Below are positions 1 through 64,000 of a DNA stretch of 64,000 bases, in pieces. The stretch is from a virus (Duplodnaviria > Caudoviricetes), in IMG/VR virus record IMGVR_UViG_3300002220_000519, positions 1-64,000 of that record; one strand, 5' to 3'. The notes under the pieces were generated by a model. That model was not told where the DNA came from, ran no database searches, and worked only from the letters and a program-made list of their open reading frames with translations. How positions within the stretch are numbered: position 1 is the stretch's first letter; each line of letters starts with the position of its first letter. The position numbers and the translations under genes are program-made.

Positions 1-1065
1 AGCATTCTTCATAGCTAATAGGATATCATAAATCTTATCGTAGTCAAGTCCGTCTCCCCATAGCACCTTTATCTTTGGGTTTAACTGCTTGAAGCCCTTT
101 TGGTTACACGAGCCACCTATGCGCTCCCAAAGAATGTCAAGGATGCGTAGGACAGTTGAGACAGGATCCCCAGAATCAGGCCGAACAACGAATACCCCGT
201 CTCTGCTCAAGATACGGTCCTTGAACTTTATACCGACTATTTCGTGGCAGAACTTAAAGACATCATAGCTGTCAGCCACGACGGAGAGGATGCCGCCAGG
301 GAATTTATTCAGTAGGTTCTCAACAATGGCAGCTTCTCCTTCTGGCCCTAATGCTGTCATTACTGAATGTTCTGTTGCAGGAACAGAATAGGCACAGACA
401 TCAGAGTAGTAGTACTGCTGAGCTGTTTCTATAGCACGTATTGTGTCTGTTCCTTTAAAGTTAACCAGATGGGCAAGGCCTCCTAATCCGGCGCTTTCGA
501 CGCTGGAAACACCACGGTAGCCAAAGTCGTGAAGCATAAAGTCAAGACCAGCATTTGAGTCTGAAGTTTGATGAAGAAACTGTAAGATCATGCTCTTGAC
601 TTTACGGCTAAGAGTTGCAACAGTACATGGGTACCATACTTGAGATAACAGTGTTTCAAAGTGGTTGGTAAGGGGAGCACACATTGGGTCGAGACTTTCA
701 ATCGTCATAAGTACGTTTCCTGTTGGAACCGGTGTACCTTCAGGGATTGCTTTGATATGTAGTGGTAAAGCGCCATCGTACTTTTTGATGATATGCTCCC
801 ACATGGCCCGGTTGAGTATTTCCTCACTGCCAAAATGTGCTTTGCAAAAGGCAGCTGCATCTTCTATATGCTTTTGTGTAACTACTTTACCAAGCATATA
901 CTTACGAAGAATATACTGTAAACCAAAAAATACAGTATATGAAAATGTAGCACCGGGCCGCGACTCGAAGTATGAGTAAACGCCTTCGGTACCTTCTGGG
1001 TACATCTTGTGATGCCCCATTTTATAGGAGTCTGTTAATAATACTGGGTTGATGTCCTGTGGCAT
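1..1065 (-). CDS. nadV: Nicotinamide phosphoribosyltransferase (NAMPT/NadV), 3' end runs off the window
   Basis: Manual translation MPQDINPVLLTDSYKMGHHKMYPEG...HDFGYRG...SVPATEHS...VVADSYD...VVRPDSGDP...WGDG; AGGAGA RBS upstream; missing from the ORF track because it has no stop in the window. Confidence 0.95.
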   Translation of the reverse strand, partial: MPQDINPVLLTDSYKMGHHKMYPEGTEGVYSYFESRPGATFSYTVFFGLQYILRKYMLGKVVTQKHIEDAAAFCKAHFGSEEILNRAMWEHIIKKYDGALPLHIKAIPEGTPVPTGNVLMTIESLDPMCAPLTNHFETLLSQVWYPCTVATLSRKVKSMILQFLHQTSDSNAGLDFMLHDFGYRGVSSVESAGLGGLAHLVNFKGTDTIRAIETAQQYYYSDVCAYSVPATEHSVMTALGPEGEAAIVENLLNKFPGGILSVVADSYDVFKFCHEIVGIKFKDRILSRDGVFVVRPDSGDPVSTVLRILDILWERIGGSCNQKGFKQLNPKIKVLWGDGLDYDKIYDILLAMKNA

Positions 1066-1072
1066 ATATCTC

Positions 1073-1240
1073 CTATCTTAAGATTCGTTCTAGCTTTTCT
1101 AGTTCGCGCTTCTGAGCGGTTGTATAGTTTTCTTTGTCTACTGGTAGGCGTTTGTACAGACGATCAAGTGCGCCCTGTTGTCTTATGCGCTTTGCTGTGC
1201 GGCCCGGAGTTTTGTGAGACTTGTGTTTAAGTTTGTCCAT
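1073..1240 (-). CDS. Small basic hypothetical protein
   Basis: ORF with AGGAGA RBS before the ATG at 1240. Confidence 0.5.
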   Translation of the reverse strand: MDKLKHKSHKTPGRTAKRIRQQGALDRLYKRLPVDKENYTTAQKRELEKLERILR

Positions 1241-1448
1241 GTTTCTCCTGTTTATAATAAGGTTCAACGCCTGTAAATGATCCTGTAATAGTAAATGCTG
1301 CCTTAATGACTAGTGGCTTGTGGCATGTAGAGCATAGTTTCATACGCCAGTTTTTGGTAGTGTATGGGACTTGCTTACTTGCAGACTTAGGGCGTATTAC
1401 TACTCGCTGGTTCTGTCCACATAGTGGGCATGTAAAGTGTATTAACAT
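1227..1448 (-). CDS. Zn-ribbon hypothetical protein
   Basis: CPLCG...CSTCH motifs; operon-like overlaps with neighbours. Confidence 0.55.
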   Translation of the reverse strand: MLIHFTCPLCGQNQRVVIRPKSASKQVPYTTKNWRMKLCSTCHKPLVIKAAFTITGSFTGVEPYYKQEKHGQT

Positions 1449-1725
1449 AGGCCTTGTGTAACGCTTTCGCCTTTGCCTTTTCCGTTGTCGCGGTTATAAA
1501 GGCTAAAGTCTAAGTCAACTATGGTTTCTCCTTGTTTACCTAAGTTTACCTTCATAACTCGCCCGAACAAATAGTCGAAGTAGTCTAAGCCACTGTCTAG
1601 AATCTCCTGAGCTTGCTCTTCTGTCATATCCCAGGAATGTAATGTGAGTGCCCAAGGCCTAATGGCATAGCAGCGTTGTAGAGAGCGGCTAGTACTTTGG
1701 CACGATTTGCGTCGTTTACTGTCAT
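1442..1725 (-). pseudogene. Conserved phage hypothetical protein split by a 1-bp frameshift (probably a sequencing indel)
   Basis: MTVNDANRAKVLAALYNAAMPLGLGHSHYIPG joins DMTEEQAQ...YFDYLFGRVMKV if one G is added to the run near 1630. Confidence 0.6.
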
Positions 1726-1732
1726 ACCTCTC

Positions 1733-2176
1733 TTATGTTATAAAGTCTATAGTTGATATAATACTAGTTATTATAAAGCTATGGTCAAAAGCAATTGGTA
1801 GGTCTTTTAGCCGTTCAAATGGTACCCAAGCAACATCATTAGCATCACTTCCTGCGATTATGTCTTGATCTGTTTTTAAAGTAGCGGTATAGACAGTAGT
1901 TATATATCTATCTCTTGGGTCTCTTTTTAGTGTAGAGAACGTATGAAACTGTTTTAGCTCTATATCTTTAAGTCCTGTCTCTTCCATTAATTCTCGGGCG
2001 GCTGCTGCACCGAGTTCTTCGTTCATTTCCATATGACCACCTGGTAGAGCCCAACAACCCTTATGTGGGTCAGAACCACGTCTTATCAGTAGAATGTGCC
2101 AACGGTTGTCAATCAGTTTAAATACTGCAGCATCGGCTGTATTTACTGGTCGTGGATATTCGTATGTAAATGACAT
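1733..2176 (-). CDS. Nudix hydrolase, ADP-ribose pyrophosphatase/NrtR-like
   Basis: Nudix box GGHMEMNEELGAAAARELMEETGL; YPRP..TADAAVF, RDPR and AFDH motifs; next to NAMPT. Confidence 0.9.
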   Translation of the reverse strand: MSFTYEYPRPVNTADAAVFKLIDNRWHILLIRRGSDPHKGCWALPGGHMEMNEELGAAAARELMEETGLKDIELKQFHTFSTLKRDPRDRYITTVYTATLKTDQDIIAGSDANDVAWVPFERLKDLPIAFDHSFIITSIISTIDFIT

Positions 2177-2532
2177 CAATCCCCTTTCCATTTACCATGT
2201 GGGTATGCTGAGGCAAAGAATTCAAGTGGTAGAAGAGCAAGTCGTGCATTACCTTCTGTGCTCTTCCAGTAGTCTTGGTCTGTATCGTTACCTAAAGCAG
2301 TTATTGCTGCTCGAATAAGTGGTAGGCTTTGTGTACCTGTCATCCCATAAATAGTTCTTATTCCTTTAGGGCCAAATACCTTTACAAAGTGTGGAGCATA
2401 ATTATAAGTAATGTTAAATTCACAACTATTAGTGCCCCCAACAACATAGGTGCCGCCTCGGAATGGGTGTTTTTCTCGTAGCTCCAGAACTTCTTCTGTT
2501 TCTGGGTGTACTAATGCAATGTCGTAGCTCAT
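2176..2532 (-). CDS. Hypothetical phage protein
   Basis: 118 aa ORF coupled to its neighbours. Confidence 0.6.
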   Translation of the reverse strand: MSYDIALVHPETEEVLELREKHPFRGGTYVVGGTNSCEFNITYNYAPHFVKVFGPKGIRTIYGMTGTQSLPLIRAAITALGNDTDQDYWKSTEGNARLALLPLEFFASAYPHGKWKGD

Positions 2533-2816
2533 TTTGCCTCCTTTTGTTTTATGTCTACTGGCATAATATATATAGGTGCGCCAGTAGAGTCATTGCCGTA
2601 GTAAGCGTATCCTTTTTTAACAAGTTCTCTATAGATACTTGTTTTGGTGTGGTCTTTGGTTATCATTGCAGACAAAGTAGCTGTTAGTGTTATTAGCCCA
2701 ACCATAGCCATTAATTTGAAGGAGATTATGTCATCTTCATTTTTTAGTAGCCAAACTGCAATACTACAAAGTATAATAATTGCTGATATGAATATATAAA
2801 GTAGTATAATTTCCAT
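2529..2816 (-). CDS. Two-TM membrane protein
   Basis: Two hydrophobic segments. Confidence 0.55.
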   Translation of the reverse strand: MEIILLYIFISAIIILCSIAVWLLKNEDDIISFKLMAMVGLITLTATLSAMITKDHTKTSIYRELVKKGYAYYGNDSTGAPIYIMPVDIKQKEAK

Positions 2817-2817
2817 T

Positions 2818-3261
2818 TTATACTGGCCTTTCTGTAATTATTGCTGTTGGGATGCAGTGTTCTATAATAGCACTATATACTAACCAGCTGCCTCCGGCTA
2901 AGCTACAACCCATATTTAGTGGTATATAGACACACTCATTGTTTCTTTGTGTGTTTAAAGCAGTTAAGGCTTTACGTACAGCTGTATAATCTGTATAACA
3001 GACATGTGGATTTTTGCCATAGTGCAGCTGTCCAAACACATTGCAAACTTTTAATGTAGGAGAAACGTCTACCAGTAGTATTTGTCCTAGTAATGTGTCT
3101 GGTGTGGACCTCCCCCAGAATCTAAGGTAAGATTGGTAAACCTCTGGCCATTTTTGCCGTATTGCAAGTGCTAAGCCTGAGCCCATCTTCCCTTGGCAGT
3201 TTACCTGCTGACAAATAATCCCTTCTTTTATGTCGAGCAGGTTTGTCTTTGTTATCAGCAT
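2818..3261 (-). CDS. Macro domain protein (Poa1p-like ADP-ribose processing)
   Basis: NLLDIKEGIICQQVNCQGKMGSGLALAIRQKWP...IPLNMGCSLAGGSW; start trimmed to MLITK. Confidence 0.85.
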   Translation of the reverse strand: MLITKTNLLDIKEGIICQQVNCQGKMGSGLALAIRQKWPEVYQSYLRFWGRSTPDTLLGQILLVDVSPTLKVCNVFGQLHYGKNPHVCYTDYTAVRKALTALNTQRNNECVYIPLNMGCSLAGGSWLVYSAIIEHCIPTAIITERPV

Positions 3262-4265
3262 GGTTCTTTCCTCTCTCCGCCTTGCGGCGGGGTTATGTCC
3301 TTGGCGAGGGCGGCTTCTTTTTGTTCTGCCATCTCCCACCCAATAGAATTCTTGGCATCGTTTATTTTATGGACAGCCTTTATCAGTCCAAGATTATAAG
3401 CCAACTGTTCGCACTGTTCTATCATTGCTAATAAGTTTGCCTCTTTGGTAGGGATAATCTTAGACTCTGCATGGATTTTCTCTATAGACTTTTGCCACTC
3501 TTCAACCTCGTGTATTGTTGCTTTACCGCAGTCTCCCATACTATTCCAGACTTCTTTTCCGTACCAATTACCAAAGGCTATAAGTTCATTAAAAGTAAAG
3601 GGCTGCTCTGTAATTGGTTTGCAGTCTTCACAAGGGTGGTCTTGTTTAATAGTTCCTAAGATAACCGGACATTTTTCATCTCCGTACTTACAGCCATGCT
3701 TTTTACAGCAATGGGTCCTATGAACACCTGTACTATCAGGTTTAACTTTGCTAATAATGCTTTGTGCAGTTTGAATTACATTCCTTTCTGCTGCGCCTAG
3801 GTCTGTTCTTAACTTGCACTCTGTATTATGTATGTCTTGTGTTATGTCTTTTGCATCTTTGATAGCAGTATCATAAAAGTGATCATATGTAAGCTTTGTT
3901 TGTTTATAGCGCTCTACAGCTAGTTGTAAAATAGCTGTAAGCTTTCTGTTTGCTAGTACAAGATCACAAATTTTAGTGTCTGCGTTGAACAGTAGCTCCT
4001 TAAGCCCGCTAATCTGCTTTTTATAATATTCGATACTCTCTATTACTATGTTGCCCCATCCTGCATTCCAGCGAATTTCTAGAGTGCCATCTGAGCCATC
4101 ATTATCTCCTATAAATATCTGGATCTGCGGCTTTATCCCATCAAATACTTCTGGGCCATAGGAGTTAAGAACATCTTCATATTTAGTAAAGGCTTTGTCT
4201 ATAAACTGCTTCATTTTGCGAATCTTGTCTTTGCCATTTACCTTTAGCAGTATTTCTGAACTCAT
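3255..4265 (-). CDS. Hypothetical protein with coiled coil and Cys-rich segment
   Basis: 336 aa ORF; HCCKKHGCKY...CP...CEDC. Confidence 0.6.
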   Translation of the reverse strand: MSSEILLKVNGKDKIRKMKQFIDKAFTKYEDVLNSYGPEVFDGIKPQIQIFIGDNDGSDGTLEIRWNAGWGNIVIESIEYYKKQISGLKELLFNADTKICDLVLANRKLTAILQLAVERYKQTKLTYDHFYDTAIKDAKDITQDIHNTECKLRTDLGAAERNVIQTAQSIISKVKPDSTGVHRTHCCKKHGCKYGDEKCPVILGTIKQDHPCEDCKPITEQPFTFNELIAFGNWYGKEVWNSMGDCGKATIHEVEEWQKSIEKIHAESKIIPTKEANLLAMIEQCEQLAYNLGLIKAVHKINDAKNSIGWEMAEQKEAALAKDITPPQGGERKEPC

Positions 4266-4711
4266 CTTTTGCCTTTCTGTTTGTCTTTTAGAACTGTTAT
4301 GTCATAGACTTCTTCTATTTCAAAGCCTGTACCATGACAGTCTTTACACGGACCTTCTGCCACCTTTATTGGTTTAGACCCTGTTCCTTGACAGGTAGTA
4401 CAAGTTCGTGGGTTTTTACAACCACAGGGTTCTTGTCCTAAGATTGGTTCTATCTTTGTTCCTTTGCACCGCCAGCACTCTTCGGTACTCTGGTCAAAGG
4501 CTATAGGTTCATTATTTACTTTTTCGTGAGCTGGACACTTGCAGTCTGGATTTTTGTAGTCATCACATCCGTTGGTTTGGTCAACGCTGTCAAAGAATAG
4601 TTCCTTATTTCCACACCAACAAGTTGGCTCTCTTCCGCCTTCGTACGCGTCTCTGGTGTTTAGTCTATGACCGTTTCCGCAATAGATTACTACATAGCCT
4701 TCGTAAGACAT
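4262..4711 (-). CDS. DnaJ-type zinc-finger-like protein
   Basis: CxxCxGxG-like repeats CWRCKGT, CTTCQGTG, CKDCHGTG. Confidence 0.6.
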   Translation of the reverse strand: MSYEGYVVIYCGNGHRLNTRDAYEGGREPTCWCGNKELFFDSVDQTNGCDDYKNPDCKCPAHEKVNNEPIAFDQSTEECWRCKGTKIEPILGQEPCGCKNPRTCTTCQGTGSKPIKVAEGPCKDCHGTGFEIEEVYDITVLKDKQKGKR

Positions 4712-4880
4712 TGATTCCTCCTATTATAGTCTAAGTCTTGCTAATTGGTCAAGCTCATTAAAGACTGCGTCACAGTAAGAAGATAGTCCTGGATGACGGT
4801 CTTTTAGTAGCTTTTTGAGCTTATCAACGTGTTCCTCAACCTTGTCGAGCTTTTCTTCGTACGTATTTGCCATAGTACCT

Positions 4881-5108
4881 CTATTTATTTTTGTAGCAAG
4901 GGCAGGACTTAGCATGTATTATTCCACCGCGTGTATTTACAAGATAGTCGTGGTTCTCTATTGTTATCATGTAAATAGTTGTACCGTAAGTAGTAACAAC
5001 AGAAGGGGCGCTACGTTGTATTTTTGGCCTTTTTGAGTTATTACAGCCTGAAGCAAAAAATATTATGACCATGGCAGCTGTAAGGTATACTCCGATAAAT
5101 AGTTTCAT
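4881..5108 (-). CDS. Putative lipoprotein
   Basis: Hydrophobic signal followed by lipobox-like FASGC. Confidence 0.5.
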   Translation of the reverse strand: MKLFIGVYLTAAMVIIFFASGCNNSKRPKIQRSAPSVVTTYGTTIYMITIENHDYLVNTRGGIIHAKSCPCYKNK

Positions 5109-5316
5109 CTCAAACCTTTTTAAAGATTAGTTCGTACCAGAATGCTAAGATAAGGTTTACTTGTGTACCAATAGCTATATAGTTCCATGGTACTGGTATT
5201 TTTGTGTTGAAACTATCATAAAGCCCGCAGTTATAGAGCATAATAGCTCTATGAGTAAAAGAACAAAGCTTATTTTAAACCATAAGCTCAAGTTCTTTGC
5301 TATAGGCCTTTCAAAG

Positions 5317-5553
5317 CTAAGACTGACTTTGAACTTTGTCATCTTTTACTTCTTCTTTGATTGTACTATAGGTAATGTTAACTGTGGCTAAGAATGTGCC
5401 TTTTACCTCTAATAGTTGTACCTTGTTTCCACGAACTTCTGCCCACTTTGCTCCATCTTCTAAGCATGCTTTTTCGTCGAGATATGGTCCTTTTAGTGGT
5501 AGGTCGGCAATTATACCACCGGACTGTTCTTGTTTGATAAGTAAGTAGTACAT
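5317..5553 (-). CDS. Hypothetical protein
   Basis: ORF with AGGAG RBS. Confidence 0.5.
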   Translation of the reverse strand: MYYLLIKQEQSGGIIADLPLKGPYLDEKACLEDGAKWAEVRGNKVQLLEVKGTFLATVNITYSTIKEEVKDDKVQSQS

Positions 5554-5573
5554 AAGGCTCCTATATTAGTGAT

Positions 5574-6027
5574 TGGCAGGTCAGCTGGGACTCGAACCCA
5601 GGTCTTGAAATTATTTTGTGTTTTGGAGACTATTTGTGGTGTAATTGATGTAATACAAAGGAGTGATCAATATGCCCACAAAAGAATGGCGAGATTGCCA
5701 CAAAAATGAACTTAGAGCGTATAGACGCAAATGGTATGCTAGTAATAAAAAGCATGCTATAAATAAGGTAATGACTCGTAAGCATGCAACTAGAGTATGG
5801 CTAAATAAACTGAAGGAAGATAGGGGTTGTGCTCTGTGCGGCGAAAATGACGCAATTTGTTTAGATTTTCATCATAGAGCTGATAAACAGTTTCATCTTT
5901 CACGGGCACCTGCTCTTGGGTGGTCAAGAGCACGTATATTAGTAGAAGTTGCTAAGTGTGATGTTCTTTGTGCTAATTGTCATAGAAAGTTACATAGGCC
6001 TATTCTACCCAGTTGAAATACCGACCT
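5574..6027 (-). other. Split tRNA-Trp-like scaffold: 5' half ~5997-6027, 3' half 5574-~5606, enclosing an antisense HNH gene
   Basis: 5' AGGTCGG-TA-TTTC-AACTGGGTA-GAAT-A and 3' CTGGG-TTCGAGT-CCCAG-CTGACCT-G-CCA; the 7-bp acceptor stem pairs; no anticodon arm. Confidence 0.75.
5672..6016 (+). CDS. HNH endonuclease
   Basis: CALCG...LDFHH...KCDVLCANCHRKLH; AAGGAG RBS; own extended -10 TGTGGTGTAAT at ~5636-5646. Confidence 0.9.
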   Translation: MPTKEWRDCHKNELRAYRRKWYASNKKHAINKVMTRKHATRVWLNKLKEDRGCALCGENDAICLDFHHRADKQFHLSRAPALGWSRARILVEVAKCDVLCANCHRKLHRPILPS

Positions 6028-6033
6028 ACATCT

Positions 6034-6579
6034 TTAACTTTTCCAATATGTTTTGACTGCTTTACGCACGTCTTTGTAGTATATGTCGTTGAGGCTTATA
6101 TTACCTTTTAGTGTTGTATTACACTTTTTGACAAGTACAGGAACAACACCAGTACTGACCATATCTAGGTTTTGTGCCATAATTTCAGATACATCAAGCT
6201 TTCTAAGCGGGTCTTCAGGAACCAGAGGGCCGCGGTCTAACACCATGCCATATGTCATCTTACCATTTAGAAGGTTTGTTACAGAGATAATAGTTCCAAG
6301 TGGATAGTCCCAAGAAGCACACATTGGTAAGTTTTTATCAAATGGAATACCAGATGCAGTTCTTCTTCCTTGGTGATGGTCGCCGTAGAAAGATGATCTG
6401 CAGAGCTGACCCTTGGTTAAAGCTATTAGTGCTACACAGTTATTTAACTGTGTTTGTGTACTATCAAGCTGGGCAGAAAGCTTGTCTATTTTTACCTTAT
6501 AGTCGTTGTCTTCTCTTACCCAAATAGACATAAGGATAATGAAAGTAATAAGTGCTATAAACGGATACGGTGTTTTCAT
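6034..6579 (-). CDS. rlpA: RlpA-like (DPBB) lytic transglycosylase with N-terminal membrane anchor
   Basis: SSFYGDHHQGRRTASG.PFD...A...PLGT...VTNL.NGK.....LDRGP....RKLDVS. Confidence 0.8.
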   Translation of the reverse strand: MKTPYPFIALITFIILMSIWVREDNDYKVKIDKLSAQLDSTQTQLNNCVALIALTKGQLCRSSFYGDHHQGRRTASGIPFDKNLPMCASWDYPLGTIISVTNLLNGKMTYGMVLDRGPLVPEDPLRKLDVSEIMAQNLDMVSTGVVPVLVKKCNTTLKGNISLNDIYYKDVRKAVKTYWKS

Positions 6580-6581
6580 TT

Positions 6582-6815
6582 TTACTCTTTTATTATTATT
6601 TCAAACTCTTTTATCAGCTTCTCAACCATTGTTTCGTATGATCCTTTGTGTTCATAGGAGTAGAATTGTAAGTATATTTTTCCATCTCGTTCAACAATCC
6701 TGACTTTATCGGTGGCGTCATAACCACCGCAATCAACTGCAAAAAGTTCTAATGTCTTTTCTTTTTCATATTCTTTTTCACAGAACTGCTTCCAGAGCAC
6801 TTTCCACCCTTCCAT
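6582..6815 (-). CDS. Hypothetical protein
   Basis: ORF in a tightly packed operon. Confidence 0.5.
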   Translation of the reverse strand: MEGWKVLWKQFCEKEYEKEKTLELFAVDCGGYDATDKVRIVERDGKIYLQFYSYEHKGSYETMVEKLIKEFEIIIKE

Positions 6816-6816
6816 G

Positions 6817-7086
6817 TTATCTCCATCCTTTTTCTAGTTTCTGGAGATCATGCAATATATACTGTTGTGCACATAAACAGCAATACGCTTCTGCTTGTAA
6901 CTTAAAGGTTTTGTCATCTCTTCTTGTAAGTACCAACCCCTTGTATTTGTTGCAGTGGTATCTATATGGACTACCTGCAAATCTCCTCATTCTTCGGTAA
7001 GATATCTTAATAGGTGTGCTATGTATGTTTTTTCCTATTTCCTCGTTGAGCAGGAGAGAGCCGTTTGGGTCTAGCGGGTTTTTCAT
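6817..7086 (-). CDS. Hypothetical protein
   Basis: ORF in a tightly packed operon. Confidence 0.5.
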   Translation of the reverse strand: MKNPLDPNGSLLLNEEIGKNIHSTPIKISYRRMRRFAGSPYRYHCNKYKGLVLTRRDDKTFKLQAEAYCCLCAQQYILHDLQKLEKGWR

Positions 7087-7222
7087 CTTTTGGCTTAAAT
7101 ATGTTCTTTTTTAGGGCCATGCTAGCTGCTAATAAAACTGCTAGCATTTTGTTTATGTCTTTTGGGTTACCAGCCATATAGACTTCATTGTTATTCAGAG
7201 TTATTATAGCATACCAGTTGAG

Positions 7223-7513
7223 TTATAACCCCATATCTGTTATATTGTTACTACACTGCTTTCTAAAAGCTGGTATAGTCATAAATAGTACGACAATTAC
7301 TGCTATCTGTAAAAGGAAGAGCCCTATAGCAGTAAGGCCAGAGGACAGCCCCATATCTATTATAATACCAATAAAGCAAAAGATGACTAAAGATATAAGC
7401 AAATACTCGATGTTCTTTACACCTAGTAGCCATTTGCAAATACTGGGGGCCAGTATAAATATGGCGGCTACTATACCAAAAAGTAGGTAAAGTGTTAGTA
7501 GATACAGCATCAT
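7223..7513 (-). CDS. Three-TM membrane protein
   Basis: Three hydrophobic helices; AGGAG RBS. Confidence 0.55.
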   Translation of the reverse strand: MMLYLLTLYLLFGIVAAIFILAPSICKWLLGVKNIEYLLISLVIFCFIGIIIDMGLSSGLTAIGLFLLQIAVIVVLFMTIPAFRKQCSNNITDMGL

Positions 7514-7780
7514 AAGCTCCTATTTAAGGTTTGGGTTGTGTGCTATATAATCGTCAACGGCAGAATAGAGAACCGATTTTACAAGGTCTGTTGCATTAGA
7601 AGCAGCAATACCTTTACGTATTCGTTCAATAGCAGCTCTGTCAGGTTTCTTTTCCAGAGCGCTTAATAGTTTATGTATAAGATCGTTGGTCATACGATAT
7701 TGTGGTGGAGCTGACTGGGATCGAACCAGTCGTTGAAGCATTTTGGTATTAGCTAAGTTATTGTGGTATAATAGTATATA

Positions 7781-7855
7781 TGGTGGAGGTAGCAGGATTT
7801 GAACCCGCGCATATCTGGTCGCAAACCAGACGCCTTACCACTTGGCCATACCCCC
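7781..7855 (-). tRNA. tRNA-Ala(UGC)
   Basis: Full cloverleaf; anticodon arm TCTGG-TTTGCGA-CCAGA; G3.U70; encoded CCA. Confidence 0.92.
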
Positions 7856-7876
7856 AATTTAACTATAGGATTAACT

Positions 7877-8419
7877 ATGTATTCAACTAATGATACTGGA
7901 AAACGATCCTTCTTCACATGTGAAGTTTGTGAAAAGAGTTTTAGTATACCAACACGATTTCTTTCACGTAAGGATGATCATATAAAGCATAAGTACTGCT
8001 CTAAGATCTGTTCTAGCTTTGCTAGGAGAAAGCGGGTTATAGTTACTCGTTTAGTGTGTAATAAGGCTATAGAAAGGACTGAGTCAAAACTTAGAAAGTC
8101 TAAACACGGATTACATTTTTGTAGTAGGGCTTGTAAAGATAAGGCACAACGTATAGATGGTATAAGGGCTATGCACCCACCACATTATGGTGATGGTAAA
8201 TGTGATTATAGAAGACGAGCTATTGAATATTATGGTTGTAAATGTGCAGTTTGTGACATTACTGAAATAGGTATGTTAGATGTACATCATATAGACGAAG
8301 ATAGGGCAAACAATGCAATAGATAATCTTATTGTACTATGTGCTAATCATCATGTTTTAGTAACTAGAGGATTAGCTAATATAGTAGATAGACAGTTACA
8401 TATGTGCTCTACCAAGTGA
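7877..8419 (+). CDS. HNH endonuclease with N-terminal Zn-finger (TRASH-like) repeats
   Basis: CEVCEK...YCSKIC...FCSRACK; CAVCD...LDVHHIDEDRANNAIDNLIVLCANHH; TGTGGTATAAT at 7762-7772. Confidence 0.9.
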   Translation: MYSTNDTGKRSFFTCEVCEKSFSIPTRFLSRKDDHIKHKYCSKICSSFARRKRVIVTRLVCNKAIERTESKLRKSKHGLHFCSRACKDKAQRIDGIRAMHPPHYGDGKCDYRRRAIEYYGCKCAVCDITEIGMLDVHHIDEDRANNAIDNLIVLCANHHVLVTRGLANIVDRQLHMCSTK

Positions 8420-8436
8420 GCTACAGCCCCACATAT

Positions 8437-8646
8437 TTATGGTCTTGTAACTAAGCCGCAGTAGCCTGTATTGCGGTGGAGAGACTGCCAACACGCACAG
8501 CCATCTGCAATACAATAAGAGCCTGGTACCGGTTTGTCTTCTGCGTCTCTATTAAAGCTAAAGCGTATAGGATAACCGTCGGCTCTTGGAACCGAAAAAG
8601 GTTTGGAAAATGGACACCATTTCTTCTTAGCTGTGTCGATTGTCAC
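8437..8646 (-). CDS. Cys-rich hypothetical protein
   Basis: WCPF...CIADGCACW...GYCGL. Confidence 0.55.
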   Translation of the reverse strand: MTIDTAKKKWCPFSKPFSVPRADGYPIRFSFNRDAEDKPVPGSYCIADGCACWQSLHRNTGYCGLVTRP

Positions 8647-8647
8647 G

Positions 8648-9124
8648 TTAGCACTCTTTATATGGTTGTGATTGAGCCGGATTAAAACCTAATGCAATAA
8701 GGCTAGCCTTTAACTTTTGTAGTCCGTTCATGTTCTTGCGTGCTGCCCATATTGAGTCGGGGGAGCCAACAAGTACTTGGCCATAATCGCACTTCGTCAT
8801 AATGCATAGGTCAGGACGGCCCCAATATTTTAAGATTGCTGGAGTAAGTTTTATAATAAGTACTATTGTAACTATAGGCCAAAACGTGCTTTGTAATAAG
8901 ATGTGATTAACGTTCCAAGCTTGATGGAACAAAGCAACCCCTGCCCAAGTCATTGCCCAGATATTTAGTAGGATGTCTATAGTAGCAAAGGTTAGATATC
9001 TGGCTATTGATTTCTGTTTTGCTGGTTCTAAAAGATCTAGGTATCCTACAAGGATACCTAGCGTTATAATAATCCAGGCTATGTTATCTATTGTATTGTT
9101 CATTTTAGACCCCATATTTGACAA
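8648..9124 (-). CDS. Multi-TM membrane protein
   Basis: Three hydrophobic segments. Confidence 0.5.
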   Translation of the reverse strand: MSNMGSKMNNTIDNIAWIIITLGILVGYLDLLEPAKQKSIARYLTFATIDILLNIWAMTWAGVALFHQAWNVNHILLQSTFWPIVTIVLIIKLTPAILKYWGRPDLCIMTKCDYGQVLVGSPDSIWAARKNMNGLQKLKASLIALGFNPAQSQPYKEC

Positions 9125-9264
9125 TAGTTTTTACTGTAAGTTTAATTTCTTTTCGTGCGCGTAGGTCAAATATTGCAAGGATATTCATTCCGTTATCAAT
9201 TTGGTTAGCAAGTAGCTTTGGATCAGGCAGCACTGCAAGCAATTCTGAATAATTGTAGGCATGT

Positions 9265-9459
9265 TTACCCTAAGTCGGTATTATATCTTATGTATAGAGC
9301 AAAGTTTATTGCTCTGGTTGGACTAAGGCCTTTTCCTATAGCCCAACCTAGAGTCAATGAATACCAGTCTAGTTCATTGTTTGCGTCAATACGGTTAGAC
9401 TTATCTGAAGCCTCTTTTTTAAACATTCGTGTTAGTTGTGCTTTTGTAAGCTTGGCCAT
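9265..9459 (-). CDS. Hypothetical protein
   Basis: ORF directly after the permease. Confidence 0.5.
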   Translation of the reverse strand: MAKLTKAQLTRMFKKEASDKSNRIDANNELDWYSLTLGWAIGKGLSPTRAINFALYIRYNTDLG

Positions 9460-9460
9460 A

Positions 9461-10249
9461 TTATTTCCTTTCGTACTTGTGTGGGAATAACAGCTTGTCT
9501 CCTAGTCTAAACACCCTGTCTTGTATAAAGCCAATTAGGACAATAACTAGTAATACTGCAAACACCTTGTCCATACGGCTTTGTCTGGCTGCGGCAAAGG
9601 CCATAGAGCCAAGCCCGCCAGTACGATTTACTAGTTCAGCAACAATTATATATGTCCAACTTATTGCAACTAGTACTCTTATATCATCTGATATTCTTTG
9701 CATGACCGCAGGTATAAAGACTGTTACTATATATTGAAAGCGTGTTGCACCAAGAGTTCTGGCTGTTTGAACATAGACCTCTTCTACTTCGTCTATTCGT
9801 TGTATAACCACAGGCAACAGATAGACAAATATACCAAAGGCCAGGAACATAACCTTCATATTAGTTTCTATGCCGAACCACGCAATAAATATTCCGGTCA
9901 GAGCGGTTATAGGCAGGTAGCGCGAGCTTTCTATGTAGCGCGAAAATAGGCTTCGAAAGAACGGAAATAGGCCTGTAGGGAAGCCAATAAGTAGTGCAGC
10001 TACAACAGCATAGACGTAACCTAAGATGTTTAGCTGTAATGAGTAAAGCATGTTACGTACTAAAGCATCTTCAAAGTGTAGCTCTTTGAAAGATGACAGT
10101 ACTTTCCATGGAGCAGGTAGAATGGAACTAGGCAATATATGACTACCTGTAATTATAGACCAGGTAGTTAATATAATGATGAAGCCAGAGAGTTCAATGA
10201 ATACTGCTGCTTTCTTTGATATCTGACCTCTAGGCTTAAACAGTTCCAT
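9461..10249 (-). CDS. ABC transporter permease, SsuC/TauC-like
   Basis: ILPAPWKV; EAA-like loop TARTLGAT; IRVLVAISWTYIIVAEL; GGLG. Confidence 0.9.
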   Translation of the reverse strand: MELFKPRGQISKKAAVFIELSGFIIILTTWSIITGSHILPSSILPAPWKVLSSFKELHFEDALVRNMLYSLQLNILGYVYAVVAALLIGFPTGLFPFFRSLFSRYIESSRYLPITALTGIFIAWFGIETNMKVMFLAFGIFVYLLPVVIQRIDEVEEVYVQTARTLGATRFQYIVTVFIPAVMQRISDDIRVLVAISWTYIIVAELVNRTGGLGSMAFAAARQSRMDKVFAVLLVIVLIGFIQDRVFRLGDKLLFPHKYERK

Positions 10250-10499
10250 TCAGTTCCCTTCTCTTAAGTTCTGCTGCTAAGTCTGTCTTAATGTCTTGTA
10301 TAGTTTTTGCGTGCTGATCAAGTGCTTTACCCATTTCTTCGGTAATACTAAGTGCAGACGCCTGCATTTTTTCTATAGCTGCTAGGTGGGCCAAAATCGC
10401 TTCCCATTCTTCCCTAAGAATTGTAGTTCGTTCTACAACTATATGGTTTCCAGAGGTAAACTTCTTAGTTAATGAGTCAAACGCATCTTTGAATAACAT
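10236..10499 (-). CDS. Hypothetical protein
   Basis: AAGGAGA RBS; overlaps the permease start. Confidence 0.55.
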   Translation of the reverse strand: MLFKDAFDSLTKKFTSGNHIVVERTTILREEWEAILAHLAAIEKMQASALSITEEMGKALDQHAKTIQDIKTDLAAELKRRELNGTV

Positions 10500-10533
10500 G
10501 CTTGTTTCTCCTTATATGTTTAAGAGAACTATA

Positions 10534-10745
10534 AGAGTAGCTTAGAACTACTAGCACAGCAGTCTTGACAGCGGTATACGGTCTTTTGGTCGTGCTTGGC
10601 CAACCGTCTCACGCACTACTCGCCGAGTCTCCAGCTCGATATGTGCACCCACGATTATAGTTCAGACCCAGAACCCAATTCATTAGAATCGTTATTCCGT
10701 TCTGTAACAGAACGATAGTACAAAGTACAAGTTCTGGGCTACTCT
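10534..10745. ncRNA. Candidate ~210-nt rod-like structured RNA (6S-like architecture)
   Basis: Ends AGAGTAGCTTAGAACT and AGTTCTGGGCTACTCT pair over 16 bp with two G.U pairs on the plus strand; further inner stems and a central bubble. Confidence 0.45.
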
Positions 10746-10746
10746 A

Positions 10747-12279
10747 TTAGTCCAAAAGCTCAAAGTCTGTTCTTCTGTTTTTGGCGCGTCCACCTGACGT
10801 AGTATTATCTGCTACTGGGTTATTAGGACCGTTTCCAAGTATGACAAAACGGTCGGGGTCATAGCGATAGCTGGTAACTAAGTAGTTCCCAACAGCTTTG
10901 GCACGACGCAACGAGAGCTCACGGTTGTAGGCAGGGTCTCCGGTATTGTCAGTGTTTCCTTCAATGCGTAAGCGTGCTCTTGCAAAGCCAGCTGCGATTG
11001 GTCCAAGCTGTTGGTCAATAACATATTTTGCGTCATCACTTAGTATGTCTGAGTCTATGGCAAAGTTTACTGTTATGCGCTTTGTTGTAACAGCAGCCTT
11101 TGTATATTCTTTGGCTGTTGGTTTGGCAAAGTCTTCTTCTTGTTCTGCGGCGTTTGCGCTCCCGGTTAGGTCTGATATGTTATTAAGAACCTTTGTACTG
11201 GAGATCGTACGCCAGTTTGGAAACTTGGCTGGGGTAAACCCTAATGTCATAAAGTTGTCAGCCATAGTATTGTACAGCTTTTCGCCGGTCATACCGCTGT
11301 AACCAGAAGCCAGACCAAAGAAGTTTAAGTTGTCGCCATAGGTACATAAGTAAGCGTTGTCTACAGCTAATTCCATAAAGTCGAGCTTTTGTCCCATACC
11401 GTCGGCCAGCATCTGTGCAGCTTCTTTTCTGGCAGCTTTATTCATGTTTAGGGTGGCGTTGGCTTCTAACCAACCCTCAACAATGCCTGTTAGCACTTTT
11501 TCGTTCTTTTCTAAATAAGAGCGCTTAACGAAGAATACGTCTGCTATGATATTGCTGGCCTGTTTTGTTGACCTAAGAACCTTGGCGCCGCGTACTGCCT
11601 GTACGCAGTCTTCGTCGTCTGGACTCCATACAACGGCGGCGTCGACTTTTCCAGCTTTAAAATAGCTGGCCGCATCAATTGCTGATGGGGCTTCAATGAT
11701 CTTAAGGTCGCTGTAGTCAATAGAACTTGCCATTAGCATACTGATAAGCAGCGTATGACTTGGCTGCGCAAAAGCGACTGCAACTTTCTTTCCTTTCAGA
11801 TCTTCGAACGAATTAATGCCTGGTCGTACGACAATAGCATCTCCACCTCGGGACCAGTCAATTTGGAATACTATGACTGGTTCTTGTTCTGCTAAGGCCC
11901 CGGCGAATGTTGAAAATACGTCGGCGGTGGTCCACATCAGGTCAACTTCATTAGCTTTCCACGCTTCTCTGGCTACGGCTGGATCGTCGATTAACTTGAA
12001 CTCGACGTTCATACCGTATTTCTTAGTGTATTCGCTTTCGGAGTTTGGTTTAAAGCCCTTGTTGTACCAAACGCCGCCGGCAAACCCGCCCCAGGTATTT
12101 ACGCAGATCTTGACGGTTTTCTTACCGAAAAGCGGGGTCGAGCTTTTGGTTTCGCCCTTGCCGGTTGGGGCAATGGAATTGAGCCAGCCGTTCTTGTTTG
12201 CCATTGTTCCTAGGCCAACTAACCCGCCTAATATAATGGCGATTAGTATAACCTTTGATAAGGGTGTAGGTTTGACCAT
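10747..12279 (-). CDS. ABC substrate-binding protein (NMT1/SsuA-like) fused to a C-terminal OmpA peptidoglycan-binding domain
   Basis: NTWGG, DWSRGGDAIV, DLKGKKVAV; VNFAIDSD...IEGNTDNTG...NRELSLRRAKAV...NRRTDF. Confidence 0.9.
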   Translation of the reverse strand: MVKPTPLSKVILIAIILGGLVGLGTMANKNGWLNSIAPTGKGETKSSTPLFGKKTVKICVNTWGGFAGGVWYNKGFKPNSESEYTKKYGMNVEFKLIDDPAVAREAWKANEVDLMWTTADVFSTFAGALAEQEPVIVFQIDWSRGGDAIVVRPGINSFEDLKGKKVAVAFAQPSHTLLISMLMASSIDYSDLKIIEAPSAIDAASYFKAGKVDAAVVWSPDDEDCVQAVRGAKVLRSTKQASNIIADVFFVKRSYLEKNEKVLTGIVEGWLEANATLNMNKAARKEAAQMLADGMGQKLDFMELAVDNAYLCTYGDNLNFFGLASGYSGMTGEKLYNTMADNFMTLGFTPAKFPNWRTISSTKVLNNISDLTGSANAAEQEEDFAKPTAKEYTKAAVTTKRITVNFAIDSDILSDDAKYVIDQQLGPIAAGFARARLRIEGNTDNTGDPAYNRELSLRRAKAVGNYLVTSYRYDPDRFVILGNGPNNPVADNTTSGGRAKNRRTDFELLD

Positions 12280-12306
12280 GGTACCTCCTTTTTGTAGTTA
12301 CAATGA

Positions 12307-13377
12307 TTAATTTATCAGTCTCTCGTATTTGGTTTTTCGTGGAACTAATTCTGGTTCTCTTGAATCGAAGTTAAGAATGTTGTCTGGGTTTGCAGACTGG
12401 GCAATAAGCAGCTTTTTCTCACTGGTTGGAAGCAAGATCATTTCTTCGCTCCTTTTCTCCCAGGCTTGTAGCATGTCTAGCCCTCTGGCTTCGAACATAC
12501 CATTCTGTAAGTCAACGCCGTCCATAAAGCTTTGGGAGATTTCTGTAAATCTTTCCATCTCTCCTATTTGTTGGCCTAGGCGCTCGGTTATGATCTCGAT
12601 AGTTTGCTGATATACTTCCATCTCGTCTCGGTCGCCATTTATAACTCTGCCAGCTGCTTGCATAGCACTCCAGCCTGCTTGTATAGATTTCCACTCGGCT
12701 TCACGTTGTTCGATCTCATCTGCTGTGTCTTCAAAGGCAACCTGGCCAGCTTGGTACATTTTGGACAGAACACGGTACATAAGCTCCATTTTCTGGTGTA
12801 AGTCTGTAAGCCGTATATTTGAGTTTTCTCTTCTGCCTGCCTTTCTTGTTTGTAGAGCTATTTGGCCCATCATTCTTAGACGCTCTTCATCCGTAGCCTT
12901 TGGCAGCCGTGTTTTAGCGTGAGAAGCAATGGACATACTTTGTTCAGCAGTCTTTGCGTTTTCCTCTATCTTTTGTGTAAGCTGTCGCATTACACCTTTA
13001 AGTTTACCGATAGAGGCGTTCATCTTCTCTAAGTTGCTGCTCATAGACTGTAGCCGAGTTTTGAGTACAGCTATTGGGTCTAGGGTTATAAACAACCCAG
13101 TAAGCTTGCGCATAACTACCTTATAAAGAATGCCTACCCTTATCCAGAACTTACGATCTAATAGAACGTAGAGCAAAGCTCCAGCTACTGTAAGCATCAG
13201 GATAAAGGTTATAAGGTTCTGTGTGAATAAGATAAGCCAAGGCAATATCTTAGCAAACAGCATTATCCCTCCAACACCTAATAGTGCCATAAAGAACATG
13301 CCGACTTTTCCTTCTGGTCTATCCCAGAAGGATCTCAGCTTTTGCTCTAGGCCTTGCGGTACCAATCCGTTTTCCAT
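12307..13377 (-). CDS. PspA/IM30-like coiled-coil protein with two N-terminal TM helices
   Basis: FWDRPEGK + 2 TM + DPIAVLK followed by a long coiled coil. Confidence 0.6.
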   Translation of the reverse strand: MENGLVPQGLEQKLRSFWDRPEGKVGMFFMALLGVGGIMLFAKILPWLILFTQNLITFILMLTVAGALLYVLLDRKFWIRVGILYKVVMRKLTGLFITLDPIAVLKTRLQSMSSNLEKMNASIGKLKGVMRQLTQKIEENAKTAEQSMSIASHAKTRLPKATDEERLRMMGQIALQTRKAGRRENSNIRLTDLHQKMELMYRVLSKMYQAGQVAFEDTADEIEQREAEWKSIQAGWSAMQAAGRVINGDRDEMEVYQQTIEIITERLGQQIGEMERFTEISQSFMDGVDLQNGMFEARGLDMLQAWEKRSEEMILLPTSEKKLLIAQSANPDNILNFDSREPELVPRKTKYERLIN

Positions 13378-13400
13378 GCATTACTCCCATGTTTTATTTG

Positions 13401-14033
13401 TTACTTTTTGTAGATCTGGAGCTTTGCAACGTGTTCATCTACTTCTGCTTTAACTGTAGCTAGTGCAGTTGTAAAGTCGTTGGCAAGCTTTTGGATCTTA
13501 TCTTCTTCTTGTGTGGTTTGTTGGCGTAGATCTCCGTGTTGCCTTAAGATCTCGCCTATTTGCTGTTTCTTTTGTTCGATATCAGTAGTTAACGATTGAA
13601 CTTGTGCAGTTAGACCATCCAGGGTTTTATTGGCGTCAACTACTTTGGATTGTGTTAACTGTTGTATGGTCTGCTGGAATTCGGCCTCTTCTTGGTCTAA
13701 TACAGCCAAGCACGCAGAGGCACCTTTCATAATATTGGGTATAGAGCTCCCCATAGCAGTCATTGTTGCAAGGACTGATTTAAGTCTTGCAGTTTCATCT
13801 GGTATGATACTGGCTTGAGCGGATAAAGCAGATGAAAAGTCAGCGTAAGGTTTGGTAGTAGGTGAATCGGCTATAGACTTTTGCAGCTCAACAATTATTG
13901 ACTGGTTTAAACTTGTTGGAAACTGGTGAATTACCGGCTGAAGAATAGCTGGTTTAGTTGTTTGAATTGGTTGTTCTGGCTTTTCTGTATCTTCTACAAG
14001 TCCAGCTTTGACCAGGAAATTTTTAAGACTCAT
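13401..14033 (-). CDS. Coiled-coil protein of the same cluster
   Basis: Heptad-rich; co-oriented with PspA-like and SBP genes. Confidence 0.6.
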   Translation of the reverse strand: MSLKNFLVKAGLVEDTEKPEQPIQTTKPAILQPVIHQFPTSLNQSIIVELQKSIADSPTTKPYADFSSALSAQASIIPDETARLKSVLATMTAMGSSIPNIMKGASACLAVLDQEEAEFQQTIQQLTQSKVVDANKTLDGLTAQVQSLTTDIEQKKQQIGEILRQHGDLRQQTTQEEDKIQKLANDFTTALATVKAEVDEHVAKLQIYKK

Positions 14034-14037
14034 TGCT

Positions 14038-14361
14038 TTAGGCCTTTCTTTTTAAACAATCGTGTAATAGAATGTTTATGTCTGTAAGTTTCTCTCTAAC
14101 TTTACCTGTTGGAGTACGAAGGATAAGGTCGCTTAGTTTTGCTAAGGCCTTGTCCAGACTTGCCTTATTTATTAGAAATTCGATGACGTGTTGACTATGA
14201 ACTGGGGTACTATATTTTACTAAGTAGTCGGTATCGGCTTCTTCGCTGAGTCCTTCGATAGCTCCTGCATAATACTTTATTTCGCCCATTTCGTTCTGTA
14301 TTTTGACAAGGCCAACATTTGTAGCCCCACTAATCCAATAGGTGTCTAATACCTTTACCAT
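14038..14361 (-). CDS. Hypothetical protein
   Basis: AAGGAG RBS. Confidence 0.55.
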   Translation of the reverse strand: MVKVLDTYWISGATNVGLVKIQNEMGEIKYYAGAIEGLSEEADTDYLVKYSTPVHSQHVIEFLINKASLDKALAKLSDLILRTPTGKVREKLTDINILLHDCLKRKA

Positions 14362-14376
14362 AATACTCCTTGTGTG

Positions 14377-14451
14377 TGGTACCTCCGAGGGGGATTGAAC
14401 CCCTGCTTCTACCTTGAAAGAGTAGCGACCTAACCACTAGTCGACGGAGGC
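14377..14451 (-). tRNA. tRNA-Glu(UUC)
   Basis: Cloverleaf; CTACT-CTTTCAA-GGTAG; CCA. Confidence 0.92.
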
Positions 14452-14742
14452 TTATTTCTTTTTTGTTAATTTGGGTAAATCTGGTGATATTGCTTTTATG
14501 TGTATTGTGCTAAGGTCAACATCAGCAAACTGTTTTCCTATATTTACTTTTGCAACTAGGTGATATATAGTAATGCTGTACTCGTGTCCCATATCATGAA
14601 CTGTGGTGTTGGTAGGTACTGACCTATATCTTACTTTTTGTCCGTCTTTGAGTATGGCTGTTCCACCAACCTTTTCGTTTATTGGGTATTTACCAAAGGT
14701 GTAAGTAAGGTACTCCCAGTCATTCTTTATTTTCAGTTTCAT
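14452..14742 (-). CDS. Hypothetical protein
   Basis: Start trimmed to MKLKIKND. Confidence 0.5.
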   Translation of the reverse strand: MKLKIKNDWEYLTYTFGKYPINEKVGGTAILKDGQKVRYRSVPTNTTVHDMGHEYSITIYHLVAKVNIGKQFADVDLSTIHIKAISPDLPKLTKKK

Positions 14743-15001
14743 AGTTTTTTCCCTGTGGGTTTTTATAGTTAAGGGTCCAGCCGTATGCCCAAATTTTGCT
14801 ACCGTCCCTAAAGGACTTCCACAACAGGTCGCCAAGAAAAGCTACTGGGCCCATTAGTATACAAAACAGAGCATAGATAAAGTCGTCTTGTTTAGAGGTA
14901 TCGCTAATAAAGCTGTATTTGCGCTGAAAGTATGCAAATGTCCAGCCAGCTGATGGTAGGCCAGACAGTAACCAAGCAGTAGCAATCAATAATACTTTCA
15001 T
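14720..15001 (-). CDS. Membrane protein
   Basis: Two hydrophobic segments. Confidence 0.5.
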   Translation of the reverse strand: MKVLLIATAWLLSGLPSAGWTFAYFQRKYSFISDTSKQDDFIYALFCILMGPVAFLGDLLWKSFRDGSKIWAYGWTLNYKNPQGKNYETENKE

Positions 15002-15258
15002 GGTGTGTTTCCTTCTATAACAGCAACTCCACCTTTATATGAAGAAAAGACATAGAATGTACGCCCATCTATTACTACTTTGTCGCAGTGAATTGTGTTG
15101 TTACTACCGCTATGGATAGTAGTTCTTTCAAGTTGGTTTGTTATCTGTACTACTTTTTTTGGTTTGTCTTTACTTAGCATAGGTGCAGACACAGTAAGTA
15201 TTATTGCAACAATGACTACTATTATCATAACCTCAACAAGTGTAAATCCATTTCTCAT
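14998..15258 (-). CDS. Type IV pilin-like protein (prepilin N-methylation motif)
   Basis: MRNG|FTLVEVMIIVVIVAIILTVSAP. Confidence 0.85.
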   Translation of the reverse strand: MRNGFTLVEVMIIVVIVAIILTVSAPMLSKDKPKKVVQITNQLERTTIHSGSNNTIHCDKVVIDGRTFYVFSSYKGGVAVIEGNTP

Positions 15259-15269
15259 AGTTTCTCCTG

Positions 15270-15356
15270 TGGTGCTGCCGAGAGGAGTTGAACCTCCATG
15301 GTCTTGCGACCAGGGGATTTTAAGTCCCCTGTGTATGCCAGTTCCACCACGACAGC
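15270..15356 (-). tRNA. tRNA-Leu(UAA)
   Basis: Long variable arm; GGGGA-CTTAAAA-TCCCC; CCA. Confidence 0.92.
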
Positions 15357-15359
15357 AGG

Positions 15360-15806
15360 TTATAAGTCTACGTTAATAAGTTCTAATCCTTCGGGAAGCT
15401 TTGCATAGAAAGGTTTTGTAAACCAATTCTTTTGTAGTTGTTGTCGCCTAGAAAGTATACTATTATAATTAACCAAACTGTTGACATATATAGCAATAGC
15501 TGATGATGCATTGCTAGACTGTTGTAAGTTAGCTACGTCTATAATCTCTTTGCCTTTTGGTAGTGTAGTAATACTATTTAGCTTTATAGCTGAAGTACGT
15601 AGCGCTTCTATGTTTGTTCTTGCAGCAAGTAGGTCTCCATTTTCTGTTACAGATGTAGGGTAAGTACAAAGGAACAGTATGGTTAAGACAAACAATGTTA
15701 TACCCAGTACTACAGCAATACTACCCGCTAGAATACTATTCCAATCGGATCTACTACAAAATATTAAGCTGATGATAAATAAGACCAGTATTACTAGTAT
15801 TAACAT
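15360..15806 (-). CDS. Membrane protein
   Basis: Two N-terminal TM helices plus a helical domain. Confidence 0.55.
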   Translation of the reverse strand: MLILVILVLFIISLIFCSRSDWNSILAGSIAVVLGITLFVLTILFLCTYPTSVTENGDLLAARTNIEALRTSAIKLNSITTLPKGKEIIDVANLQQSSNASSAIAIYVNSLVNYNSILSRRQQLQKNWFTKPFYAKLPEGLELINVDL

Positions 15807-16161
15807 AGACCTTCTTATTATAAGATTCCTATTGTTTTCAAAACGTCATCTCGTTGTTGTAATACTTCTTCAGACTTGCTTATTATTTTCTTTCGGGGGT
15901 TTATAGAATGGATTACTTTTTAAGTTGGCCATTGCTTTTTCAAGTGTCATTCCACAAGAGCCAACATACTGAACACCGTCTTTCCACCAGGCAAAGGCGG
16001 TAAGCGCATCAGTGAAGCCTTGTGTGTAGTTATCCATTTTTGTTCTTCACTATTTCTTCTAGTGCAGTAGCAATACGTTCTAGCTGTCTTGTTATATCTG
16101 GAATGCCATAATCTCGAAGGACAAGAATCATGACTATTAAAAAAAGCCAGATGTCCATATA

Positions 16162-16584
16162 CTATCGCTTTCGTTTTTGAAATAAGTTGATAGCTGTTTC
16201 TAAAGCTCTCCTGTTTGAGAGCTTTAGGGTTGGTATAGGTGGTTCATATATACAGAGAGGCTCATCACTTGTTTCTAGGTCGTGAGGCTGTAGAAAGTAG
16301 CCGTGTCCTTCTTTACAGATGCCCTCTGCGCTATGCAAGCTATCATCATATTTATCAAAGACAATACATGTTTGAACTATGCCATCATTGTTTTTTCCAG
16401 TAGTTACAGTTCCTAGTCCAAAATCTCTATGGTAAACACGTAGGCCAACTGGTATATCCTCGATTTTTGGATCAACACCCTCTACTCTATGGGTAAGGGT
16501 TCGATAAACGTCGGATACTCTGCGTCTGCTAATACGAGAAAACAGTTCTGGGAATGTGTCCCTAGTTACTTTGGTAGGTGGCAT
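16162..16584 (-). CDS. Hypothetical protein (SH3-like RVYHRDFGLGTV)
   Basis: ORF track; motif recognised by eye. Confidence 0.5.
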   Translation of the reverse strand: MPPTKVTRDTFPELFSRISRRRVSDVYRTLTHRVEGVDPKIEDIPVGLRVYHRDFGLGTVTTGKNNDGIVQTCIVFDKYDDSLHSAEGICKEGHGYFLQPHDLETSDEPLCIYEPPIPTLKLSNRRALETAINLFQKRKR

Positions 16585-16793
16585 TCTTCTATCTCTTTCA
16601 ATTTTAGTATGTTTTTGGTATTAGCAACTTCTAATAAGCTATCTGCTAAGGACGTAAGCAGATATGGAAGTTTAGTACCTGCAGCCTTAGTTTGTTGAAT
16701 TGCTGAAGCAAAAGCTATAGCATTGTCACCGCGTATGAATAGCCCTGGCCAATCATCTCCAAACTGTACCACCTGTGTTTCTATTCTGCTCAT
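16566..16793 (-). CDS. Hypothetical protein
   Basis: FGDDWPGLFIRGDNA; RBS present. Confidence 0.55.
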   Translation of the reverse strand: MSRIETQVVQFGDDWPGLFIRGDNAIAFASAIQQTKAAGTKLPYLLTSLADSLLEVANTKNILKLKEIEECHLPK

Positions 16794-16849
16794 ATTTCTC
16801 CAATAGAATATACGAAAAGGGAGAGGATGCTGGGGCCGTAGTTATTCAA

Positions 16850-17140
16850 CTACGGTGCTTTCCATTGGCCTCCTGGTTTTGTAGGGCAGCCAGCTTTTAG
16901 ATAGCATTCAGTACATAGAAAGTGTCCATTCTCTCTATTGTATGTACCTTCATCTGTTACTACATAGTAGTCTGGTGTACAGCGGTTTTGTAGGCCAGCA
17001 TCGATGTATTCTTGCAGCTGGTTAGGTTTCTTGCCACAGCCAGAGCACATTGGTTCAAAATCTCGCACTGTTTTACCGTATGGACATTTTACTGACCACG
17101 CACGTAAAGCACAGGCAGAGCTACAAAAAGAACAGTTCAT
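16850..17140 (-). CDS. Zn-binding hypothetical protein
   Basis: Several CxxC motifs; EGTYNRENGHFLCTECY. Confidence 0.6.
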   Translation of the reverse strand: MNCSFCSSACALRAWSVKCPYGKTVRDFEPMCSGCGKKPNQLQEYIDAGLQNRCTPDYYVVTDEGTYNRENGHFLCTECYLKAGCPTKPGGQWKAP

Positions 17141-17844
17141 GTACTGTAGACATCCTCACGAGTTATACATAGTACTTTGTCGAGCCCTTTTAACATACGG
17201 TTTTTATGTTGTCGGACTCTTTCACGAGATATATTAAAGCTTTTGGCTATAGTATCTAATGTTTGAGGCTCTCCCCAAAAGCCAAAAAGGCGCAGAATCA
17301 TAGTATAGCGTTTAGGATCACGTCTTTTTATTGCGTTAATCACCTTAGTACATAGTAAGCTGTCAGACATATGGCTGATGTTATGCGTTAGTTGTTTACG
17401 GTGGCTTACTACTTCATATGAATTTGTGCATGGTCGTACTAAGTCATTTCTATATGAAACTATGTCTGTGTGGTGGTCCTCAACTACTGTGCTTTTTATA
17501 CTAAAACTACTGTCTTGAGTAATGTTACGCGGAATATGTAAACAGGCTATATTATTATAAACGTACATATTCATTGCATGCCAAATCCATCGATGAGCGT
17601 AGGTTGTAAATTTCCCCTTCTTAGGATCATATTTTCCTATTGCTCTTGGTATAGCAAGTATGCCTTCTTGAACTAGGTCTTCAAAAAGGTCCGGGCGGTT
17701 AAAAGACGCGGCCGTGTTATATACTATGCCAAGTTGAGACTCCATAACTAAGTTACGGGCCTCGATATCATTATGCTTGGCCTTTTCAATTTGGTCAAGC
17801 ATAATGGTATAGTTTTGTACTAAGTCTTTGGGTGTAAATTTCAT
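17137..17844 (-). CDS. RNA polymerase sigma-70 family factor
   Basis: Region 2 DLVQEGILAI.RAI.KYDPKKGKFTTYA..WI; region 4 HTH QTLDTIAKSFNISRERVRQ. Confidence 0.9.
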   Translation of the reverse strand: MKFTPKDLVQNYTIMLDQIEKAKHNDIEARNLVMESQLGIVYNTAASFNRPDLFEDLVQEGILAIPRAIGKYDPKKGKFTTYAHRWIWHAMNMYVYNNIACLHIPRNITQDSSFSIKSTVVEDHHTDIVSYRNDLVRPCTNSYEVVSHRKQLTHNISHMSDSLLCTKVINAIKRRDPKRYTMILRLFGFWGEPQTLDTIAKSFNISRERVRQHKNRMLKGLDKVLCITREDVYST

Positions 17845-18017
17845 GTTCTCTGTGTTTAATAAGGTTAACAGAGTATAGTGTAACCGCAGCGAACAGGTAT
17901 ACTATACTCTCAATCTAAGTGTTCGTCTTCTTTAATGATATACAGAGTAGCTTAGCTAGGTAAAACCACTGAGGCCGAGTATGATCATAATAATCTCCTA
18001 CAGGCATTAAGCCTGCA

Positions 18018-19478
18018 TCAGTCAAGCTTTATACCTCGAGCTATAGGCTGAAACGGAACGCCATTACTTGTAAGCCTAGTATAGTCGAAGGCAAGCGTTT
18101 CCCCAAGGTACTGATCAGGATTATTGTACATGTCCGTCTTGATGTCCGCACTATGTTCGCCGGCAACCGGTAGTTCTTTTCCATGCCAGCGTACGATGGG
18201 GATGACTGATTGTTTTTCTGTACCGGTGGTTGTTTGCTCTTGCTGAAACCCCACTATCTTTCCTTCGCTGTCGGTACGGAATTTTGCTTTTAGAGTCTCG
18301 TTTCCGTCTAGGCGTTGGAAGACAACACCATCAACGCCGTCCTCCGCTTTTGCCCGCGCAATCAACGCTGTTTTACCAAGCCTAGTTGTTGCGTAAGGCG
18401 GGACTTTGAATGGCCCATGAGGATTAGCATCATGGATAGCTTCAAGTATAACTAACTTCTCGCTATAAGGTAAACTGGCGACGTCTTTCCCGTTTACTTT
18501 GGTTACTTGAAAGCCATAAATCCAGGGGTCTCTTGCTGCGGCAAACGCTTTTACATCGTTAGGCTGTAGGCATTGGTTTAGTTCATAGAAATCGTCTACC
18601 CAAACTTCAGCCTTGCCTTCGATGATAGTTTTACCTCTGTAGGTTCCAATACGTTGAGAGAGCCTTTTACCATCTAGCCCATTTTCTATCTGTGAGACCC
18701 TATCTTTAAGCTTGGGTGTCCAGTCTATTTGGGCTGTCTTTCCGGTTTGTTTGGCCAATCTCTTATCTTGTCTGTGTGAACCAATAGAGAATGTGTTCTT
18801 TCCTGTTCTTGGGTCTATATCTAGCCTCCAATTGCTCTGTGCTCCATCCTTCTTAACAGAGGCAAGGTAGGCAGGATCGTTTGTGTAACCTTTTGCCTGA
18901 TCCCATGTTATCTGTTTATAGTGTCCTTTAGGACTATTTGGTATGTCTCTTGGGTTAGCCCGTACCATCTTGTTGTCTCCAAGATATACCCATACTCCTT
19001 TCTTATTTTCAAACTTTATGTGTAGATGATCGTTTTCTGTCCAAATAAGGGCTCGTCCTTTGTCTACTACTTTGCTAGTGCCAGCACCGTAGCCTTCTTT
19101 AATTATTGCTGGGTTTGTTGGTTTATAATGTTCTGGTTGTAATACCCAGGTTCTTAAACCAAACTTGTCCCACTTAGGATTAGAGGTTGCCCAGCGGTAG
19201 TAGCGTCCGTCTTGTGCTTGTATAGTAATATCATAGTGTAGGTTAGTAGCGTTGTGTTCTTCTATCCAATATCTTGTTAGTGTAGGTTGTTCAACTGGAG
19301 TGATTGTAGAGACTTGCCAAGATGGAAAGATAGGAGAACCCCTAAGACGGGCAGTTTCAACTATGCGATTTCTGGGGGCCGGTATGTTTTTGGTAATGAA
19401 CTTGTTAGCTAGTTGCCGCTTTGATAGGAACCTTATTCCTATATTAGCTGTAGCCAGAAAAAACGCATACCAATTCAT
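18018..19478 (-). CDS. ATP-dependent ligase with N-terminal LigD-type 3'-phosphoesterase domain
   Basis: PE-like EHNATNLHYD...QPEH...GYGAGTSKVVDKG; ligase motifs KKDG, DGVVF, LKAK; OB-like LTSNGVPFQP. Confidence 0.65.
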   Translation of the reverse strand: MNWYAFFLATANIGIRFLSKRQLANKFITKNIPAPRNRIVETARLRGSPIFPSWQVSTITPVEQPTLTRYWIEEHNATNLHYDITIQAQDGRYYRWATSNPKWDKFGLRTWVLQPEHYKPTNPAIIKEGYGAGTSKVVDKGRALIWTENDHLHIKFENKKGVWVYLGDNKMVRANPRDIPNSPKGHYKQITWDQAKGYTNDPAYLASVKKDGAQSNWRLDIDPRTGKNTFSIGSHRQDKRLAKQTGKTAQIDWTPKLKDRVSQIENGLDGKRLSQRIGTYRGKTIIEGKAEVWVDDFYELNQCLQPNDVKAFAAARDPWIYGFQVTKVNGKDVASLPYSEKLVILEAIHDANPHGPFKVPPYATTRLGKTALIARAKAEDGVDGVVFQRLDGNETLKAKFRTDSEGKIVGFQQEQTTTGTEKQSVIPIVRWHGKELPVAGEHSADIKTDMYNNPDQYLGETLAFDYTRLTSNGVPFQPIARGIKLD

Positions 19479-19978
19479 TATATTACCTTTTGAAGCGTGA
19501 GCTTTCCTGCTTTGGCATTCTCGTAGTCGTAGTGCCAGTCATGTATGAACTTTGGGAATGCAATAAAGGCAACAAACATGAATAGTAGTGTTATGTCTAG
19601 TGCTGCAAGTAGTGTTAGTAACCCAATAAATAGAACTGAGCTGATGAGGGTGCGTAGTGCTCCAATATGCTCTGGCATTACAACAACTGCAGAGAAGACA
19701 ATCCAAAATGGTGTTGCCAACATTACTGCTGCACCTAGAAGAAGGCCATATGCAAAAGCGGTAAGGCAGAACACTACTTCACTCCAGAACCAATTCATCT
19801 TGGTTCTGTAGTATTTATAAATAGTCCAACAGGCGTCTGCATATGTTTCATACCCGTCAACAATGGCCTGTTTCTGCTGTTTCCCCCAGTCTGTTGTCAG
19901 CTGGTAGACTGGGTGTGTCTTGACATGTTTCTCCAGCTGGTTCGCCCAGACGTTCGCTTCTTGATACGCTAAGTTCAT
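19478..19978 (-). CDS. Membrane protein
   Basis: Hydrophobic core; coupled to the ligase start. Confidence 0.5.
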   Translation of the reverse strand: MNLAYQEANVWANQLEKHVKTHPVYQLTTDWGKQQKQAIVDGYETYADACWTIYKYYRTKMNWFWSEVVFCLTAFAYGLLLGAAVMLATPFWIVFSAVVVMPEHIGALRTLISSVLFIGLLTLLAALDITLLFMFVAFIAFPKFIHDWHYDYENAKAGKLTLQKVI

Positions 19979-20341
19979 TCTCTATAGTCCTTACTTTAGA
20001 GTATTTGTCGAGAAGCCGATCAATTTGGGCTGCTACTGGTTCATCTGGTTCTAGCCCAGGGTAGGTTCGGCTTTTGATCTTCTCGATTATGATTGATTTG
20101 GCATGTGCTAGGTCAGCTAAGCTTACTTCTTGCCCTTCGAGGAGCCCTTTTTCGGCGCTTCCGCCGTAGTTGGTGTTGGGGCTGGTGTGTGTTTGCCCTG
20201 ATGAATCGTCGTGCATTTTACGCATCGGTATCCTTTGCTACAGCGGTTAGCATGATGGGAGCCGCAGTTGCAGTTAACTTTAAGCATTGCGGACCCTAAT
20301 TGTTTTTTAGTAGCCATTGGTCTCCTTATATGCAAATGTTA

Positions 20342-20656
20342 TTATGCTATAAAATCCGTTTTGGCATTTTTTATCGCCTCAGAGAATGATGGCGCTATGG
20401 GCCGTAGACATTCTATTTCACACCACCACTCGCCGCGGCCGGGGTCATCAAAACAGATGCGTACACTAAACTTGTTCCATTCTGGCCCAGGGTGTTTTGC
20501 TCGGTCTTTAAGCTTTGCCTGTTCAAGATAACTAATATAACCTATATGTCCAATTAGGCTGTCAACGCCACCTGGTCCGCGTCCATCTTCTCTTGCGACT
20601 ATTTGTAGCCTTGTTCCGCGTTCAAATGCGTCCAGTATTTGTTCATATGTTAGCAT
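20342..20656 (-). CDS. Hypothetical protein
   Basis: ORF in operon. Confidence 0.5.
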   Translation of the reverse strand: MLTYEQILDAFERGTRLQIVAREDGRGPGGVDSLIGHIGYISYLEQAKLKDRAKHPGPEWNKFSVRICFDDPGRGEWWCEIECLRPIAPSFSEAIKNAKTDFIA

Positions 20657-20885
20657 GTTTGTGCAGTCTTTTTAGCTTGTAGCGGCACTGCTTAAGTTCT
20701 TTTCTATTTGCTTGTGACGCTTCAAGATAAATTGAGGTAAATTGTAGAGAGTATTTAGACTGTCTCAGTGTGTCTATATATATATTAGCCATCATTTGTA
20801 TACGTATTGTTAGTTCATGAATACGTGCCTGTAGTACATGGCACATAGCTTGTTTTGCTTTAGTCATGATCAACTCTAAGTTCAT
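20643..20885 (-). CDS. Hypothetical protein
   Basis: ORF in operon. Confidence 0.45.
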   Translation of the reverse strand: MNLELIMTKAKQAMCHVLQARIHELTIRIQMMANIYIDTLRQSKYSLQFTSIYLEASQANRKELKQCRYKLKRLHKHANI

Positions 20886-21277
20886 ACAGTTTACAACATT
20901 TTGGGCATATTAGGGATAAATGTTGCCGATTCGCAGAAAAATTACTTATCTAGGTAAGCTTGTAAGATATTGCAGCATCAGTAGTTACAGATTAGTACAT
21001 AAGATCTTGAACTGAAACGAGTTACTCAACCCATATGTCTTTAATAATGGCACCTGCTTCACAGAATAATTGTTTCACGTGAAACAAGCTAATCGGCAGT
21101 AACAGTATAGCAAGGATAATGGTAAATAGGGTAGCAAACAACCTACGTACTACGATCATGACTTTAGAATCTCCTCTAATAAAGCATCCATTTCGTCTTC
21201 ATTATATTCTAGTTCAAGCAGTTGTAGTTCTATTGCTGTGCGTCCAATAGGTGCTATTATAACTTCTTCTTGAGTAA

Positions 21278-21724
21278 TCATGGTTGGTCTCCGTTCAGGA
21301 TGGCGAAGCACTTGCTCTCTGTGTCTGTTAGTTTGTAGCCATAATAGGCAATGCGTGGTTCGGTAGTTTCAATTAGGCGCTCATCAGATTTGCGTTGTAG
21401 CCACGTATGTTGGCGCCATATACCGTCTGATGAGAGAGCATAGCCAGTGATGATAGCAAGACTCCTTTTGTTCTTAACCCATAAATGTGCAGAGTTAGAG
21501 TGACAAGAGCATGGAAGTCCTTTTCTACGGAGAGCTCTTTTCTCTTTGAATAGCTCTCCTCGTTTTAGTAGGTTAATTAATTCCTCCTCGTATACAGGTG
21601 CAATAGCTACTCCTTTTATCTTAAGGAGTAGTGTGTATAGGGTTTCAAGCAGTGGTTGTGTTCTGATAGCCCGTGCCTTTTGTGTTTCTAGGAACAGGGC
21701 TTGATCATAAGGTAGCTTTTTCAT
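21278..21724 (-). CDS. Conserved hypothetical protein
   Basis: CHSNS...GYALSSDGIWRQHTW motif; start trimmed. Confidence 0.55.
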   Translation of the reverse strand: MKKLPYDQALFLETQKARAIRTQPLLETLYTLLLKIKGVAIAPVYEEELINLLKRGELFKEKRALRRKGLPCSCHSNSAHLWVKNKRSLAIITGYALSSDGIWRQHTWLQRKSDERLIETTEPRIAYYGYKLTDTESKCFAILNGDQP

Positions 21725-21725
21725 A

Positions 21726-21932
21726 TTAATCACAGTATTCATACATGTCGATGCAGTCATAATAGTCGTCTTCTGCTTCCCAGGCGCATTCATAAAGACG
21801 TTTACTGCATCGTATTGGTAGTATGTTTTCGTATAGCCAGATAAGGTAGTTGGGGTCATCTCTTAGTATTTCCTGTGGTGTATGACCTTTATGCCTGCCA
21901 AATGTTAGTGGGGTGTTGTCGATATCTGGCAT
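21726..21932 (-). CDS. Small FGRHKG-motif protein (ExoX C-terminal/DUF3820-like)
   Basis: LTFGRHKG...I...PNYLIWL. Confidence 0.6.
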   Translation of the reverse strand: MPDIDNTPLTFGRHKGHTPQEILRDDPNYLIWLYENILPIRCSKRLYECAWEAEDDYYDCIDMYEYCD

Positions 21933-22048
21933 TGTTGTTCCTGTATATTTACGAGGGTTAGAGCTGTAGCTTTAGGCAGTTTAGGGCTGTTAGCTATTAC
22001 CCTAACTAGCTTAAGCTGATTGTCATTAATCTCAATAATCATTACTAA

Positions 22049-22363
22049 CTATGGTCTCTTCTTCTTATTGAACTTGATGTTATTAGTTACCCAAGGAGAG
22101 GTAGGTACTTTTGGTTTCTTGGTCTTTGCCTTAAGCTTTTTACCGCTCTTTATTACTTCAGATATGCTGCATGGCTTGAGCTTTAATGTCTGTTCTTTGC
22201 GCTGTATGCTTCTAAGTTCATATACCTTGCTAGCATCTACCGGTCTTCCAACCATACCAAAAGCGTATTCGTTGATGCTTAATAGATAGTTGCCATGTTT
22301 TATTACTTCGTCAGGTAGTAGTTTAACCCATGTCTTACCTTTAGGTGGTTTTGGTAGTGGCAT
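22049..22363 (-). CDS. Basic hypothetical protein
   Basis: ORF track. Confidence 0.5.
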   Translation of the reverse strand: MPLPKPPKGKTWVKLLPDEVIKHGNYLLSINEYAFGMVGRPVDASKVYELRSIQRKEQTLKLKPCSISEVIKSGKKLKAKTKKPKVPTSPWVTNNIKFNKKKRP

Positions 22364-22573
22364 CTTAGAACCTTATATTGTTTGTTACCCATTTAAGTAT
22401 AGCTTCATCACCAGCACCTGTACCAATAGGACGTAATCTATGAACAAGGTCTTCTTCTAGTGCACGAAGCCCAACCCATATCTTTTTCTCTCAGTTTTAC
22501 GCTAGGGTTTAGTATGCCTGGGTGTGCTGCCTCTGGTCTAATTTGTCCTCTATTCCCATGTCCTAATCGTTCT

Positions 22574-22789
22574 CTACGTCTTGCTCCCCTCGATCTTATT
22601 GCTGTCGTTTAGCTGTGCTATTACTTCTTTGTTGTACTGTTTCATAGTGCTATTATTGGTTTCAGCATTATGTTTTGGTGTATTCCAATAGGGAGATTTG
22701 CAACTTGGACACAGTATAGTCTTATCTTTGCGAGGAAACCAAGTCCAGTTGCAACGACAACAGGTTTTACTTATTCTTTCCTTTTTCAT
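22574..22789 (-). CDS. Zn-ribbon protein, paralog of 38704..38982
   Basis: CCRCNWTWFPRK...CPSCKSPYWN. Confidence 0.65.
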   Translation of the reverse strand: MKKERISKTCCRCNWTWFPRKDKTILCPSCKSPYWNTPKHNAETNNSTMKQYNKEVIAQLNDSNKIEGSKT

Positions 22790-23347
22790 GGTATAATTAA
22801 CCTATAGAAGTAAGTTTAAGGAGGTTGTACCAGGTGAAACGCATTGAATTCTTGTTTTTTGTAATTTTCCTGCGGCAAAACTGTAGGAGAGCCACAGAAA
22901 CGGCCCAGACCCCATAGCAGGACCTTGAAAACTGATGCAGAGGCTGGAGAAGACCGAGGTTATTGACCTACGCCAGCCTATTATGTTGTTTCTATGTATT
23001 CAGCGCCTGTGACTCTCTTATAGCTTTACGTCTGTTTTGGCTTCTTGTGCCTTGTTTTGTCTTGGGTGTATGTACTCTTTCTCCTGGTTTTCGCTTCCAT
23101 TTCACCCTTGGCAAATCTGGGAGCTTCTTCTTTTTCATTGAGTTCACATAGATGAGATAAGTTTAACTTCCGGAGGTTACAATCCTCCTTTTCATGACAG
23201 GTGGCACAGGACTGGCTCATTTTGTCTTGTTCCTTGTTAAAAAGTATATCACTATGAATACCAGGATGAGTAAGACCCATTCAGCTGCACCAGACATTGA
23301 CCATAACCAGTGTAAAAACACGGTTTTATCTCCTTTTGATGTATAAT

Positions 23348-23590
23348 TCCCGTAACCTTGCGGTTACGGGCTAGGGTGCCACGTACCTGTAGGCCAGACC
23401 GACGGAACCGCGGACCTACCTTGGGGGCCCCTGCTCCCCAAGGGGTAATTGCCTACGCCATAAACATTCTAGGTGACCCAACACCTAGTTCCGTTCCCTT
23501 GCGGGCCTACCAAACCAGGAGATGGTCTAGTAGGATTCAGCCGTGGCTTCGAGACACCGGAATGATGTCTAATTTTATATATGTAAGTTC
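23348..23590 (-). ncRNA. Candidate multi-stem structured RNA
   Basis: Nested stems GTAGGCC/GGCCTAC and ACGGAAC/GTTCCGT; hairpins CTAGGTG/CACCTAG and CCTTGGGG/CCCCAAGG; two GCAA tetraloops on the minus strand. Confidence 0.55.
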
Positions 23591-23605
23591 CTTATCGCAA
23601 AGAAC

Positions 23606-23941
23606 TTAGGTTAAAACAGTTTGAACTGTATGATCAAAGGTCAGAGCATTCTTACAGTAGCTGAAGATCTCTTTTCTCCATAGAATAATAGAGACTACAG
23701 CGCTACCGACAGAGCCAATCATAAATGAGTATAGACCGGCTCCAGCTAATAGAATGACAATAGCGGATAACGAGACGTCCATTAGGAACCTTCTCGTCTC
23801 TTCGGCTAGTGGTACAAAAGATTTAGCTGATCTCTTATGCGCAAAGCCTAAGAACGCTGCCATTATATTAGCGAGCTCTTTAAAGTAGAAGAAGACATTA
23901 ATTAGTAATGCTGCTACTCCCAATAATATCATAGATATCAT
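23606..23941 (-). CDS. Membrane protein
   Basis: Three hydrophobic segments. Confidence 0.55.
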   Translation of the reverse strand: MISMILLGVAALLINVFFYFKELANIMAAFLGFAHKRSAKSFVPLAEETRRFLMDVSLSAIVILLAGAGLYSFMIGSVGSAVVSIILWRKEIFSYCKNALTFDHTVQTVLT

Positions 23942-23946
23942 AGTTT

Positions 23947-24387
23947 TTAACCTCCTTTCTGCGATTTACTCAGCCTATCTAGGACAGATTGGCTGTTCTC
24001 CTTATGCATTCCGGTAATCTTATGGGTATCCCAATTATCTACCTCGCACCGACAAACTGAACACCAGTTATTAGGACAACGCCCTTCGGTGTGTAAGTCT
24101 AAAGATGCGTGGCACTTTGGACAATCGTCGTTTTCTTCTTCTGTGGCGGTGCCCCCCGCTTGCGCGGGGCCCCCCGCCCCATACCCGAAGTGAAAGAATT
24201 GTCTTAGTATGTATATTAGCAGGACCACCTTGAGTGGGACGAGTATAACATTGATCAATAGTACTCGTCCCACTGTTATAGGTTCACCCCAAAGGTTGAT
24301 GAAGGCTCCCCCAGTGTCTAACGCAACGAATATGAGTGTACCTATGATGATTTCTACTGCCAATACTGAAGCAATTAACTGCTTCAT
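23947..24387 (-). CDS. Membrane protein with C-terminal Cys cluster
   Basis: Two TM helices + CPKC...CPNNWCSVC. Confidence 0.55.
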   Translation of the reverse strand: MKQLIASVLAVEIIIGTLIFVALDTGGAFINLWGEPITVGRVLLINVILVPLKVVLLIYILRQFFHFGYGAGGPAQAGGTATEEENDDCPKCHASLDLHTEGRCPNNWCSVCRCEVDNWDTHKITGMHKENSQSVLDRLSKSQKGG

Positions 24388-24593
24388 TTTGCGGGCTGCA
24401 TGCTGGGTTCGGGGTATGCCAGCCTATCATGCTGTTTCTCCAGGCGGGCTATACCTTTGTCGCAGGCTGTCTTGACCTTGTTGGCGCTGTCACGGACTGC
24501 GACCGCTGATACCTTGCCCAACTGAACGACAGCCAGGCCGGTGTACATTAAGGCCACTTTTCCCAGTGTGGCCAATTTTTTGGTCTCGGACAT
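24384..24593 (-). CDS. Amphipathic-helix paralog family member
   Basis: GLAVVQLGKVSAVAVRDSANKV; AAGGGAG RBS. Confidence 0.6.
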   Translation of the reverse strand: MSETKKLATLGKVALMYTGLAVVQLGKVSAVAVRDSANKVKTACDKGIARLEKQHDRLAYPEPSMQPAK

Positions 24594-24642
24594 GATGGTC
24601 TCCCTTATTAATGATCTGTTGATTATTTAAGTTAACCTGGGG

Positions 24643-24951
24643 TTAGGCTACGGCCGGGACGGGCTCTGGTTTCTTGAACGGGATCACATTGCCGAGCCTG
24701 GTCTTCAGGTCGGTTGCGATCTCCTTGGCGTCGGCGGCTAACTTCTTGTTGTCCAGTTTCTTCTCCGCCCTGATGCAGGCCTGGTTTAACTGCTCGGCTC
24801 TCTTCGCGACCTTGTTGGCGCCGTACCTGATGCCGATGAGGCCGATGCGAGCTGTGGCGTTCCCCATCAATATGGGGCCGACGATCGCGACGCTGGCGGA
24901 AATCCGGGCTGCGTCACGGAAGTCTTTGCTGGCTCTTTTCAGTTCTAACAT
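24643..24951 (-). CDS. Amphipathic-helix paralog family member
   Basis: GNATARIGLIGIRYGANKVAKRA; start trimmed to the ATG after AGGAGA. Confidence 0.6.
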   Translation of the reverse strand: MLELKRASKDFRDAARISASVAIVGPILMGNATARIGLIGIRYGANKVAKRAEQLNQACIRAEKKLDNKKLAADAKEIATDLKTRLGNVIPFKKPEPVPAVA

Positions 24952-25100
24952 CTGAGTAATCTCCTTGTTTTGTTCAATTTTTGTGGGTTTTCTCTTGTTT
25001 TTGGTGAATTTTTGAGAGGAGTGGTTCACCCCGAACCACCCCTCTTCTGGTTGTTGCGTAGGCACTTTGTTGCGACTCCTACGCTAGTCCCGGTAGGACA

Positions 25101-25421
25101 CTACTTGCCCTTGGCCTCTTCGAGCGGAACTTCCTGGGAGCTGGTGCCCACGGCTACGCCATTGATCTTGACTGAGTAGCGGGTGACCACGAATTTCCCT
25201 TCCAGTTCGAAAGTGGCGTCCTTCAGGGCTCCGGAGTTGACTGCCTTCCGGATGTTGCCGGCGAGGTTCCGATCCTGGAAGCTGAGAGGGTGGTTGGTCT
25301 CGGTGTTGTCCTTGGCGACCGAGACGGCTCTGAAGAAGCGGGGCTGGCCATCGCTTTGGGCGATACCGCTCAGCGGATCGGGGCGCAGGGATACCTGGAA
25401 ACTGGTTTTCTGACCGTCCAT
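25101..25421 (-). CDS. Small RNAP-adjacent protein A
   Basis: DPLSGI...DGQP..F.A; paralog of 29180..29518. Confidence 0.65.
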   Translation of the reverse strand: MDGQKTSFQVSLRPDPLSGIAQSDGQPRFFRAVSVAKDNTETNHPLSFQDRNLAGNIRKAVNSGALKDATFELEGKFVVTRYSVKINGVAVGTSSQEVPLEEAKGK

Positions 25422-25440
25422 CGTATTATCCTCCTTTCTT

Positions 25441-27882
25441 CTAGGATTCCTGATTCATATGATCAGGTTTGTTTTCCAAGACAAGAGAGCATTCGGCAGG
25501 GGGAAGGACTGCGGGCAAGGGAGCGCTTAGATTATGCGCTAAGTAGTCGGACATACGCTCTATGGCTCCTGTGCAGGCGTAATGCCGAACGAGGCCCGGC
25601 AGGTTGTCTAAGGCCGTTCCGCCATATACCCTGTTCGCGAGTTCTCCCGGTCCGAGTGGTGCGATCAGTGTGAACAGGAAGTCGCTCATCTTGGATGTAG
25701 CTATGACCTGTCCAAATCTCACTGCCACGGACACTCGATCTGTTACCGGTAGAGCGCGTACTTTAGCCGCAGCTTCGTAGACTGCTGTGAAGCTTGGCTT
25801 GCTTGGTTGGCGGCCGGTTAGGGCGTCCCCAGCTGCGTATGCAACTGCGTCTCGGAATGCGTCCATGAGGCCCTTGGCGATATCTTCTGTTACTGTGCTA
25901 AAGGCCATCACGGGTTCTGCCATGATCTTTTGTGCGAAGCCGGCTCTGTCGAATGGTTGCTGCTCGACTATCTCGAAAGCGGGCAAGTTTCCGAGTAGGT
26001 TGTGCACCCATCCAGTTAAGCATAGATCCCATGTCTTATCCGTATGGGAGACGTGTGATTTCCAGGTTGCGTCTATGCTGCTGTAGTGCTTTACTCGGGC
26101 GTTCCAGTCGAGTGCTGCCCGGCCCATTTCCTTGTGTAACCATGGCATTGTGGTTGGGAACCCCAGCGTCTTTAAATACCCTCTGACGCTACGCATGATA
26201 CTTCTTGCGTCGAAGTCCCCGTTCTTGGTTGCCTGTATCGACATGTGGTAGGATTGGGCAAGGATATCTTCTGCATATGACAAGTCTACCCCTGTGCACT
26301 GAACGATACAGCGTATAAGAGATAGCATGTTGCAGATGGTGCCGACTGATGCGCCACTGGCTTGTGTCTTGTAGGCATCTTCGTAGGCTGTGGTTACTAC
26401 CCTGCCAGTTCCTTTGGTCATATCGAGGTGAGGCTTAGGTGAGGTTTTGAGTTTGAAATTGTAGATGAATATAGTGTCACCGTCGAAATCCCCGTTATGG
26501 AACTCTTTCCAGTCTTCGGGGTTAACGTAGGCCGCGTGATCTGGGGCGGTATTTGTTCTGAATGTGTAGTGAACCTTGTACTGCCTGATCTCCGACTTCT
26601 GATTGATAGGGTACCGCACTACTGTGACGGTCTGGGGGCGACCAAATGCATTCCAGGCTTTGCGGGATAAGATGATGTCACCTCTCCTGCATTTGGCAGA
26701 CGGAAGAGCCAGCGCGGTGTGGCCCTTCTCTGTGTAGAATCCTTTTCTTAATTGATTGGCATACCAATGGGCTGCCTGCCAGGTTGCTCTCTGACAGGTT
26801 GGGTGTGTATCGGCTGTGGCCCCGGCTGCGAATAAGAATTCAGCCTGCATACGAAGCTCACGATTAAGTCCGTCTTCGGTAGGGATGTTACCTGGTAATA
26901 GGTCGAATGCATCGTGCACTTTTAGGATCTTTTGCATTGCGTAGCTGTCACCGAGGATAGCATCTTGTAAGTCCGTAACTAGAGGCACGAGTTCGGCTTC
27001 AACTACTTCTCTCCAGTTGTCGCACAGGCCAAGCAGTTGATAGGAGAGATTACATCCTATGCGATAGAACCAGTCTGAAACAGAAACCAGGCGGAATTCG
27101 GAAATCTTGAAGGTGTGCTTGCCTGGCTTGCGTGGTTCTCCCTTGTCGTTGCCGTTCCAGTATAACAGCTCTCCTGGTTCATCGGTGTTGGGGTCAAGGT
27201 AGAAGACTACCTTGCTTGAGTGTGGCCATATACCTGAAAGCTTGATGGCCGTGGGTAAATGGATAACTTGTCCTTCCTCGTTGATCATCTTGTCGAGATT
27301 ATAGGCTGCTACCATATTGGCCATAATCTTCTTGCTTACGCGCATACAGCCGTCGAGACTCGGGTGTTCTTCGTCTGTAACGACTACATCGAATGCATAC
27401 TCTGATTGTGGTAATATGGCTGGTTGGTGAGAAACTCCGGCGGCTTTGGCATTTGACCATGGCACTTTGACTTGATCGTTGATGCCTACCAATAGTTTCC
27501 AGTCCAAGGCCATTTGCTTGGGGGTTGGTAGGATAACAGCGTTTGGGCCAACCTGTTTGTGGATCTGGTCCATTACATCTGTTGGCGTGTCGTTGTTGAT
27601 CGGGGCTGGAACTTCATACCACCAGGAAACTTCAGGTTCGCCATTTGTATAGTTGAGCAGGCCGTTTGCGCCTCTCGTGTACCCGCTGTTCTTTCTGAGT
27701 ACTGTGACTACCTTAATTGTCTCCGAATGTTTAATTACATAGTCACGGACCCAAGAATCCCGTACACCCTTGATTTTTGCACGCTTATTTGAGTCTGGGT
27801 CGTTGAGCAGCACCAGAGGATCTTCTTCCCAAACCAAGTAGTTTGGGCTATCCTGTGTAGCCATAGGGATCTTCAGTCCCAT
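25441..27882 (-). CDS. Single-subunit two-barrel RNA polymerase A (YonO/QDE-1 RdRP-like)
   Basis: DGCMRVSK, NLSYQLL, VVRYP, NGDFDGD (26476-26496), SIQATK. Confidence 0.75.
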   Translation of the reverse strand: MGLKIPMATQDSPNYLVWEEDPLVLLNDPDSNKRAKIKGVRDSWVRDYVIKHSETIKVVTVLRKNSGYTRGANGLLNYTNGEPEVSWWYEVPAPINNDTPTDVMDQIHKQVGPNAVILPTPKQMALDWKLLVGINDQVKVPWSNAKAAGVSHQPAILPQSEYAFDVVVTDEEHPSLDGCMRVSKKIMANMVAAYNLDKMINEEGQVIHLPTAIKLSGIWPHSSKVVFYLDPNTDEPGELLYWNGNDKGEPRKPGKHTFKISEFRLVSVSDWFYRIGCNLSYQLLGLCDNWREVVEAELVPLVTDLQDAILGDSYAMQKILKVHDAFDLLPGNIPTEDGLNRELRMQAEFLFAAGATADTHPTCQRATWQAAHWYANQLRKGFYTEKGHTALALPSAKCRRGDIILSRKAWNAFGRPQTVTVVRYPINQKSEIRQYKVHYTFRTNTAPDHAAYVNPEDWKEFHNGDFDGDTIFIYNFKLKTSPKPHLDMTKGTGRVVTTAYEDAYKTQASGASVGTICNMLSLIRCIVQCTGVDLSYAEDILAQSYHMSIQATKNGDFDARSIMRSVRGYLKTLGFPTTMPWLHKEMGRAALDWNARVKHYSSIDATWKSHVSHTDKTWDLCLTGWVHNLLGNLPAFEIVEQQPFDRAGFAQKIMAEPVMAFSTVTEDIAKGLMDAFRDAVAYAAGDALTGRQPSKPSFTAVYEAAAKVRALPVTDRVSVAVRFGQVIATSKMSDFLFTLIAPLGPGELANRVYGGTALDNLPGLVRHYACTGAIERMSDYLAHNLSAPLPAVLPPAECSLVLENKPDHMNQES

Positions 27883-27954
27883 CGTTCACGCTCCTTTCAC
27901 TAGTTGAATTAACGGTAAGATTCCTGCCAAAACAGGGAGAGAATTTGGCGAGGG

Positions 27955-28236
27955 TTATCGATCACTCGCAAGCTTCTCTGCTGCGTTAAGCTCCCTGTCC
28001 GCAGATATCTTCATCTGTTCTGCGTTACGGCCTGCTTCCCTGATGATGGTGGAGAGCGCGAACTCTAGGTGCTTGTAGGTGCCGACCTTCTGCCTGAGCC
28101 CGGCTATGGTTGTTTCCTTGACTGCGACCTCGTTGGTTAGCAGTTTGTTGTCCTGTTCTAAAGCTGTGGTCTGCTCGGTAAGTTCGGCTATCTTCTTTTC
28201 GAGTTCCCTAATTCTGCGAAATGGATTTAACTTCAT
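27955..28236 (-). CDS. Coiled-coil protein
   Basis: MKLNPFRRIRELEKKIAEL; AAGGAGG RBS. Confidence 0.6.
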   Translation of the reverse strand: MKLNPFRRIRELEKKIAELTEQTTALEQDNKLLTNEVAVKETTIAGLRQKVGTYKHLEFALSTIIREAGRNAEQMKISADRELNAAEKLASDR

Positions 28237-28357
28237 GTTTGTTCACCTCCTTTGCATAGTACTGGCGCTCCTTGCCTTCTAAGAAGCGGTTAACGTTTTG
28301 GGCTAGTTTCTGCCCGAAGTGTCCTGCGATGAGTGCGACTGCCATGCCGAACTTCAT
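28208..28357 (-). CDS. Small amphipathic protein
   Basis: MKFGMAVALIAGHFGQKLAQ; start trimmed. Confidence 0.45.
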   Translation of the reverse strand: MKFGMAVALIAGHFGQKLAQNVNRFLEGKERQYYAKEVNKHEVKSISQN

Positions 28358-28365
28358 GCCGTTGT

Positions 28366-28692
28366 CTACGACGGCTTTTCCGGAGACGGCGGCACGGGCG
28401 GCTTGGAGTTGGAGTTCTGTTTGGGAGAGCACGGTTCCTCCTTTCCCTTGAGTTCGTCCATGGCCTGGTCTAAGGCCTGGTCTGCGGTTAAGTTTCCTTC
28501 TGCTTTGAGTTCGAGTGTGCGGTTGACCACTTGGTAGGTTAACTTGCCGGCCTCTATCTCGTTGTCTATCTTCTCCTTAGCACGCTTAGCTATTTTGGTT
28601 GCGCTCTTGGCTGCTTCGTCTCCGAGCCTTCCGAACACAGCGCCTATTGTGATGATGCCGGCTGCGATTTTCCGTTTGGTAGTGTCTTCCAT
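28366..28692 (-). CDS. Amphipathic-helix paralog family member
   Basis: IGAVFGRLGDEAAKSATKIAKRA; AAGGAGG RBS. Confidence 0.6.
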   Translation of the reverse strand: MEDTTKRKIAAGIITIGAVFGRLGDEAAKSATKIAKRAKEKIDNEIEAGKLTYQVVNRTLELKAEGNLTADQALDQAMDELKGKEEPCSPKQNSNSKPPVPPSPEKPS

Positions 28693-28759
28693 GACTGATC
28701 ACCTCCTTTTAAATGGTTGTGTGGCCTTGTTCGATGCAGGGAGTTTGCGTCTTTCATTC

Positions 28760-29130
28760 CTTTCTCCTTATATTAATGGTTTAGTTGATTGCGAACGGCG
28801 CCAGCTTATTCACCCATGGCTTTACGCCTTTAAGTGGGAGTGGTGGGGCTGGCTACCAGGACGGTCAGTCACCACGACCGACACGGGCCTGGGCTGTTCA
28901 ATCTCACACCTGTGGAACCAGACCCTATATATGAATGTAAGTGTTTGCACCGCCCTCAATTAAGAGGACGGCGGAAAGGTTGCCAGGCCTAGCTTCGCTG
29001 TTGGGAAAAGGACAGCGCAAGCGTAGTTTTTACAACTACCCGGGTTGCAGGCAGTTAACCACGCGGGGAAGGCAACAGATTACTACCACCACAAGGGATA
29101 TATGTTATTGACACACATATCCTATATGAA
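28760..29130 (-). ncRNA. Candidate ~350-nt multi-stem structured RNA or leader
   Basis: Long-range GTGGTGG/CCACCAC and GTTGCC/GGCAAC; hairpins GTAGTT/AACTAC, CGCTGT/ACAGCG, CCAGG/CCTGG, CCAGC/GCTGG. Confidence 0.5.
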
Positions 29131-29134
29131 TTTT

Positions 29135-29171
29135 AAAAGACCGAAGGGAGCGTTAACTCCCCTCAGTCTTT
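29135..29171 (-). terminator. Intrinsic terminator-like hairpin
   Basis: AAGACTGAGGGGAG-TTAACG-CTCCCTTCGGTCTT-TT just after gene 29180..29518. Confidence 0.65.
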
Positions 29172-29179
29172 ATGAATGA

Positions 29180-29518
29180 TTATTCAGGCACGCAGGTGGC
29201 AGTCCCCCGACCCAGCACCAAATCCTGGCCGATATCGAAGACCTCGCGGACCTCGATGGCTTTCCTGGTGATCGGGATGGTGACGGTCTCACCCTTGGCC
29301 GACGCAGCGATCAGCTTGTCCCTGAGCTGGCCACCGATGGACTTGGCAGCGAAGCTGATGTGCAACCGGCGACCGTCCGGGAGCGTGGCCTGGAACAGGT
29401 AGGGCCGACCGTCTTTGAAGTTGATGCCGCTCATGGGATCGAAGGACAGAACGGCGTTTACGGACGCTTCGGCCAGCACCTGGGCGCCAGCCTGGAACTT
29501 CTTGGTGAAGTTGCTCAT
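29180..29518 (-). CDS. Small RNAP-adjacent protein B
   Basis: DPMSGI...DGRP..F.A; paralog of 25101..25421; AGGAGA RBS. Confidence 0.65.
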   Translation of the reverse strand: MSNFTKKFQAGAQVLAEASVNAVLSFDPMSGINFKDGRPYLFQATLPDGRRLHISFAAKSIGGQLRDKLIAASAKGETVTIPITRKAIEVREVFDIGQDLVLGRGTATCVPE

Positions 29519-29757
29519 GGTAAGGTCTCCTAATAGAAGTTTAAAAGTTGACATACGCTCTGAGTGAGCTATGCCAAAACAAGTGAGTATTCGGCTAGGC
29601 TAGAGACTTCGGCTAGGATAGACTGCAGGCTGGGGGGCCGGCAATCCTCTCCCTACGCATACGAGTTTAAATAGCTAGTGTATGACTACCTGGTTATAAC
29701 CTAGTTGCGTTTAGTCTTCTAAATATGAGCGCCTGTCACGTTTGTTTTGTGTTGTTG

Positions 29758-32040
29758 TTACTTTTTGAATATGTTGTTAGCCAGAATGAACTGGTCAGGA
29801 TAGGCCTCGACCAACTTCTCTGGGGTTAGTGTGTTGCAGGCTAAGCGTGCTAATCCCACGTGCCGCCAATCCATGAATGACCACATCTTTAATGTGTTAC
29901 TCTTGGCCAGCTTGTAGCCCCACCTAAAGACGAGTTGCAAGTATACTTCGGGAGTAATGGTTACTTGTGTTAAGCCTGTAGCAACGCAGATTAGTCTATG
30001 GGTTTTGTGGTCTCTGGTCCACTTGCCAGGTACCCAGAATCTCCCGCCCTTACGTGCTGCTGCCTGTAGCCTGCGGAACTTGGAGAATGCCTTAGTGTTG
30101 TCGTGGTTCTCGAGTAGGTTCTGAGCAGCCTGACCAAAGATAGTATTGAAGAACTCGAATACTAGCTCTGCATCCTGATTGGGGGCCTTCAGGTACACAC
30201 TATAGAAGCTCTTCGCCAGTATTGAGCGGGCCTGGTCTGTAATGCTTGGTATAGTTGGTAGGGCGGCAATCTTCTTCAACATATTGGTGCGCACGAAGTT
30301 GTCCCACTCTTTACCAAGGTTAGCCATAGTCTTAGTCTCTGTTACCCTGGTGTTCCACGCCTCAAGGATGTTGTTCTTGGATACCTGCCACTTCTTTTGT
30401 CTCCAGAAGCAGCCTCTGATGTTGAAGTTCTTGCGCGCGTAGTCCCTAATGTCTCTAACGACATCATCACCACCTATGTCCATATGCTTGATGGCCTGGA
30501 TGGACATATTATAGGCGACCCCTGCGTTATTGATTAGCCCCTTAAGGTCAGCACGGTCAAAGGCCGTTTCTAACCCTATAGCTAGTTCCTGAGCTAAACA
30601 CACACGCCCGATCTCCTTATATGCAGCCCGTGTTTCTAAGAACTCCTCATAAGGAGTGAGTGCCTCTTTGGCACCCTTCGCTATGGTTGGCATGGTCATC
30701 GTACCAAAATCCTTGGGCTTTAACGGCAGGTTAATGACAAAGATCAGATCCTTGTCAAAGTCCCCGTTATGATTGGTGCGCCATGAGTCAGGGTTAATAC
30801 TTACTGTGTGCCAGCTAACCACCTTGTACTCAACTATTTCCTTCGGGCCATTGAGCGGGTAACGGACAACCCATACAGTGGCCGGGTTCCCCATTTTACG
30901 CTGGACATCAAGTGGCAGCCCTATTTCGTTGGGCTTTATAACGCGTGACGGTAGGGCTATCTCCATGAGTCCTACGTTCTTCGGCAGTGGAACCCCGCGA
31001 GATAGATCTCTGGTTCTGATGCCCAGCAGTGTGACTGTGAAGTTGGCAAGTTCAGGTGAGAGCAACGGATTGCCGCCATTTTCGATGGCAAAGCGGGACA
31101 TGGTCAGCCGATCCGCCCAGCGCGGGTTGACGAATGTATCGACTTCTGGATCGTAGTTTTCGTCGAACATAAACGTCTCACCGAGATCTATCAAGTCAAG
31201 TATGTCTGGTTGGATGTGTTCCATGTAATACTCCTGAATCTCCTCGGTCGTCCTGCCCGCTGGTACACCTGTTGACAGATAGTTTGCAACTGCTGTAATT
31301 TTGGTCATCCAGGGCGCACCAAAGCGCTCGATAAGTTGTGTTCCATTTACTAGCAGCTGTGTTACCATGTGAGACAACCAGATACGATTAGTAGAGTAGT
31401 CATCACCGAGTGCTACTAGCCTGAGGTCTCTGATGTCAAAGGTGATTGTACCCTGACGTTTGACACCCTTGTCGTTGCCCTTGAATGTAATTATGCTGCC
31501 CTCTAAGCCACGCTTGAAGACTATCTTTGTGCAGTTGGGCCAGATACCAGCAAACCCAGCAGCGTCTATGTTGCCTATTCTGTTCTGTGACACACCATAC
31601 GCCTCCAAGATCTTGTCGAACAGGCCCTTTGGGATTGTGGTACAGCCGTCCTCGGCCCCTTCTTGCACGGTGTCTACTATCTCGGCGTCGAACTTGATTG
31701 GTACCTGGGTTGCGCGGCCAGGTTGTTGACTGACAGCTAAGGCTTTGCTACTGTCAATTGGGGCCTCTAGCGTTGGGTTCTTGGTAACCCAGACCAGCCC
31801 GGCCTTCATATCCGTCTTGCTCGTCCTCAGGAATCGTTCGCCTGGTTCCAAGACGCTCTCAGCTACATCCAGCGACACCTCAGTATGGTATTTGCTAATC
31901 TCTATACCAACAGGTGTGTGGAAGAGCTCTTGTCCAGTTATACGTTCCCTAGTCACATGGTTAGCAACCAACCAGGCTGCCACGTGGCTGTTGACCGCGC
32001 CGAAGGGCTCAGTCTTGCGAGAGATATTAGTGTAGTTCAT
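29758..32040 (-). CDS. Single-subunit two-barrel RNA polymerase B (YonO/QDE-1 RdRP-like)
   Basis: DGCTTIPK, GIWP..K.VF, GNDKG, VVRYP, NGDFDKD (30748-30768), SIQAIK; start trimmed to MNYTN after AAAGGA. Confidence 0.72.
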   Translation of the reverse strand: MNYTNISRKTEPFGAVNSHVAAWLVANHVTRERITGQELFHTPVGIEISKYHTEVSLDVAESVLEPGERFLRTSKTDMKAGLVWVTKNPTLEAPIDSSKALAVSQQPGRATQVPIKFDAEIVDTVQEGAEDGCTTIPKGLFDKILEAYGVSQNRIGNIDAAGFAGIWPNCTKIVFKRGLEGSIITFKGNDKGVKRQGTITFDIRDLRLVALGDDYSTNRIWLSHMVTQLLVNGTQLIERFGAPWMTKITAVANYLSTGVPAGRTTEEIQEYYMEHIQPDILDLIDLGETFMFDENYDPEVDTFVNPRWADRLTMSRFAIENGGNPLLSPELANFTVTLLGIRTRDLSRGVPLPKNVGLMEIALPSRVIKPNEIGLPLDVQRKMGNPATVWVVRYPLNGPKEIVEYKVVSWHTVSINPDSWRTNHNGDFDKDLIFVINLPLKPKDFGTMTMPTIAKGAKEALTPYEEFLETRAAYKEIGRVCLAQELAIGLETAFDRADLKGLINNAGVAYNMSIQAIKHMDIGGDDVVRDIRDYARKNFNIRGCFWRQKKWQVSKNNILEAWNTRVTETKTMANLGKEWDNFVRTNMLKKIAALPTIPSITDQARSILAKSFYSVYLKAPNQDAELVFEFFNTIFGQAAQNLLENHDNTKAFSKFRRLQAAARKGGRFWVPGKWTRDHKTHRLICVATGLTQVTITPEVYLQLVFRWGYKLAKSNTLKMWSFMDWRHVGLARLACNTLTPEKLVEAYPDQFILANNIFKK

Positions 32041-32090
32041 TGGGTTCCTTTCGATTTGTTTGAAATTGTTTGTTTGAAGTTTAGATCTCT

Positions 32091-32474
32091 TTAGATCTCT
32101 TCTGCCGGATTCCAACCGTCTATGTTGAAATCCGGGGTGGTCATTGGTGCATCCAGTGTAGCCTCAGCCGTGCCGAGATAGCAGCACAATACCGAGTGCT
32201 GTATTTCGAACGCGGCCGGCCTATTGATGATGAGCCAGAAGGGCTCATACACACCAGCGGCTACCTGTCTATCGGCTGGTCTTAGGAACAGTCCATTCTG
32301 TCCATTGAGCAGTCGGCCGCCCTTCACGGCAAAGACGTTGTTAAAGGTCAGGTCTATTACGGCGACCTGTTTACCGATTGGTGTAGGCAGCCTTGTAATG
32401 GCCACCTCGGTCAACACTAGCCCCACTGGGAGACTAGTGATGGCCTTGCTTAGTCTGTGGATTTCTTTAGGCAT
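32091..32474 (-). CDS. spoVG: SpoVG-like nucleic-acid-binding protein
   Basis: LTEVAI...KQVAVIDLTFNNVFAVKGGRLLNGQNGLFL...IN......IQHSVL..Y follows the SpoVG pattern. Confidence 0.65.
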   Translation of the reverse strand: MPKEIHRLSKAITSLPVGLVLTEVAITRLPTPIGKQVAVIDLTFNNVFAVKGGRLLNGQNGLFLRPADRQVAAGVYEPFWLIINRPAAFEIQHSVLCCYLGTAEATLDAPMTTPDFNIDGWNPAEEI

Positions 32475-32880
32475 GACCTTCTCCTTCAAAGATGTTTAAT
32501 TGTTGTAATTTTTGTGGCTCCTGTCTGCTTCCTCCTGGTTTCCAGCCGGGTCGTGTTCTTCTTAGCACCATGGCCTTCTCCCAACTTGTGAGACCCCTAA
32601 TGGAGAGCAGTTGGTAGTTCAGCCACGTTCCGTTCAACCACATCCCGTTCATCACTATGACCTTGTTTGTGACGTGGTTGACACTGACTTTGAAACTATA
32701 AGCGTCCCCCACCCTCTTGACTGCCCAGAACGACTCTATAGCCTCAAGTAGCAGGTGCCGGTATTCTATGACTGCCATGATCTTATCCTCCTCATAAGTT
32801 TCTTCCAGTAGTATGGTATAATCACCACAATTAATGATAGTCCCACTATGGCGACAATTGATGCTAAAATGAGGTACCAA
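32467..32880 (-). CDS. Hypothetical protein
   Basis: ORF in operon. Confidence 0.45.
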   Translation of the reverse strand: MVPHFSINCRHSGTIINCGDYTILLEETYEEDKIMAVIEYRHLLLEAIESFWAVKRVGDAYSFKVSVNHVTNKVIVMNGMWLNGTWLNYQLLSIRGLTSWEKAMVLRRTRPGWKPGGSRQEPQKLQQLNIFEGEGHA

Positions 32881-32964
32881 CCTAGCCTACCAGCTGCGTT
32901 CGAATCGGTTGCGGCCAGAAAAGCACCGACCAAGAACGTGCAGAAAGCTCCGAGGGCCATGTTC

Positions 32965-33237
32965 TTATCCATTTATCTCTCCTTCTCTTTCTTTTAGGGC
33001 CAAGTCGACGACCCTGTTAATTACTGGGTTGAATATGCATGTACTGTTACTGTTGCAGCTCAGTTGATGATAGCACCCAGCACAGACCTTTTCTGCGTGG
33101 GTCTTGGCATCCTCAACCCACCCTATTCTTATCATGTTGTCCACTATTCTGGTTTGTGTTTGCAGCCACCTCACTCTCCTCATGGTAGCGGCTGTCACTC
33201 TCCTGGCCTCCCAGGACCTTGTTTCGTTCTTTGCCAT
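32965..33237 (-). CDS. Cys-cluster hypothetical protein
   Basis: CAGC...C...C; GGAGG RBS. Confidence 0.5.
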   Translation of the reverse strand: MAKNETRSWEARRVTAATMRRVRWLQTQTRIVDNMIRIGWVEDAKTHAEKVCAGCYHQLSCNSNSTCIFNPVINRVVDLALKEREGEING

Positions 33238-33350
33238 TATAATACCCTCCTAATTAATTTGTTGTTGTGGCACATGACGAGCACCACAATGTTACCGATG
33301 ATTGGAAGTTGGGTCATTGCCAGTATTGCCTTTTTCATGGTCAGTCCTTT

Positions 33351-33566
33351 CTATTTATTGGTTGTTGTAAGATGAGCGTAAGCCTCTGCCGCGAAGTCCC
33401 TGTTGTTATCTTCTTCTTTCTCCTGCAACTCGTAAATTATGTCAAGGAAGTCCTGCGCCATCCCGACGATCTTTGGCTCCGGGCAGTGGGCTACTATGTG
33501 TTGCAAACCCATGATGCTCCAGCTCTCTATTGAGAACTCTAGAGTTTCCATCCATGTTGCCCTCAT
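33351..33566 (-). CDS. Hypothetical protein
   Basis: AAAGGAG RBS. Confidence 0.5.
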   Translation of the reverse strand: MRATWMETLEFSIESWSIMGLQHIVAHCPEPKIVGMAQDFLDIIYELQEKEEDNNRDFAAEAYAHLTTTNK

Positions 33567-33578
33567 TGTGGCTCCTTT

Positions 33579-33980
33579 CTAATAAGCCTCGTGATCAATA
33601 ACGATATCGAGGCGGTTTACCTGAACTCCCGCGGTGGGAATCCAAGTGTTAATGTAGGCTACGAGGCTGTTGGCTTCCTTTAGGACCTTGTTACAGTCCT
33701 GAATCCCCTTGTTCAGCCTCTCTAGCTGGGAGGTGGACTCTGTGCCCGCTCTCACTGCAATGTAGTCCCTTCGGGTCTTCTTCACAGTGACTAGTAGTAC
33801 GGTTGCCAGTGCAAGTATCCGATCCTTGGTGCCTTGGGGCATGGGTGTGTTTGTTTCCTTCCAGTCCCAGACAAAGGACTGTAGGAGGTTGAGTAGTAAC
33901 CTGTGTTCCATGATAGTTCCCCTTTCTTTGTAGTTACCTTTGCGTCCCTGTTTTTCAACCCTTTTCTCGCTCAGGGTCAT
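33579..33980 (-). CDS. Hypothetical protein
   Basis: First gene of the leftward block. Confidence 0.5.
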   Translation of the reverse strand: MTLSEKRVEKQGRKGNYKERGTIMEHRLLLNLLQSFVWDWKETNTPMPQGTKDRILALATVLLVTVKKTRRDYIAVRAGTESTSQLERLNKGIQDCNKVLKEANSLVAYINTWIPTAGVQVNRLDIVIDHEAY

Positions 33981-34791
33981 TTATGAACAGGCTATACAGC
34001 TCATGCATCGACTAGGTTATGCGATCCTGTCGAAGTTAATGGCTGGCTGTATTAAGCACGCCACATGCTTACTGTCATAGTCTACTAGGGAGACCAGCTT
34101 CTTATGACAGTGTCGTTGCCCAGCGGTACTAGCAGCCATGTGTCAGTTAAGATAGTATGGGATATGGCCTACAGATTTAGTGGTCTATGGTTGTGTCATA
34201 GCCACTCGTGATAAGGCATATAGATTACAAGGCTATATACCTGAGCTACACCTGATTATAGCATTACCGTCTATGATCGTTGGGCGTTTATCTCCCTCTT
34301 TTAGGGGTAACATTCGCACCTACTAGACCATGATTTATAGTGAGAGAATAAGGCTCACTATTGTTCATCAGCCTTTGAGGTTGCTATGCTCTATGACTGA
34401 CGACGGAGTTATTATTGCTAGACATTATTAGGGAGGTTGTTACTACCTTATGACCTCGAGATCCCTTGGTCCTCTCCTCCTAAGATACCCTAGAATGTCA
34501 CTCATGTTGAGACTACATCTTTCAAGGACATGTCTTCCTTGATTGATACCCATATGGGCCTGGCATACTTAAATGCTCAGCTGCATTTTAGGGACACCCG
34601 GGGGGCTCGAAACCCTAGGTTAATTCCCTTATTATTCTACTATGGTCTCAGCAAATCATTTCGTTTTTCCGGAAAATCCCTATAGAATTTTCCAAAAATC
34701 CCGGCAGCAGTCCCCAAAAAACCCCCAAAGTAATTCCAAGATTTCACCATTCCCTATCAGCTTACTTAGGTAGTCATATACTGTAGGCCTA

Positions 34792-34820
34792 TTGACTTTT
34801 AAGGTAAAATGTGGTATAAT
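34792..34820 (+). promoter_or_regulatory. Sigma-70-type promoter
   Basis: TTGACT-17 nt-TATAAT with extended TG. Confidence 0.85.
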
Positions 34821-35241
34821 GTATATATAAATGAAAGGAAATAAAATGACAGACCAAATGAAAACTAAGGTGTTTGATTGTCCTGTTCATGGGTGGGAAA
34901 TACAGGCCTTCTGTTTTCGTAGTGAGCTTCCTGAAAATGCAGATCGGTGGCACAAAGCAACAATAACACTCGATGAGGAAAAATAACTATGTTAAGTTCA
35001 CTCCGGCGATTGCATAGACTTTAAATTAAAAGTATAAAGGGGGAGGGTAATGATAACAGTTAAGAACCTAAGAGAGAGACTTGTAGGCCTTAATGATGAT
35101 GACAGGGTGTATGCTTATGAGGGAGAGGCTACTGGGATAGTTATTGTAAGGAGAGACGAGGATGGGAAATATAACGAATTGTGCTTTATAGAAGCAGCTA
35201 ATACTGTTAGAGATGAAAACAAATAACTAAAAGGAGGGGAA

Positions 35242-35670
35242 ATGAGTAAACTAGGAACACTACTAAAGTACTTCCAAGCTACGAAGAAGGTCAATAATAC
35301 TACAACAACATACTGGAGTCCTGGTGGGGCTGACGCGCACGTATATATTGATGGTGAGGAGCAGCGTACTTGTACAGGTATAACGTACAGTATTGCGAAT
35401 AAGGCTGGTCAGCTTGCGGCCAAAGGCTCACTCTTATATTCCCACCCTGATTCCCCTGGTACTTCTCGAATGAAGGGTATGCATAACATACGGCTCCAAC
35501 TAAACAACGAATGTGGAGACGCTGCACTGGTAATTGACTTCAATAAGGTGTCATTTACACTTATTGATAGTGGAATTGCAATTGATGATATAGCTATGGA
35601 AGAACTTCATTTTTTTGAAGCTAAGGGTGTTGTCTATACTAAGTCTGTTACATATAAATATTTGGATTAA
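35242..35670 (+). CDS. Tail-tube-like protein, divergent
   Basis: DAHVYIDG...GITYS...LNNECG...SGIAIDDIAMEE..FFEAK. Confidence 0.45.
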   Translation: MSKLGTLLKYFQATKKVNNTTTTYWSPGGADAHVYIDGEEQRTCTGITYSIANKAGQLAAKGSLLYSHPDSPGTSRMKGMHNIRLQLNNECGDAALVIDFNKVSFTLIDSGIAIDDIAMEELHFFEAKGVVYTKSVTYKYLD

Positions 35671-35892
35671 CGAGGACACATGAAAATTAAATACATGCCG
35701 GCCATCCTGCTAGTTATTACCCAGGTGAGCAGATCTGTTGGGGGCGCTCTAATAGAAGTAAGTATGGTGTGAAGCTAGTAGATACACTTAAGCAGATCAA
35801 GCAAGAGCAGCGAGCATCTATAAGTTGGAGAAAAAAGAGGGGTTACGGTGACTCTCATTTCAAATATGGCTACGTGAAGGTCGAGGTTTAAT

Positions 35893-36102
35893 ATGAAAAA
35901 GAACATGACAATCTTTAAACTAGATGCTATAATCCAGGTTAAAGATAAGGAAGTGGCGGACAAGCTTATTAACCAAATTAGTGAGCTGCTTGAAGATGAA
36001 AGTAGAACTGATATCGGTAGCAGCGTGGTTAACCTTCATTGGGTAGCAGATCAAGAGAAAGCCGCCAAGGAACTTAAAGCAGCATTAAAATTGTGGAGCT
36101 AA
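35893..36102 (+). CDS. Hypothetical protein
   Basis: GAGG RBS. Confidence 0.5.
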   Translation: MKKNMTIFKLDAIIQVKDKEVADKLINQISELLEDESRTDIGSSVVNLHWVADQEKAAKELKAALKLWS

Positions 36103-36103
36103 T

Positions 36104-36307
36104 ATGACTTGGTACCCTAAAGAAGATTTCCTATGGGATAAGGGCCTAGAAGAACAACTGCAGATAACGATAGACTCCTGTAGACTTCATTACACAAATG
36201 AAGAGATCTATAATTACCTAGACTTATGTACGGAGCTTGGAGTTATCGCTGGCCATCATAAAACTTCGGTTAAACTACCAAGGACAGGAAGAAACGTAAC
36301 TTTATAG
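36104..36307 (+). CDS. Hypothetical protein
   Basis: GGAG RBS. Confidence 0.45.
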   Translation: MTWYPKEDFLWDKGLEEQLQITIDSCRLHYTNEEIYNYLDLCTELGVIAGHHKTSVKLPRTGRNVTL

Positions 36308-36689
36308 AAGGCGTTGCTAGGATGAGTTATACAGATACCATAATGAAGATTACTGATACTGAGTCGATTGTTATTAGAGCCGAACCTGACTACGTTACAA
36401 TCTTCGTAAATGATGGAGAAAACGATCAATACGCCACGGTTGTTCTAACAAAGGAACAACTGAAGGACTTGATTAGGAACCTTAATACTTTATTGTAAGG
36501 AGACTAACATGGCAAAACCAAACGGATTACCAGTACCAAAAGTACCAAAGATGAACATTAAAACAGTATCTAGTCCAAAATCAACCGGCGGTGGTTTAGC
36601 GGGGGAAAAGGCTACACTGTTAGGCGCCAAGGGTCTTAAGATACAAAAGCCACAAGAAGCATTCCCAAAAAAGAAGTAAGGAGATAAGT

Positions 36690-37151
36690 ATGAACTGGCT
36701 TAAGAAACTGTTTAGACGGACGGTTGTGCCGGTGGCTACAGGGGGGCAAAAACCATTCCTATGCTCGGAAGATTGTCAGATATACCTGGATGGCGCCTTC
36801 ATTGCAACCATATTGAGCATACAGTTTGATGAGGATAGAATAGTATACGATGGTGGGACACTCGTGGGCTCCCATCTAGTTACGCGTAAAGCCAAAAAGA
36901 CTGAAGCTGCGTTTGTTGTAACAGGAGATATTGATGAACTAATGTTTGTGCAGGTTGGTGATAATTTAGCACCGCAACTCCCAATAGATGACAAACCACG
37001 TAATATGGAACTAAGGTTTACAATAGGAGATACGAGTCGGACTATTATATTAGAGGATTTTGTAATAGTTGGGCACTCGTATAGGTTTGACGTAGACCAA
37101 TTGGTTACAACACGAAGGCTAACCTTTAAAGCAAAAAGATTAATACTGTAG
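36690..37151 (+). CDS. Tail-tube-like protein, divergent paralog
   Basis: EDCQIYLDG...SIQFDE...IILEDFVIVG...DVDQLVT...FKAK. Confidence 0.45.
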   Translation: MNWLKKLFRRTVVPVATGGQKPFLCSEDCQIYLDGAFIATILSIQFDEDRIVYDGGTLVGSHLVTRKAKKTEAAFVVTGDIDELMFVQVGDNLAPQLPIDDKPRNMELRFTIGDTSRTIILEDFVIVGHSYRFDVDQLVTTRRLTFKAKRLIL

Positions 37152-37158
37152 GAGGACT

Positions 37159-37476
37159 ATGGAAATCAACTTGGTCTTTCAAGAAGCCGGCAAAACCTAT
37201 TCCTGTGAGTGGACAAAAACACTGTTGCCGCGTAAGGGTGATATTATACAACTACCAGACACACCATCTCTTGTTGTTAGAGTTATAGTTTTTGAAATGG
37301 ATAAGGTTTTGGTTTACCTTGCAAATCCACTTGCCAAAGGTCGTGTAGTTGAGATGGTCCCAGACGGTGACTCTTTCCGCCCAGTTGCAATACAACACGT
37401 TACTACGCTTGGTCCACTTTCACCACTTATGGAGATAAAAGATGAGTCCGATGCTACAAGCACTACTAGACCTTAA
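37159..37476 (+). CDS. Hypothetical protein
   Basis: AGGAGG RBS. Confidence 0.5.
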   Translation: MEINLVFQEAGKTYSCEWTKTLLPRKGDIIQLPDTPSLVVRVIVFEMDKVLVYLANPLAKGRVVEMVPDGDSFRPVAIQHVTTLGPLSPLMEIKDESDATSTTRP

Positions 37477-37750
37477 GGTACAGCTTAGTAACTTTATTGA
37501 GATGAACCCACACCTAACCGCTGCGGAGCTTCTCCCCCTCCTAGAGTCGCAAGTAGAGGGTTGTACGGCTGTTGAGCGCTATTGTATTACAGAGACGTCA
37601 CCACACGAATATAAGATTAGCCTTTTAGCGGCCGTACCTAGTGTAACACCAACCAGCCTTAGCTTTATACTACTACCAAAGACAGAAACTGTAACACGAG
37701 AACAACTATTCAAGAATAGACTTAAAGAGGGTAAAGGTTGGGATGATTAA
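37442..37750 (+). CDS. Hypothetical protein
   Basis: ORF in operon. Confidence 0.5.
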   Translation: MSPMLQALLDLKVQLSNFIEMNPHLTAAELLPLLESQVEGCTAVERYCITETSPHEYKISLLAAVPSVTPTSLSFILLPKTETVTREQLFKNRLKEGKGWDD

Positions 37751-38390
37751 AGCCTTCCTACCAATATCTTTTGTAGACTGGGACGGGCATGTTGTCTCCG
37801 TGATATTTATTGGCGGCTGTAATTATAATTGTCCATACTGCCATAATGAATGCCTTGCTCAAACTCCAGATAGACTTGAGACTATGGGGTTTGAGGACAC
37901 AATAGACCAACTTCAGAGATATGAAAAGTGGTTGGCTGGAGTAGTAATTACAGGTGGAGAGCCAACACATGACATAGGTCTTCCTGTTTTACTTAGAAAG
38001 ATTAGAGAGCGCGTACCGGCCTGTCGTATTAAACTCGACACCAATGGATCGTATCCAGCTCGACTTAAGCTTCTAGTTGAACAAAGGTTGGTAGACTATA
38101 TCGCGTTGGATGTGAAAGGGGACCGAAGTTACTATACTGAAGTGCTCGGTGTTGATGCTGAACCGGTCTTCGAAAGTATTAAGTATGTTATGAACTGCGG
38201 GCTATCATATGAGTTTAGAACAACATATTACCCAGCTGTTAATCTTGAAAATGTTGGAAAGCTTATTAAAGGCGCCGAGCGTTGGTCTATACAGAGACTT
38301 GTGATTGAGCAGCATAGACAAGATTTTGTACCAGTAGAGAAACTAGAATCCGATAACGCACACTTTGTTAAAACACTAAAAATTAGATAA
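37743..38390 (+). CDS. nrdG: Anaerobic ribonucleotide reductase activating enzyme (radical SAM)
   Basis: PISFVDWDG..VSVIFIGGCNYNCPYCHN; GVVITGGEPT; KLDTNGS; YEFRTT. Confidence 0.88.
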   Translation: MIKAFLPISFVDWDGHVVSVIFIGGCNYNCPYCHNECLAQTPDRLETMGFEDTIDQLQRYEKWLAGVVITGGEPTHDIGLPVLLRKIRERVPACRIKLDTNGSYPARLKLLVEQRLVDYIALDVKGDRSYYTEVLGVDAEPVFESIKYVMNCGLSYEFRTTYYPAVNLENVGKLIKGAERWSIQRLVIEQHRQDFVPVEKLESDNAHFVKTLKIR

Positions 38391-38402
38391 GGATTAATTA
38401 CT

Positions 38403-38702
38403 ATGGGCTTACCAACTACACTCAAAGTCAACGGGCATGTACTAAAAGTAGAGTATACAGACCTAGTTAAAGACCAAGGTATGGATAAAGTAGGCTATCT
38501 TCTTATGGCGCAGAGTCTTATACGAATAGATAGAAACGTGAGCGAGCAGATACAGGAGCAAACTGTAGTTCATGAAGCTATGGAAGCAATCGACACAATG
38601 AATGACTTGGGGCTAAACCACACACAAATTTCAGTAATAGCAGAGGCGTTTTATCAACTAATTAAAGACAACAAGCTAGAGTTTGGCCCAGGAAAGGAAT
38701 AA
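38403..38702 (+). CDS. HExxH-like phage protein
   Basis: IRID...QEQTVVHEAMEAI. Confidence 0.6.
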   Translation: MGLPTTLKVNGHVLKVEYTDLVKDQGMDKVGYLLMAQSLIRIDRNVSEQIQEQTVVHEAMEAIDTMNDLGLNHTQISVIAEAFYQLIKDNKLEFGPGKE

Positions 38703-38703
38703 A

Positions 38704-38982
38704 ATGAGGCAGCGCCTACATTGCAAACGTTGTACCTGGGACTGGTTCCCACGAAAGGAGCTAAGCCAAATCATACTTTGTCCTAATTGTAAGTCGCCAT
38801 ATTGGAATAAAGATAGACTTGGTAGCCCAACGGCTGTATTAACAGTAAAAAGTAAGATTAAAGATGTTGTGTTAGAAGCCACTAAGCCGTTTTTAGGTAT
38901 GACAGTTTCAGCACAAAATCTTATGGATCTACGCAACGCCTTGATTGTGGCGCTGTCAAAAGTAATAACAGACGATTCTTAA
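38704..38982 (+). CDS. Zn-ribbon protein, paralog of 22574..22789
   Basis: CKRCTWDWFPRK...CPNCKSPYWN. Confidence 0.65.
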   Translation: MRQRLHCKRCTWDWFPRKELSQIILCPNCKSPYWNKDRLGSPTAVLTVKSKIKDVVLEATKPFLGMTVSAQNLMDLRNALIVALSKVITDDS

Positions 38983-39037
38983 CATGGGAGCATTTTGTAT
39001 TTAACCCCATGTCTGTGTTATAATTATACATATAATA

Positions 39038-39117
<80 letters not shown>

Positions 39118-39190
39118 CGGGGTGTAGCACAGTTGGTAGCGCGTCTGGTTTGGGACCAGAAGGCCGTCCGTTCAAATCGGACCACCCCGA
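39118..39190 (+). tRNA. tRNA-Pro(UGG)
   Basis: Cloverleaf abutting tRNA-Asp; TCTGG-TTTGGGA-CCAGA. Confidence 0.93.
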
Positions 39191-39631
39191 CATTTGAAAA
39201 GGCACGTTTCCGTTTTTACGGCGTGCAAGTGGCTCACGCCCGGTTCACCCGGGTATATCCCTTCACTGGTATATTACAATGAGCCACTTAGACTTACTTA
39301 AAATATTATATATATATATAAATGACAAGTGACCAAACTACATACTGCCCGGCCTGCGAGTGTCTACGGATTTCAGTTGTTGAGTCTGACATGCTTGGGT
39401 TTCAGCACCATGTCTGTATTATCTGTCATGGTAAGCTTAACCCACAGTTAGTATCTCAAATCATCGATATCCCACATACCTGCTAAATGATGACATGCTT
39501 ACTTTGTCAACACTACTTTTATGATAGTATGAACCAAAAGCCATACTGTCGTAAAGTTGGTTGCGTTCTAAGTTTTAATTTTAATATAGACAATATATGT
39601 GAGCCTGATTGGTGCCCCCTAAAGGATAAGG

Positions 39632-40627
39632 ATGAGCGACCAGAACACCAAAGATAATAAAGATACAAACATAGTCCCACCAACTGAACATACACAGCGG
39701 GTTATTCCTGCAATAGTTCTTGATCAGTTTGGTGGGCAGCGTGTTATTAATAATGGTAAGCTGGTTAAGAAATTAAATGCTGACCAGTTAGATGGAAAAG
39801 ACGCTGATGACTTCGCCACTAAAGATCACTCACACGAAATTCTCTCAGGAAAAGATGGTAAAGATGGAACAAAAGGAGAGAAAGGTGACAAGGGTGATAA
39901 GGGCGAGAAGGGCGATCGCGGGCCTATAGGCCCACAAGGCGCTAAGGGTGACAAAGGCGATAAAGGTGATCGTGGTGAGCACGGCCCAAAAGGCACTGAT
40001 GGTAAAGATGGCACTGATGGTAAAGATGGTGCTACTGGTAAGACTGGTGTTCAGGGACCTAGGGGTAGTCAAGGACCACGCGGAGAAAAGGGAGACGGAG
40101 GGCCTGCTGGACAAGATGGTACAAACGGTAGGACAGGCCGCGAAGGTAAACCTGGTGTAAAAGGTGACCGTGGAGCCCGCGGTATAAGTATTGTTTGGCG
40201 CGGTGAGTGGGACCCAGATATTAAGTACCGTGTTAACGACGCTGTTGCACATAATGGCTCCTCATATATTTGTATTAAAGCCAATGAAGGCTTTGCACCA
40301 CCAAACGCAGAATACTGGGATCTACTAGCACAAAAGGGTAGATCTGGAAGTATGGGTATTGGCGCCGCCGGCCCACAAGGAACATCCGGTGCTGCTGGTA
40401 GAGACGGCGTTGATGGTACACCTGGATTGATTTGGCAGAGCGACTGGGACAACACAACAGGGTATGTAGTGGGTGACGCAGTAAGCTACAACGGTTCTTC
40501 GTATATTTGCATTTATAGTCATACTAATAAACTTCCCACAAATGAAACATTCTGGGATACACTTGCCGAGGCCGGGACTGATGGTAGCGCTGATTCTAAA
40601 GCTTTACTTTACGCAATGTTATTTTAG
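39632..40627 (+). CDS. Collagen-like fibre protein with two CBM5/12-like repeats
   Basis: Long Gly-X-Y run; WRGEWDPDIKYRVNDAVAHNGSSYIC and WQSDWDNTTGYVVGDAVSYNGSSYIC. Confidence 0.85.
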   Translation: MSDQNTKDNKDTNIVPPTEHTQRVIPAIVLDQFGGQRVINNGKLVKKLNADQLDGKDADDFATKDHSHEILSGKDGKDGTKGEKGDKGDKGEKGDRGPIGPQGAKGDKGDKGDRGEHGPKGTDGKDGTDGKDGATGKTGVQGPRGSQGPRGEKGDGGPAGQDGTNGRTGREGKPGVKGDRGARGISIVWRGEWDPDIKYRVNDAVAHNGSSYICIKANEGFAPPNAEYWDLLAQKGRSGSMGIGAAGPQGTSGAAGRDGVDGTPGLIWQSDWDNTTGYVVGDAVSYNGSSYICIYSHTNKLPTNETFWDTLAEAGTDGSADSKALLYAMLF

Positions 40628-40633
40628 GTAGTA

Positions 40634-40945
40634 ATGATAGCATCAACAATGATAACTAGTAACGATACAAACCTACTGGTGGTTCCTGTAGGTAAAGTAT
40701 ACGCTATAGTGTCTTCTCACTTTTGTAATACGTCCCTTACTACTGAAAGTATTACTGTATATGTTGTGCCATCTGGTGGAAGTCCAAGTAGTACTAACAT
40801 GATTCTTAAAAACCTGTCCATTATCAAAGAAGATACATACATTCCAGACTTTAGCAGGATGGTTCTGTCCGCCGGTGATAAAATAGTAGCAAGAGGTATT
40901 ATGGGAAATATGGTTGCTTCTACCATCAGTTATCTGGAGGTATAA
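40634..40945 (+). CDS. Virion accessory beta-sandwich protein
   Basis: Position in the fibre module. Confidence 0.55.
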   Translation: MIASTMITSNDTNLLVVPVGKVYAIVSSHFCNTSLTTESITVYVVPSGGSPSSTNMILKNLSIIKEDTYIPDFSRMVLSAGDKIVARGIMGNMVASTISYLEV

Positions 40946-40947
40946 AA

Positions 40948-41193
40948 ATGCCATTATTTGTTAAAGAAGCGCTACTGGTAGCGCCAAAAGTCTTTGCAGT
41001 TCGATACGAACAGGTTGATGACACTACTTCATATATTGGTGAAGGAGAGGTAGGAACCTTAGATAGCGCAACTACTTGGCGTATTAAAAAGATTGTCACA
41101 GACGTAGATGGAAATATTACAATAACTTGGGCCGGCGGTACAGCGTACTTTAACAAAGAATGGGATGAACGCCTAAACTATACATATAGTTAA
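40948..41193 (+). CDS. Virion accessory protein
   Basis: YIGEG...WRIKKI...ITWAGG..F...WDER..YTY. Confidence 0.6.
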   Translation: MPLFVKEALLVAPKVFAVRYEQVDDTTSYIGEGEVGTLDSATTWRIKKIVTDVDGNITITWAGGTAYFNKEWDERLNYTYS

Positions 41194-41432
41194 CAACTTA
41201 CAGTAGCTTAAATATGCTAGGAATAGTTTGCGCCATAGAGGACCAATGGAACTATACACTTACTGATAGGGATATTGATGTCTTACAGATGTATAGTGAA
41301 TCCGCTGGAATTTTAGGAGCAGACTTCCTGGCAGTAATTGATAGGACCTCAGTCGGTATATTTCATAATGGTGACAACGATAGGATACCGTTTAGTGTGT
41401 ATAGCTCACAAACATAATATTGGAAATTTATA

Positions 41433-43021
41433 ATGGCTGGTACGGTAACAACAGACTTATTGTTTTTTACGGGGGCTACCACCGGCTCTTCGTCTTGTGA
41501 TAATCTTACTGATTGGACTGGTACCCCAGCGCCCTCTCTAGATATAGCGCAGTTTGTTCAGGGGGCTGGTGCATTGCTAAGCTACAACGCTGCCTCTACC
41601 ACATCGAGAACTTTTATATTTACGTCTGTAGCAACCAGCGTTCAGGGTAAGGCCGTATATTTTTGGTTTTCTGTCGGCAAGGTTAGCTTTCTTAATACAA
41701 GGGACGCCGGAGGACTTAGGATTACTCTTGAGAGCACGGTTGGTAATAATGCTACGTGGTACGTTGCTGGAAGCGATACACTACCACATAACGGGTTTAT
41801 TTGCCACGCGGTTGATACCTCAGTTACTCCAGACGCTACTACCGGTACTGTAAATTTAGCCTCTATCACAAAAGTTACTGTCACTGCCACTGGGGCGTTT
41901 CCTGGAAAAGCTAATTGCTGGGTAGATGCAATAAGAACTGGCACTAAAGTTATTATTGAGGCAGGTACGGCTGGAGCTCCCGCAACATTTGACGATATTA
42001 TCGAGGCAGAAAAAACAACAGCAAATAGATGGGGAGTGGTAGAGGATGTTGGTGGTCTCTGCTCATCCAAGGTAAGATAGCTATTGGAAAAAGTACTCAA
42101 ACTGCAACAACGTACTTCTCTGATACAAACAAAGTACTTATCTTTAAAAACGCTAAGTTCTCGTCTTCGTTCTACTCCATCGGTATTGTAGGCGCATCTT
42201 CTTATGCAACGGTTGCGTACTTCGGAACAACCTCTGGTGATAGTGGGCTGTCTGGCTGTGTTTTTAGGCTAGCTAGCTTAACTCAAACCCCAATCTTTAC
42301 ATTTACTGCTACAGACACATACATAACAAACTTTGGCTTATATGGCTGTTCATTTCTTGGGGCGGGAGCCATTTCTTTTCCCGAGTATAATACTAACAAG
42401 AAAGTACTTAATAGTACTTTTGAGGCCTGCGCGGAAATAGTACCAAGTACCTGCACCGTAACTAACTGCAACTTCGTATCTGCAGCTGCTCATGCTATGC
42501 AAATGAGCTCTACATCTCACCAGGTTACATCCTCTAACTTTATTGGATGCTCTCGTGGTGTTCATCTTGATACGGCTGGCACATATACATTTAACGCACT
42601 TAAGTTTACTAGCAATACTTACGATATAACCAACTCTACGGCAAGCGCTCTTATCGTTAATGCTACTAATTTGGCTAACCCATCATCTGTTGAAAATACT
42701 GGCGGCGGCTCTGTAACAATTAATAACGCCGTTACTCTTGAGGTAAACGGTGTTAAGACTGGCTCAGAGCCGACAAACTACGTACGATGTCGTATAGAGA
42801 AGGTTAGCGATGGGGCCGCCCTGATGAACGAAGAAGCCCAAACTAGTTATGGCTCTGCGGGGTATTATAAAGCAACTGAGAGTTATAACTACGCTGGTGA
42901 CCTTGATGTAAGAATTATAGCTAGGTATAAAGGTTATTTACCGTTTACAACTACTGGCACCATCACTAGCGCTGGTTTAACAGTTACCGCCGTATGGATA
43001 GCGGACCCAAATTATACTTAA
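41433..43021 (+). CDS. Virion beta-helix protein split into 41433..42080 and 42029..43021 by a probable 1-bp indel
   Basis: WGVVEDVGG joins LLIQGKIAIG if one base is added near 42058-42062. Confidence 0.6.
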
Positions 43022-43033
43022 TAGGAGAATCTT

Positions 43034-43453
43034 ATGAAAAACTGGAAGAAGAAAGAGCAAGTCAAGCAGGTTGTTCCTATTGAGTTGCCAAAAGAAGAAC
43101 CAAAAACAATAATTCCTCTAGCCACTGTTTATACAGAGGCAGAATTAGCTTCATTTCACGCAGAGATAGCTAAGCGTGGTTTTCTTGATAGCAAGAAACT
43201 TTTCTACAAAGCCATTCAAAAGAACCCAGAAGTCTTAACTCCAGAAGAGGTAAGAGCACTTATATTCCGTATGGGCTTTCTAAGCGACACTGAAAGATAC
43301 AAATTCAGAAATATATTGGTTTTGGAAAATCTTACTACTGAAGAAGAGAGTAGATTTAGAAAACTATATAATAAACAGCTATTCGAGAAATATTTCCCGC
43401 ATAAGGACAAAGTCGAAGAGCACTATAAAATTAATTTCCTGGCAGGAAGATAA
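43034..43453 (+). CDS. Hypothetical protein
   Basis: AGGAGA RBS. Confidence 0.55.
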   Translation: MKNWKKKEQVKQVVPIELPKEEPKTIIPLATVYTEAELASFHAEIAKRGFLDSKKLFYKAIQKNPEVLTPEEVRALIFRMGFLSDTERYKFRNILVLENLTTEEESRFRKLYNKQLFEKYFPHKDKVEEHYKINFLAGR

Positions 43454-43480
43454 ACAAACTAACATCGGAGGATACCCCAA

Positions 43481-45148
43481 ATGGCCATAATTGATGATAT
43501 TGCTATTGATACGGTTAATAAGATTATTAGCCGGTCAGCTAGCCCATCTGCAACAGTATATAGCGTAAACGCGCTGTACTCTGTTCTGATGGACCAGTTT
43601 GATGAGTTGACAGCATTGGATGACACAGTGCCTATGTCAGCTCAGACTCCTACCTCATATACCATGACAAACGGTTGGTATATACAAGAAGCCTTAACCA
43701 AGTACCTTAATGGTGGTGCTATTCAGACCAGTGGCTATGATAACGTAATTCATACATTAGTTCTAGATGGTACCTACACCTCAGCAATTACCAGCGATAT
43801 TGGAAAACAAGTAACTGATGACGCTACCCCAGTTGGCGCTTTACTGGATTATGATAATACACTACAAAAGTGGTGGATTCGTACTGGTAGCGCAACTCCA
43901 ATAGCCGACAACTCAGTTATGGCTATTGCAACTGGAACTGGAGCAGGAACTGCTCTTGGTGCTTCAGTTGAGGGTGAAACAATATTTGCTAACCCCTACA
44001 CCCTAGGTACCCTAGAAGGAACTCCGCCAATCTATATTTTCCAGGCAGGCGAAAAGCTTACATCTTGGTGGTCAGATGGGCACTTTGACATTCTTGTTAA
44101 GGTTCGTGAGGCTAGTGTAGACATAGATAGCAAGAAAATCACTGTGTTCTCCCGTGTGTGGACTGACTTGTACGACAACTTCAATATCACACTAACAACA
44201 GCCGGCCAGAACGCCGTGCCTCTAGGTACGTTCAATGACCTGAACAACCAGAGTACTATCGGTGATGTAGAGGATTTACAAGATGGCACAGTAGCAGACA
44301 TTGCTATTGACTTTAGCTTCACTTCCCCATTCTCCTATGATATTGGAGACGGCGCCGGGCCACAGAACTATAACGTGCAGATTGACGCCGACGGCCGTAG
44401 ATTATCTGACGTATATGAAGTCTGTAAATACTGGACTGCGGAGGATTCTACAAAGCAATTAGAGACCAACAGCGATGGAAACTTCGTTGATGGCGAAGAG
44501 TATCGTTATGCCAAAGATACCTACGCAGAAGTAAAGGCTTCTCCACTAGGTACATTCGCTGGCGGTAAGTTCTTCGGTGCTCGTGGTATATACTTTACAA
44601 ATCTACATGCAGATGACGCTCAGTCATTTCAGCTGGTAGACGCAGCTGGCGTAACCCGCAACCCACCAAACTATCAGGCGTTTACCGTAACAGGTCTGGT
44701 AGCGGGTGACCGTGTTGCAGTATATCCAGCATCCGGTGGTGACGTAAGCAAGACTCAGTATTCGCTAAGCGGCTCAAACCCACTAAACAAGATTACTGTA
44801 AGCGTTGCAATTCCAGTAGACACTCCGGCTGCAGGAACAATTATTGTTGTAGATGACGATAGTACAGAAACTGCGTATGCTTATACATCATGGTCTGGAA
44901 GCGACTTCAACGTCACTATTTCTGCCGGTGTATACTCGGGAACAGAAACAGCCTATGTACCCTACATCTATGCTGAAGCTTCTGGCGCATCAGTGTCTGA
45001 AACAACGACAATCTATGTATCAGACAAATCTGTTATTACAAAGGTGCGCAAGGCAGGCATTCTACCATTTACTACTACCGGTACTTATAGCGCAACTGGA
45101 TACTCAGCAACCGCTATTCGTACTACAGACAGTATCTACACTCCGTAA
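43481..45148 (+). CDS. Virion structural/fibre-associated protein
   Basis: 555 aa, T/S/D/G-rich, in the structural cluster. Confidence 0.65.
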   Translation: MAIIDDIAIDTVNKIISRSASPSATVYSVNALYSVLMDQFDELTALDDTVPMSAQTPTSYTMTNGWYIQEALTKYLNGGAIQTSGYDNVIHTLVLDGTYTSAITSDIGKQVTDDATPVGALLDYDNTLQKWWIRTGSATPIADNSVMAIATGTGAGTALGASVEGETIFANPYTLGTLEGTPPIYIFQAGEKLTSWWSDGHFDILVKVREASVDIDSKKITVFSRVWTDLYDNFNITLTTAGQNAVPLGTFNDLNNQSTIGDVEDLQDGTVADIAIDFSFTSPFSYDIGDGAGPQNYNVQIDADGRRLSDVYEVCKYWTAEDSTKQLETNSDGNFVDGEEYRYAKDTYAEVKASPLGTFAGGKFFGARGIYFTNLHADDAQSFQLVDAAGVTRNPPNYQAFTVTGLVAGDRVAVYPASGGDVSKTQYSLSGSNPLNKITVSVAIPVDTPAAGTIIVVDDDSTETAYAYTSWSGSDFNVTISAGVYSGTETAYVPYIYAEASGASVSETTTIYVSDKSVITKVRKAGILPFTTTGTYSATGYSATAIRTTDSIYTP

Positions 45149-45158
45149 GGAATAATCT

Positions 45159-47204
45159 GTGGCAATAACCTTTGACAGGTTAAATAAGCACATCGTAGTC
45201 GGTGCGCCTACCACAGAAGTGACAGTCCAGCAGTTGCTCAACGCTATTCGTGATTACGAGGACGAGTTGAGCAACCTGGACATTCACTATCTTGCTGATG
45301 CCTATGGGAAGCAGCCTCTTGGAGGAGACACTTATGTAGGCATCACGCTTGTTCTATTGGATGGATGGTTGATTAAGTTTGAGGATAGACTTGGGCCTGA
45401 TTATATCTCCTGTAAGATTTCTGGCGGTAATATTCTAGCCTATGATGAATTTGGTGTAGTTAGACAGGACCCAGTTACAAGCAGTGACTTTGTATTCGTA
45501 ACGTATACCTCATCTTCATCTGCCACGCTTACTGAACAGGCGTCTATTCAATACGCTTCGTTTAATGGTGGTGTTACTATAGACATTTTAAACGGAGAAC
45601 CTGGCACTTCGTTTCCACACGGCACTCCTCAGCTCCCTGTAGACAATCTTGCAGATGCTATGACTATTGCTACGACTAGAGGATTCCCAACTATATTTGT
45701 AGTTGGAGACTTAGTTGTAGATAATGGTGGTGACTATAGTGGAATGCAGTTTATAGGGACATCTACCACTAAGAGTCACATTACAATCGACCCAGATGCT
45801 AATGTTTTAAACTGTGAGTTCTTTGAGGCTACTATAGACGGAACGCTTGATGGAAACGCCCAGCTTCGTGACTGTCGTATATTAGACCTTAACTACATCA
45901 ACGGCGTAGTAGAGTCTTGTCTTCTTGGTCCTGGAACAATAGTACTTGGTGGTGGTTCAGAGGCTCACTTTATAGATTGCTGGTCTGGTATAGCTACTGA
46001 TGTTTCTTATCCAACTATAGACTGCGGTGGAACCGGTCAGACTTTAGCTATGAGAAACTATAATGGTGAGATTAAGATTATAAACAAAACAGGTCCAGAG
46101 AACATAACCATTGACTTAGTCGCAGGAAAAGTTATACTAGACTCAACTGTTACTGATGGAGACGTAGTAGTTCGCGGTATTGGAACCTTGATAGACAATA
46201 GTACTGCAAACACAGTTGACAGCACCACTCTTCTAAATAGTGCTCTTATCTCTGAGACTGTGTACCAGACTGTTGGAGAGGAAATACAGAGGGCGTCGTT
46301 TGCTGATAAGATTTGTCTTGACGTAATAGACGGTGAGGCAGGGACCTCATTCCCGCACGGTACTGCCATCTTACCGGTAAATAATATAGAGGATGCCGTT
46401 GCTATTGCTGCCGCTCGTGGTATTAAGACAATTCATATCCACGGTGACTATACTTTTGGTGCAACTGTTTCACTGTCTCACTTGAATATTCGTGGAGATG
46501 GAAGAGAGCATTACACGCTTACCTTTACTACCGGGTGTATATTAGCTTATTGTACAGTTGAAAACGCCGAGTGTACTGGAGCTAGCTTTGGTATAGTTCA
46601 CTATGAAAGGTGCAGTCTAACAAACTATGGTAGCAGCGGCTTAATCCCCAGCTCTGCACACGTTGTTTTAATAGACTGTGTTATTGGCGGAAACATGCCA
46701 ATTCCAGCCAACTATACTGGCCGACTAGAAGCCATAAACTGCTCATCCGATAATGCTGTTCCTGCTGATGTTCCGACAATAGACTTTAACGGTAACGGTA
46801 TGCAGTTCATCATAAGAAACTTCTCTGGATGTATAATGCTTAAAAACTGCACTAATTCAGCAGCAGAGGTAGCCTTAGATGTTCAGTCCGCTGGTATTCT
46901 AATAGACAGTTCTTGTACTGCAGGAACAATATTAGCCCGCGGTGTTGGTATGATAGTAAATAATAGCTCACTTACAATTAATGATTATGGCTTTATATCT
47001 AACCCAAGTATTGCTAGCGCTGCCTGGGATTCTATGATAGCAGACCACTTAGACGCTGGTTCTACTGGTAAGGCTCTAAGTGATGCAGGGTCCGCAGGTA
47101 ATCCATGGGGTTCGCCTATTACAGGGAACACAAGCCCCGGTACGTTCGGAGAATTAGTAGCTAAGAAATTACTAAAATTTGCAACATGGATAGGACTAAA
47201 GTAG
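45159..47204 (+). CDS. Virion beta-helix protein with internal duplication
   Basis: Two copies of IQ.ASF....D...GE.GTSFPHGT...PV.N..DA..IA..RG. Confidence 0.65.
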   Translation: MAITFDRLNKHIVVGAPTTEVTVQQLLNAIRDYEDELSNLDIHYLADAYGKQPLGGDTYVGITLVLLDGWLIKFEDRLGPDYISCKISGGNILAYDEFGVVRQDPVTSSDFVFVTYTSSSSATLTEQASIQYASFNGGVTIDILNGEPGTSFPHGTPQLPVDNLADAMTIATTRGFPTIFVVGDLVVDNGGDYSGMQFIGTSTTKSHITIDPDANVLNCEFFEATIDGTLDGNAQLRDCRILDLNYINGVVESCLLGPGTIVLGGGSEAHFIDCWSGIATDVSYPTIDCGGTGQTLAMRNYNGEIKIINKTGPENITIDLVAGKVILDSTVTDGDVVVRGIGTLIDNSTANTVDSTTLLNSALISETVYQTVGEEIQRASFADKICLDVIDGEAGTSFPHGTAILPVNNIEDAVAIAAARGIKTIHIHGDYTFGATVSLSHLNIRGDGREHYTLTFTTGCILAYCTVENAECTGASFGIVHYERCSLTNYGSSGLIPSSAHVVLIDCVIGGNMPIPANYTGRLEAINCSSDNAVPADVPTIDFNGNGMQFIIRNFSGCIMLKNCTNSAAEVALDVQSAGILIDSSCTAGTILARGVGMIVNNSSLTINDYGFISNPSIASAAWDSMIADHLDAGSTGKALSDAGSAGNPWGSPITGNTSPGTFGELVAKKLLKFATWIGLK

Positions 47205-47274
47205 GACTGGTGGTGTAACGGCAGCGCGCGTCTCTGATAAGGACGTAGAGAAAGTTCGATTCTTTCCCGGTCCA
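47204..47274 (+). tRNA. tRNA-Ile(GAU)
   Basis: GGACTGG/CCGGTCC acceptor; CGTCT-CTGATAA-GGACG; T arm GAAAG-TTCGATT-CTTTC. Confidence 0.88.
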
Positions 47275-47282
47275 CACTAAAT

Positions 47283-47732
47283 ATGCCAACAATCGATAAT
47301 ATCATAGTAGTACAGCTCGCCAACGGGAAGCAGGTAACACTGAACGTTGGTCAGTTGGTTCGTAATCTTAATGCTGATAAGCTTGATGGTTACGACGCAA
47401 GTGCTTTTGCAGTCAAGGACCATACTCATGATGTTAGTGGCGGCGGTGGGCTTGGTGATAGTAACCTTATCTTTGAGATTCCAACTGGTGCGGTTAATAG
47501 TATAAACCTGCTATACACTGTTAGCTATCGATATATTAGTGGCACTCTCATGGTATGGCTTAATGGGCTTAAATTACGACGTGGACTAGATTTTCTAGAA
47601 GACGATGGACAACTTTCTTTTAGGATGACAGAGCCACCAAGTAACGTTGGTATGACGGACCTATTAGAGATAGCCTATATTATTTATCCCACTGACGAGC
47701 GCTATCTAATTCCTCTCACACAAACCAATTAG
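47283..47732 (+). CDS. Fibre adaptor-like protein
   Basis: LNADKLDG motif; C-terminal domain similar to that of 47744..49570. Confidence 0.6.
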   Translation: MPTIDNIIVVQLANGKQVTLNVGQLVRNLNADKLDGYDASAFAVKDHTHDVSGGGGLGDSNLIFEIPTGAVNSINLLYTVSYRYISGTLMVWLNGLKLRRGLDFLEDDGQLSFRMTEPPSNVGMTDLLEIAYIIYPTDERYLIPLTQTN

Positions 47733-47743
47733 GGGTATATATA

Positions 47744-49570
47744 ATGTCAATAACTAAAATTCGTTCAAGCGCACAGTTCTTTGTGGATGCAGACTTAGCT
47801 ATAGGCACCCATAAAATTACTGGTGTAACAGACCCAACAGCCGCACAAGATGCAGCTACTAAAGCCTATGTAGATAGTAAAGTACAGGGCGTAGAGTGGC
47901 AAGATTCTGTACTAGATAAAGACTTGCTAACTCCTCCTGTGACGCCGACTACTGGTAACCGTTATATTATTAATGGTACTGGAACAGATGCTTGGGCTGC
48001 ACACGATTATGATATAGCAGAGTGGAGTGGAACTGCCTGGGTATTTACTGCAGAGCGAGAAGGCCTTGCTGCGTGGGTAGAAGATGAAAACATCATATAT
48101 ATTTACAATGGCACTACCTGGGTTAAGATGGCCGCGGTTTCTAACCACAATGACTTATCTGGCATATCAGGCGGCGCTTCTAATGACTACTACCACCTTA
48201 CTCAAGTCCAGCACACTGACTTGACAGATGGCGGCAATACTACTCTACACGCCCACAATATATACCTCCCTCTTACAGGCGGGACAATGTCTGGTGATAT
48301 CACTATGGCTGAGGATGGTCATATTGGTCTTACAAATGCGCTAGTACATTTTAACTCTAGTAGTTCTGTAGTAGAAGTTAATAATGCTTTAAGTGTTGGT
48401 ACGAGCCTTATAGTAAATGACGGCGGCGGTGACTACGATTCCCGTTTTGAGGGGCTCAATGACGAAAATTTAGTTTTTGTGGATGCTAGCGCAGATATGG
48501 TTGGTTTTGGTAAGAACAACCCAGGAACCAAAGTAGACGTCAATGGTACAATAACATCTACAGGGCTTGCTGTTACTGACTATATAAGATTTGATACCAC
48601 TACAGATACAACTACAGTTGGGTATCTTGCTGGAACTGTAAGTACAGGAAACGGCAATTCTTTCTTTGGTGAGAGGGCCGGTAATGCTAATACAACAGGA
48701 GAGGCTAATACAGCTATTGGTGTTGCGGCACTAGAGAACAACTCAGGTGGAAGTTATAATATAGGCATAGGCAGCAATTCAATTAACTCTAATATTTCCG
48801 GCAACAATAACCTGGCAATAGGTGTAAATACGCTGCGCTATACTACTTCAAGTGATAATGTGTCTGTAGGTCACGCCTCTACTTATTTAACTAGCACCGG
48901 CTCTTCTAATACTGTAGTCGGTGTACAAGCTCTTTATTATAGCACAGTAGGCAGTAAAAATGCTATATTTGGTTATAGAGCGGGCCACGGTGTAACTAGC
49001 AACTCGTTTAGTAACAATGCATTATTTGGTTATGGCGCTGGTATCGCGTTGACAACAGGTTCTAATAATATTTTCTTAGGTTATCAGGCCGGTGATGCCA
49101 CCACTGCTGGCTCTGGAAACATTGTAATAGGTTATGATATTGATACACCGCTGGCAACAGATAGCAATAAACTAAACATAGGCGGAGCTATAACAGGAGA
49201 TTTAAGTACAGGCGCCCTTTCCATATTTGGACAACTTGCCTCAACCTTGGCTATTGGCACCTCCCCATTTTCAATTACATCTACTACAGTAAATACTAAT
49301 CTTAATGCTGATTTGCTAGACGGTAAACACGCAGCTGACCTTCTATTAGTAACAGGTTTTGTAAATCGTGAAGTTCCTTCTGGCCTTAAGAATGGCTCTA
49401 ACGTAACTTATACTTTAGCAAATACACCAACATCAGGTACCGAAATGCTTTACCTAAATGGTATTTTACAGAATGCGGGCGGAGAGGACTATACCATTAC
49501 AACTAATACAATTACAATGACATCGGCGCCTATATCTACTGATGTCTTACTATGCACTTATTGGAAGTAA
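47744..49570 (+). CDS. Tail fibre/adhesin (DUF2793-like region + YadA-like repeats)
   Basis: DAATKAYVD; TPPVTP..GNRYII...W; repeated N.AIG..AL..N. Confidence 0.75.
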   Translation: MSITKIRSSAQFFVDADLAIGTHKITGVTDPTAAQDAATKAYVDSKVQGVEWQDSVLDKDLLTPPVTPTTGNRYIINGTGTDAWAAHDYDIAEWSGTAWVFTAEREGLAAWVEDENIIYIYNGTTWVKMAAVSNHNDLSGISGGASNDYYHLTQVQHTDLTDGGNTTLHAHNIYLPLTGGTMSGDITMAEDGHIGLTNALVHFNSSSSVVEVNNALSVGTSLIVNDGGGDYDSRFEGLNDENLVFVDASADMVGFGKNNPGTKVDVNGTITSTGLAVTDYIRFDTTTDTTTVGYLAGTVSTGNGNSFFGERAGNANTTGEANTAIGVAALENNSGGSYNIGIGSNSINSNISGNNNLAIGVNTLRYTTSSDNVSVGHASTYLTSTGSSNTVVGVQALYYSTVGSKNAIFGYRAGHGVTSNSFSNNALFGYGAGIALTTGSNNIFLGYQAGDATTAGSGNIVIGYDIDTPLATDSNKLNIGGAITGDLSTGALSIFGQLASTLAIGTSPFSITSTTVNTNLNADLLDGKHAADLLLVTGFVNREVPSGLKNGSNVTYTLANTPTSGTEMLYLNGILQNAGGEDYTITTNTITMTSAPISTDVLLCTYWK

Positions 49571-49574
49571 TACA

Positions 49575-52058
49575 ATGGCGATAACTAGACCAAGAGCAGA
49601 CCAAATAGGTTCTGGTAATATTGTAAATACAGAGTTCGAGTTTATTGATACTCTGGACCAGAACATAGGTAAAGATGATAGTGTACAGTTTGCTGGCCTT
49701 ACCATCACCCCCTCCAGTGGAACAACTGCAGCTATTATCAACTCTAATAGTGAAGATTACGATACTATCATCCGCGGAGATACAGATGACAATCTATTAT
49801 TTGTCAATGCTGGTACAGATAGAGTTGGCTTTGGCCTAAATAATCCGGCAGCAAAAGTTGACATCTACCACGCTACAACAGCCGATGCAGCCACTGTCTA
49901 TGACACAGTTTTACAATCTTCAGTAAACACCAACTCTATAAACGCTGGGGTTGCTAATAACTATGGTTTTACAGGACAAGCATATGGTGGTTCTGATGGT
50001 GCGGGTTCTTCTACAGTAAACATTGGTGGTAACTTTAATGCCTTTGGTGCTGTCGGAACAAATAGCGGTTTAGTATCAAACAGAGCAATACAATGTTGGG
50101 CTGCTAATGGAGACTCAAACTACGCTATCTATGTATCTGCTGGCGATATTTACTCTGAGGCTGGAAATTTAAGTTTAGTGTCTGGTGGTATTAATGTAAG
50201 TACATCAGTAGTAGCTGGAACATACCTAAGAGCTCCTGACATTAACTCGGTAGGTAATACTAACTTAAAATTCAATATTGGTGGATACCCCAATGAAACA
50301 TGGGTATATACAGATGCGACAAACCACAACGATGAAGTACTGTGGACGCGTAGAACATGGAAAGGTGATGTTAGGGTTTCAAAGACAGACTCTATTGGAA
50401 GTATAACTGAGTCTGCCGGAACTTGCTATGGGTACTACCCATACTTTAATGACTCTAGCTACTATGGTGGTGCTTATGATGGTGGCCAGCTGTATATTCC
50501 GCATATAGCAAACGGACTAGTGTTCTGCGACAATGACAGCCCGTATAATATCTGGGCGGCATTTGATGGAACTACAGGGTACCTTCTACTAGATAATGAC
50601 CCCTGGAACATGATTCACGCTAGGTATAAGCTAGATGTGAACGGTACGCTGCGCCTTCAAGGAACGAACCAACTAGCTTTCGGAGGAGATACAACCTCTG
50701 ACCGCAGTTCCTATATCTATGACGATGGAACAGCCATAATAGTAAACAGTCACGGAACTGACCAAATAACTATGGGTGTTCCTGGCGAGCCGTTAAGAAT
50801 CAAGGGTAGTGCCGGACAGTGTGTTGGATTTTGGAATAGTTCAGATGCCCTAATGGGGTTGATTGGAGACATCTGGAACAACGGGCAAATGACTGTACTG
50901 TCCAACACTGCGCCAATCGTACTATATACAACCGGGGCCAAATTAGAAGCTACCCCGGCTGGAAGTGTTGGGATAGGAACTGTAAACGAAGCAATACCTG
51001 CCGGCTTGTTTTGTGTGTTTCAGCCTACTGCCTGTGTTGGGACTGTCTCTACTGCCGAAACTACTGCCCTTATTGGCGTTGGAACCCACTTTGATACAAC
51101 GTTAAAAGCCGGAGACACTATTACAGTTGACGGAGAGACCGTAAGAACGGTGGCCTCGGTAACTGACGCTACTAATCTGGACGTGACAGTTGCTTTCGAT
51201 AATACCGCCTCAGATAAAACATATACTACTGGAGGCGGAATACGTTTTCAAGTAAATGGTAACGGGACTATATATGCTGGAGCTGCTGGCGCTCCTTTGT
51301 ATACTTACGGTTCTGCTGTATTTAATGAAAGCGGCGGAGATAACGACTTTACTGTTAAAGGAGATACAGACGACCACCTGCTCTGGTGCGATGCCGATGA
51401 AGACGCGGTATGGAGCGGAGCTACTAGCAATCCTTACGGCGGAACACAGAAGTGGTATATTCAGGAGTCCTCAAAAAACGCTTGCGTTAGGTGTGTTTGC
51501 ACTTCTGACACTTGGGCTTATGGGCTATCAGCTTTAGCCGGGCACTCTAATGACGGTGTAACTGGTTACTGCGTTGGCTTTAACGCACAGGCTTCTTCAC
51601 ACGCCTCTAACTCTGGAGAAGGAAACAGCATTGGAGCGAATCTTGTTGCTAACGGTGTTGCTGATGGTTCTGGCTCTACAGTATATAATAAAGGTATAAG
51701 CGCTACTGCAAACGGAGAGCCAACAAATAGCGGCACAATCGTCAACTACGGTGGTTATTTTTCGGCCACAGGTGGAACCACAAACTACGGCGTGTATATC
51801 CAAGCTGGCGGTCTTACGATTGAGTCTGGCGATATTGTCGTATCGTCTGGAGACGTTAAGTTATCTGGAGTCATAAAAATTGACAACGTTCAGATTCTAA
51901 AAGAACAGCAGTCTCACATAGCTGACTTAAAGACCGACTACACTACTGGAGACTTGGATACAGAAGCTGAGTTAATAACTGCCCTTAACACAACTAACGG
52001 AAAAATCAACGCTATTCTGGCCATGTTAGAAACTCACGGTCTGGTAGCGAGCTCTTAG
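49575..52058 (+). CDS. Long fibre protein with a head-fibre-like C-terminus
   Basis: Repeated RGDTDD.LL modules; KINAILAMLETHGLV; start trimmed to MAITRP. Confidence 0.7.
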   Translation: MAITRPRADQIGSGNIVNTEFEFIDTLDQNIGKDDSVQFAGLTITPSSGTTAAIINSNSEDYDTIIRGDTDDNLLFVNAGTDRVGFGLNNPAAKVDIYHATTADAATVYDTVLQSSVNTNSINAGVANNYGFTGQAYGGSDGAGSSTVNIGGNFNAFGAVGTNSGLVSNRAIQCWAANGDSNYAIYVSAGDIYSEAGNLSLVSGGINVSTSVVAGTYLRAPDINSVGNTNLKFNIGGYPNETWVYTDATNHNDEVLWTRRTWKGDVRVSKTDSIGSITESAGTCYGYYPYFNDSSYYGGAYDGGQLYIPHIANGLVFCDNDSPYNIWAAFDGTTGYLLLDNDPWNMIHARYKLDVNGTLRLQGTNQLAFGGDTTSDRSSYIYDDGTAIIVNSHGTDQITMGVPGEPLRIKGSAGQCVGFWNSSDALMGLIGDIWNNGQMTVLSNTAPIVLYTTGAKLEATPAGSVGIGTVNEAIPAGLFCVFQPTACVGTVSTAETTALIGVGTHFDTTLKAGDTITVDGETVRTVASVTDATNLDVTVAFDNTASDKTYTTGGGIRFQVNGNGTIYAGAAGAPLYTYGSAVFNESGGDNDFTVKGDTDDHLLWCDADEDAVWSGATSNPYGGTQKWYIQESSKNACVRCVCTSDTWAYGLSALAGHSNDGVTGYCVGFNAQASSHASNSGEGNSIGANLVANGVADGSGSTVYNKGISATANGEPTNSGTIVNYGGYFSATGGTTNYGVYIQAGGLTIESGDIVVSSGDVKLSGVIKIDNVQILKEQQSHIADLKTDYTTGDLDTEAELITALNTTNGKINAILAMLETHGLVASS

Positions 52059-52061
52059 GCC

Positions 52062-52090
52062 TTGACTTTAGTACAGATTTATGGTATAAT
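52062..52090 (+). promoter_or_regulatory. Sigma-70-type promoter
   Basis: TTGACT-17 nt-TATAAT with extended TG. Confidence 0.8.
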
Positions 52091-52306
52091 TGGGTAACTT
52101 AATGAGGAGGAGGAGGAACATGGAGAACTTAGTAATTACAGGTAGCGAAAAGACAATTAAGAATGCTGTTCTATTCTTAGAGCGAGCATCCCTACACGGT
52201 AACGAAGTAGTAGCATTTAACGAAGTGCTTAATATGATACTGGCTGCCAAACCTTTATCTAAGTTTGTAGCAGAGTTACCAAAAGAACCAAAGGTATAGG
52301 TCTACT

Positions 52307-52380
52307 GCGGCCCTAGCACAATGGTAGTGCATTAGCTTGCCATGTTAACTACATGGGTTCGATTCCCATGGGCCGCTCCA
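52307..52380 (+). tRNA. tRNA-Gly(GCC)
   Basis: Cloverleaf; TTAGC-TTGCCAT-GTTAA; CCA. Confidence 0.92.
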
Positions 52381-52611
52381 TAACTTAAGGAGCCGTAATG
52401 TTTAAACGTGCATCTGTAGACAAGAATAACGTACATTGGATAACTGTTACTTGCTCTGTTTGTCATAAAGAGGAAACATTTGGAACTACAGCCTCTTGGA
52501 CAGATGAAGAGATAACTGGTCTTATATCAAGATTTGGCTGGTCACAAAACCCAGAAGTGTGTACTAGATGTAAGCGTAAACAAGAGCAGATACCATAATT
52601 TAGGACAGATT

Positions 52612-53097
52612 ATGCCAATTTGCAAAAAATGTGGTAGTCATTTTACATGGCGAATTATTATAGACGGAAAAAAGCGACTACTAGCAAAACGAAAATATTG
52701 TCTAGTATGTTCACCTTTTGGCCAGCACAACACACGTCGACTATGTAACTGTAGTGAAACATCGTGTGGACTGCATACAGAGAGAATGTGCCCACAGTGT
52801 GGAAAGCCTACTCATAAACTGAGAGGGGTTTGTGGAAGTTGTGATGTAACCAATTTTAGAAAACGACGTCGCGAAGCTTCTATAGCGTATAAGGGCGGTA
52901 GATGTGTTGCATGTGGTTATGATAGATGTCACGATTCATTAGAGTTTCATCATCGAGACCCAAGTAAAAAGAGTTTTGGCCTTAGTGTTGGTATTCCACA
53001 TACTGAAGAAAAGGAAATATCCCATATAATAAAGGACATAAGACTGGAAGACATAAGTCATGGGACATTAGCTACCCACTTGAGTCTGTTTTTGTAG
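52612..53097 (+). pseudogene. HNH endonuclease, C-terminally truncated or fused
   Basis: CVACGY..C..SLEFHHRDP.KKSFGLS present; final CANCH motif absent. Confidence 0.65.
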
Positions 53098-53336
53098 AAA
53101 ATTCCACTTACCCGCGGCATAGTCTTAAAAAACGAATTATAGACAATAGTTTGCCACCAGTTCGTTGCGCTATTTGTGGTAGTGAGCCGCTGTGGCTAGG
53201 AAAACCAATGCCACTAATATTAGATCATATCAATGGAATAAACAACGACAATAGGTTAGAAAATCTACGATTCGTGTGTAGTAACTGTGACTCACAGTTA
53301 CCAACATACAAAGGCAAGAACAGAAAGTATAAGTAG
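53007..53336 (+). pseudogene. Second HNH endonuclease lacking its N-terminus/start codon
   Basis: Open frame from 53007: IPYNKG...PLESVFVENSTY...CAICG...LILDHINGINNDNRLENLRFVCSNCDSQ. Confidence 0.65.
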
Positions 53337-53348
53337 GCACTCGTTAAT

Positions 53349-53439
53349 AGAAGCGTGGGTGAGTGGTTAAAACCAACGGCTTTGAAACCCGTAGGTCTCT
53401 TATTAAGACCCGAAAGTTCAAATCTTTCCGCTTCTGCCA
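53349..53439 (+). tRNA. tRNA-Ser(UGA)
   Basis: Long variable arm; TT-TGA-AA loop; G73; CCA. Confidence 0.9.
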
Positions 53440-53450
53440 ATAGAATCTTT

Positions 53451-53479
53451 TTGAAAATCACAAGTATTTGTGGTATAAT
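53451..53479 (+). promoter_or_regulatory. Sigma-70-type promoter
   Basis: TTGAAA-17 nt-TATAAT with TGTG extension. Confidence 0.8.
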
Positions 53480-53504
53480 TAGATACAACAACTAAGGAGA
53501 TAAA

Positions 53505-53993
53505 ATGGCTGTAACAACTACTCCAGTAGCGCTAAAGCCAAACACGCCAGACCGCCTAGCGCTAACCAACAAAGCAAAAGCTATAACACCGTGGCCAACC
53601 TTTTCTTGGAGATGTGCTGAACCTGATACAATTGAGTACTTTTCATTAAGAATACTTAGACTTGGACCACTGGACCCTATACTAGTTGCTGAGTATCAGA
53701 TAACAGATGGTGAGGTGCGCGTATATAAACCATTTGAGGCTATTCCTGCGTGTTTACCTCCAGCCTCATCTACCCCAGACTATCTGTCCAACTATTATTC
53801 TTGGTCAATATGTGCTAAAGCCACAGATAAAGACGAAAGTCCTTATAGTAATAGCCAGACATTCTATGTTAGTGACGCTATTACACTATTAGTTTCAAAA
53901 GAGACACTTTCGAAAACTGTAACACGTGATGGTGAAACAAGAAGGCTAAAGAGTAAGAGCACAGTACGTAGGCCAGCTACTAGATCAGACTAA
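53505..53993 (+). CDS. Hypothetical protein (possible Ig/Fn3-like)
   Basis: AAGGAG RBS; PTFSW...YSWSICAK. Confidence 0.5.
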   Translation: MAVTTTPVALKPNTPDRLALTNKAKAITPWPTFSWRCAEPDTIEYFSLRILRLGPLDPILVAEYQITDGEVRVYKPFEAIPACLPPASSTPDYLSNYYSWSICAKATDKDESPYSNSQTFYVSDAITLLVSKETLSKTVTRDGETRRLKSKSTVRRPATRSD

Positions 53994-54155
53994 TGGATGA
54001 AGCAGATAAACTAGCATTTGATATTTTCGCCATTGAATTCGCTATAGACGATATGCGACGCCAGGCTGTGCAGGCCCGCAAGGATAACCAGCCCTTCATC
54101 GTTACCTTATCTTGGGACGGTAATGATCTAGACAATAAATTTAAGCTTACAAAAC

Positions 54156-54240
54156 GGTGGGATGGCCGAGAGGTTTAAGGCGCCGCTCTGCTAAGGCGGA
54201 AATCATTCGTGATTCCAAAGTTCGAATCTTTGTCCCACCG
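54156..54240 (+). tRNA. tRNA-Ser(GCU)
   Basis: GGTGGGA/TCCCACC acceptor; CCGCT-CTGCTAA-GGCGG; long variable arm. Confidence 0.9.
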
Positions 54241-54254
54241 CAGTTAGGAGAACT

Positions 54255-54806
54255 ACGGGGCAAGTACGCTGTGACATATGTAGATCTTTTGGGTCTAGTA
54301 TAAAAGCATCATGTTTTACACTGTGTTCTAAGTGTATCAGTAGAGTAAAAGTTACAAAAGACTATGTTTACAGGACAAAGGTATATAATCGTAGTAAAAC
54401 TCAAGCCTCTGCTAGAACTGCACTGAAGAAGCTTGTTTCACCTGTCTTAGAGGAAGTTTACTTTTCTTGGTCGCGAAACCCTGAGACACAAGCAATGCTA
54501 CCATATGATTTTTATCTACCATCTCTTAATTTAGTAATTGAAATACAAGGCGCAGAGCACTATGAGTTTATACCAGTATTTCATGGAACTGAACAGGGAT
54601 TTATAAATAGACAGCTAATAGACCATCTAAAAGAAAGCTTTGCTGAAGATAATGACTATAATTATCTTGCAGTTGATGGGAGACAAACCATAACAAAGCT
54701 ATCCCTTGTACACCTATTAAAAGAGTGGACACAGCATGCTAAATTTAGACGAAGCTTACCAACTAGCCGAAAGACTGGACGACTCTACGGCGCCGAAATG
54801 GACTAA
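54255..54806 (+). CDS. PD-(D/E)xK (DUF559/Vsr-like) endonuclease with N-terminal Zn finger; apparent ACG start
   Basis: LPYDFYLPSLNLVIEIQGAEHY; frame open back to an ACG after AGGAG. Confidence 0.7.
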   Translation, partial: TGQVRCDICRSFGSSIKASCFTLCSKCISRVKVTKDYVYRTKVYNRSKTQASARTALKKLVSPVLEEVYFSWSRNPETQAMLPYDFYLPSLNLVIEIQGAEHYEFIPVFHGTEQGFINRQLIDHLKESFAEDNDYNYLAVDGRQTITKLSLVHLLKEWTQHAKFRRSLPTSRKTGRLYGAEMD

Positions 54807-54887
54807 AGAAGGCGACTGTAGAAAACTACTAGATAATGTTAAGTTTTTTGTCGATCATTTTGGAAGGAACTGCCCAACAGCACAAAA

Positions 54888-55706
54888 ATGCCTGACTTTA
54901 TTAAACCAAGAATTGAAACACTCGCAACAATAGACGGTGCCGAGGAGATTTCAAGGATAGCCGCAGATGAAGAGGAAATAACACTGATGCAGGCTGTCAA
55001 GGAGTTTCCTGGGCTTGCTGCATTTGAGTACCTCCCACCCGCGTACTTAGAAAACTATAGACTTCAGCGCTATGAGGCAAAGAAATTAGTTGATCAGATT
55101 ACACTTCGGGTTGTACGTACTAGTAGTGCTGTACCAATGTTATGCACTGGCCCTGCGTGTCAAGTACGCCATATTTGTTCGTTGAGGGAAGTACGTGAGC
55201 CAAATAAGACCTTTGAGTTCCCAACTGGGTCTCCTTGCCCAGTTGAGGCTAGTCTAATAGAGCTATGGCGTACTGATTATTATAGAACGCTTAAAATTGA
55301 TCTACAGGATAAGATAGAACGCGACCGGATTGAGGAACTTCTTGAGATTGACCTAACTATGTGGTATATAGCCGGTGTTGTTGCCGCAAAAGGGCATACA
55401 ATAGAGAGTACAGTTGGAGCTACCAGTTCTGGTATGCCACTATTTAAAACAGAACTAAACCCTCTTCTTGACGCTAAGGATAGGGCAGCTAAGCGTAAAG
55501 ATAAAATATTAGATGAATTAATTGCAACTAGAGAAGCCAAAGAGAAATCCATGCTACGTAAAGCTAAAGCCCAACTAATGGATAAGACAAATAAGGATTG
55601 GTTTGCACAATTAGAGAAAAAGGCGGTGGCTGGTGGGATTGAAATAGTTAAGTCACCCGTTGAAATAGCTGAGGCCGCCAAACAAATACCGGAGAAAACT
55701 GAATAA
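54888..55706 (+). CDS. Putative terminase small subunit
   Basis: Cys cluster (CTGPAC...CPVE) plus helical tail; position upstream of terL; inferred only. Confidence 0.4.
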   Translation: MPDFIKPRIETLATIDGAEEISRIAADEEEITLMQAVKEFPGLAAFEYLPPAYLENYRLQRYEAKKLVDQITLRVVRTSSAVPMLCTGPACQVRHICSLREVREPNKTFEFPTGSPCPVEASLIELWRTDYYRTLKIDLQDKIERDRIEELLEIDLTMWYIAGVVAAKGHTIESTVGATSSGMPLFKTELNPLLDAKDRAAKRKDKILDELIATREAKEKSMLRKAKAQLMDKTNKDWFAQLEKKAVAGGIEIVKSPVEIAEAAKQIPEKTE

Positions 55707-56368
55707 TGCCTAATACTAGTGGCATAGCTGGTAGTTGGTTTAGTGCATTTAGGCCAGCAAACTTTAAGCCGTTTCTTACCGACGTTGCTTCTAGGTGGGC
55801 TAATGATGAAAGTAAAGCGTCGTTCTGGAAGTATGCTAAGGCGCGATCTATGAAGTGGCTTAGCGACGCAACCCATTTTGAAAAGTTTCTTGCGACTGAA
55901 GCTGCCACTGCGTGGATGGGCCCCGTAGGTGAGGGTATTCAGTTAAACATGTTGCACAAACTTGGTGTAACTGGAACAAGTACCTCGTTAAAGGGGGCAC
56001 AAGGTTTAGCTGTAGGAGCTTTAACCGCTACAGCATATGCAGGTGTTGGTTTAGGAATATATCGGGGTGTCCGTAGTGCTCTTGTAACCGAGGAAAAAGA
56101 ACCCCCGCGCTACAATGCAATGTATAGCAAGATGCATGCTATGAATTATGGCCAACCGTTCTTTGGGTCTGGCGCTAAAACTAAAGATATATTAGAATAT
56201 GGAGAGATGGCACTACGACGATTATCGGGTGCCAGCAGTGCAAAGCGTACAGTTACAATTAACCCGCAACTTGGTGGTCTTCCACAGACGTTAAACCGAG
56301 ACGCAAACACCCATCATCTTATTGGCCGGGCAGCTCAAGACTTCAACGCCAGGTTATTTAGGTTTTAA
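55706..56368 (+). CDS. Gly/Ala-rich protein, possible internal virion protein
   Basis: One TM-like segment; coupled translation. Confidence 0.5.
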   Translation: MPNTSGIAGSWFSAFRPANFKPFLTDVASRWANDESKASFWKYAKARSMKWLSDATHFEKFLATEAATAWMGPVGEGIQLNMLHKLGVTGTSTSLKGAQGLAVGALTATAYAGVGLGIYRGVRSALVTEEKEPPRYNAMYSKMHAMNYGQPFFGSGAKTKDILEYGEMALRRLSGASSAKRTVTINPQLGGLPQTLNRDANTHHLIGRAAQDFNARLFRF

Positions 56369-56370
56369 TT

Positions 56371-57525
56371 ATGGCTTATACTCAAGAGGAAAAGAGGAAT
56401 AGCGGCGGCCTTGGTGCCGGTCTATCCCTTTTAGGGATTGCTGGACTAAGTGCGCACTATGGTGTACCCGCACTAGATAAGTGGGCGGCCGGTGGAAGAA
56501 GACGCACTGTATCTTGGCCTGGTCTACGTAATTTGCCTCGAATGGCAAGAGACGCCGCTGTAGGTGGTGCTTTTGGTGCGAGAATGAATCTTGATTCAGC
56601 TACACGCTCTGCAATGGGAGCCGGGATCCGCGGCCGCGATTTTGCTATCGGGGTGGGCCGGAGCGCCGCCGCAGGTTATAGGCGCGCCGGAGAACTTGTA
56701 GGTGATGTAGGGCGTGGAATCTATTCTGCTGGCCTTGGTGCCGCCAATATATATAATAGAGGAATGGAGCGCCTAGACGATGCGGGCCGGTGGGTCAATT
56801 ACGCCGGTACTGGTGCTATAAACGCTGCTAGGGCGCTACCACAAAATACTATGCGGCTGGCTAGCCGTGTCGGTAAGCGTGCTTCAGCTGCCGCGAAAGG
56901 GAACTGGAAGTCGACCGTAACTGGTTGGAAAGCATCACTAAATAGAATTAAGGGGGTGCCTAGTTTAGCTAGTCGCGCTGTTCGTTCTGGAATTAGTAGT
57001 TTTGGTAGAGCAACTAGAGCAGCAGTAGCAGGACCGCAGTGGCCAACGACTGCACAGCTACGTAATGTAGCGTACTCTAGGGCAAATATGACTGGAGCTG
57101 GCGTACTTAATAAAATAAGTGATAGTGTGGCTTCCGCCGGCCGGGGAGCAGTTAGTGCGTTTACTAAGTCAGCACTATGGAAAGGCGGCTCGTTTAGTTT
57201 CGGTGGCGGCGCAAATATTGGAAGACAACTCGTTTCTGGGGCAGCCAAGGCCCCACTAGCCGGGGTAGGCTTAATGGGTAGTAAGGGGTTTGCGATCGGT
57301 GGTGCTATTGCAGCAGCCGGACTTGGTATTGTTGCTGGTGCATCCATGGCAATGTTGGCAGTAAACCCGCGTATGGGAAGAGGGACTGCATATTCTCCAC
57401 CGATGCAATCTGTTGGCGCTGGTACTCCATTTTTTGCCGCAGCACGTGGCCCAATGCCATCAAATAATTTAGGTACTGCTGGTCTTACCCAGGCGTTGTA
57501 CAACACCCGCCACAAGCAGCACTAG
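56371..57525 (+). CDS. Gly/Ala/Arg-rich protein, possible ejection/pilot protein
   Basis: Low-complexity amphipathic with two TM-like segments. Confidence 0.5.
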   Translation: MAYTQEEKRNSGGLGAGLSLLGIAGLSAHYGVPALDKWAAGGRRRTVSWPGLRNLPRMARDAAVGGAFGARMNLDSATRSAMGAGIRGRDFAIGVGRSAAAGYRRAGELVGDVGRGIYSAGLGAANIYNRGMERLDDAGRWVNYAGTGAINAARALPQNTMRLASRVGKRASAAAKGNWKSTVTGWKASLNRIKGVPSLASRAVRSGISSFGRATRAAVAGPQWPTTAQLRNVAYSRANMTGAGVLNKISDSVASAGRGAVSAFTKSALWKGGSFSFGGGANIGRQLVSGAAKAPLAGVGLMGSKGFAIGGAIAAAGLGIVAGASMAMLAVNPRMGRGTAYSPPMQSVGAGTPFFAAARGPMPSNNLGTAGLTQALYNTRHKQH

Positions 57526-57533
57526 GAGCATAG

Positions 57534-58589
57534 ATGGACTCAAGTTTAATACAAGGCCCAGGAGTTGGTGAAGCAGCAGGACAGATGATGGCTGCTCCTA
57601 TGGAGCGTAAAGCTGGTATCGGGCGTCAAATTTTAGGGCAAGTGTATGGGCACCCAATTAGGAACCTGCTTTATGAATACGCCCTAACACCATGGAATGT
57701 ATCTAACTTTACACAGGGTTTTAACTATAAAGGTCTATTTGGTTACCGCGGCTTTGCTCGCAACACTGGCTCAGTCTTTTCTGCACCTACTGTTGCACTA
57801 AGACGCTTAATTGGTGGTGTGGGGGAACTAGCGAGCTTTGGTGGTGGTGCAGGCCAGCGCTTCTTTAGGGCATTTGGTAAAGGCGGGCTTGAAGGGGTTG
57901 CCAATCTCTATAAAGGCTCTCATAAGACTGCGTCAGGTATTTTTGACGCTCTTTCTGGAATGATAGGTGGCACTGGCAATACAAATATTGGGTTAGTTGG
58001 ACACACCCTACTAGGTAGGCCTAATGCCGCACTTATGAAGGCATTTAGTACTATTGGTGGTAACACGGTAGCACCAGGGCTAGCCGCGGCAGACGCAACT
58101 GCAGCAATGCGCTCTATATCTACACGATATGGTGGCGAGGCTGGATTTCTTAAGGCCGTATTTACACCTGGTAGACATAGTCGTGGTGTTGCGCGGGCGA
58201 TGATAAGAGAGGCAAGTGCTGCTGGTGGTACTTTAGCAACTGCCGACGCACTTAGTTCTGCAAAGCTCTGGTCTCGTAGCCTTGTTACAACTAGAGTTCT
58301 TGGTGGAATAATGACTGCTGCTCTAATCTACGACATAGGAAAGTTTGCGGCCACCAACACCTATAAAATTGCCAGGTATGGTATGGAAAAAGCAGATATA
58401 ATGCTTAATTCAATGGGTAGGCAGAACTGGGGAGGAAACTTAAGTCAATCATTCTTAACTTCCGGCGCTACGTCAGAACGACAGCGGGCTCTTGATGAGA
58501 TTAGCCGATCGTCTATGAATGCACGAAGTTTAGTTGGTAACGAAGCCCAACTAGCAGCACGAACCTTTTCTGGTGGACGCGTGTGGTAA
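57534..58589 (+). CDS. Gly/Ala-rich protein, possible ejection protein
   Basis: TSGATSERQRAL..I..S.MNARSLVGNEA C-terminal motif. Confidence 0.5.
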   Translation: MDSSLIQGPGVGEAAGQMMAAPMERKAGIGRQILGQVYGHPIRNLLYEYALTPWNVSNFTQGFNYKGLFGYRGFARNTGSVFSAPTVALRRLIGGVGELASFGGGAGQRFFRAFGKGGLEGVANLYKGSHKTASGIFDALSGMIGGTGNTNIGLVGHTLLGRPNAALMKAFSTIGGNTVAPGLAAADATAAMRSISTRYGGEAGFLKAVFTPGRHSRGVARAMIREASAAGGTLATADALSSAKLWSRSLVTTRVLGGIMTAALIYDIGKFAATNTYKIARYGMEKADIMLNSMGRQNWGGNLSQSFLTSGATSERQRALDEISRSSMNARSLVGNEAQLAARTFSGGRVW

Positions 58590-61500
58590 ACGAATCAGAC
58601 ATACAATTATTTTTACAGGATAACTATAGTACGCTAGTTGAGGCTTCTGCGGATAAAGAGTGGGCGCAGAAAGTAGAGTCAACAGCCGTTACATTTGATG
58701 AGTGGCTTGGTACCCTAAAACAAGAAGAACTAGCTGGTCAGGTTAATATATGGAATACACCATCCGACTGGGCAGAAACATATCTTTGTCACCCAGACGA
58801 TACATCAAAGCCACTAAAACTTAAGGACTTCCAGAAGACAGTAGTAAATGACTGGTACCCAAACGTTGCTGTTAGGATTGGAAGACAGCAGGGTAAGTGT
58901 AACTGCGGCAACGACTTAGTGCATTTAGCTGATGGAACACTTGAACGCGTTGAGGACCTCTTCAATAAAGGTGAGCAGTTTGACATTGTTGGGATGGACG
59001 CCCGATTCAATCAAGTTGTCCGCAAGGCAGTTGTTCATGACAACGGCGTCAAACCTTGTGTAAAAGTAAAACTGCGTGGTGGACTACATACCGAAGTCAC
59101 CACAAATCACCGCCTTCTAACTATTAGCAAAACTACCGGGCTGCCAACTTCCGTATTTGCTGAAGACCTACAACCTGGTGACTATGTTGCTGTGCCAGAC
59201 CAACAACTTACTAATTCCTCGGAGTGTTTCTACACCGATGCCGAAGTAAAGCTTATTAGTTACTACACAGCTGAAGGCTCCCTAACTGGGCACAACCTCG
59301 GTTTTACTAATTTCGACCCTATAATCATATCAGACTTTTTATCGGCATGCTCTAATTATGGTGAGTATAAAGACAGAGTTGATGCAAGCAATAGAGCCCA
59401 CTATATAAGCTACCCAACGCTGCCAAATAATCCTATTATGGATTTGATGTGTAAGGCCGGCCTTGCTGGAAAACACTCTCGTGATAAACAGTGCCCTACA
59501 GCATTAATGCAGAGCTCGCCAGCACAAAAAGCTCTTTACCTCTCCTGCTTAATAGACTGTGATGGCTGGATTGGCAATGATAAAGCCGGTCAAGGTATAG
59601 GAATTACCTTAGTCTCCAAAAGACTCATTTATGATATTCGCACATTGTTCTTACAACTAGGTATTCACGGCAACATAACGTTCTCCAAAAAGAAATGTTA
59701 TAATACTGGGGCCGTTTCGGACGCATGGACTTATTTTATAGCTGAAAAACAGGAAATACTTAAAGCCGCTGCTGTATTACACCTGCAACTAAAGGCGGAT
59801 AAGTTGGCAACTGTTGTTGAAAAATTAGACAGCATTAAAACCAACAATAACCAAAACGTCCTTCCCCCACAATTACAGGAATATTGCAAACGGTATAAAT
59901 ATAGTCAACCAAAAGGTAGGCAGCTTTCTGATTTACCATTCCGCGTCTTTAAGAACAACAACGCGCCACAGAAGAACAAGATAAAAGCCCTTGGTGCGAT
60001 ATATGAAGACCAGTACCTTCAGGACATAGCCTCTGCCCCCATTCGCTGGAAAACTGTTGAGTCGGTAGAATTTATTGGAGAGCAGCAGACTTATGCCATA
60101 GAGATACTTGGTGACCTGCCAGATGAGTTGCGCTACCTCATTGTTGACGGAATTTGGCAGCATAACTCGGTAGTATTGTGCATTAGAGCAGTCTGGTACT
60201 GTATGCGCTATGCACACAAGACGTTCCTGATAGCTACGCCTACACGCGCTCAGGTATGGAGACTATTCGAAGTTCTAACTAACACCGCCTCAAACTTAGT
60301 TGACCAGGGTCAGGTACATATTACTCGTGGTAACCCAATGATCGTTAGGTTTGCAAATGGTTCAAAGATTGTTGGGTTTACTGTAGGCACCAAGTCAGGG
60401 CGCAAAGCTTTCGGTGTACGTGGTCAGGCTGCTGACATCTTAGCTATGGACGAAGTTGACCACATGGGTGAGGGTGACGTCGGGACACTGCTTGGTATCA
60501 AGTTTGGTAAGAAGCAGAACATGCATATCTGGATGTCGTCAACTCCAACTGGGGAGAGGAAGCAGTTTTATACTGTGTGCACAAAGCCGGTAGAAAATGG
60601 CTTTCATGCTTACCATTTTATTCCACAGACGATGTCAGATTTCGATCCACAGACTGACAACCTACTGCGCTCCCTAATGACCGCGGAGGAGTATGAACAC
60701 GAAGTTTTGGCCGAGTTTGGGGCGATCGCATCTGGTGTGTTTAACCCAGACCTAATTGAGGCGGCACTTACTTCTGCAGAGCCCCCATTTATAGATGGAA
60801 CAACAGTTACCGAAGCAACAGCCAAATATTTACCAGTCCGCGCTGATTGTTCATATACAATAGCCGCAGACTGGAATACTACAACTGTTGGGCAGTGTAT
60901 TACTGTTATTGAGTGGGACCCTACAAAGCGTAAGGCTAAAGTCTGGTTGCAAGAAGAAACACCCAACAAAGAATTCTCACATACGGCCGCAGTCGAGAGA
61001 ATTGTGTTTCTACTAAAGTTAACTGGTGCCGCCCATATATGTGTCGATTACGGTTTTGGTGATGCTGATATAGAATTACTGCGCCTAAAAGATAAAGCCG
61101 ACCCCTCTCTAAATATAAAAGATAAACTTATTATTATTAACTTTGGTATAGACTTAGAAGTAGAAGACCCACTAAATGGCGACCTAATCAAGAAGGATAC
61201 TAAGCCATTTGTTATAAACACTGTAGTGAAGTTATTAGAAGATAAGTTACTAGAACTACCAATGATCTGGGATAGACAAAACAGGCTAGTAGAAGACATG
61301 CGCAACTTTATGGTTATGCGTCGCTCTGAGGCTGGCGCCCCTGTCTATACAAGACTAAACGATCATAGAATTATCTCATTTAGCCTTGGCGTGTTTGCTG
61401 TAGCCCTAAAAGGTAATTTACTACTACCTGGAAAAAGCGGTGCTCTTGCCAAGGTCATCTTACGACAGAATGAACTATGGAGCTTAATGCTTGATAAGCA

Positions 61501-61735
61501 CCCATCCCAGCAGCGTGTAAAAGCGATTGAACGTACTACCTACTTTAAGCACTCCTCTGTTGTTAATAAGCATTTTGACGAAGAGAAGTATGATGAGAAT
61601 GCACTTTGGAAGCTAAAGCGTGGTCAGCAAATAAGACCTGTTGGTTTACGTCAAACAGGACAGCGCGCAGCAGGTGTTAAGAGTGCACTAATTCCTGGTA
61701 GGACGACTGGGCCAAAGAGTAGACGGGGCTTCTAA
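58583..61735 (+). CDS. terL: Terminase large subunit containing an intein
   Basis: LKDFQ, GRQQGK|S Walker A, LAMDEVD Walker B, SSTPTG, AADW and CVDYG nuclease motifs. Confidence 0.9.
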   Translation: MVNESDIQLFLQDNYSTLVEASADKEWAQKVESTAVTFDEWLGTLKQEELAGQVNIWNTPSDWAETYLCHPDDTSKPLKLKDFQKTVVNDWYPNVAVRIGRQQGKCNCGNDLVHLADGTLERVEDLFNKGEQFDIVGMDARFNQVVRKAVVHDNGVKPCVKVKLRGGLHTEVTTNHRLLTISKTTGLPTSVFAEDLQPGDYVAVPDQQLTNSSECFYTDAEVKLISYYTAEGSLTGHNLGFTNFDPIIISDFLSACSNYGEYKDRVDASNRAHYISYPTLPNNPIMDLMCKAGLAGKHSRDKQCPTALMQSSPAQKALYLSCLIDCDGWIGNDKAGQGIGITLVSKRLIYDIRTLFLQLGIHGNITFSKKKCYNTGAVSDAWTYFIAEKQEILKAAAVLHLQLKADKLATVVEKLDSIKTNNNQNVLPPQLQEYCKRYKYSQPKGRQLSDLPFRVFKNNNAPQKNKIKALGAIYEDQYLQDIASAPIRWKTVESVEFIGEQQTYAIEILGDLPDELRYLIVDGIWQHNSVVLCIRAVWYCMRYAHKTFLIATPTRAQVWRLFEVLTNTASNLVDQGQVHITRGNPMIVRFANGSKIVGFTVGTKSGRKAFGVRGQAADILAMDEVDHMGEGDVGTLLGIKFGKKQNMHIWMSSTPTGERKQFYTVCTKPVENGFHAYHFIPQTMSDFDPQTDNLLRSLMTAEEYEHEVLAEFGAIASGVFNPDLIEAALTSAEPPFIDGTTVTEATAKYLPVRADCSYTIAADWNTTTVGQCITVIEWDPTKRKAKVWLQEETPNKEFSHTAAVERIVFLLKLTGAAHICVDYGFGDADIELLRLKDKADPSLNIKDKLIIINFGIDLEVEDPLNGDLIKKDTKPFVINTVVKLLEDKLLELPMIWDRQNRLVEDMRNFMVMRRSEAGAPVYTRLNDHRIISFSLGVFAVALKGNLLLPGKSGALAKVILRQNELWSLMLDKHPSQQRVKAIERTTYFKHSSVVNKHFDEEKYDENALWKLKRGQQIRPVGLRQTGQRAAGVKSALIPGRTTGPKSRRGF
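58898..60166 (+). mobile_element. Intein with LAGLIDADG homing endonuclease (423 aa) in the terL Walker A
   Basis: Starts at Cys (GK|CNCG), ends at HN|S; blocks YYTAEGSL and CLIDCDGWI. Confidence 0.9.
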
Positions 61736-64000
61736 TGAAAAATACTACACAACAGACATGGACACCTAGAAAAGTAGAGCTACCATCGCAGTTTGAAGGT
61801 CAGGAAGTAAAAGAAGAGCTGTCGCAAACTGAGTATGAACTTGCTATGGACATGTTAGAGCTGCGTGCGTTATTTGATGAGATAGATGACCTATTTTCTG
61901 GCGTCTATGGAACACTTGACGAGCAACTAGCTAAGATGGCTATAATTCCAGACCCCTCAGACTCCAGACTAGCCCACGCCCTAGTTGCGTTTGACTCTCC
62001 TGGAGTTATTACAAAAGATGTAGTTGACAAGGCTATGTTGGTTTTGTCGGTTCCAAATGGTGTTATTATGAATGAGGTCTCCACGGATACAGATGGTACA
62101 CCCTCATTTATAACGTCTACCTCGCAAACCTACAAAAGCTGTGCCACATATGCCCAAGGAATAAAAGATTATTTAGCAGGAATGGCGGCTCCTAATACAT
62201 GGGCCGCGGAAGCGCTGAGTAGCAACAATAGTAAGTTGCAGGAGTTGTCCAGGAAGAAAGCGCTTAAAATGATCTTCCTGGCGGTGCTAGAGCAGATCGT
62301 TGAACTAATTGCAAAAATGTTACGGCCTCTGCGCTGGACACCCGCCAGACCTGCCGTAAATAAGATTATAAGTTGGTTAAGAAAACAAGTTCGTGATGCA
62401 CAGCGTAAGCTATTTAAAATAGATCCTATAGGAGCAACTAGACTAGCTGTTAATCCAACTACGCGCTATGAAATTTGGCTTAAGATAAAGACAATAGACT
62501 GGAACAACACCAGTCCTGTGTTTGGTGTTGATTGGGAACTTGCTATGAACACTAGTTCTGGTCTGCCATACCAGCCTGGCACAATACCCCCGACGTATGT
62601 AACCAGTCTCCTACTTGAAGAGGGTATGGACGCTGACGGTAATAAGAAAAAGAACGTTACGTCGTCATACCGTGGGTGGACTCGTATGGAAGGTACGGTT
62701 GTTGTTTCGGAGTCGGTGTTTCCTATAAACCCACTCTTCCCATTCATTAAAGCTCAATATAAAGAGCCGCTCAGTATTGTTGTCCAGCAGTTCGTAGTCG
62801 ATACTACTATTCAATATATGGACCAGGATACATGGGTAATTAAACCACTTGGTACGCCGGCAACAGCAGACGACCTCGACCCAGACTTAAATACGACTGC
62901 AAATGAATGTACTGCAAATGCTATGTCCATCCTGGGGGCAGCAGACCTCTACCACACAGGCGATAGTACACTTAATGGCTACCCAAACCAATCCTATATG
63001 ATGTATAGGTCCTTAGGGTCTATTAAAGAAGGTTACGATGGTACAAAAGCAGTAACTAAATCTTTATTTATCGCAACATCAGAACTAATGACAGTGGTTG
63101 GTGGAACTGATACCGCTAAGTGGCTCGAAAAGGCCGGTAAAGCTACTGAGCATGGGTTTGGTTGGGTAGATAAAAGTCTGGAGTCTGTCTATAACGAATA
63201 TCTGGACTTCGTTAAGCAACTTAATGATGAACCAGTTAGCCCGCGCCAACAGTTAAACAATAGATATATAAAACTAGGTAAAAGTCTTCCAAAACTAAAG
63301 AAGCAAACAGCTTTATACAAAGCCTTCCTTGGTGATCTTAAGAACTTCCTACTTATTCTGGCGGCCGACCTTAAGAACTGGATTAATGACCGTACTATAC
63401 TATGTTGTTTTATTCAGAATTCAGCTGCAATTGGTTTAAGTTGGAGACCTTGGATCAAATTAATGTTGCTTATCATTGCCGTTCTCAAGAATCGTGGTAA
63501 AGCTCTGATAAAGGAATTTCTTGGGGGCTTACTAGATCTTGGTTTGTTACTTTATAATACAGCAGTTACCGTAGTAGTTGGTATTCTAGAGATGCTAGCA
63601 AAGTCAGGTATAGAGTGGGTACAGAATTGGTTAGAGGACCGCCTAGCACTTGAAAAAGAATCTAGCGTTATGAAGTGTACACCGTTTAAAGCCTTTGTAT
63701 TTAGCCTTGCTGGTGGATTAGAGCTGTTCGCAGATGACCTGCTTGACTATATTAGAGATATGCTTTTGCTACAGAAAAGAAAGATTGATAAGACAAAGGA
63801 AATAAACGAAACTTGTAAATTTAATGACTGGTTAGATCACGTTGCACGGATGTTAAAAGCACTAGACCACGCCCTATCACACCAAATTATCTGTAAGGAT
63901 GGTATTGCTACTGATGCTAAGTTTTCTGGCTATCCTGGCGGGCCAATAATAGTCGGTGGTGACACAAATGGACCAATTGGTGGCGGAGTTATATTTGATG
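61735..64000 (+). CDS. Large hypothetical, probably virion, protein; runs off the window
   Basis: Open frame from the ATG at 61735 (MKNTTQQTW...) to the window end; coupled to the terL stop. Confidence 0.7.
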   Translation, partial: MKNTTQQTWTPRKVELPSQFEGQEVKEELSQTEYELAMDMLELRALFDEIDDLFSGVYGTLDEQLAKMAIIPDPSDSRLAHALVAFDSPGVITKDVVDKAMLVLSVPNGVIMNEVSTDTDGTPSFITSTSQTYKSCATYAQGIKDYLAGMAAPNTWAAEALSSNNSKLQELSRKKALKMIFLAVLEQIVELIAKMLRPLRWTPARPAVNKIISWLRKQVRDAQRKLFKIDPIGATRLAVNPTTRYEIWLKIKTIDWNNTSPVFGVDWELAMNTSSGLPYQPGTIPPTYVTSLLLEEGMDADGNKKKNVTSSYRGWTRMEGTVVVSESVFPINPLFPFIKAQYKEPLSIVVQQFVVDTTIQYMDQDTWVIKPLGTPATADDLDPDLNTTANECTANAMSILGAADLYHTGDSTLNGYPNQSYMMYRSLGSIKEGYDGTKAVTKSLFIATSELMTVVGGTDTAKWLEKAGKATEHGFGWVDKSLESVYNEYLDFVKQLNDEPVSPRQQLNNRYIKLGKSLPKLKKQTALYKAFLGDLKNFLLILAADLKNWINDRTILCCFIQNSAAIGLSWRPWIKLMLLIIAVLKNRGKALIKEFLGGLLDLGLLLYNTAVTVVVGILEMLAKSGIEWVQNWLEDRLALEKESSVMKCTPFKAFVFSLAGGLELFADDLLDYIRDMLLLQKRKIDKTKEINETCKFNDWLDHVARMLKALDHALSHQIICKDGIATDAKFSGYPGGPIIVGGDTNGPIGGGVIFD

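Follow-up and report, generated by a model that had tools for sequence, protein, structure and literature searches.

HNH endonuclease genes within split tRNA genes of a tailed phage and of comparable metagenomic loci

The tRNA clusters of phages harbor free-standing homing endonucleases that spread by 'intronless homing', such as the GIY-YIG enzyme SegB of phages T4 and T6 and the HNH nicking enzymes of phage T5. To our knowledge, the homing endonucleases in the tRNA clusters of T4 and T5 are known just as neighbors of intact tRNA genes. Group I introns, with or without endonuclease ORFs, interrupt the anticodon loops of bacterial and phage tRNA genes, and in collaborative homing such an intron is combined with a neighboring free-standing endonuclease. 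A tRNA-like domain formed from 5' and 3' ends is found in tmRNA, which is charged by AlaRS via G3:U70; in minihelices and tmRNA, the requirements of AlaRS are G3:U70, the T arm and ACCA. SegB of T4 is encoded in the tRNA cluster, has a 27-bp recognition sequence including a T-psi-C motif and cuts within tRNA genes, dragging flanking tRNA genes along (PMC2330249). Dassa et al. (2009; PMC2677866) describe fractured protein genes, in which a free-standing homing endonuclease separates the two parts of the gene and split inteins repair the product.

The window analyzed here, a stretch of 64,000 nt from IMG/VR record IMGVR_UViG_3300002220_000519, which represents a large uncultured phage, contains two elements, e1 (5574-6027, Trp-like) and e2 (7703-8430, Ala-like with G3:U70), each consisting of two minus-strand tRNA halves around a plus-strand HNH gene. 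Similar to SegB, the nuclease genes are free-standing, have their own expression signals and are located among phage tRNA genes. Whereas the GIY-YIG enzyme SegB is encoded between intact tRNA genes, the HNH enzymes of e1 and e2 are encoded within a tRNA gene that is left as two dead halves, and e2 brings a replacement tRNA of the same identity. The group I introns of tRNA genes likewise sit in the anticodon loop or arm (as in the related locus L182), but e1 and e2 lack a ribozyme core, their ORF is antisense to the tRNA and the anticodon arm is partly deleted, with no functional tRNA restorable. As in the fractured protein genes, a free-standing endonuclease gene lies between the halves of a host gene; there trans-splicing inteins repair the product, whereas in e2 a second, imported copy of the gene would restore function, and the halves of e1 and e2 appear dead. 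As in tmRNA, an acceptor stem and T arm of the alanine type can be assembled from the ends of e2, with a big insert in between, yet e2 has neither a tag reading frame nor pseudoknots, it retains a full D arm, and the same topology also arises from Arg and Trp-like tRNAs.

Anatomy of the two elements

The features of both elements are listed below in window coordinates.

e1, 5574-5606, minus strand: 3' tRNA piece (Trp-like; weak partial tRNA match at 5585-5605), with a variable loop of ~5 nt, T arm CTGGG TTCGAGT CCCAG, acceptor 3' strand CTGACCT, G73 and CCA
e1, 5613-5645, plus strand: putative HNH promoter, ATTTTGT, 16 nt, TGTGGTGTAAT, of the generic promoter class of the phage
e1, 5659-5663: AGGAG, ribosome-binding site of the HNH gene
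e1, 5672-6016, plus strand: HNH endonuclease, 114 aa, phrog_3106 (2e-19)
e1, 5982-5996, plus strand: first copy of a 15-mer, encoding H-R-K-L-H of the catalytic CANCHRKLH motif
e1, 5996-6027, minus strand: 5' tRNA piece, positions 1 to ~31, AGGTCGG TA TTTC AACTGGGTA GAAT A GGCCT; A1:U72 with G73
e2, 7703-7740, minus strand: 3' tRNA-Ala piece, aligning to an intact tRNA from position 29 on, with TGCTT (probable 39-43 strand), variable CAACG, T arm ACTGG TTCGATC CCAGT, acceptor CAGCTCC, A73 and CCA
e2, 7743-7772, plus strand: putative promoter, TTGGTA-18-TATAAT with TG (10/12, the best of the region), preceded by an ATTTTG element
e2, 7781-7855, minus strand: nested intact tRNA-Ala(UGC), 68.4 bits, with G3:U70
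e2, 7877-8419, plus strand: HNH endonuclease, 180 aa, phrog_1271 (3e-21)
e2, 8388-8402, plus strand: second copy of the 15-mer, encoding D-R-Q-L-H, which is the family's native [IV]DRKL C-terminal motif
e2, 8404-8430, minus strand: 5' tRNA-Ala piece, positions 1-27, GGGGCTG TA GCTC ACTTGGTA GAGC A C, with a canonical D arm

The tRNA shells that the first-pass annotation had placed at 5574-6027 and 7703-8430 were recovered by a purpose-built detector with exact coordinates, pairable arms and CCA retained. In e1 the acceptor stem pairs at 7/7 positions (one G-U) and the D stem at 3/4, the T arm is perfect and the end is GCCA; e2 pairs at 7/7 acceptor positions including G3:U70, with perfect D and T arms and an ACCA end. 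Within the 85,406-nt contig the same detector reports e1 and e2 as the only split tRNAs, beside seven normal tRNAs; 2.16 Mb of reversed control loci gave no split tRNA. Genes at 5317-5553 and 6034-6579 flank e1, and genes at 7520-7693 and 8437-8646 flank e2. Each element lacks ~10 nt of its anticodon arm, including the anticodon; none of the halves is part of a complete tRNA, and jointly they are short of these nucleotides only. The shells are nearly undecayed, which fits a recent insertion, and selection on the halves would fit equally. Inside e2, the nested tRNA-Ala(UGC) shares little sequence with the split tRNA-Ala and has a non-canonical D arm (TG GCCA AGTGGTAA GGC). This complete tRNA had been passed over in the first-pass annotation, and ARAGORN in intron mode miscalls e2 as a tRNA-Val interrupted by a 649-nt intron.

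Both HNH ORFs are intact, keep every invariant residue of their own family in the family alignments and have cores that match HNH structures in the PDB; the e2 protein combines zinc-ribbon-like CxxC repeats with an HNH_3 core. A BLASTP E-value of 0.037 between the two proteins places them in different families, which bears out the earlier distinction of two subfamilies. The last six codons of the e1 gene (RPILPS) and the last codons of the e2 gene (MCSTK), each followed by TGA, are the antisense of the respective tRNA 5' piece. Promoter-like sites and ribosome-binding sites lie upstream of both ORFs, in agreement with the extended -10 promoter that had been proposed for each. The GC content of the inserts is close to the local value and strand skew alone flips; a foreign base composition of the inserts was dropped given this similarity.

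Neither group I nor group II intron models gave a match at E<=10 in windows of 471 nt (e1) and 746 nt (e2), and the same narrow-window search recovered the group I intron of the tRNA-Ala at L182 with 55.6 bits as positive control. The claim that there is no group I/II core is upheld by this absence of an RF00028 or group II match. An intron of either group in a tRNA gene was rejected: there is no ribozyme core, and the joined exons have no complete anticodon arm. ARAGORN called no tmRNA, and the one Rfam tmRNA match is partial, covering the 36-nt T-arm/acceptor end (20.7 bits; threshold 47). The whole-shell fold z-scores (-1.9 and -1.6) are ordinary, and the predicted folds of e1 and e2 contain no helix closing the insert beside the anticodon stem. 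An archaeal-type split or BHB-intron tRNA was discarded, with no junction helix by the anticodon stem and one stem strand missing, as was integrase insertion into a tRNA gene, since the inserts hold the HNH gene only (plus the tRNA in e2) and the tRNA 3' segment is not repeated.

Motifs shared by the two junctions

The 15-mer ATAGANAGTTACATA is present in two copies that are 14/15 identical and occurs nowhere else in the genome. The first-pass annotation was right about this identity and about the encoded HRKLH and DRQLH, but the meaning it attached to the 15-mer as a junction motif does not hold: it belongs to a family peptide, and the junctions of the equivalent elements L193 and L244 do not contain it. 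On the sequence evidence, the 15-mer is the codon rendering of each HNH family's own C-terminal peptide, not an element end. Homologues of the e1-type HNH (family 1) that lie outside any tRNA match it at 13-14 of 15 positions. The check for copies beside other HNH/tRNA halves came back empty, as all of at least 120 matches in IMG/VR lie in unrelated coding contexts and 0 beside a tRNA half. For the 14/15 identity at both junctions we estimate a residual coincidence of ~0.2-0.5%. Gene conversion between e1 and e2 as source of the 15-mer was rejected, given that the sequences diverge directly after CATA and that DRQLHM also occurs in P0068, which comes from a different sample. One locus (L079) carries three copies of the 15-mer, all within a repeated protein.

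The second proposed junction motif, ATTTTG...TTGTGGTrTAAT, falls away: ATTTTG..TTGTGGTRTAAT is the generic promoter of the phage, with five more sites at 34810, 39014, 53469, 67631 and 81543. TTGAA, which lies outside this promoter motif, comprises 5 nt only.

Comparable loci and the link to tRNA-Ala(UGC)

A nuclease gene inside a tRNA gene is found in this phage and in comparable loci of unrelated metagenomes. L193 combines a split tRNA-Ala lacking positions 34-43, a nested tRNA-Ala(UGC) and an e2-family HNH gene, and L244 a split tRNA-Arg lacking positions 39-48, a nested tRNA-Arg(ACG) and an e1-family HNH gene. Both are free of introns, and their HNH genes are oriented opposite to those of e1 and e2, i.e., sense to the shell. 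Partial states occur at L152/L153 and L262, where a 5' remnant of a canonical tRNA is followed by an HNH gene and then by a complete, divergent tRNA with matching identity. At L182, a group I intron interrupts a tRNA-Ala(UGC) at 34/35, and an e2-family HNH gene follows. The closest homologue of the e2 protein, P0068 (63% identity), seems to share the tRNA-antisense tail at its end, which hints that the e2 junction may be old or may travel with the element.

The e2-type HNH family is specifically tied to tRNA-Ala(UGC), which lies within 400 nt of the nuclease gene in 38 of 80 metagenomic loci (mostly 0-50 nt off) and at 4/4 loci in IMG/VR. Around e1-family HNH genes, a tRNA within 400 nt (41/80 loci) varies in identity, with tRNA-Trp at L227 and L262. 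A canonical D arm is present in 6 of 32 HNH-adjacent copies of tRNA-Ala(UGC) vs 14 of 23 others (Fisher p 0.002, contig relatedness ignored) and in 4/4 split or intron-bearing tRNA-Ala copies (p 0.004, contig relatedness ignored).

In searches with the locus itself and its neighborhood, against INPHARED phages there was no match for the e1/e2 locus (blastn) or the neighboring 813-aa polymerase (tblastn), and in IMG/VR there were no related loci for the neighboring DPBB lipoprotein and 0 matches for exact 25-mers of both 3' tRNA pieces. These searches yielded no relative that lacks the nuclease and has an unbroken tRNA-Trp or tRNA-Ala at either site. The ABC permease query gave 23 loci, which have the transporter cassette alone in common and not the e1/e2 locus. 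The first alternative offered by the first-pass annotation, a tRNA-targeting mobile HEG family that is not an intron, gains support from the linkage to tRNA-Ala(UGC), the recurring layout and the empty intron search.

Origin of the split genes

We propose, with a probability of roughly 0.8, that e1 and e2 are independent free-standing HNH homing-endonuclease genes inside the anticodon arms of broken tRNA genes, and that the shell is a scar. The data show their anatomy, the absence of an intron, the tie of the e2-type family to tRNA-Ala(UGC) and the recurrence of the layout. The insertion event is deduced from anatomy and analogy rather than from a before/after allele pair. Two separate HNH genes with their own promoters would have targeted a Trp-like tRNA and a canonical tRNA-Ala on the minus strand; the flanking halves would be what is left of the target gene on either side of the break, with ~10 nt of the anticodon arm lost each time. 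In relatives that lack the nuclease, each enzyme presumably recognizes the intact canonical tRNA gene at the DNA level and cuts it within or close to the anticodon arm. Repair would then copy in the cassette, and the joining was probably non-homologous or based on short homology, so that both halves stayed in place. Such an insertion would destroy the recognition site and thus render the carrier genome immune. The divergent tRNA-Ala(UGC) of e2, with its non-canonical D arm, may replace the lost function and is probably itself uncut; the D arms of HNH-linked tRNA-Ala copies are an indirect hint of carrier resistance to cutting. Because the e1 insert carries no replacement tRNA, the Trp-like tRNA would simply be lost, at least within 85 kb. 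The split halves would play no role as RNA.

The halves might instead derive from two tRNA copies rather than one gene, as remnants of homing-driven partial gene conversion or duplication. Loci with a 5' remnant alone plus an intact tRNA (L152/L153, L262, L149) would agree with this, and paralogous tRNA pairs around an HNH gene mimic shells (L239 Lys/Lys, L241 Gln/Gln), but no half of e1 or e2 sits in a complete tRNA, the acceptors pair at 7/7 positions with G3:U70 in e2, and only ~10 nt are missing from the halves together; we consider such an origin unlikely. RNA-level rejoining, in which an unrecognized intron removes the insert or protein-dependent or trans splicing joins the halves and the tRNAs are still made, would parallel the group I intron at the same place in a related locus (L182) and the product-level repair known from fractured genes around homing endonucleases (PMC2677866). 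Against it, the intron models have no match, e1 has just 66 nt outside the antisense ORF and e2 already carries a working tRNA-Ala; moreover, since the anticodon and one strand of its stem are missing, joined halves cannot yield a tRNA. We regard this as very improbable.

Very unlikely as well is a shell that acts as a functional RNA, tmRNA-like, RNase P-processed and possibly alanine-accepting, or silencing the HNH gene in antisense. A 7-bp acceptor helix does close both RNAs in the minimum-energy fold, e2 retains G3:U70, the T arm and ACCA, the halves are almost undecayed and any transcript of the minus strand must be antisense to the HNH gene. However, the fold scores are ordinary, the tmRNA match stays far from its threshold (20.7 vs 47 bits), other loci show partial or decayed states and the shared junction motifs are otherwise explained. 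The HNH gene is sense to the shell in L193 and L244, so that antisense control is no property of the layout. The second alternative of the first-pass annotation, a tmRNA-like scaffold acting as stable antisense silencer or as nuclease-proof tRNA mimic, is thus unsupported: ~10 nt of the arm are missing, the z-scores are ordinary, no tmRNA match reaches threshold, the orientation of the HNH gene differs among loci and the shared-motif argument collapses. The reading as a new tRNA-shelled RNA gains no support.

Returning to the reading as homing-endonuclease genes in broken tRNA genes, we found no published description of tRNA-splitting HNH cassettes. The broken halves mark the approximate position of the break, and the link to tRNA-Ala(UGC) together with the unusual D arms leads to a testable guess on enzyme recognition and carrier escape. 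If this holds, selfish nucleases would be a force that replaces phage tRNAs by variants, with a bearing on the evolution of tRNA repertoires. The finding is also relevant for annotation, because such halves and nested tRNAs can easily be mistaken for tRNAs that contain introns. A more speculative extension, which we hold possible but doubtful, is that HNH cassettes drive the rewriting of phage tRNA sets by destroying an isoacceptor gene and installing their own uncuttable tRNA of the same identity, with a non-canonical structure. The HNH enzyme would then recognize the canonical DNA from D arm to anticodon of one isoacceptor gene. A single arms race would then have interchangeable states, namely split genes (e2, L193, L244), 5' remnants (L152, L262) and targets protected by an intron (L182), and the odd D arms of imported tRNAs might alter the sensitivity to host tRNA-cleaving defenses.

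Two tRNA genes interrupted by HNH genes

The split tRNAs e1 (Trp-like) and e2 (tRNA-Ala), each enclosing an HNH endonuclease gene, are real, and the coordinates in the first-pass annotation (5574-6027 and 7703-8430) are exact. A purpose-written detector starts from a T arm whose loop is canonical, together with 7 nt of acceptor strand, and then asks for the partner acceptor strand ≤3 kb upstream, able to pair along its whole length and leading into U8 and a D arm. From the 85-kb contig it returned seven normal tRNAs and exactly two split ones, e1 and e2; reversed control sequence (2.16 Mb) gave zero matches >100 nt. ARAGORN in intron mode also reported e2, as a tRNA holding an "intron" of 649 nt, the anticodon arm being forced.

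Features of e1, e2 and a neighbouring transporter cassette
6027-5996, minus strand: e1 5' piece, AGGTCGG TA TTTC AACTGGGTA GAAT A GGCCT
5672-6016, plus strand: e1 HNH gene, 114 aa, antisense to the tRNA halves
between the HNH gene and the 3' piece: e1 HNH promoter, antisense to the tRNA halves
ending at 5574, minus strand: e1 3' piece, CTGGG TTCGAGT CCCAG CTGACCT G CCA
minus strand: e2 5' piece, GGGGCTG TA GCTC ACTTGGTA GAGC A C
7877-8419, plus strand: e2 HNH gene, 180 aa, antisense to the tRNA halves
7855-7781, minus strand: complete tRNA-Ala(UGC) nested in e2, sense to the split tRNA, 68.4 bits
between the nested tRNA and the 3' piece: e2 promoter, antisense to the tRNA halves
minus strand: e2 3' piece, TGCTT CAACG ACTGG TTCGATC CCAGT CAGCTCC A CCA
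9461-10249, minus strand: BPD_transp_1 permease
10747-12279, minus strand: NMT1/phosphonate-type binding protein, 510 aa, with a fused C-terminal OmpA domain
12307-13377, minus strand: 356-aa protein without Pfam match

The first element is compatible with tRNA-Trp by A1:U72 plus G73, going by established identity elements, and the acceptor stem of e2 carries G3:U70. In each, the anticodon arm is short of about 10 nt and no anticodon is left; positions ~28-36 are absent from e2, whose 3' piece aligns to an intact tRNA beginning with position 29, and the GGCCT of e1 has no complementary strand present. Neither HNH ORF has kept a tail of its own: the reading frame continues into DNA complementary to the tRNA 5' piece, where the D-loop TCA, read on the opposite strand, supplies the TGA stop. 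There is no tRNA-Trp in the window or the rest of the 85-kb contig, so the outcome of e1 there appears to be plain loss of that tRNA.

The window is part of a contig of 85,406 nt from an uncultured large phage, and the same proteins were found again on a 210,996-nt assembly. Between ~5.3 and 9.1 kb all genes lie on the minus strand except the two HNH genes. A predicted lipoprotein of 181 aa with a DPBB (RlpA-like lytic transglycosylase) domain is encoded between both split tRNAs (6034-6579, minus strand). Further along, a phage-borne transporter cassette of three genes occupies 9461-13377 (minus strand); this trio occurs together in >20 large IMG/VR contigs.

Intron, tmRNA and junction-motif readings

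The place taken by the two inserts is one that group I introns use in tRNA genes, yet e1 and e2 differ from them in having no ribozyme core and incomplete exons. No group I or II intron was matched by Rfam at E≤10 in 471-nt and 746-nt windows around e1 and e2. Such narrow windows matter because a 14.6-kb search overlooked the group I intron in the tRNA-Ala of comparison locus L182, which the identical procedure recovered at 55.6 bits only with a 341-nt window. With just 66 nt of the e1 insert outside the antisense ORF and the anticodon arm incomplete, an intron is rejected. The suggested RNA scaffold gains no support, and a tmRNA is rejected as well. The acceptor helix closes in both whole-shell folds, but their energies do not stand out (z -1.9 and -1.6); ARAGORN called no tmRNA, and the likeness is limited to the 36-nt T-arm/acceptor end of e2 (20.7 bits vs a threshold of 47).

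Two motifs had been put forward as conserved junction signatures. For the 15-mer near the 5'-piece junction (5982-5996; 8388-8402), the identity of 14/15 between e1 and e2 stands and the motif is found nowhere else in the genome (BLAST of e1 vs e2: E = 0.034), whereas the conserved-junction argument is unsupported, given family peptides and homologues outside tRNAs. In e1 it codes for HRKLH within CANCHRKLH, whose C, N, C, H and R do not vary across the family of e1 homologues; in e2 it codes for DRQLH, on the native C-terminal [IV]DRKL motif of that family. Homologues of the e1 protein in unrelated phages, outside any tRNA, match at 13-14/15 with the same peptide (L250, L253, L234), and HRKLH in L244 is written with quite different codons. 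The motif is located at the junction because both HNH ORFs end there, and its GAT, AGA, TTA and CAT are preferred codons in both AT-rich ORFs. The estimated probability of the DNA identity, peptides given, is 2-7%, falling to ~0.2-0.5% once the non-consensus His of e2 is counted; the identity is a residual coincidence, noticed post hoc. Across IMG/VR the 15-mer is widespread by chance, and none of the matches listed adjoins a tRNA half.

The promoter-side motif, ATTTTG(T), 15-16 nt, TGTGGTATAAT, recurs at other sites of the contig (34810, 39014, 53469, 67631, 81543 and elsewhere; the copy at 39014 precedes tRNA-Asp) and cannot serve as an element signature; it reads as the ordinary promoter of this phage. 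The accompanying TTGAA is only 5 nt long and absent from other promoter sites. The wider extended -10 class, (A/T)TTTTG(T), 15-16 nt, TGTGGTATAAT, counts 12 sites ahead of several genes and tRNA-Asp and may mark one temporal class; the phage also encodes its own RNA polymerases.

Endonuclease families and comparable loci

No close relative of the phage turned up in INPHARED or IMG/VR, and the comparison draws on the two HNH families. Homologues of the e2 protein have tRNA-Ala(UGC) within ≤400 nt in 38 of 80 metagenomic loci, usually at a gap of 0-50 nt, the runner-up in the same loci being Glu(CUC) with nine; the linkage is also present in 4/4 IMG/VR loci. The e1 family has a tRNA within ≤400 nt in 41/80 IMG/VR loci, with varied identities (Pro, Lys, Gly, Met, Arg, Trp).

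The architecture recurs in L193 and L244, where both halves are fragments and not parts of a complete tRNA. In L193 a tRNA-Ala is interrupted after position 33 and continues at 44, enclosing an intact divergent tRNA-Ala(UGC) and an e2-family HNH; in L244 a tRNA-Arg(ACG) is interrupted after position 38 and continues at 49, enclosing an intact tRNA-Arg(ACG) and an e1-family HNH. An intron search found none in either. The HNH is sense to the split tRNA in both loci and antisense in the window; orientation therefore varies between loci. Some loci show intermediate states. L152/L153 (Ala) and L262 (Trp) have a canonical tRNA 5' end of 41-45 nt, then promoter and HNH and, downstream, an intact tRNA of matching identity but divergent sequence. 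In L182, a canonical tRNA-Ala(UGC) (552-861) is protected by its group I intron (RF00028), lodged at 34/35; a terminator follows and, just 3' of it, an e2-family HNH that is free-standing (995-1474), an arrangement resembling collaborative homing. The anatomy of e1 and e2, their lack of introns, the linkage of family and target and the recurrence of the layout are shown here and support the mobile homing-endonuclease alternative of the first-pass annotation.

Several loci showed other arrangements. In L227 (637-3202), tRNA halves ~2.5 kb apart with perfectly complementary acceptor strands (GCGTCCT / AGGACGC) enclose an apparent ribonucleotide-reductase-like gene, directly preceded by an e1-family HNH whose ORF enters the 5' half. 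L149 (279-556 and 1100-1170) has a tmRNA match just over threshold (48.5 bits) and then a degenerate mini tRNA-Ala without T arm (504-556); an e2-family HNH comes next, and with it an intact tRNA-Ala(UGC). In L200 (1350-1960), an e2-family HNH without its N-terminal part follows immediately on the C-terminal end of a TnpB-like ORF, suggesting insertion of an IS200/IS605-type element into the endonuclease gene; a tRNA-Ala(GGC)-like gene (minus strand) abuts the 3' end of the HNH. Many phage tRNA genes have 30-240-nt inserts between matching halves (L255:128-392, L264:297-562, L239:3673-3879, L294:1770-1962 and others); these, uncalled by ARAGORN, are probably intron-containing tRNAs.

Possible recognition and immunity, and a proposed route of insertion

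The nearest characterised case is T4 SegB, likewise a free-standing endonuclease among tRNA genes, whose 27-bp recognition site includes the T-psi-C motif and which cuts within tRNA genes and takes neighbouring tRNA genes along (PMC2330249). SegB is a GIY-YIG enzyme between intact genes, whereas the nucleases of e1 and e2 are HNH enzymes inside split ones. A full-text literature search returned no account of an endonuclease cassette that splits a tRNA gene and carries a replacement tRNA.

The canonical D arm, scored as TAGCTYA, is present in 6/32 tRNA-Ala(UGC) within ≤400 nt of an e2-family HNH, in 14/23 others of the same loci set (Fisher p 0.002 vs linked) and in 4/4 split, truncated or intron-bearing copies (e2, L193, L152, L182; p 0.004 vs linked), the contigs not being independent samples. 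The nested tRNA-Ala of the window has the non-canonical D arm TG GCCA AGTGGTAA GGC. The T loop is a second non-canonical feature of several endonuclease-linked tRNA-Ala(UGC), with GGATCGT(A/T)ACC instead of GGTTCGAATCC in L154, L167, L151, L155 and L197. The D arms are a hint, compatible with a nuclease that would read the canonical gene sequence and a cargo tRNA that would escape it.

We propose that each HNH would attack phages free of the nuclease, cutting the unbroken gene of its cognate tRNA within the anticodon arm or close to it, and that the cassette (only the HNH in e1, the HNH together with an immune tRNA in e2) would be copied into the break. With non-homologous flanks, joining would leave both halves in place at a loss of ~10 nt. 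The insertion would shield the carrier from its own enzyme, and the nested tRNA-Ala would restore decoding.

Follow-up and report, generated by a model that had tools for sequence, protein, structure and literature searches.

Two tandem minus-strand genes in the 64,000-nucleotide stretch of phage DNA analysed here (the window) encode proteins, RNAP-A and RNAP-B, that are probably old duplicate single-chain, two-barrel RNA polymerases (RNAPs), acting on DNA, transcribing independently of the host and dividing promoter or temporal classes between them. They constitute a new, very divergent family within the clade of YonO, the RdRPs, gp64 and crAss gp66, and one known by no library. As two old duplicate genes code for products with the predicted fold of the cellular RNAP catalytic core, the phage, which is uncultured and has a genome of ~211 kb, probably handles part of its transcription itself and does so in stages. 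What is new here is a further RNAP family occurring as a conserved pair; the two-polymerase phage as such is already known from P23-45. The original prediction, which had suspected an undescribed kind of system, went too far in this respect, since a pair of single-chain two-barrel RNAPs, paralogous to each other, is on record for P23-45 (10.1101/2022.12.01.518664).

The two open reading frames had been proposed as mutually homologous polymerases, and BLASTP aligns their products at 27% identity over 471 aa (E 6e-37). The motifs on which that proposal was built (GIWP..K.VF, GNDKG, VVRYP, HNGDFD(G/K)D and MSIQA.K) do align between them, and all three catalytic Asp are kept in both, as DFDGD in RNAP-A and DFDKD in RNAP-B, each an instance of the DxDxD that characterises the catalytic barrel of the two-barrel superfamily. 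Across 20 sequences P394, R423, P425, D465, D467 and D469 are near-invariant (alignment A4), the Asp triad is intact in seven of seven full or partial family members, and the fourth position of DFDxD varies among G, K and Q in both clades (alignment A2). Good ribosome-binding sites precede both ATG codons, AAAGGAG at a distance of 8 nt for RNAP-A and AAAGGA for RNAP-B. A longer, TTG-initiated frame of RNAP-B (to 32115) was rejected, as it runs into the upstream gene and the calls on three other contigs are not of this form.

Table 1. Features of the polymerase cassette and its surroundings (window coordinates)
Feature	Position	Strand	Description
Sigma-70 factor gene	17137..17844		phage sigma-70 factor
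Partner-A gene	25101..25421	-	106 aa, no known family; starts 20 nt past the RNAP-A stop
RNAP-A gene	25441..27882	-	813-aa putative single-chain two-barrel RNA polymerase, clade A; ORF and translation
DFDGD metal-binding triad codons, RNAP-A	26476..26490	-	residues 465-469; motif scan
Two small genes leading the RNAP-A unit	27955..28692	-	108 aa and 93 aa (the 93-aa product coiled-coil-like)
Non-coding spacer between the B and A units	28693..29134	-	~440 nt; predicted structured
Intrinsic-terminator-like hairpin	29135..29171	-	16-bp stem followed by UUUU; from the MFE fold of 28693-29179(-)
Partner-B gene	29180..29518	-	112-aa paralog of partner-A
RNAP-B gene	29758..32040	-	760 aa from ATG; paralog of RNAP-A, clade B; RYP and DFDKD
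DFDKD triad codons, RNAP-B	30748..30762	-	residues 452-456 of the 785-aa TTG frame (P0002)
SpoVG-like gene	32091..32474	-	127 aa; ends 50 nt upstream of RNAP-B
Strong host-type promoter	34792..34820	+	one site

The assignment to the polymerases is carried by predicted structure. The two-barrel layout is read from an AF2 model of RNAP-A (pLDDT 77, pTM 0.71) and from ESM Atlas models of both paralogs. The AF2 model places an N-terminal barrel at ~163-268, a catalytic barrel at ~381-474 that contains both R423-Y-P and D465-F-D-G-D469, and long helices thereafter; it replaced an earlier model built from four sequences (pLDDT 44), whose Foldseek matches pointed in the same direction. The top Foldseek matches of the RNAP-A model are all two-barrel RNAPs, led by QDE-1 (E 1.3e-13) and RDR2 (1.8e-13) and followed by gp62/gp64 (1e-8), gp96 (1e-5) and crAss gp66 (7e-4). 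By VIA the model aligns with P32 gp64 over 517 residues (Z 17.9), with maize RDR2 over 575 (Z 17.3) and with QDE-1 over ~600, up to 620 (Z ~15). Residues 371-630 align to the active-site region of Rpb1 at Z ~14, although cellular Rpb1 aligns over only ~200 residues, against 517-620 at Z 15-18 for the single-chain clade. With both barrels in one ORF and clade members first in Foldseek, RNAP-A falls with the single-chain phage/RdRP enzymes. The Atlas models concur, that of RNAP-A reaching TM 0.60 to RdRP clusters and that of RNAP-B (pTM 0.59) 0.58-0.63. Cyanobacterial clusters occur among the Atlas neighbours; like the AMGs, they give no more than a hint of the host. The reading as YonO/QDE-1-like single-subunit two-barrel RNAPs is thus upheld, with QDE-1, RDR2 and gp64/gp62 as best structural matches over more than 500 residues, and the proposed Foldseek comparison with QDE-1 and crAss-like RNAPs came out in its favour.

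Each protein would draw on both barrels for catalysis. The second supplies R-x-P and the DFDxD metal-binding loop; the N-terminal double-psi beta-barrel, visible in the RNAP-A model as a second beta-beta-alpha-beta-beta-beta-beta unit (~163-268) and covered by the whole-chain alignments to gp64, RDR2 and QDE-1, would contribute basic residues. Candidates for this role, which may face the triad, are the conserved K223, K247 and R264.

Sequence comparison, by contrast with structure, barely reaches the known families. Neither polymerase has a match in Pfam or PHROGs; the Pfam RdRP profile (PF05183; gathering threshold 23.8 bits) finds neither of them at E up to 1 and nothing in a six-frame search at E up to 10. 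The YonO family HMM matches nowhere in the 85-kb record to which the window belongs, the family alignment does not match the single YonO sequence, and the profile of the RNAP-A/B family misses the YonO-like gene of 0305phi8-36. Phmmer and profile searches of PDB sequences returned nothing meaningful, none of 50,697 phage records was matched by tblastn or megablast, a pattern scan of viral contigs yielded no relative, and a metagenome scan added one distant locus only. The weak profile matches are proteins with Pfam RNA_pol_Rpb1_2 and RdRP, PF05183 being carried only by the distant match P0020. Alignment of the family with the YonO family alignment by hhalign is nonetheless consistent with kinship (E 1.8e-4, probability 48%, 277 columns), as DGC, SYQ.L, R.P and DFDGD (DxDGD) line up collinearly. 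Since the Pfam RdRP, PHROGs and YonO profiles all miss these proteins, and the family is rare (~8 clusters among 1.84 billion representatives), it is regarded as new and very divergent.

The duplication is old, as judged from gene order and phylogeny, and both copies have been kept in a second phage lineage. On another phage contig (L010) the order SpoVG-like gene, RNAP-B, partner-B, RNAP-A is kept, and the tree separates clades A (95/100) and B (94/98), each with members from the window and from L010. The lineages that share both paralogs, adjacent and in the same order, are only 24-43% identical. Orthologs of RNAP-B are P0005 and P0008, and within the 85-kb record only two polymerase copies occur. 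A further phage (L007) has only a clade-A copy within the 22 kb examined, so that either not all phages of the group follow the two-enzyme scheme or the B copy lies elsewhere in that genome.

Each polymerase adjoins, on its downstream side, a small partner gene, and the two partners are themselves paralogous (BLASTP E 2e-6); this bears out the suspicion that a cassette with partner proteins had been duplicated, a picture that conservation of the pair in the L010 lineage extends. Partner-A has no Pfam or PHROG match. Partner-B has an ortholog in L010 (10293-10709; 34% identity, E 6e-8), the only place outside this phage where homology to a partner was detected; the 106-aa gene that follows P0006 in L007 has no BLASTP match. 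The 108-aa protein leading the RNAP-A unit weakly matches (E 4e-4) a product encoded immediately ahead of RNAP-A in L010. A third gene in the duplicated unit was considered and dropped, its 108-aa and 140-aa candidates being related at a non-significant E of 0.029; the 93-aa and 69-aa products show no match to each other. Upstream of RNAP-B, the expected SpoVG-like gene is present, although the match of its product to Pfam SpoVG (PF04026; E 2.4e-5, 77 of 82 profile positions) scores 24.8 bits, below the 29.6-bit cut-off, and by sequence its membership of the family is marginal. Its L010 homolog (E 1.6e-6) occupies the same position and carries an unmarked precomputed SpoVG match. The hairpin beyond partner-B is predicted to close the RNAP-B/partner-B unit. 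The spacer after it folds with a z-score of -4.58, and none of 100 shuffles was as stable.

A phage sigma-70 factor, also anticipated, is present (Table 1). The host-type promoters noted alongside hold up in part: one strong site exists on the plus strand (Table 1), but sigma-70-type sites are not enriched (22, against 20.6 in shuffles). The leftward polymerase cassette showed no sigma-70-type promoter, even in a relaxed scan. Neither k-mer enrichment over 52 intergenic regions, with inspection of the top words, nor a direct-repeat search, which returned only RBS/start and coding repeats, yielded a credible phage promoter motif. The searches covered 85 kb of the ~211-kb genome, and this 85-kb record contains neither a T7-like nor an Rpb1-type polymerase.

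Most probably, we infer, the pair are DNA-dependent RNA polymerases, each of which transcribes a different class of genes. Activity on DNA is suggested by the phage relatives, namely YonO, a DNA-dependent RNAP that requires its Asp triad (PMC5467207), and gp64/gp96 (10.1101/2022.12.01.518664). In P23-45, further, two paralogous single-chain two-barrel RNAPs operate in a temporal relay (10.1101/2022.12.01.518664). Both enzymes would free transcription of the ~211-kb genome from the host. A division of work between RNAP-A and RNAP-B by promoter or temporal class is suggested by their placement in separate units with a terminator after B, by a paralogous partner for each, and by the conserved SpoVG-like neighbour of B, a putative nucleic-acid binder. 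The small partners are possibly specificity or initiation factors, and the phage sigma factor may redirect host RNAP to a further gene class.

Other arrangements have to be weighed against this one. RNAP-A and RNAP-B might form a single enzyme, either a heterodimer or a complex with both partners. QDE-1, a top structural match, is dimeric, and two lineages as distant as those described above have both retained the paralogs side by side and in one order. A single enzyme is nevertheless improbable: the genes lie in separate units with the terminator and spacer between them, the catalytic triad is complete in both, L007 shows a clade-A gene with no B copy in the region examined, and the partners have diverged, one for each polymerase, as would be expected of two holoenzymes working in parallel more than of a single one. 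About as improbable is a scheme in which one paralog is packaged in the virion and injected to transcribe pre-early genes and the other made after infection, as in phiKZ, AR9 and P23-45. Phages with two polymerase sets most often use this scheme (PMC7824862; PMC7598289; 10.1101/2022.12.01.518664), and the lack of a detectable sigma-70-type promoter for the cassette indicates that its starter may differ from the host sigma-70 holoenzyme. Yet both genes belong to one non-structural, compositionally uniform block, neither is fused to or adjoins a virion gene, and the strong plus-strand promoter suggests that transcription of the rightward early genes, at least, begins with host RNAP.

Alternatively, one or both enzymes might copy RNA or single-stranded nucleic acid, for dsRNA or antisense production, amplification of the adjacent structured RNA or priming of DNA replication. 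The best eukaryotic structural matches, QDE-1 and RDR2, are RNA-dependent enzymes; the cassette contains a structured non-coding region; and the conserved SpoVG-like neighbour belongs, if marginally, to a family whose members reportedly bind RNA or DNA. QDE-1 itself has both RNA- and DNA-templated activity (PMC9508822). Against this, the tested phage members of the clade (YonO, gp64, gp96 and crAss gp66) are all DNA-dependent RNAPs (PMC5467207; 10.1101/2022.12.01.518664), the spacer has no Rfam match, and the L010 gene calls leave no intergenic gap of similar length at the corresponding place, though the polymerases are conserved there; such copying is, if anything, a shade less probable than the two preceding schemes. 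A further reading is equally doubtful: a self-contained, conserved two-RNAP relay in which each enzyme would depend on its own ~110-aa partner, a new class of specificity factor, and RNAP-B, aided by the SpoVG-like protein and acting on RNA, ssDNA or the spacer transcript, would switch on RNAP-A. If true, such a relay, with RNAP-B on a non-standard template, would also explain the conserved GC3-rich island discussed below.

Among the closest known counterparts are those of the Thermus phages P23-45, P74-26 and P32, whose non-virion RNAPs gp64/gp62 (PDB 8F72, 8F5M) have the same single-chain two-barrel fold (517 of 595 residues aligned at the best Z given above). P23-45, like the present phage, has two such paralogs, gp64 and the virion RNAP gp96, which go back to an ancient duplication and work at different times (10.1101/2022.12.01.518664). 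Identity to gp64 in the structural alignment is only 9-10%, however, and no sequence search found it. One of the P23-45 paralogs forms a fusion with the tape-measure protein, and the two genes lie apart; RNAP-A and RNAP-B, by contrast, are unfused, similar in size and encoded in tandem, each with a small paralogous partner. YonO resembles them in its length of ~800 aa, in having both barrels in one chain and in the order DG(C)G, (S/N)YQ.L, R.P, DxDGD, but it is single-copy; Atlas clusters of YonO size (TM ~0.5) carry HTH_23 or Sigma70_r4_2, whereas RNAP-A and RNAP-B are without any Pfam match. The eukaryotic enzymes QDE-1 (2J7N, 7Y7P-T) and RDR2 (7W82, 7ROZ) align with RNAP-A over 575-620 residues (Foldseek E 1e-13, Z 15-17), and both Atlas models match PF05183 clusters at TM ~0.6; the phage proteins lack the N-terminal extensions of these RdRPs, whose template in silencing is RNA, and this phage shows no evident silencing pathway. 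Jumbo phages of the phiKZ/AR9 type likewise have two paralogous two-barrel polymerase sets and transcribe independently of the host (PMC7824862, PMC7598289). Their enzymes, however, are split, beta/beta'-like multisubunit RNAPs of the cellular clade, and Pfam RNA_pol_Rpb1_2 is absent from the 85-kb record here; nor do they encode a sigma factor (PMC7824862), as this phage does.

The enzyme responsible for transcription of all cellular genomes has its simplest relatives in the single-chain two-barrel polymerases, of which few families have been studied (YonO, crAss gp66, P23-45 gp64/gp96 and QDE-1/RDR). A compact, conserved natural pair of ~800-aa enzymes with candidate accessory subunits is a tractable system. 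The questions it opens include how promoter specificity and labour are divided after duplication of a minimal RNAP, what a minimal initiation factor may be, and why the cassette has a distinct base composition.

As regards the last of these, the GC-richer block noted at the outset is real: GC is 0.48-0.54 at 23-34 kb against ~0.40-0.44 elsewhere, and the cassette forms a GC3 island (0.59 versus 0.36). An origin of the island in avoidance of codons read by phage tRNAs was not upheld, the effect being modest. Recent horizontal import is likewise rejected as the cause, since the same island surrounds the orthologs in two other phages at only 24-43% identity. This conserved GC3-rich composition suggests instead that the cassette is expressed under a regime unlike that of the rest of the genome, probably early.

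The two polymerase genes of the window, RNAP-A and RNAP-B, are clearly paralogous as judged from their sequences: the proteins are 27% identical over 471 aa (E 6e-37), and all of the motifs quoted in the original prediction of their homology align. Beyond each other they have few relatives. Neither is matched by Pfam or PHROG, by PDB sequences, by tblastn among 50,697 phage genomes, or, in a six-frame search, by the Pfam RdRP and YonO family HMMs, and profile searching recovers only about eight related clusters among 1.84 billion representatives. The weak tail of that search (E 1e-6 to 1e-3) brings in proteins bearing Pfam RNA_pol_Rpb1_2 or RdRP, always matched on the stretch from R-x-P to DxDxD. 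Likewise, profile-profile comparison of the family with a YonO alignment that we built from six phages spans 277 columns (E 1.8e-4, probability 48%), with the motifs in collinear order (DGC/DGCG, SYQ.L/NYQ.LQ, RYP/RSP and DFDGD/DxDGD). The cultured jumbo phage 0305phi8-36 of Bacillus, a distant terminase relative, has one YonO-like gene (209367-211550 of its record, minus strand, in a 1246-aa open frame) that the YonO profile picks up at E 3.5e-32; the profile made from the window's family misses it.

The pair has the fold and the catalytic motifs of two-barrel polymerases. Because the weak-tail proteins were added to the alignment, the AlphaFold2 model of RNAP-A rose from pLDDT 44 to 77 (pTM 0.71), and its top Foldseek matches are all two-barrel polymerases, namely QDE-1 (E 1.3e-13), RDR2 (1.8e-13), phage gp62/gp64 (1e-8), P23-45 gp96 (1e-5) and crAss gp66 (7e-4). 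VIA-align superposes the same model on P32 gp64 (Z 17.9, 517/595 residues), maize RDR2 (Z 17.3, 575 residues) and QDE-1 (Z ~15, ~600 residues), and its residues 371-630 on the active-site region of Rpb1 (Z ~14); ESM Atlas models of both proteins reach TM 0.58-0.63 over 550-640 residues against RdRP-family clusters. Given these matches and the collinear YonO motifs, the original prediction withstands the structural outcome that it had named as fatal, the lack of a double-psi barrel around DFDxD. Of the conserved residues, K223, K247 and R264 are candidates for the basic first-barrel positions facing the Asp triad.

The pair is also old and its neighbourhood conserved. A 15-kb contig from a different phage (L010) carries cassette genes in the window's order on one strand: a SpoVG-family gene, a polymerase 24% identical to RNAP-B (P0008), an inserted PcfJ-like gene, a partner-B homolog (E 6e-8), a weak homolog of a 108-aa window gene, and a polymerase 42% identical to RNAP-A. 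In a maximum-likelihood tree, the RNAP-A group (clade A, 95/100) stands apart from the RNAP-B group (clade B, 94/98), and both phages contribute members to each clade; the duplication therefore predates their split. Both retained copies keep intact Asp triads. In both clades the triad loop is variable at its fourth residue (G, K or Q), so that DFDKD is no hallmark of degeneration; crAss gp66 likewise has a non-Gly residue there. Within 22 kb of a third phage, L007 (contig of 224 kb), only a clade-A gene is present (P0006, with DFDQD), followed by a 106-aa gene. In L010 the PcfJ-like gene (587 aa, 8438-10201) is inserted between the RNAP-B ortholog and its partner gene, which thus need not adjoin.

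Features of the polymerase cassette and left arm
Feature	Position	Strand	Remarks
RNAP-A	25441-27882	-	813 aa
RNAP-B	29758-32040	-	760 aa from ATG with good ribosome-binding site
Structured non-coding spacer	28693-29134	-	~440 nt; after terminator hairpin; fold z -4.6 vs shuffles
Sigma-70-family factor	17137-17844		left arm
Auxiliary metabolic genes	1-1065, 9461-10249, 10747-12279	-	left arm

Two further predicted features of the leftward cassette, partner proteins and a distinct GC-richer block, are borne out. A small gene directly follows each polymerase, and the products, partner-A and partner-B, are mutually paralogous (E 2e-6) and match no known family. In the cassette (23600-34000) GC3 is 0.59, against 0.36 in all the remaining gene groups of the 85-kb record. 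The orthologs in L010 (about 3000-15074) and L007 (about 9000-14000), phages whose proteins are only 24-43% identical, lie within the same island; recent import was consequently rejected as its source, and the island is a maintained property. The predicted host-type promoters stand for one strong site but not for the cassette, which no sigma-70-type promoter faces; the sole strong one (34792-34820, +) points rightward. It is a near-consensus extended -10 promoter (TTGACT, 17 nt, TG-n-TATAAT) at the end of an ~800-nt divergent non-coding region (34000-34830) between the leftward and rightward arms, from which no comparable promoter faces left. A search for promoter motifs for the phage polymerases found none.

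Since partner-B is followed by a GC-rich hairpin (16 bp, then a U-tract), and the spacer and two small genes then intervene before RNAP-A, the two polymerases lie in separate units. The spacer is not counted in the conserved system, because the L010 gene calls leave no similarly long gap at the corresponding place. A second GC-rich intergenic stretch (23281-23605, minus strand) also folds much better than shuffles (z -3.3), and neither stretch matches an Rfam family.

All tested phage members of the clade, YonO (PMC5467207) and gp64 and gp96 (10.1101/2022.12.01.518664), are DNA-dependent RNA polymerases, and for this reason RNAP-A and RNAP-B would, by analogy, both be DNA-dependent as well; RNA- or ssDNA-templated synthesis is given a small chance. 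The two enzymes may serve different promoter or temporal classes, with the partners and the SpoVG-like protein as putative accessory or specificity factors, while the phage sigma factor would redirect host RNAP to another gene class. This scheme as a whole is somewhat favoured. That the paralogs instead form one heterodimeric enzyme is improbable, and a virion/non-virion split between them is about equally so.

Paired paralogous phage polymerases are already known as a kind of arrangement: P23-45 likewise has two single-chain two-barrel enzymes that descend from an ancient duplication, while the two polymerase sets of phiKZ-type jumbo phages are multisubunit (PMC7824862, PMC7598289). What is new is an additional family, rare and very divergent, whose loop is a canonical DFDGD; a tandem, co-oriented, conserved pair accompanied by small partners that are themselves paralogous and by a SpoVG-like neighbour; and the conserved GC3 island around them.

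The window covers the first 64 kb of the 85-kb IMG/VR record, and since the phage also sits on a 210,996-bp ENA contig, it is a jumbo phage. Genes run on the minus strand left of ~34 kb, where auxiliary metabolic genes, the sigma factor and both polymerases lie, and on the plus strand right of ~35 kb, with tail-fibre-like genes and an intein-bearing terminase. The intein, which carries a LAGLIDADG endonuclease domain, splits the large subunit of the terminase (58583-61735, +). Among cultured phages, those nearest to this terminase (24-27%) are the Bacillus jumbo phages Edson, WH1, KLEB27-3 and 0305phi8-36, Moorella phage MTATph1 and Acinetobacter phage ME3. The auxiliary genes encode a nicotinamide phosphoribosyltransferase, an ABC-transporter permease and a periplasmic substrate-binding domain (NMT1/phosphonate-like) fused to an OmpA domain. 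Directly upstream of the sigma factor, a 486-aa protein (18018-19478, -), whose sole match is a sub-threshold LigD 3'-phosphoesterase domain, may be a ligase or repair enzyme. Nine tRNA genes are spread over both arms, from 7781-7855 to 54156-54241 (Ala, Glu, Leu, Asp, Pro, Ile, Gly and two Ser), and five of the nine (Ala, Glu, Leu, Pro and one Ser) have a T-first anticodon, which reads A-ending codons.
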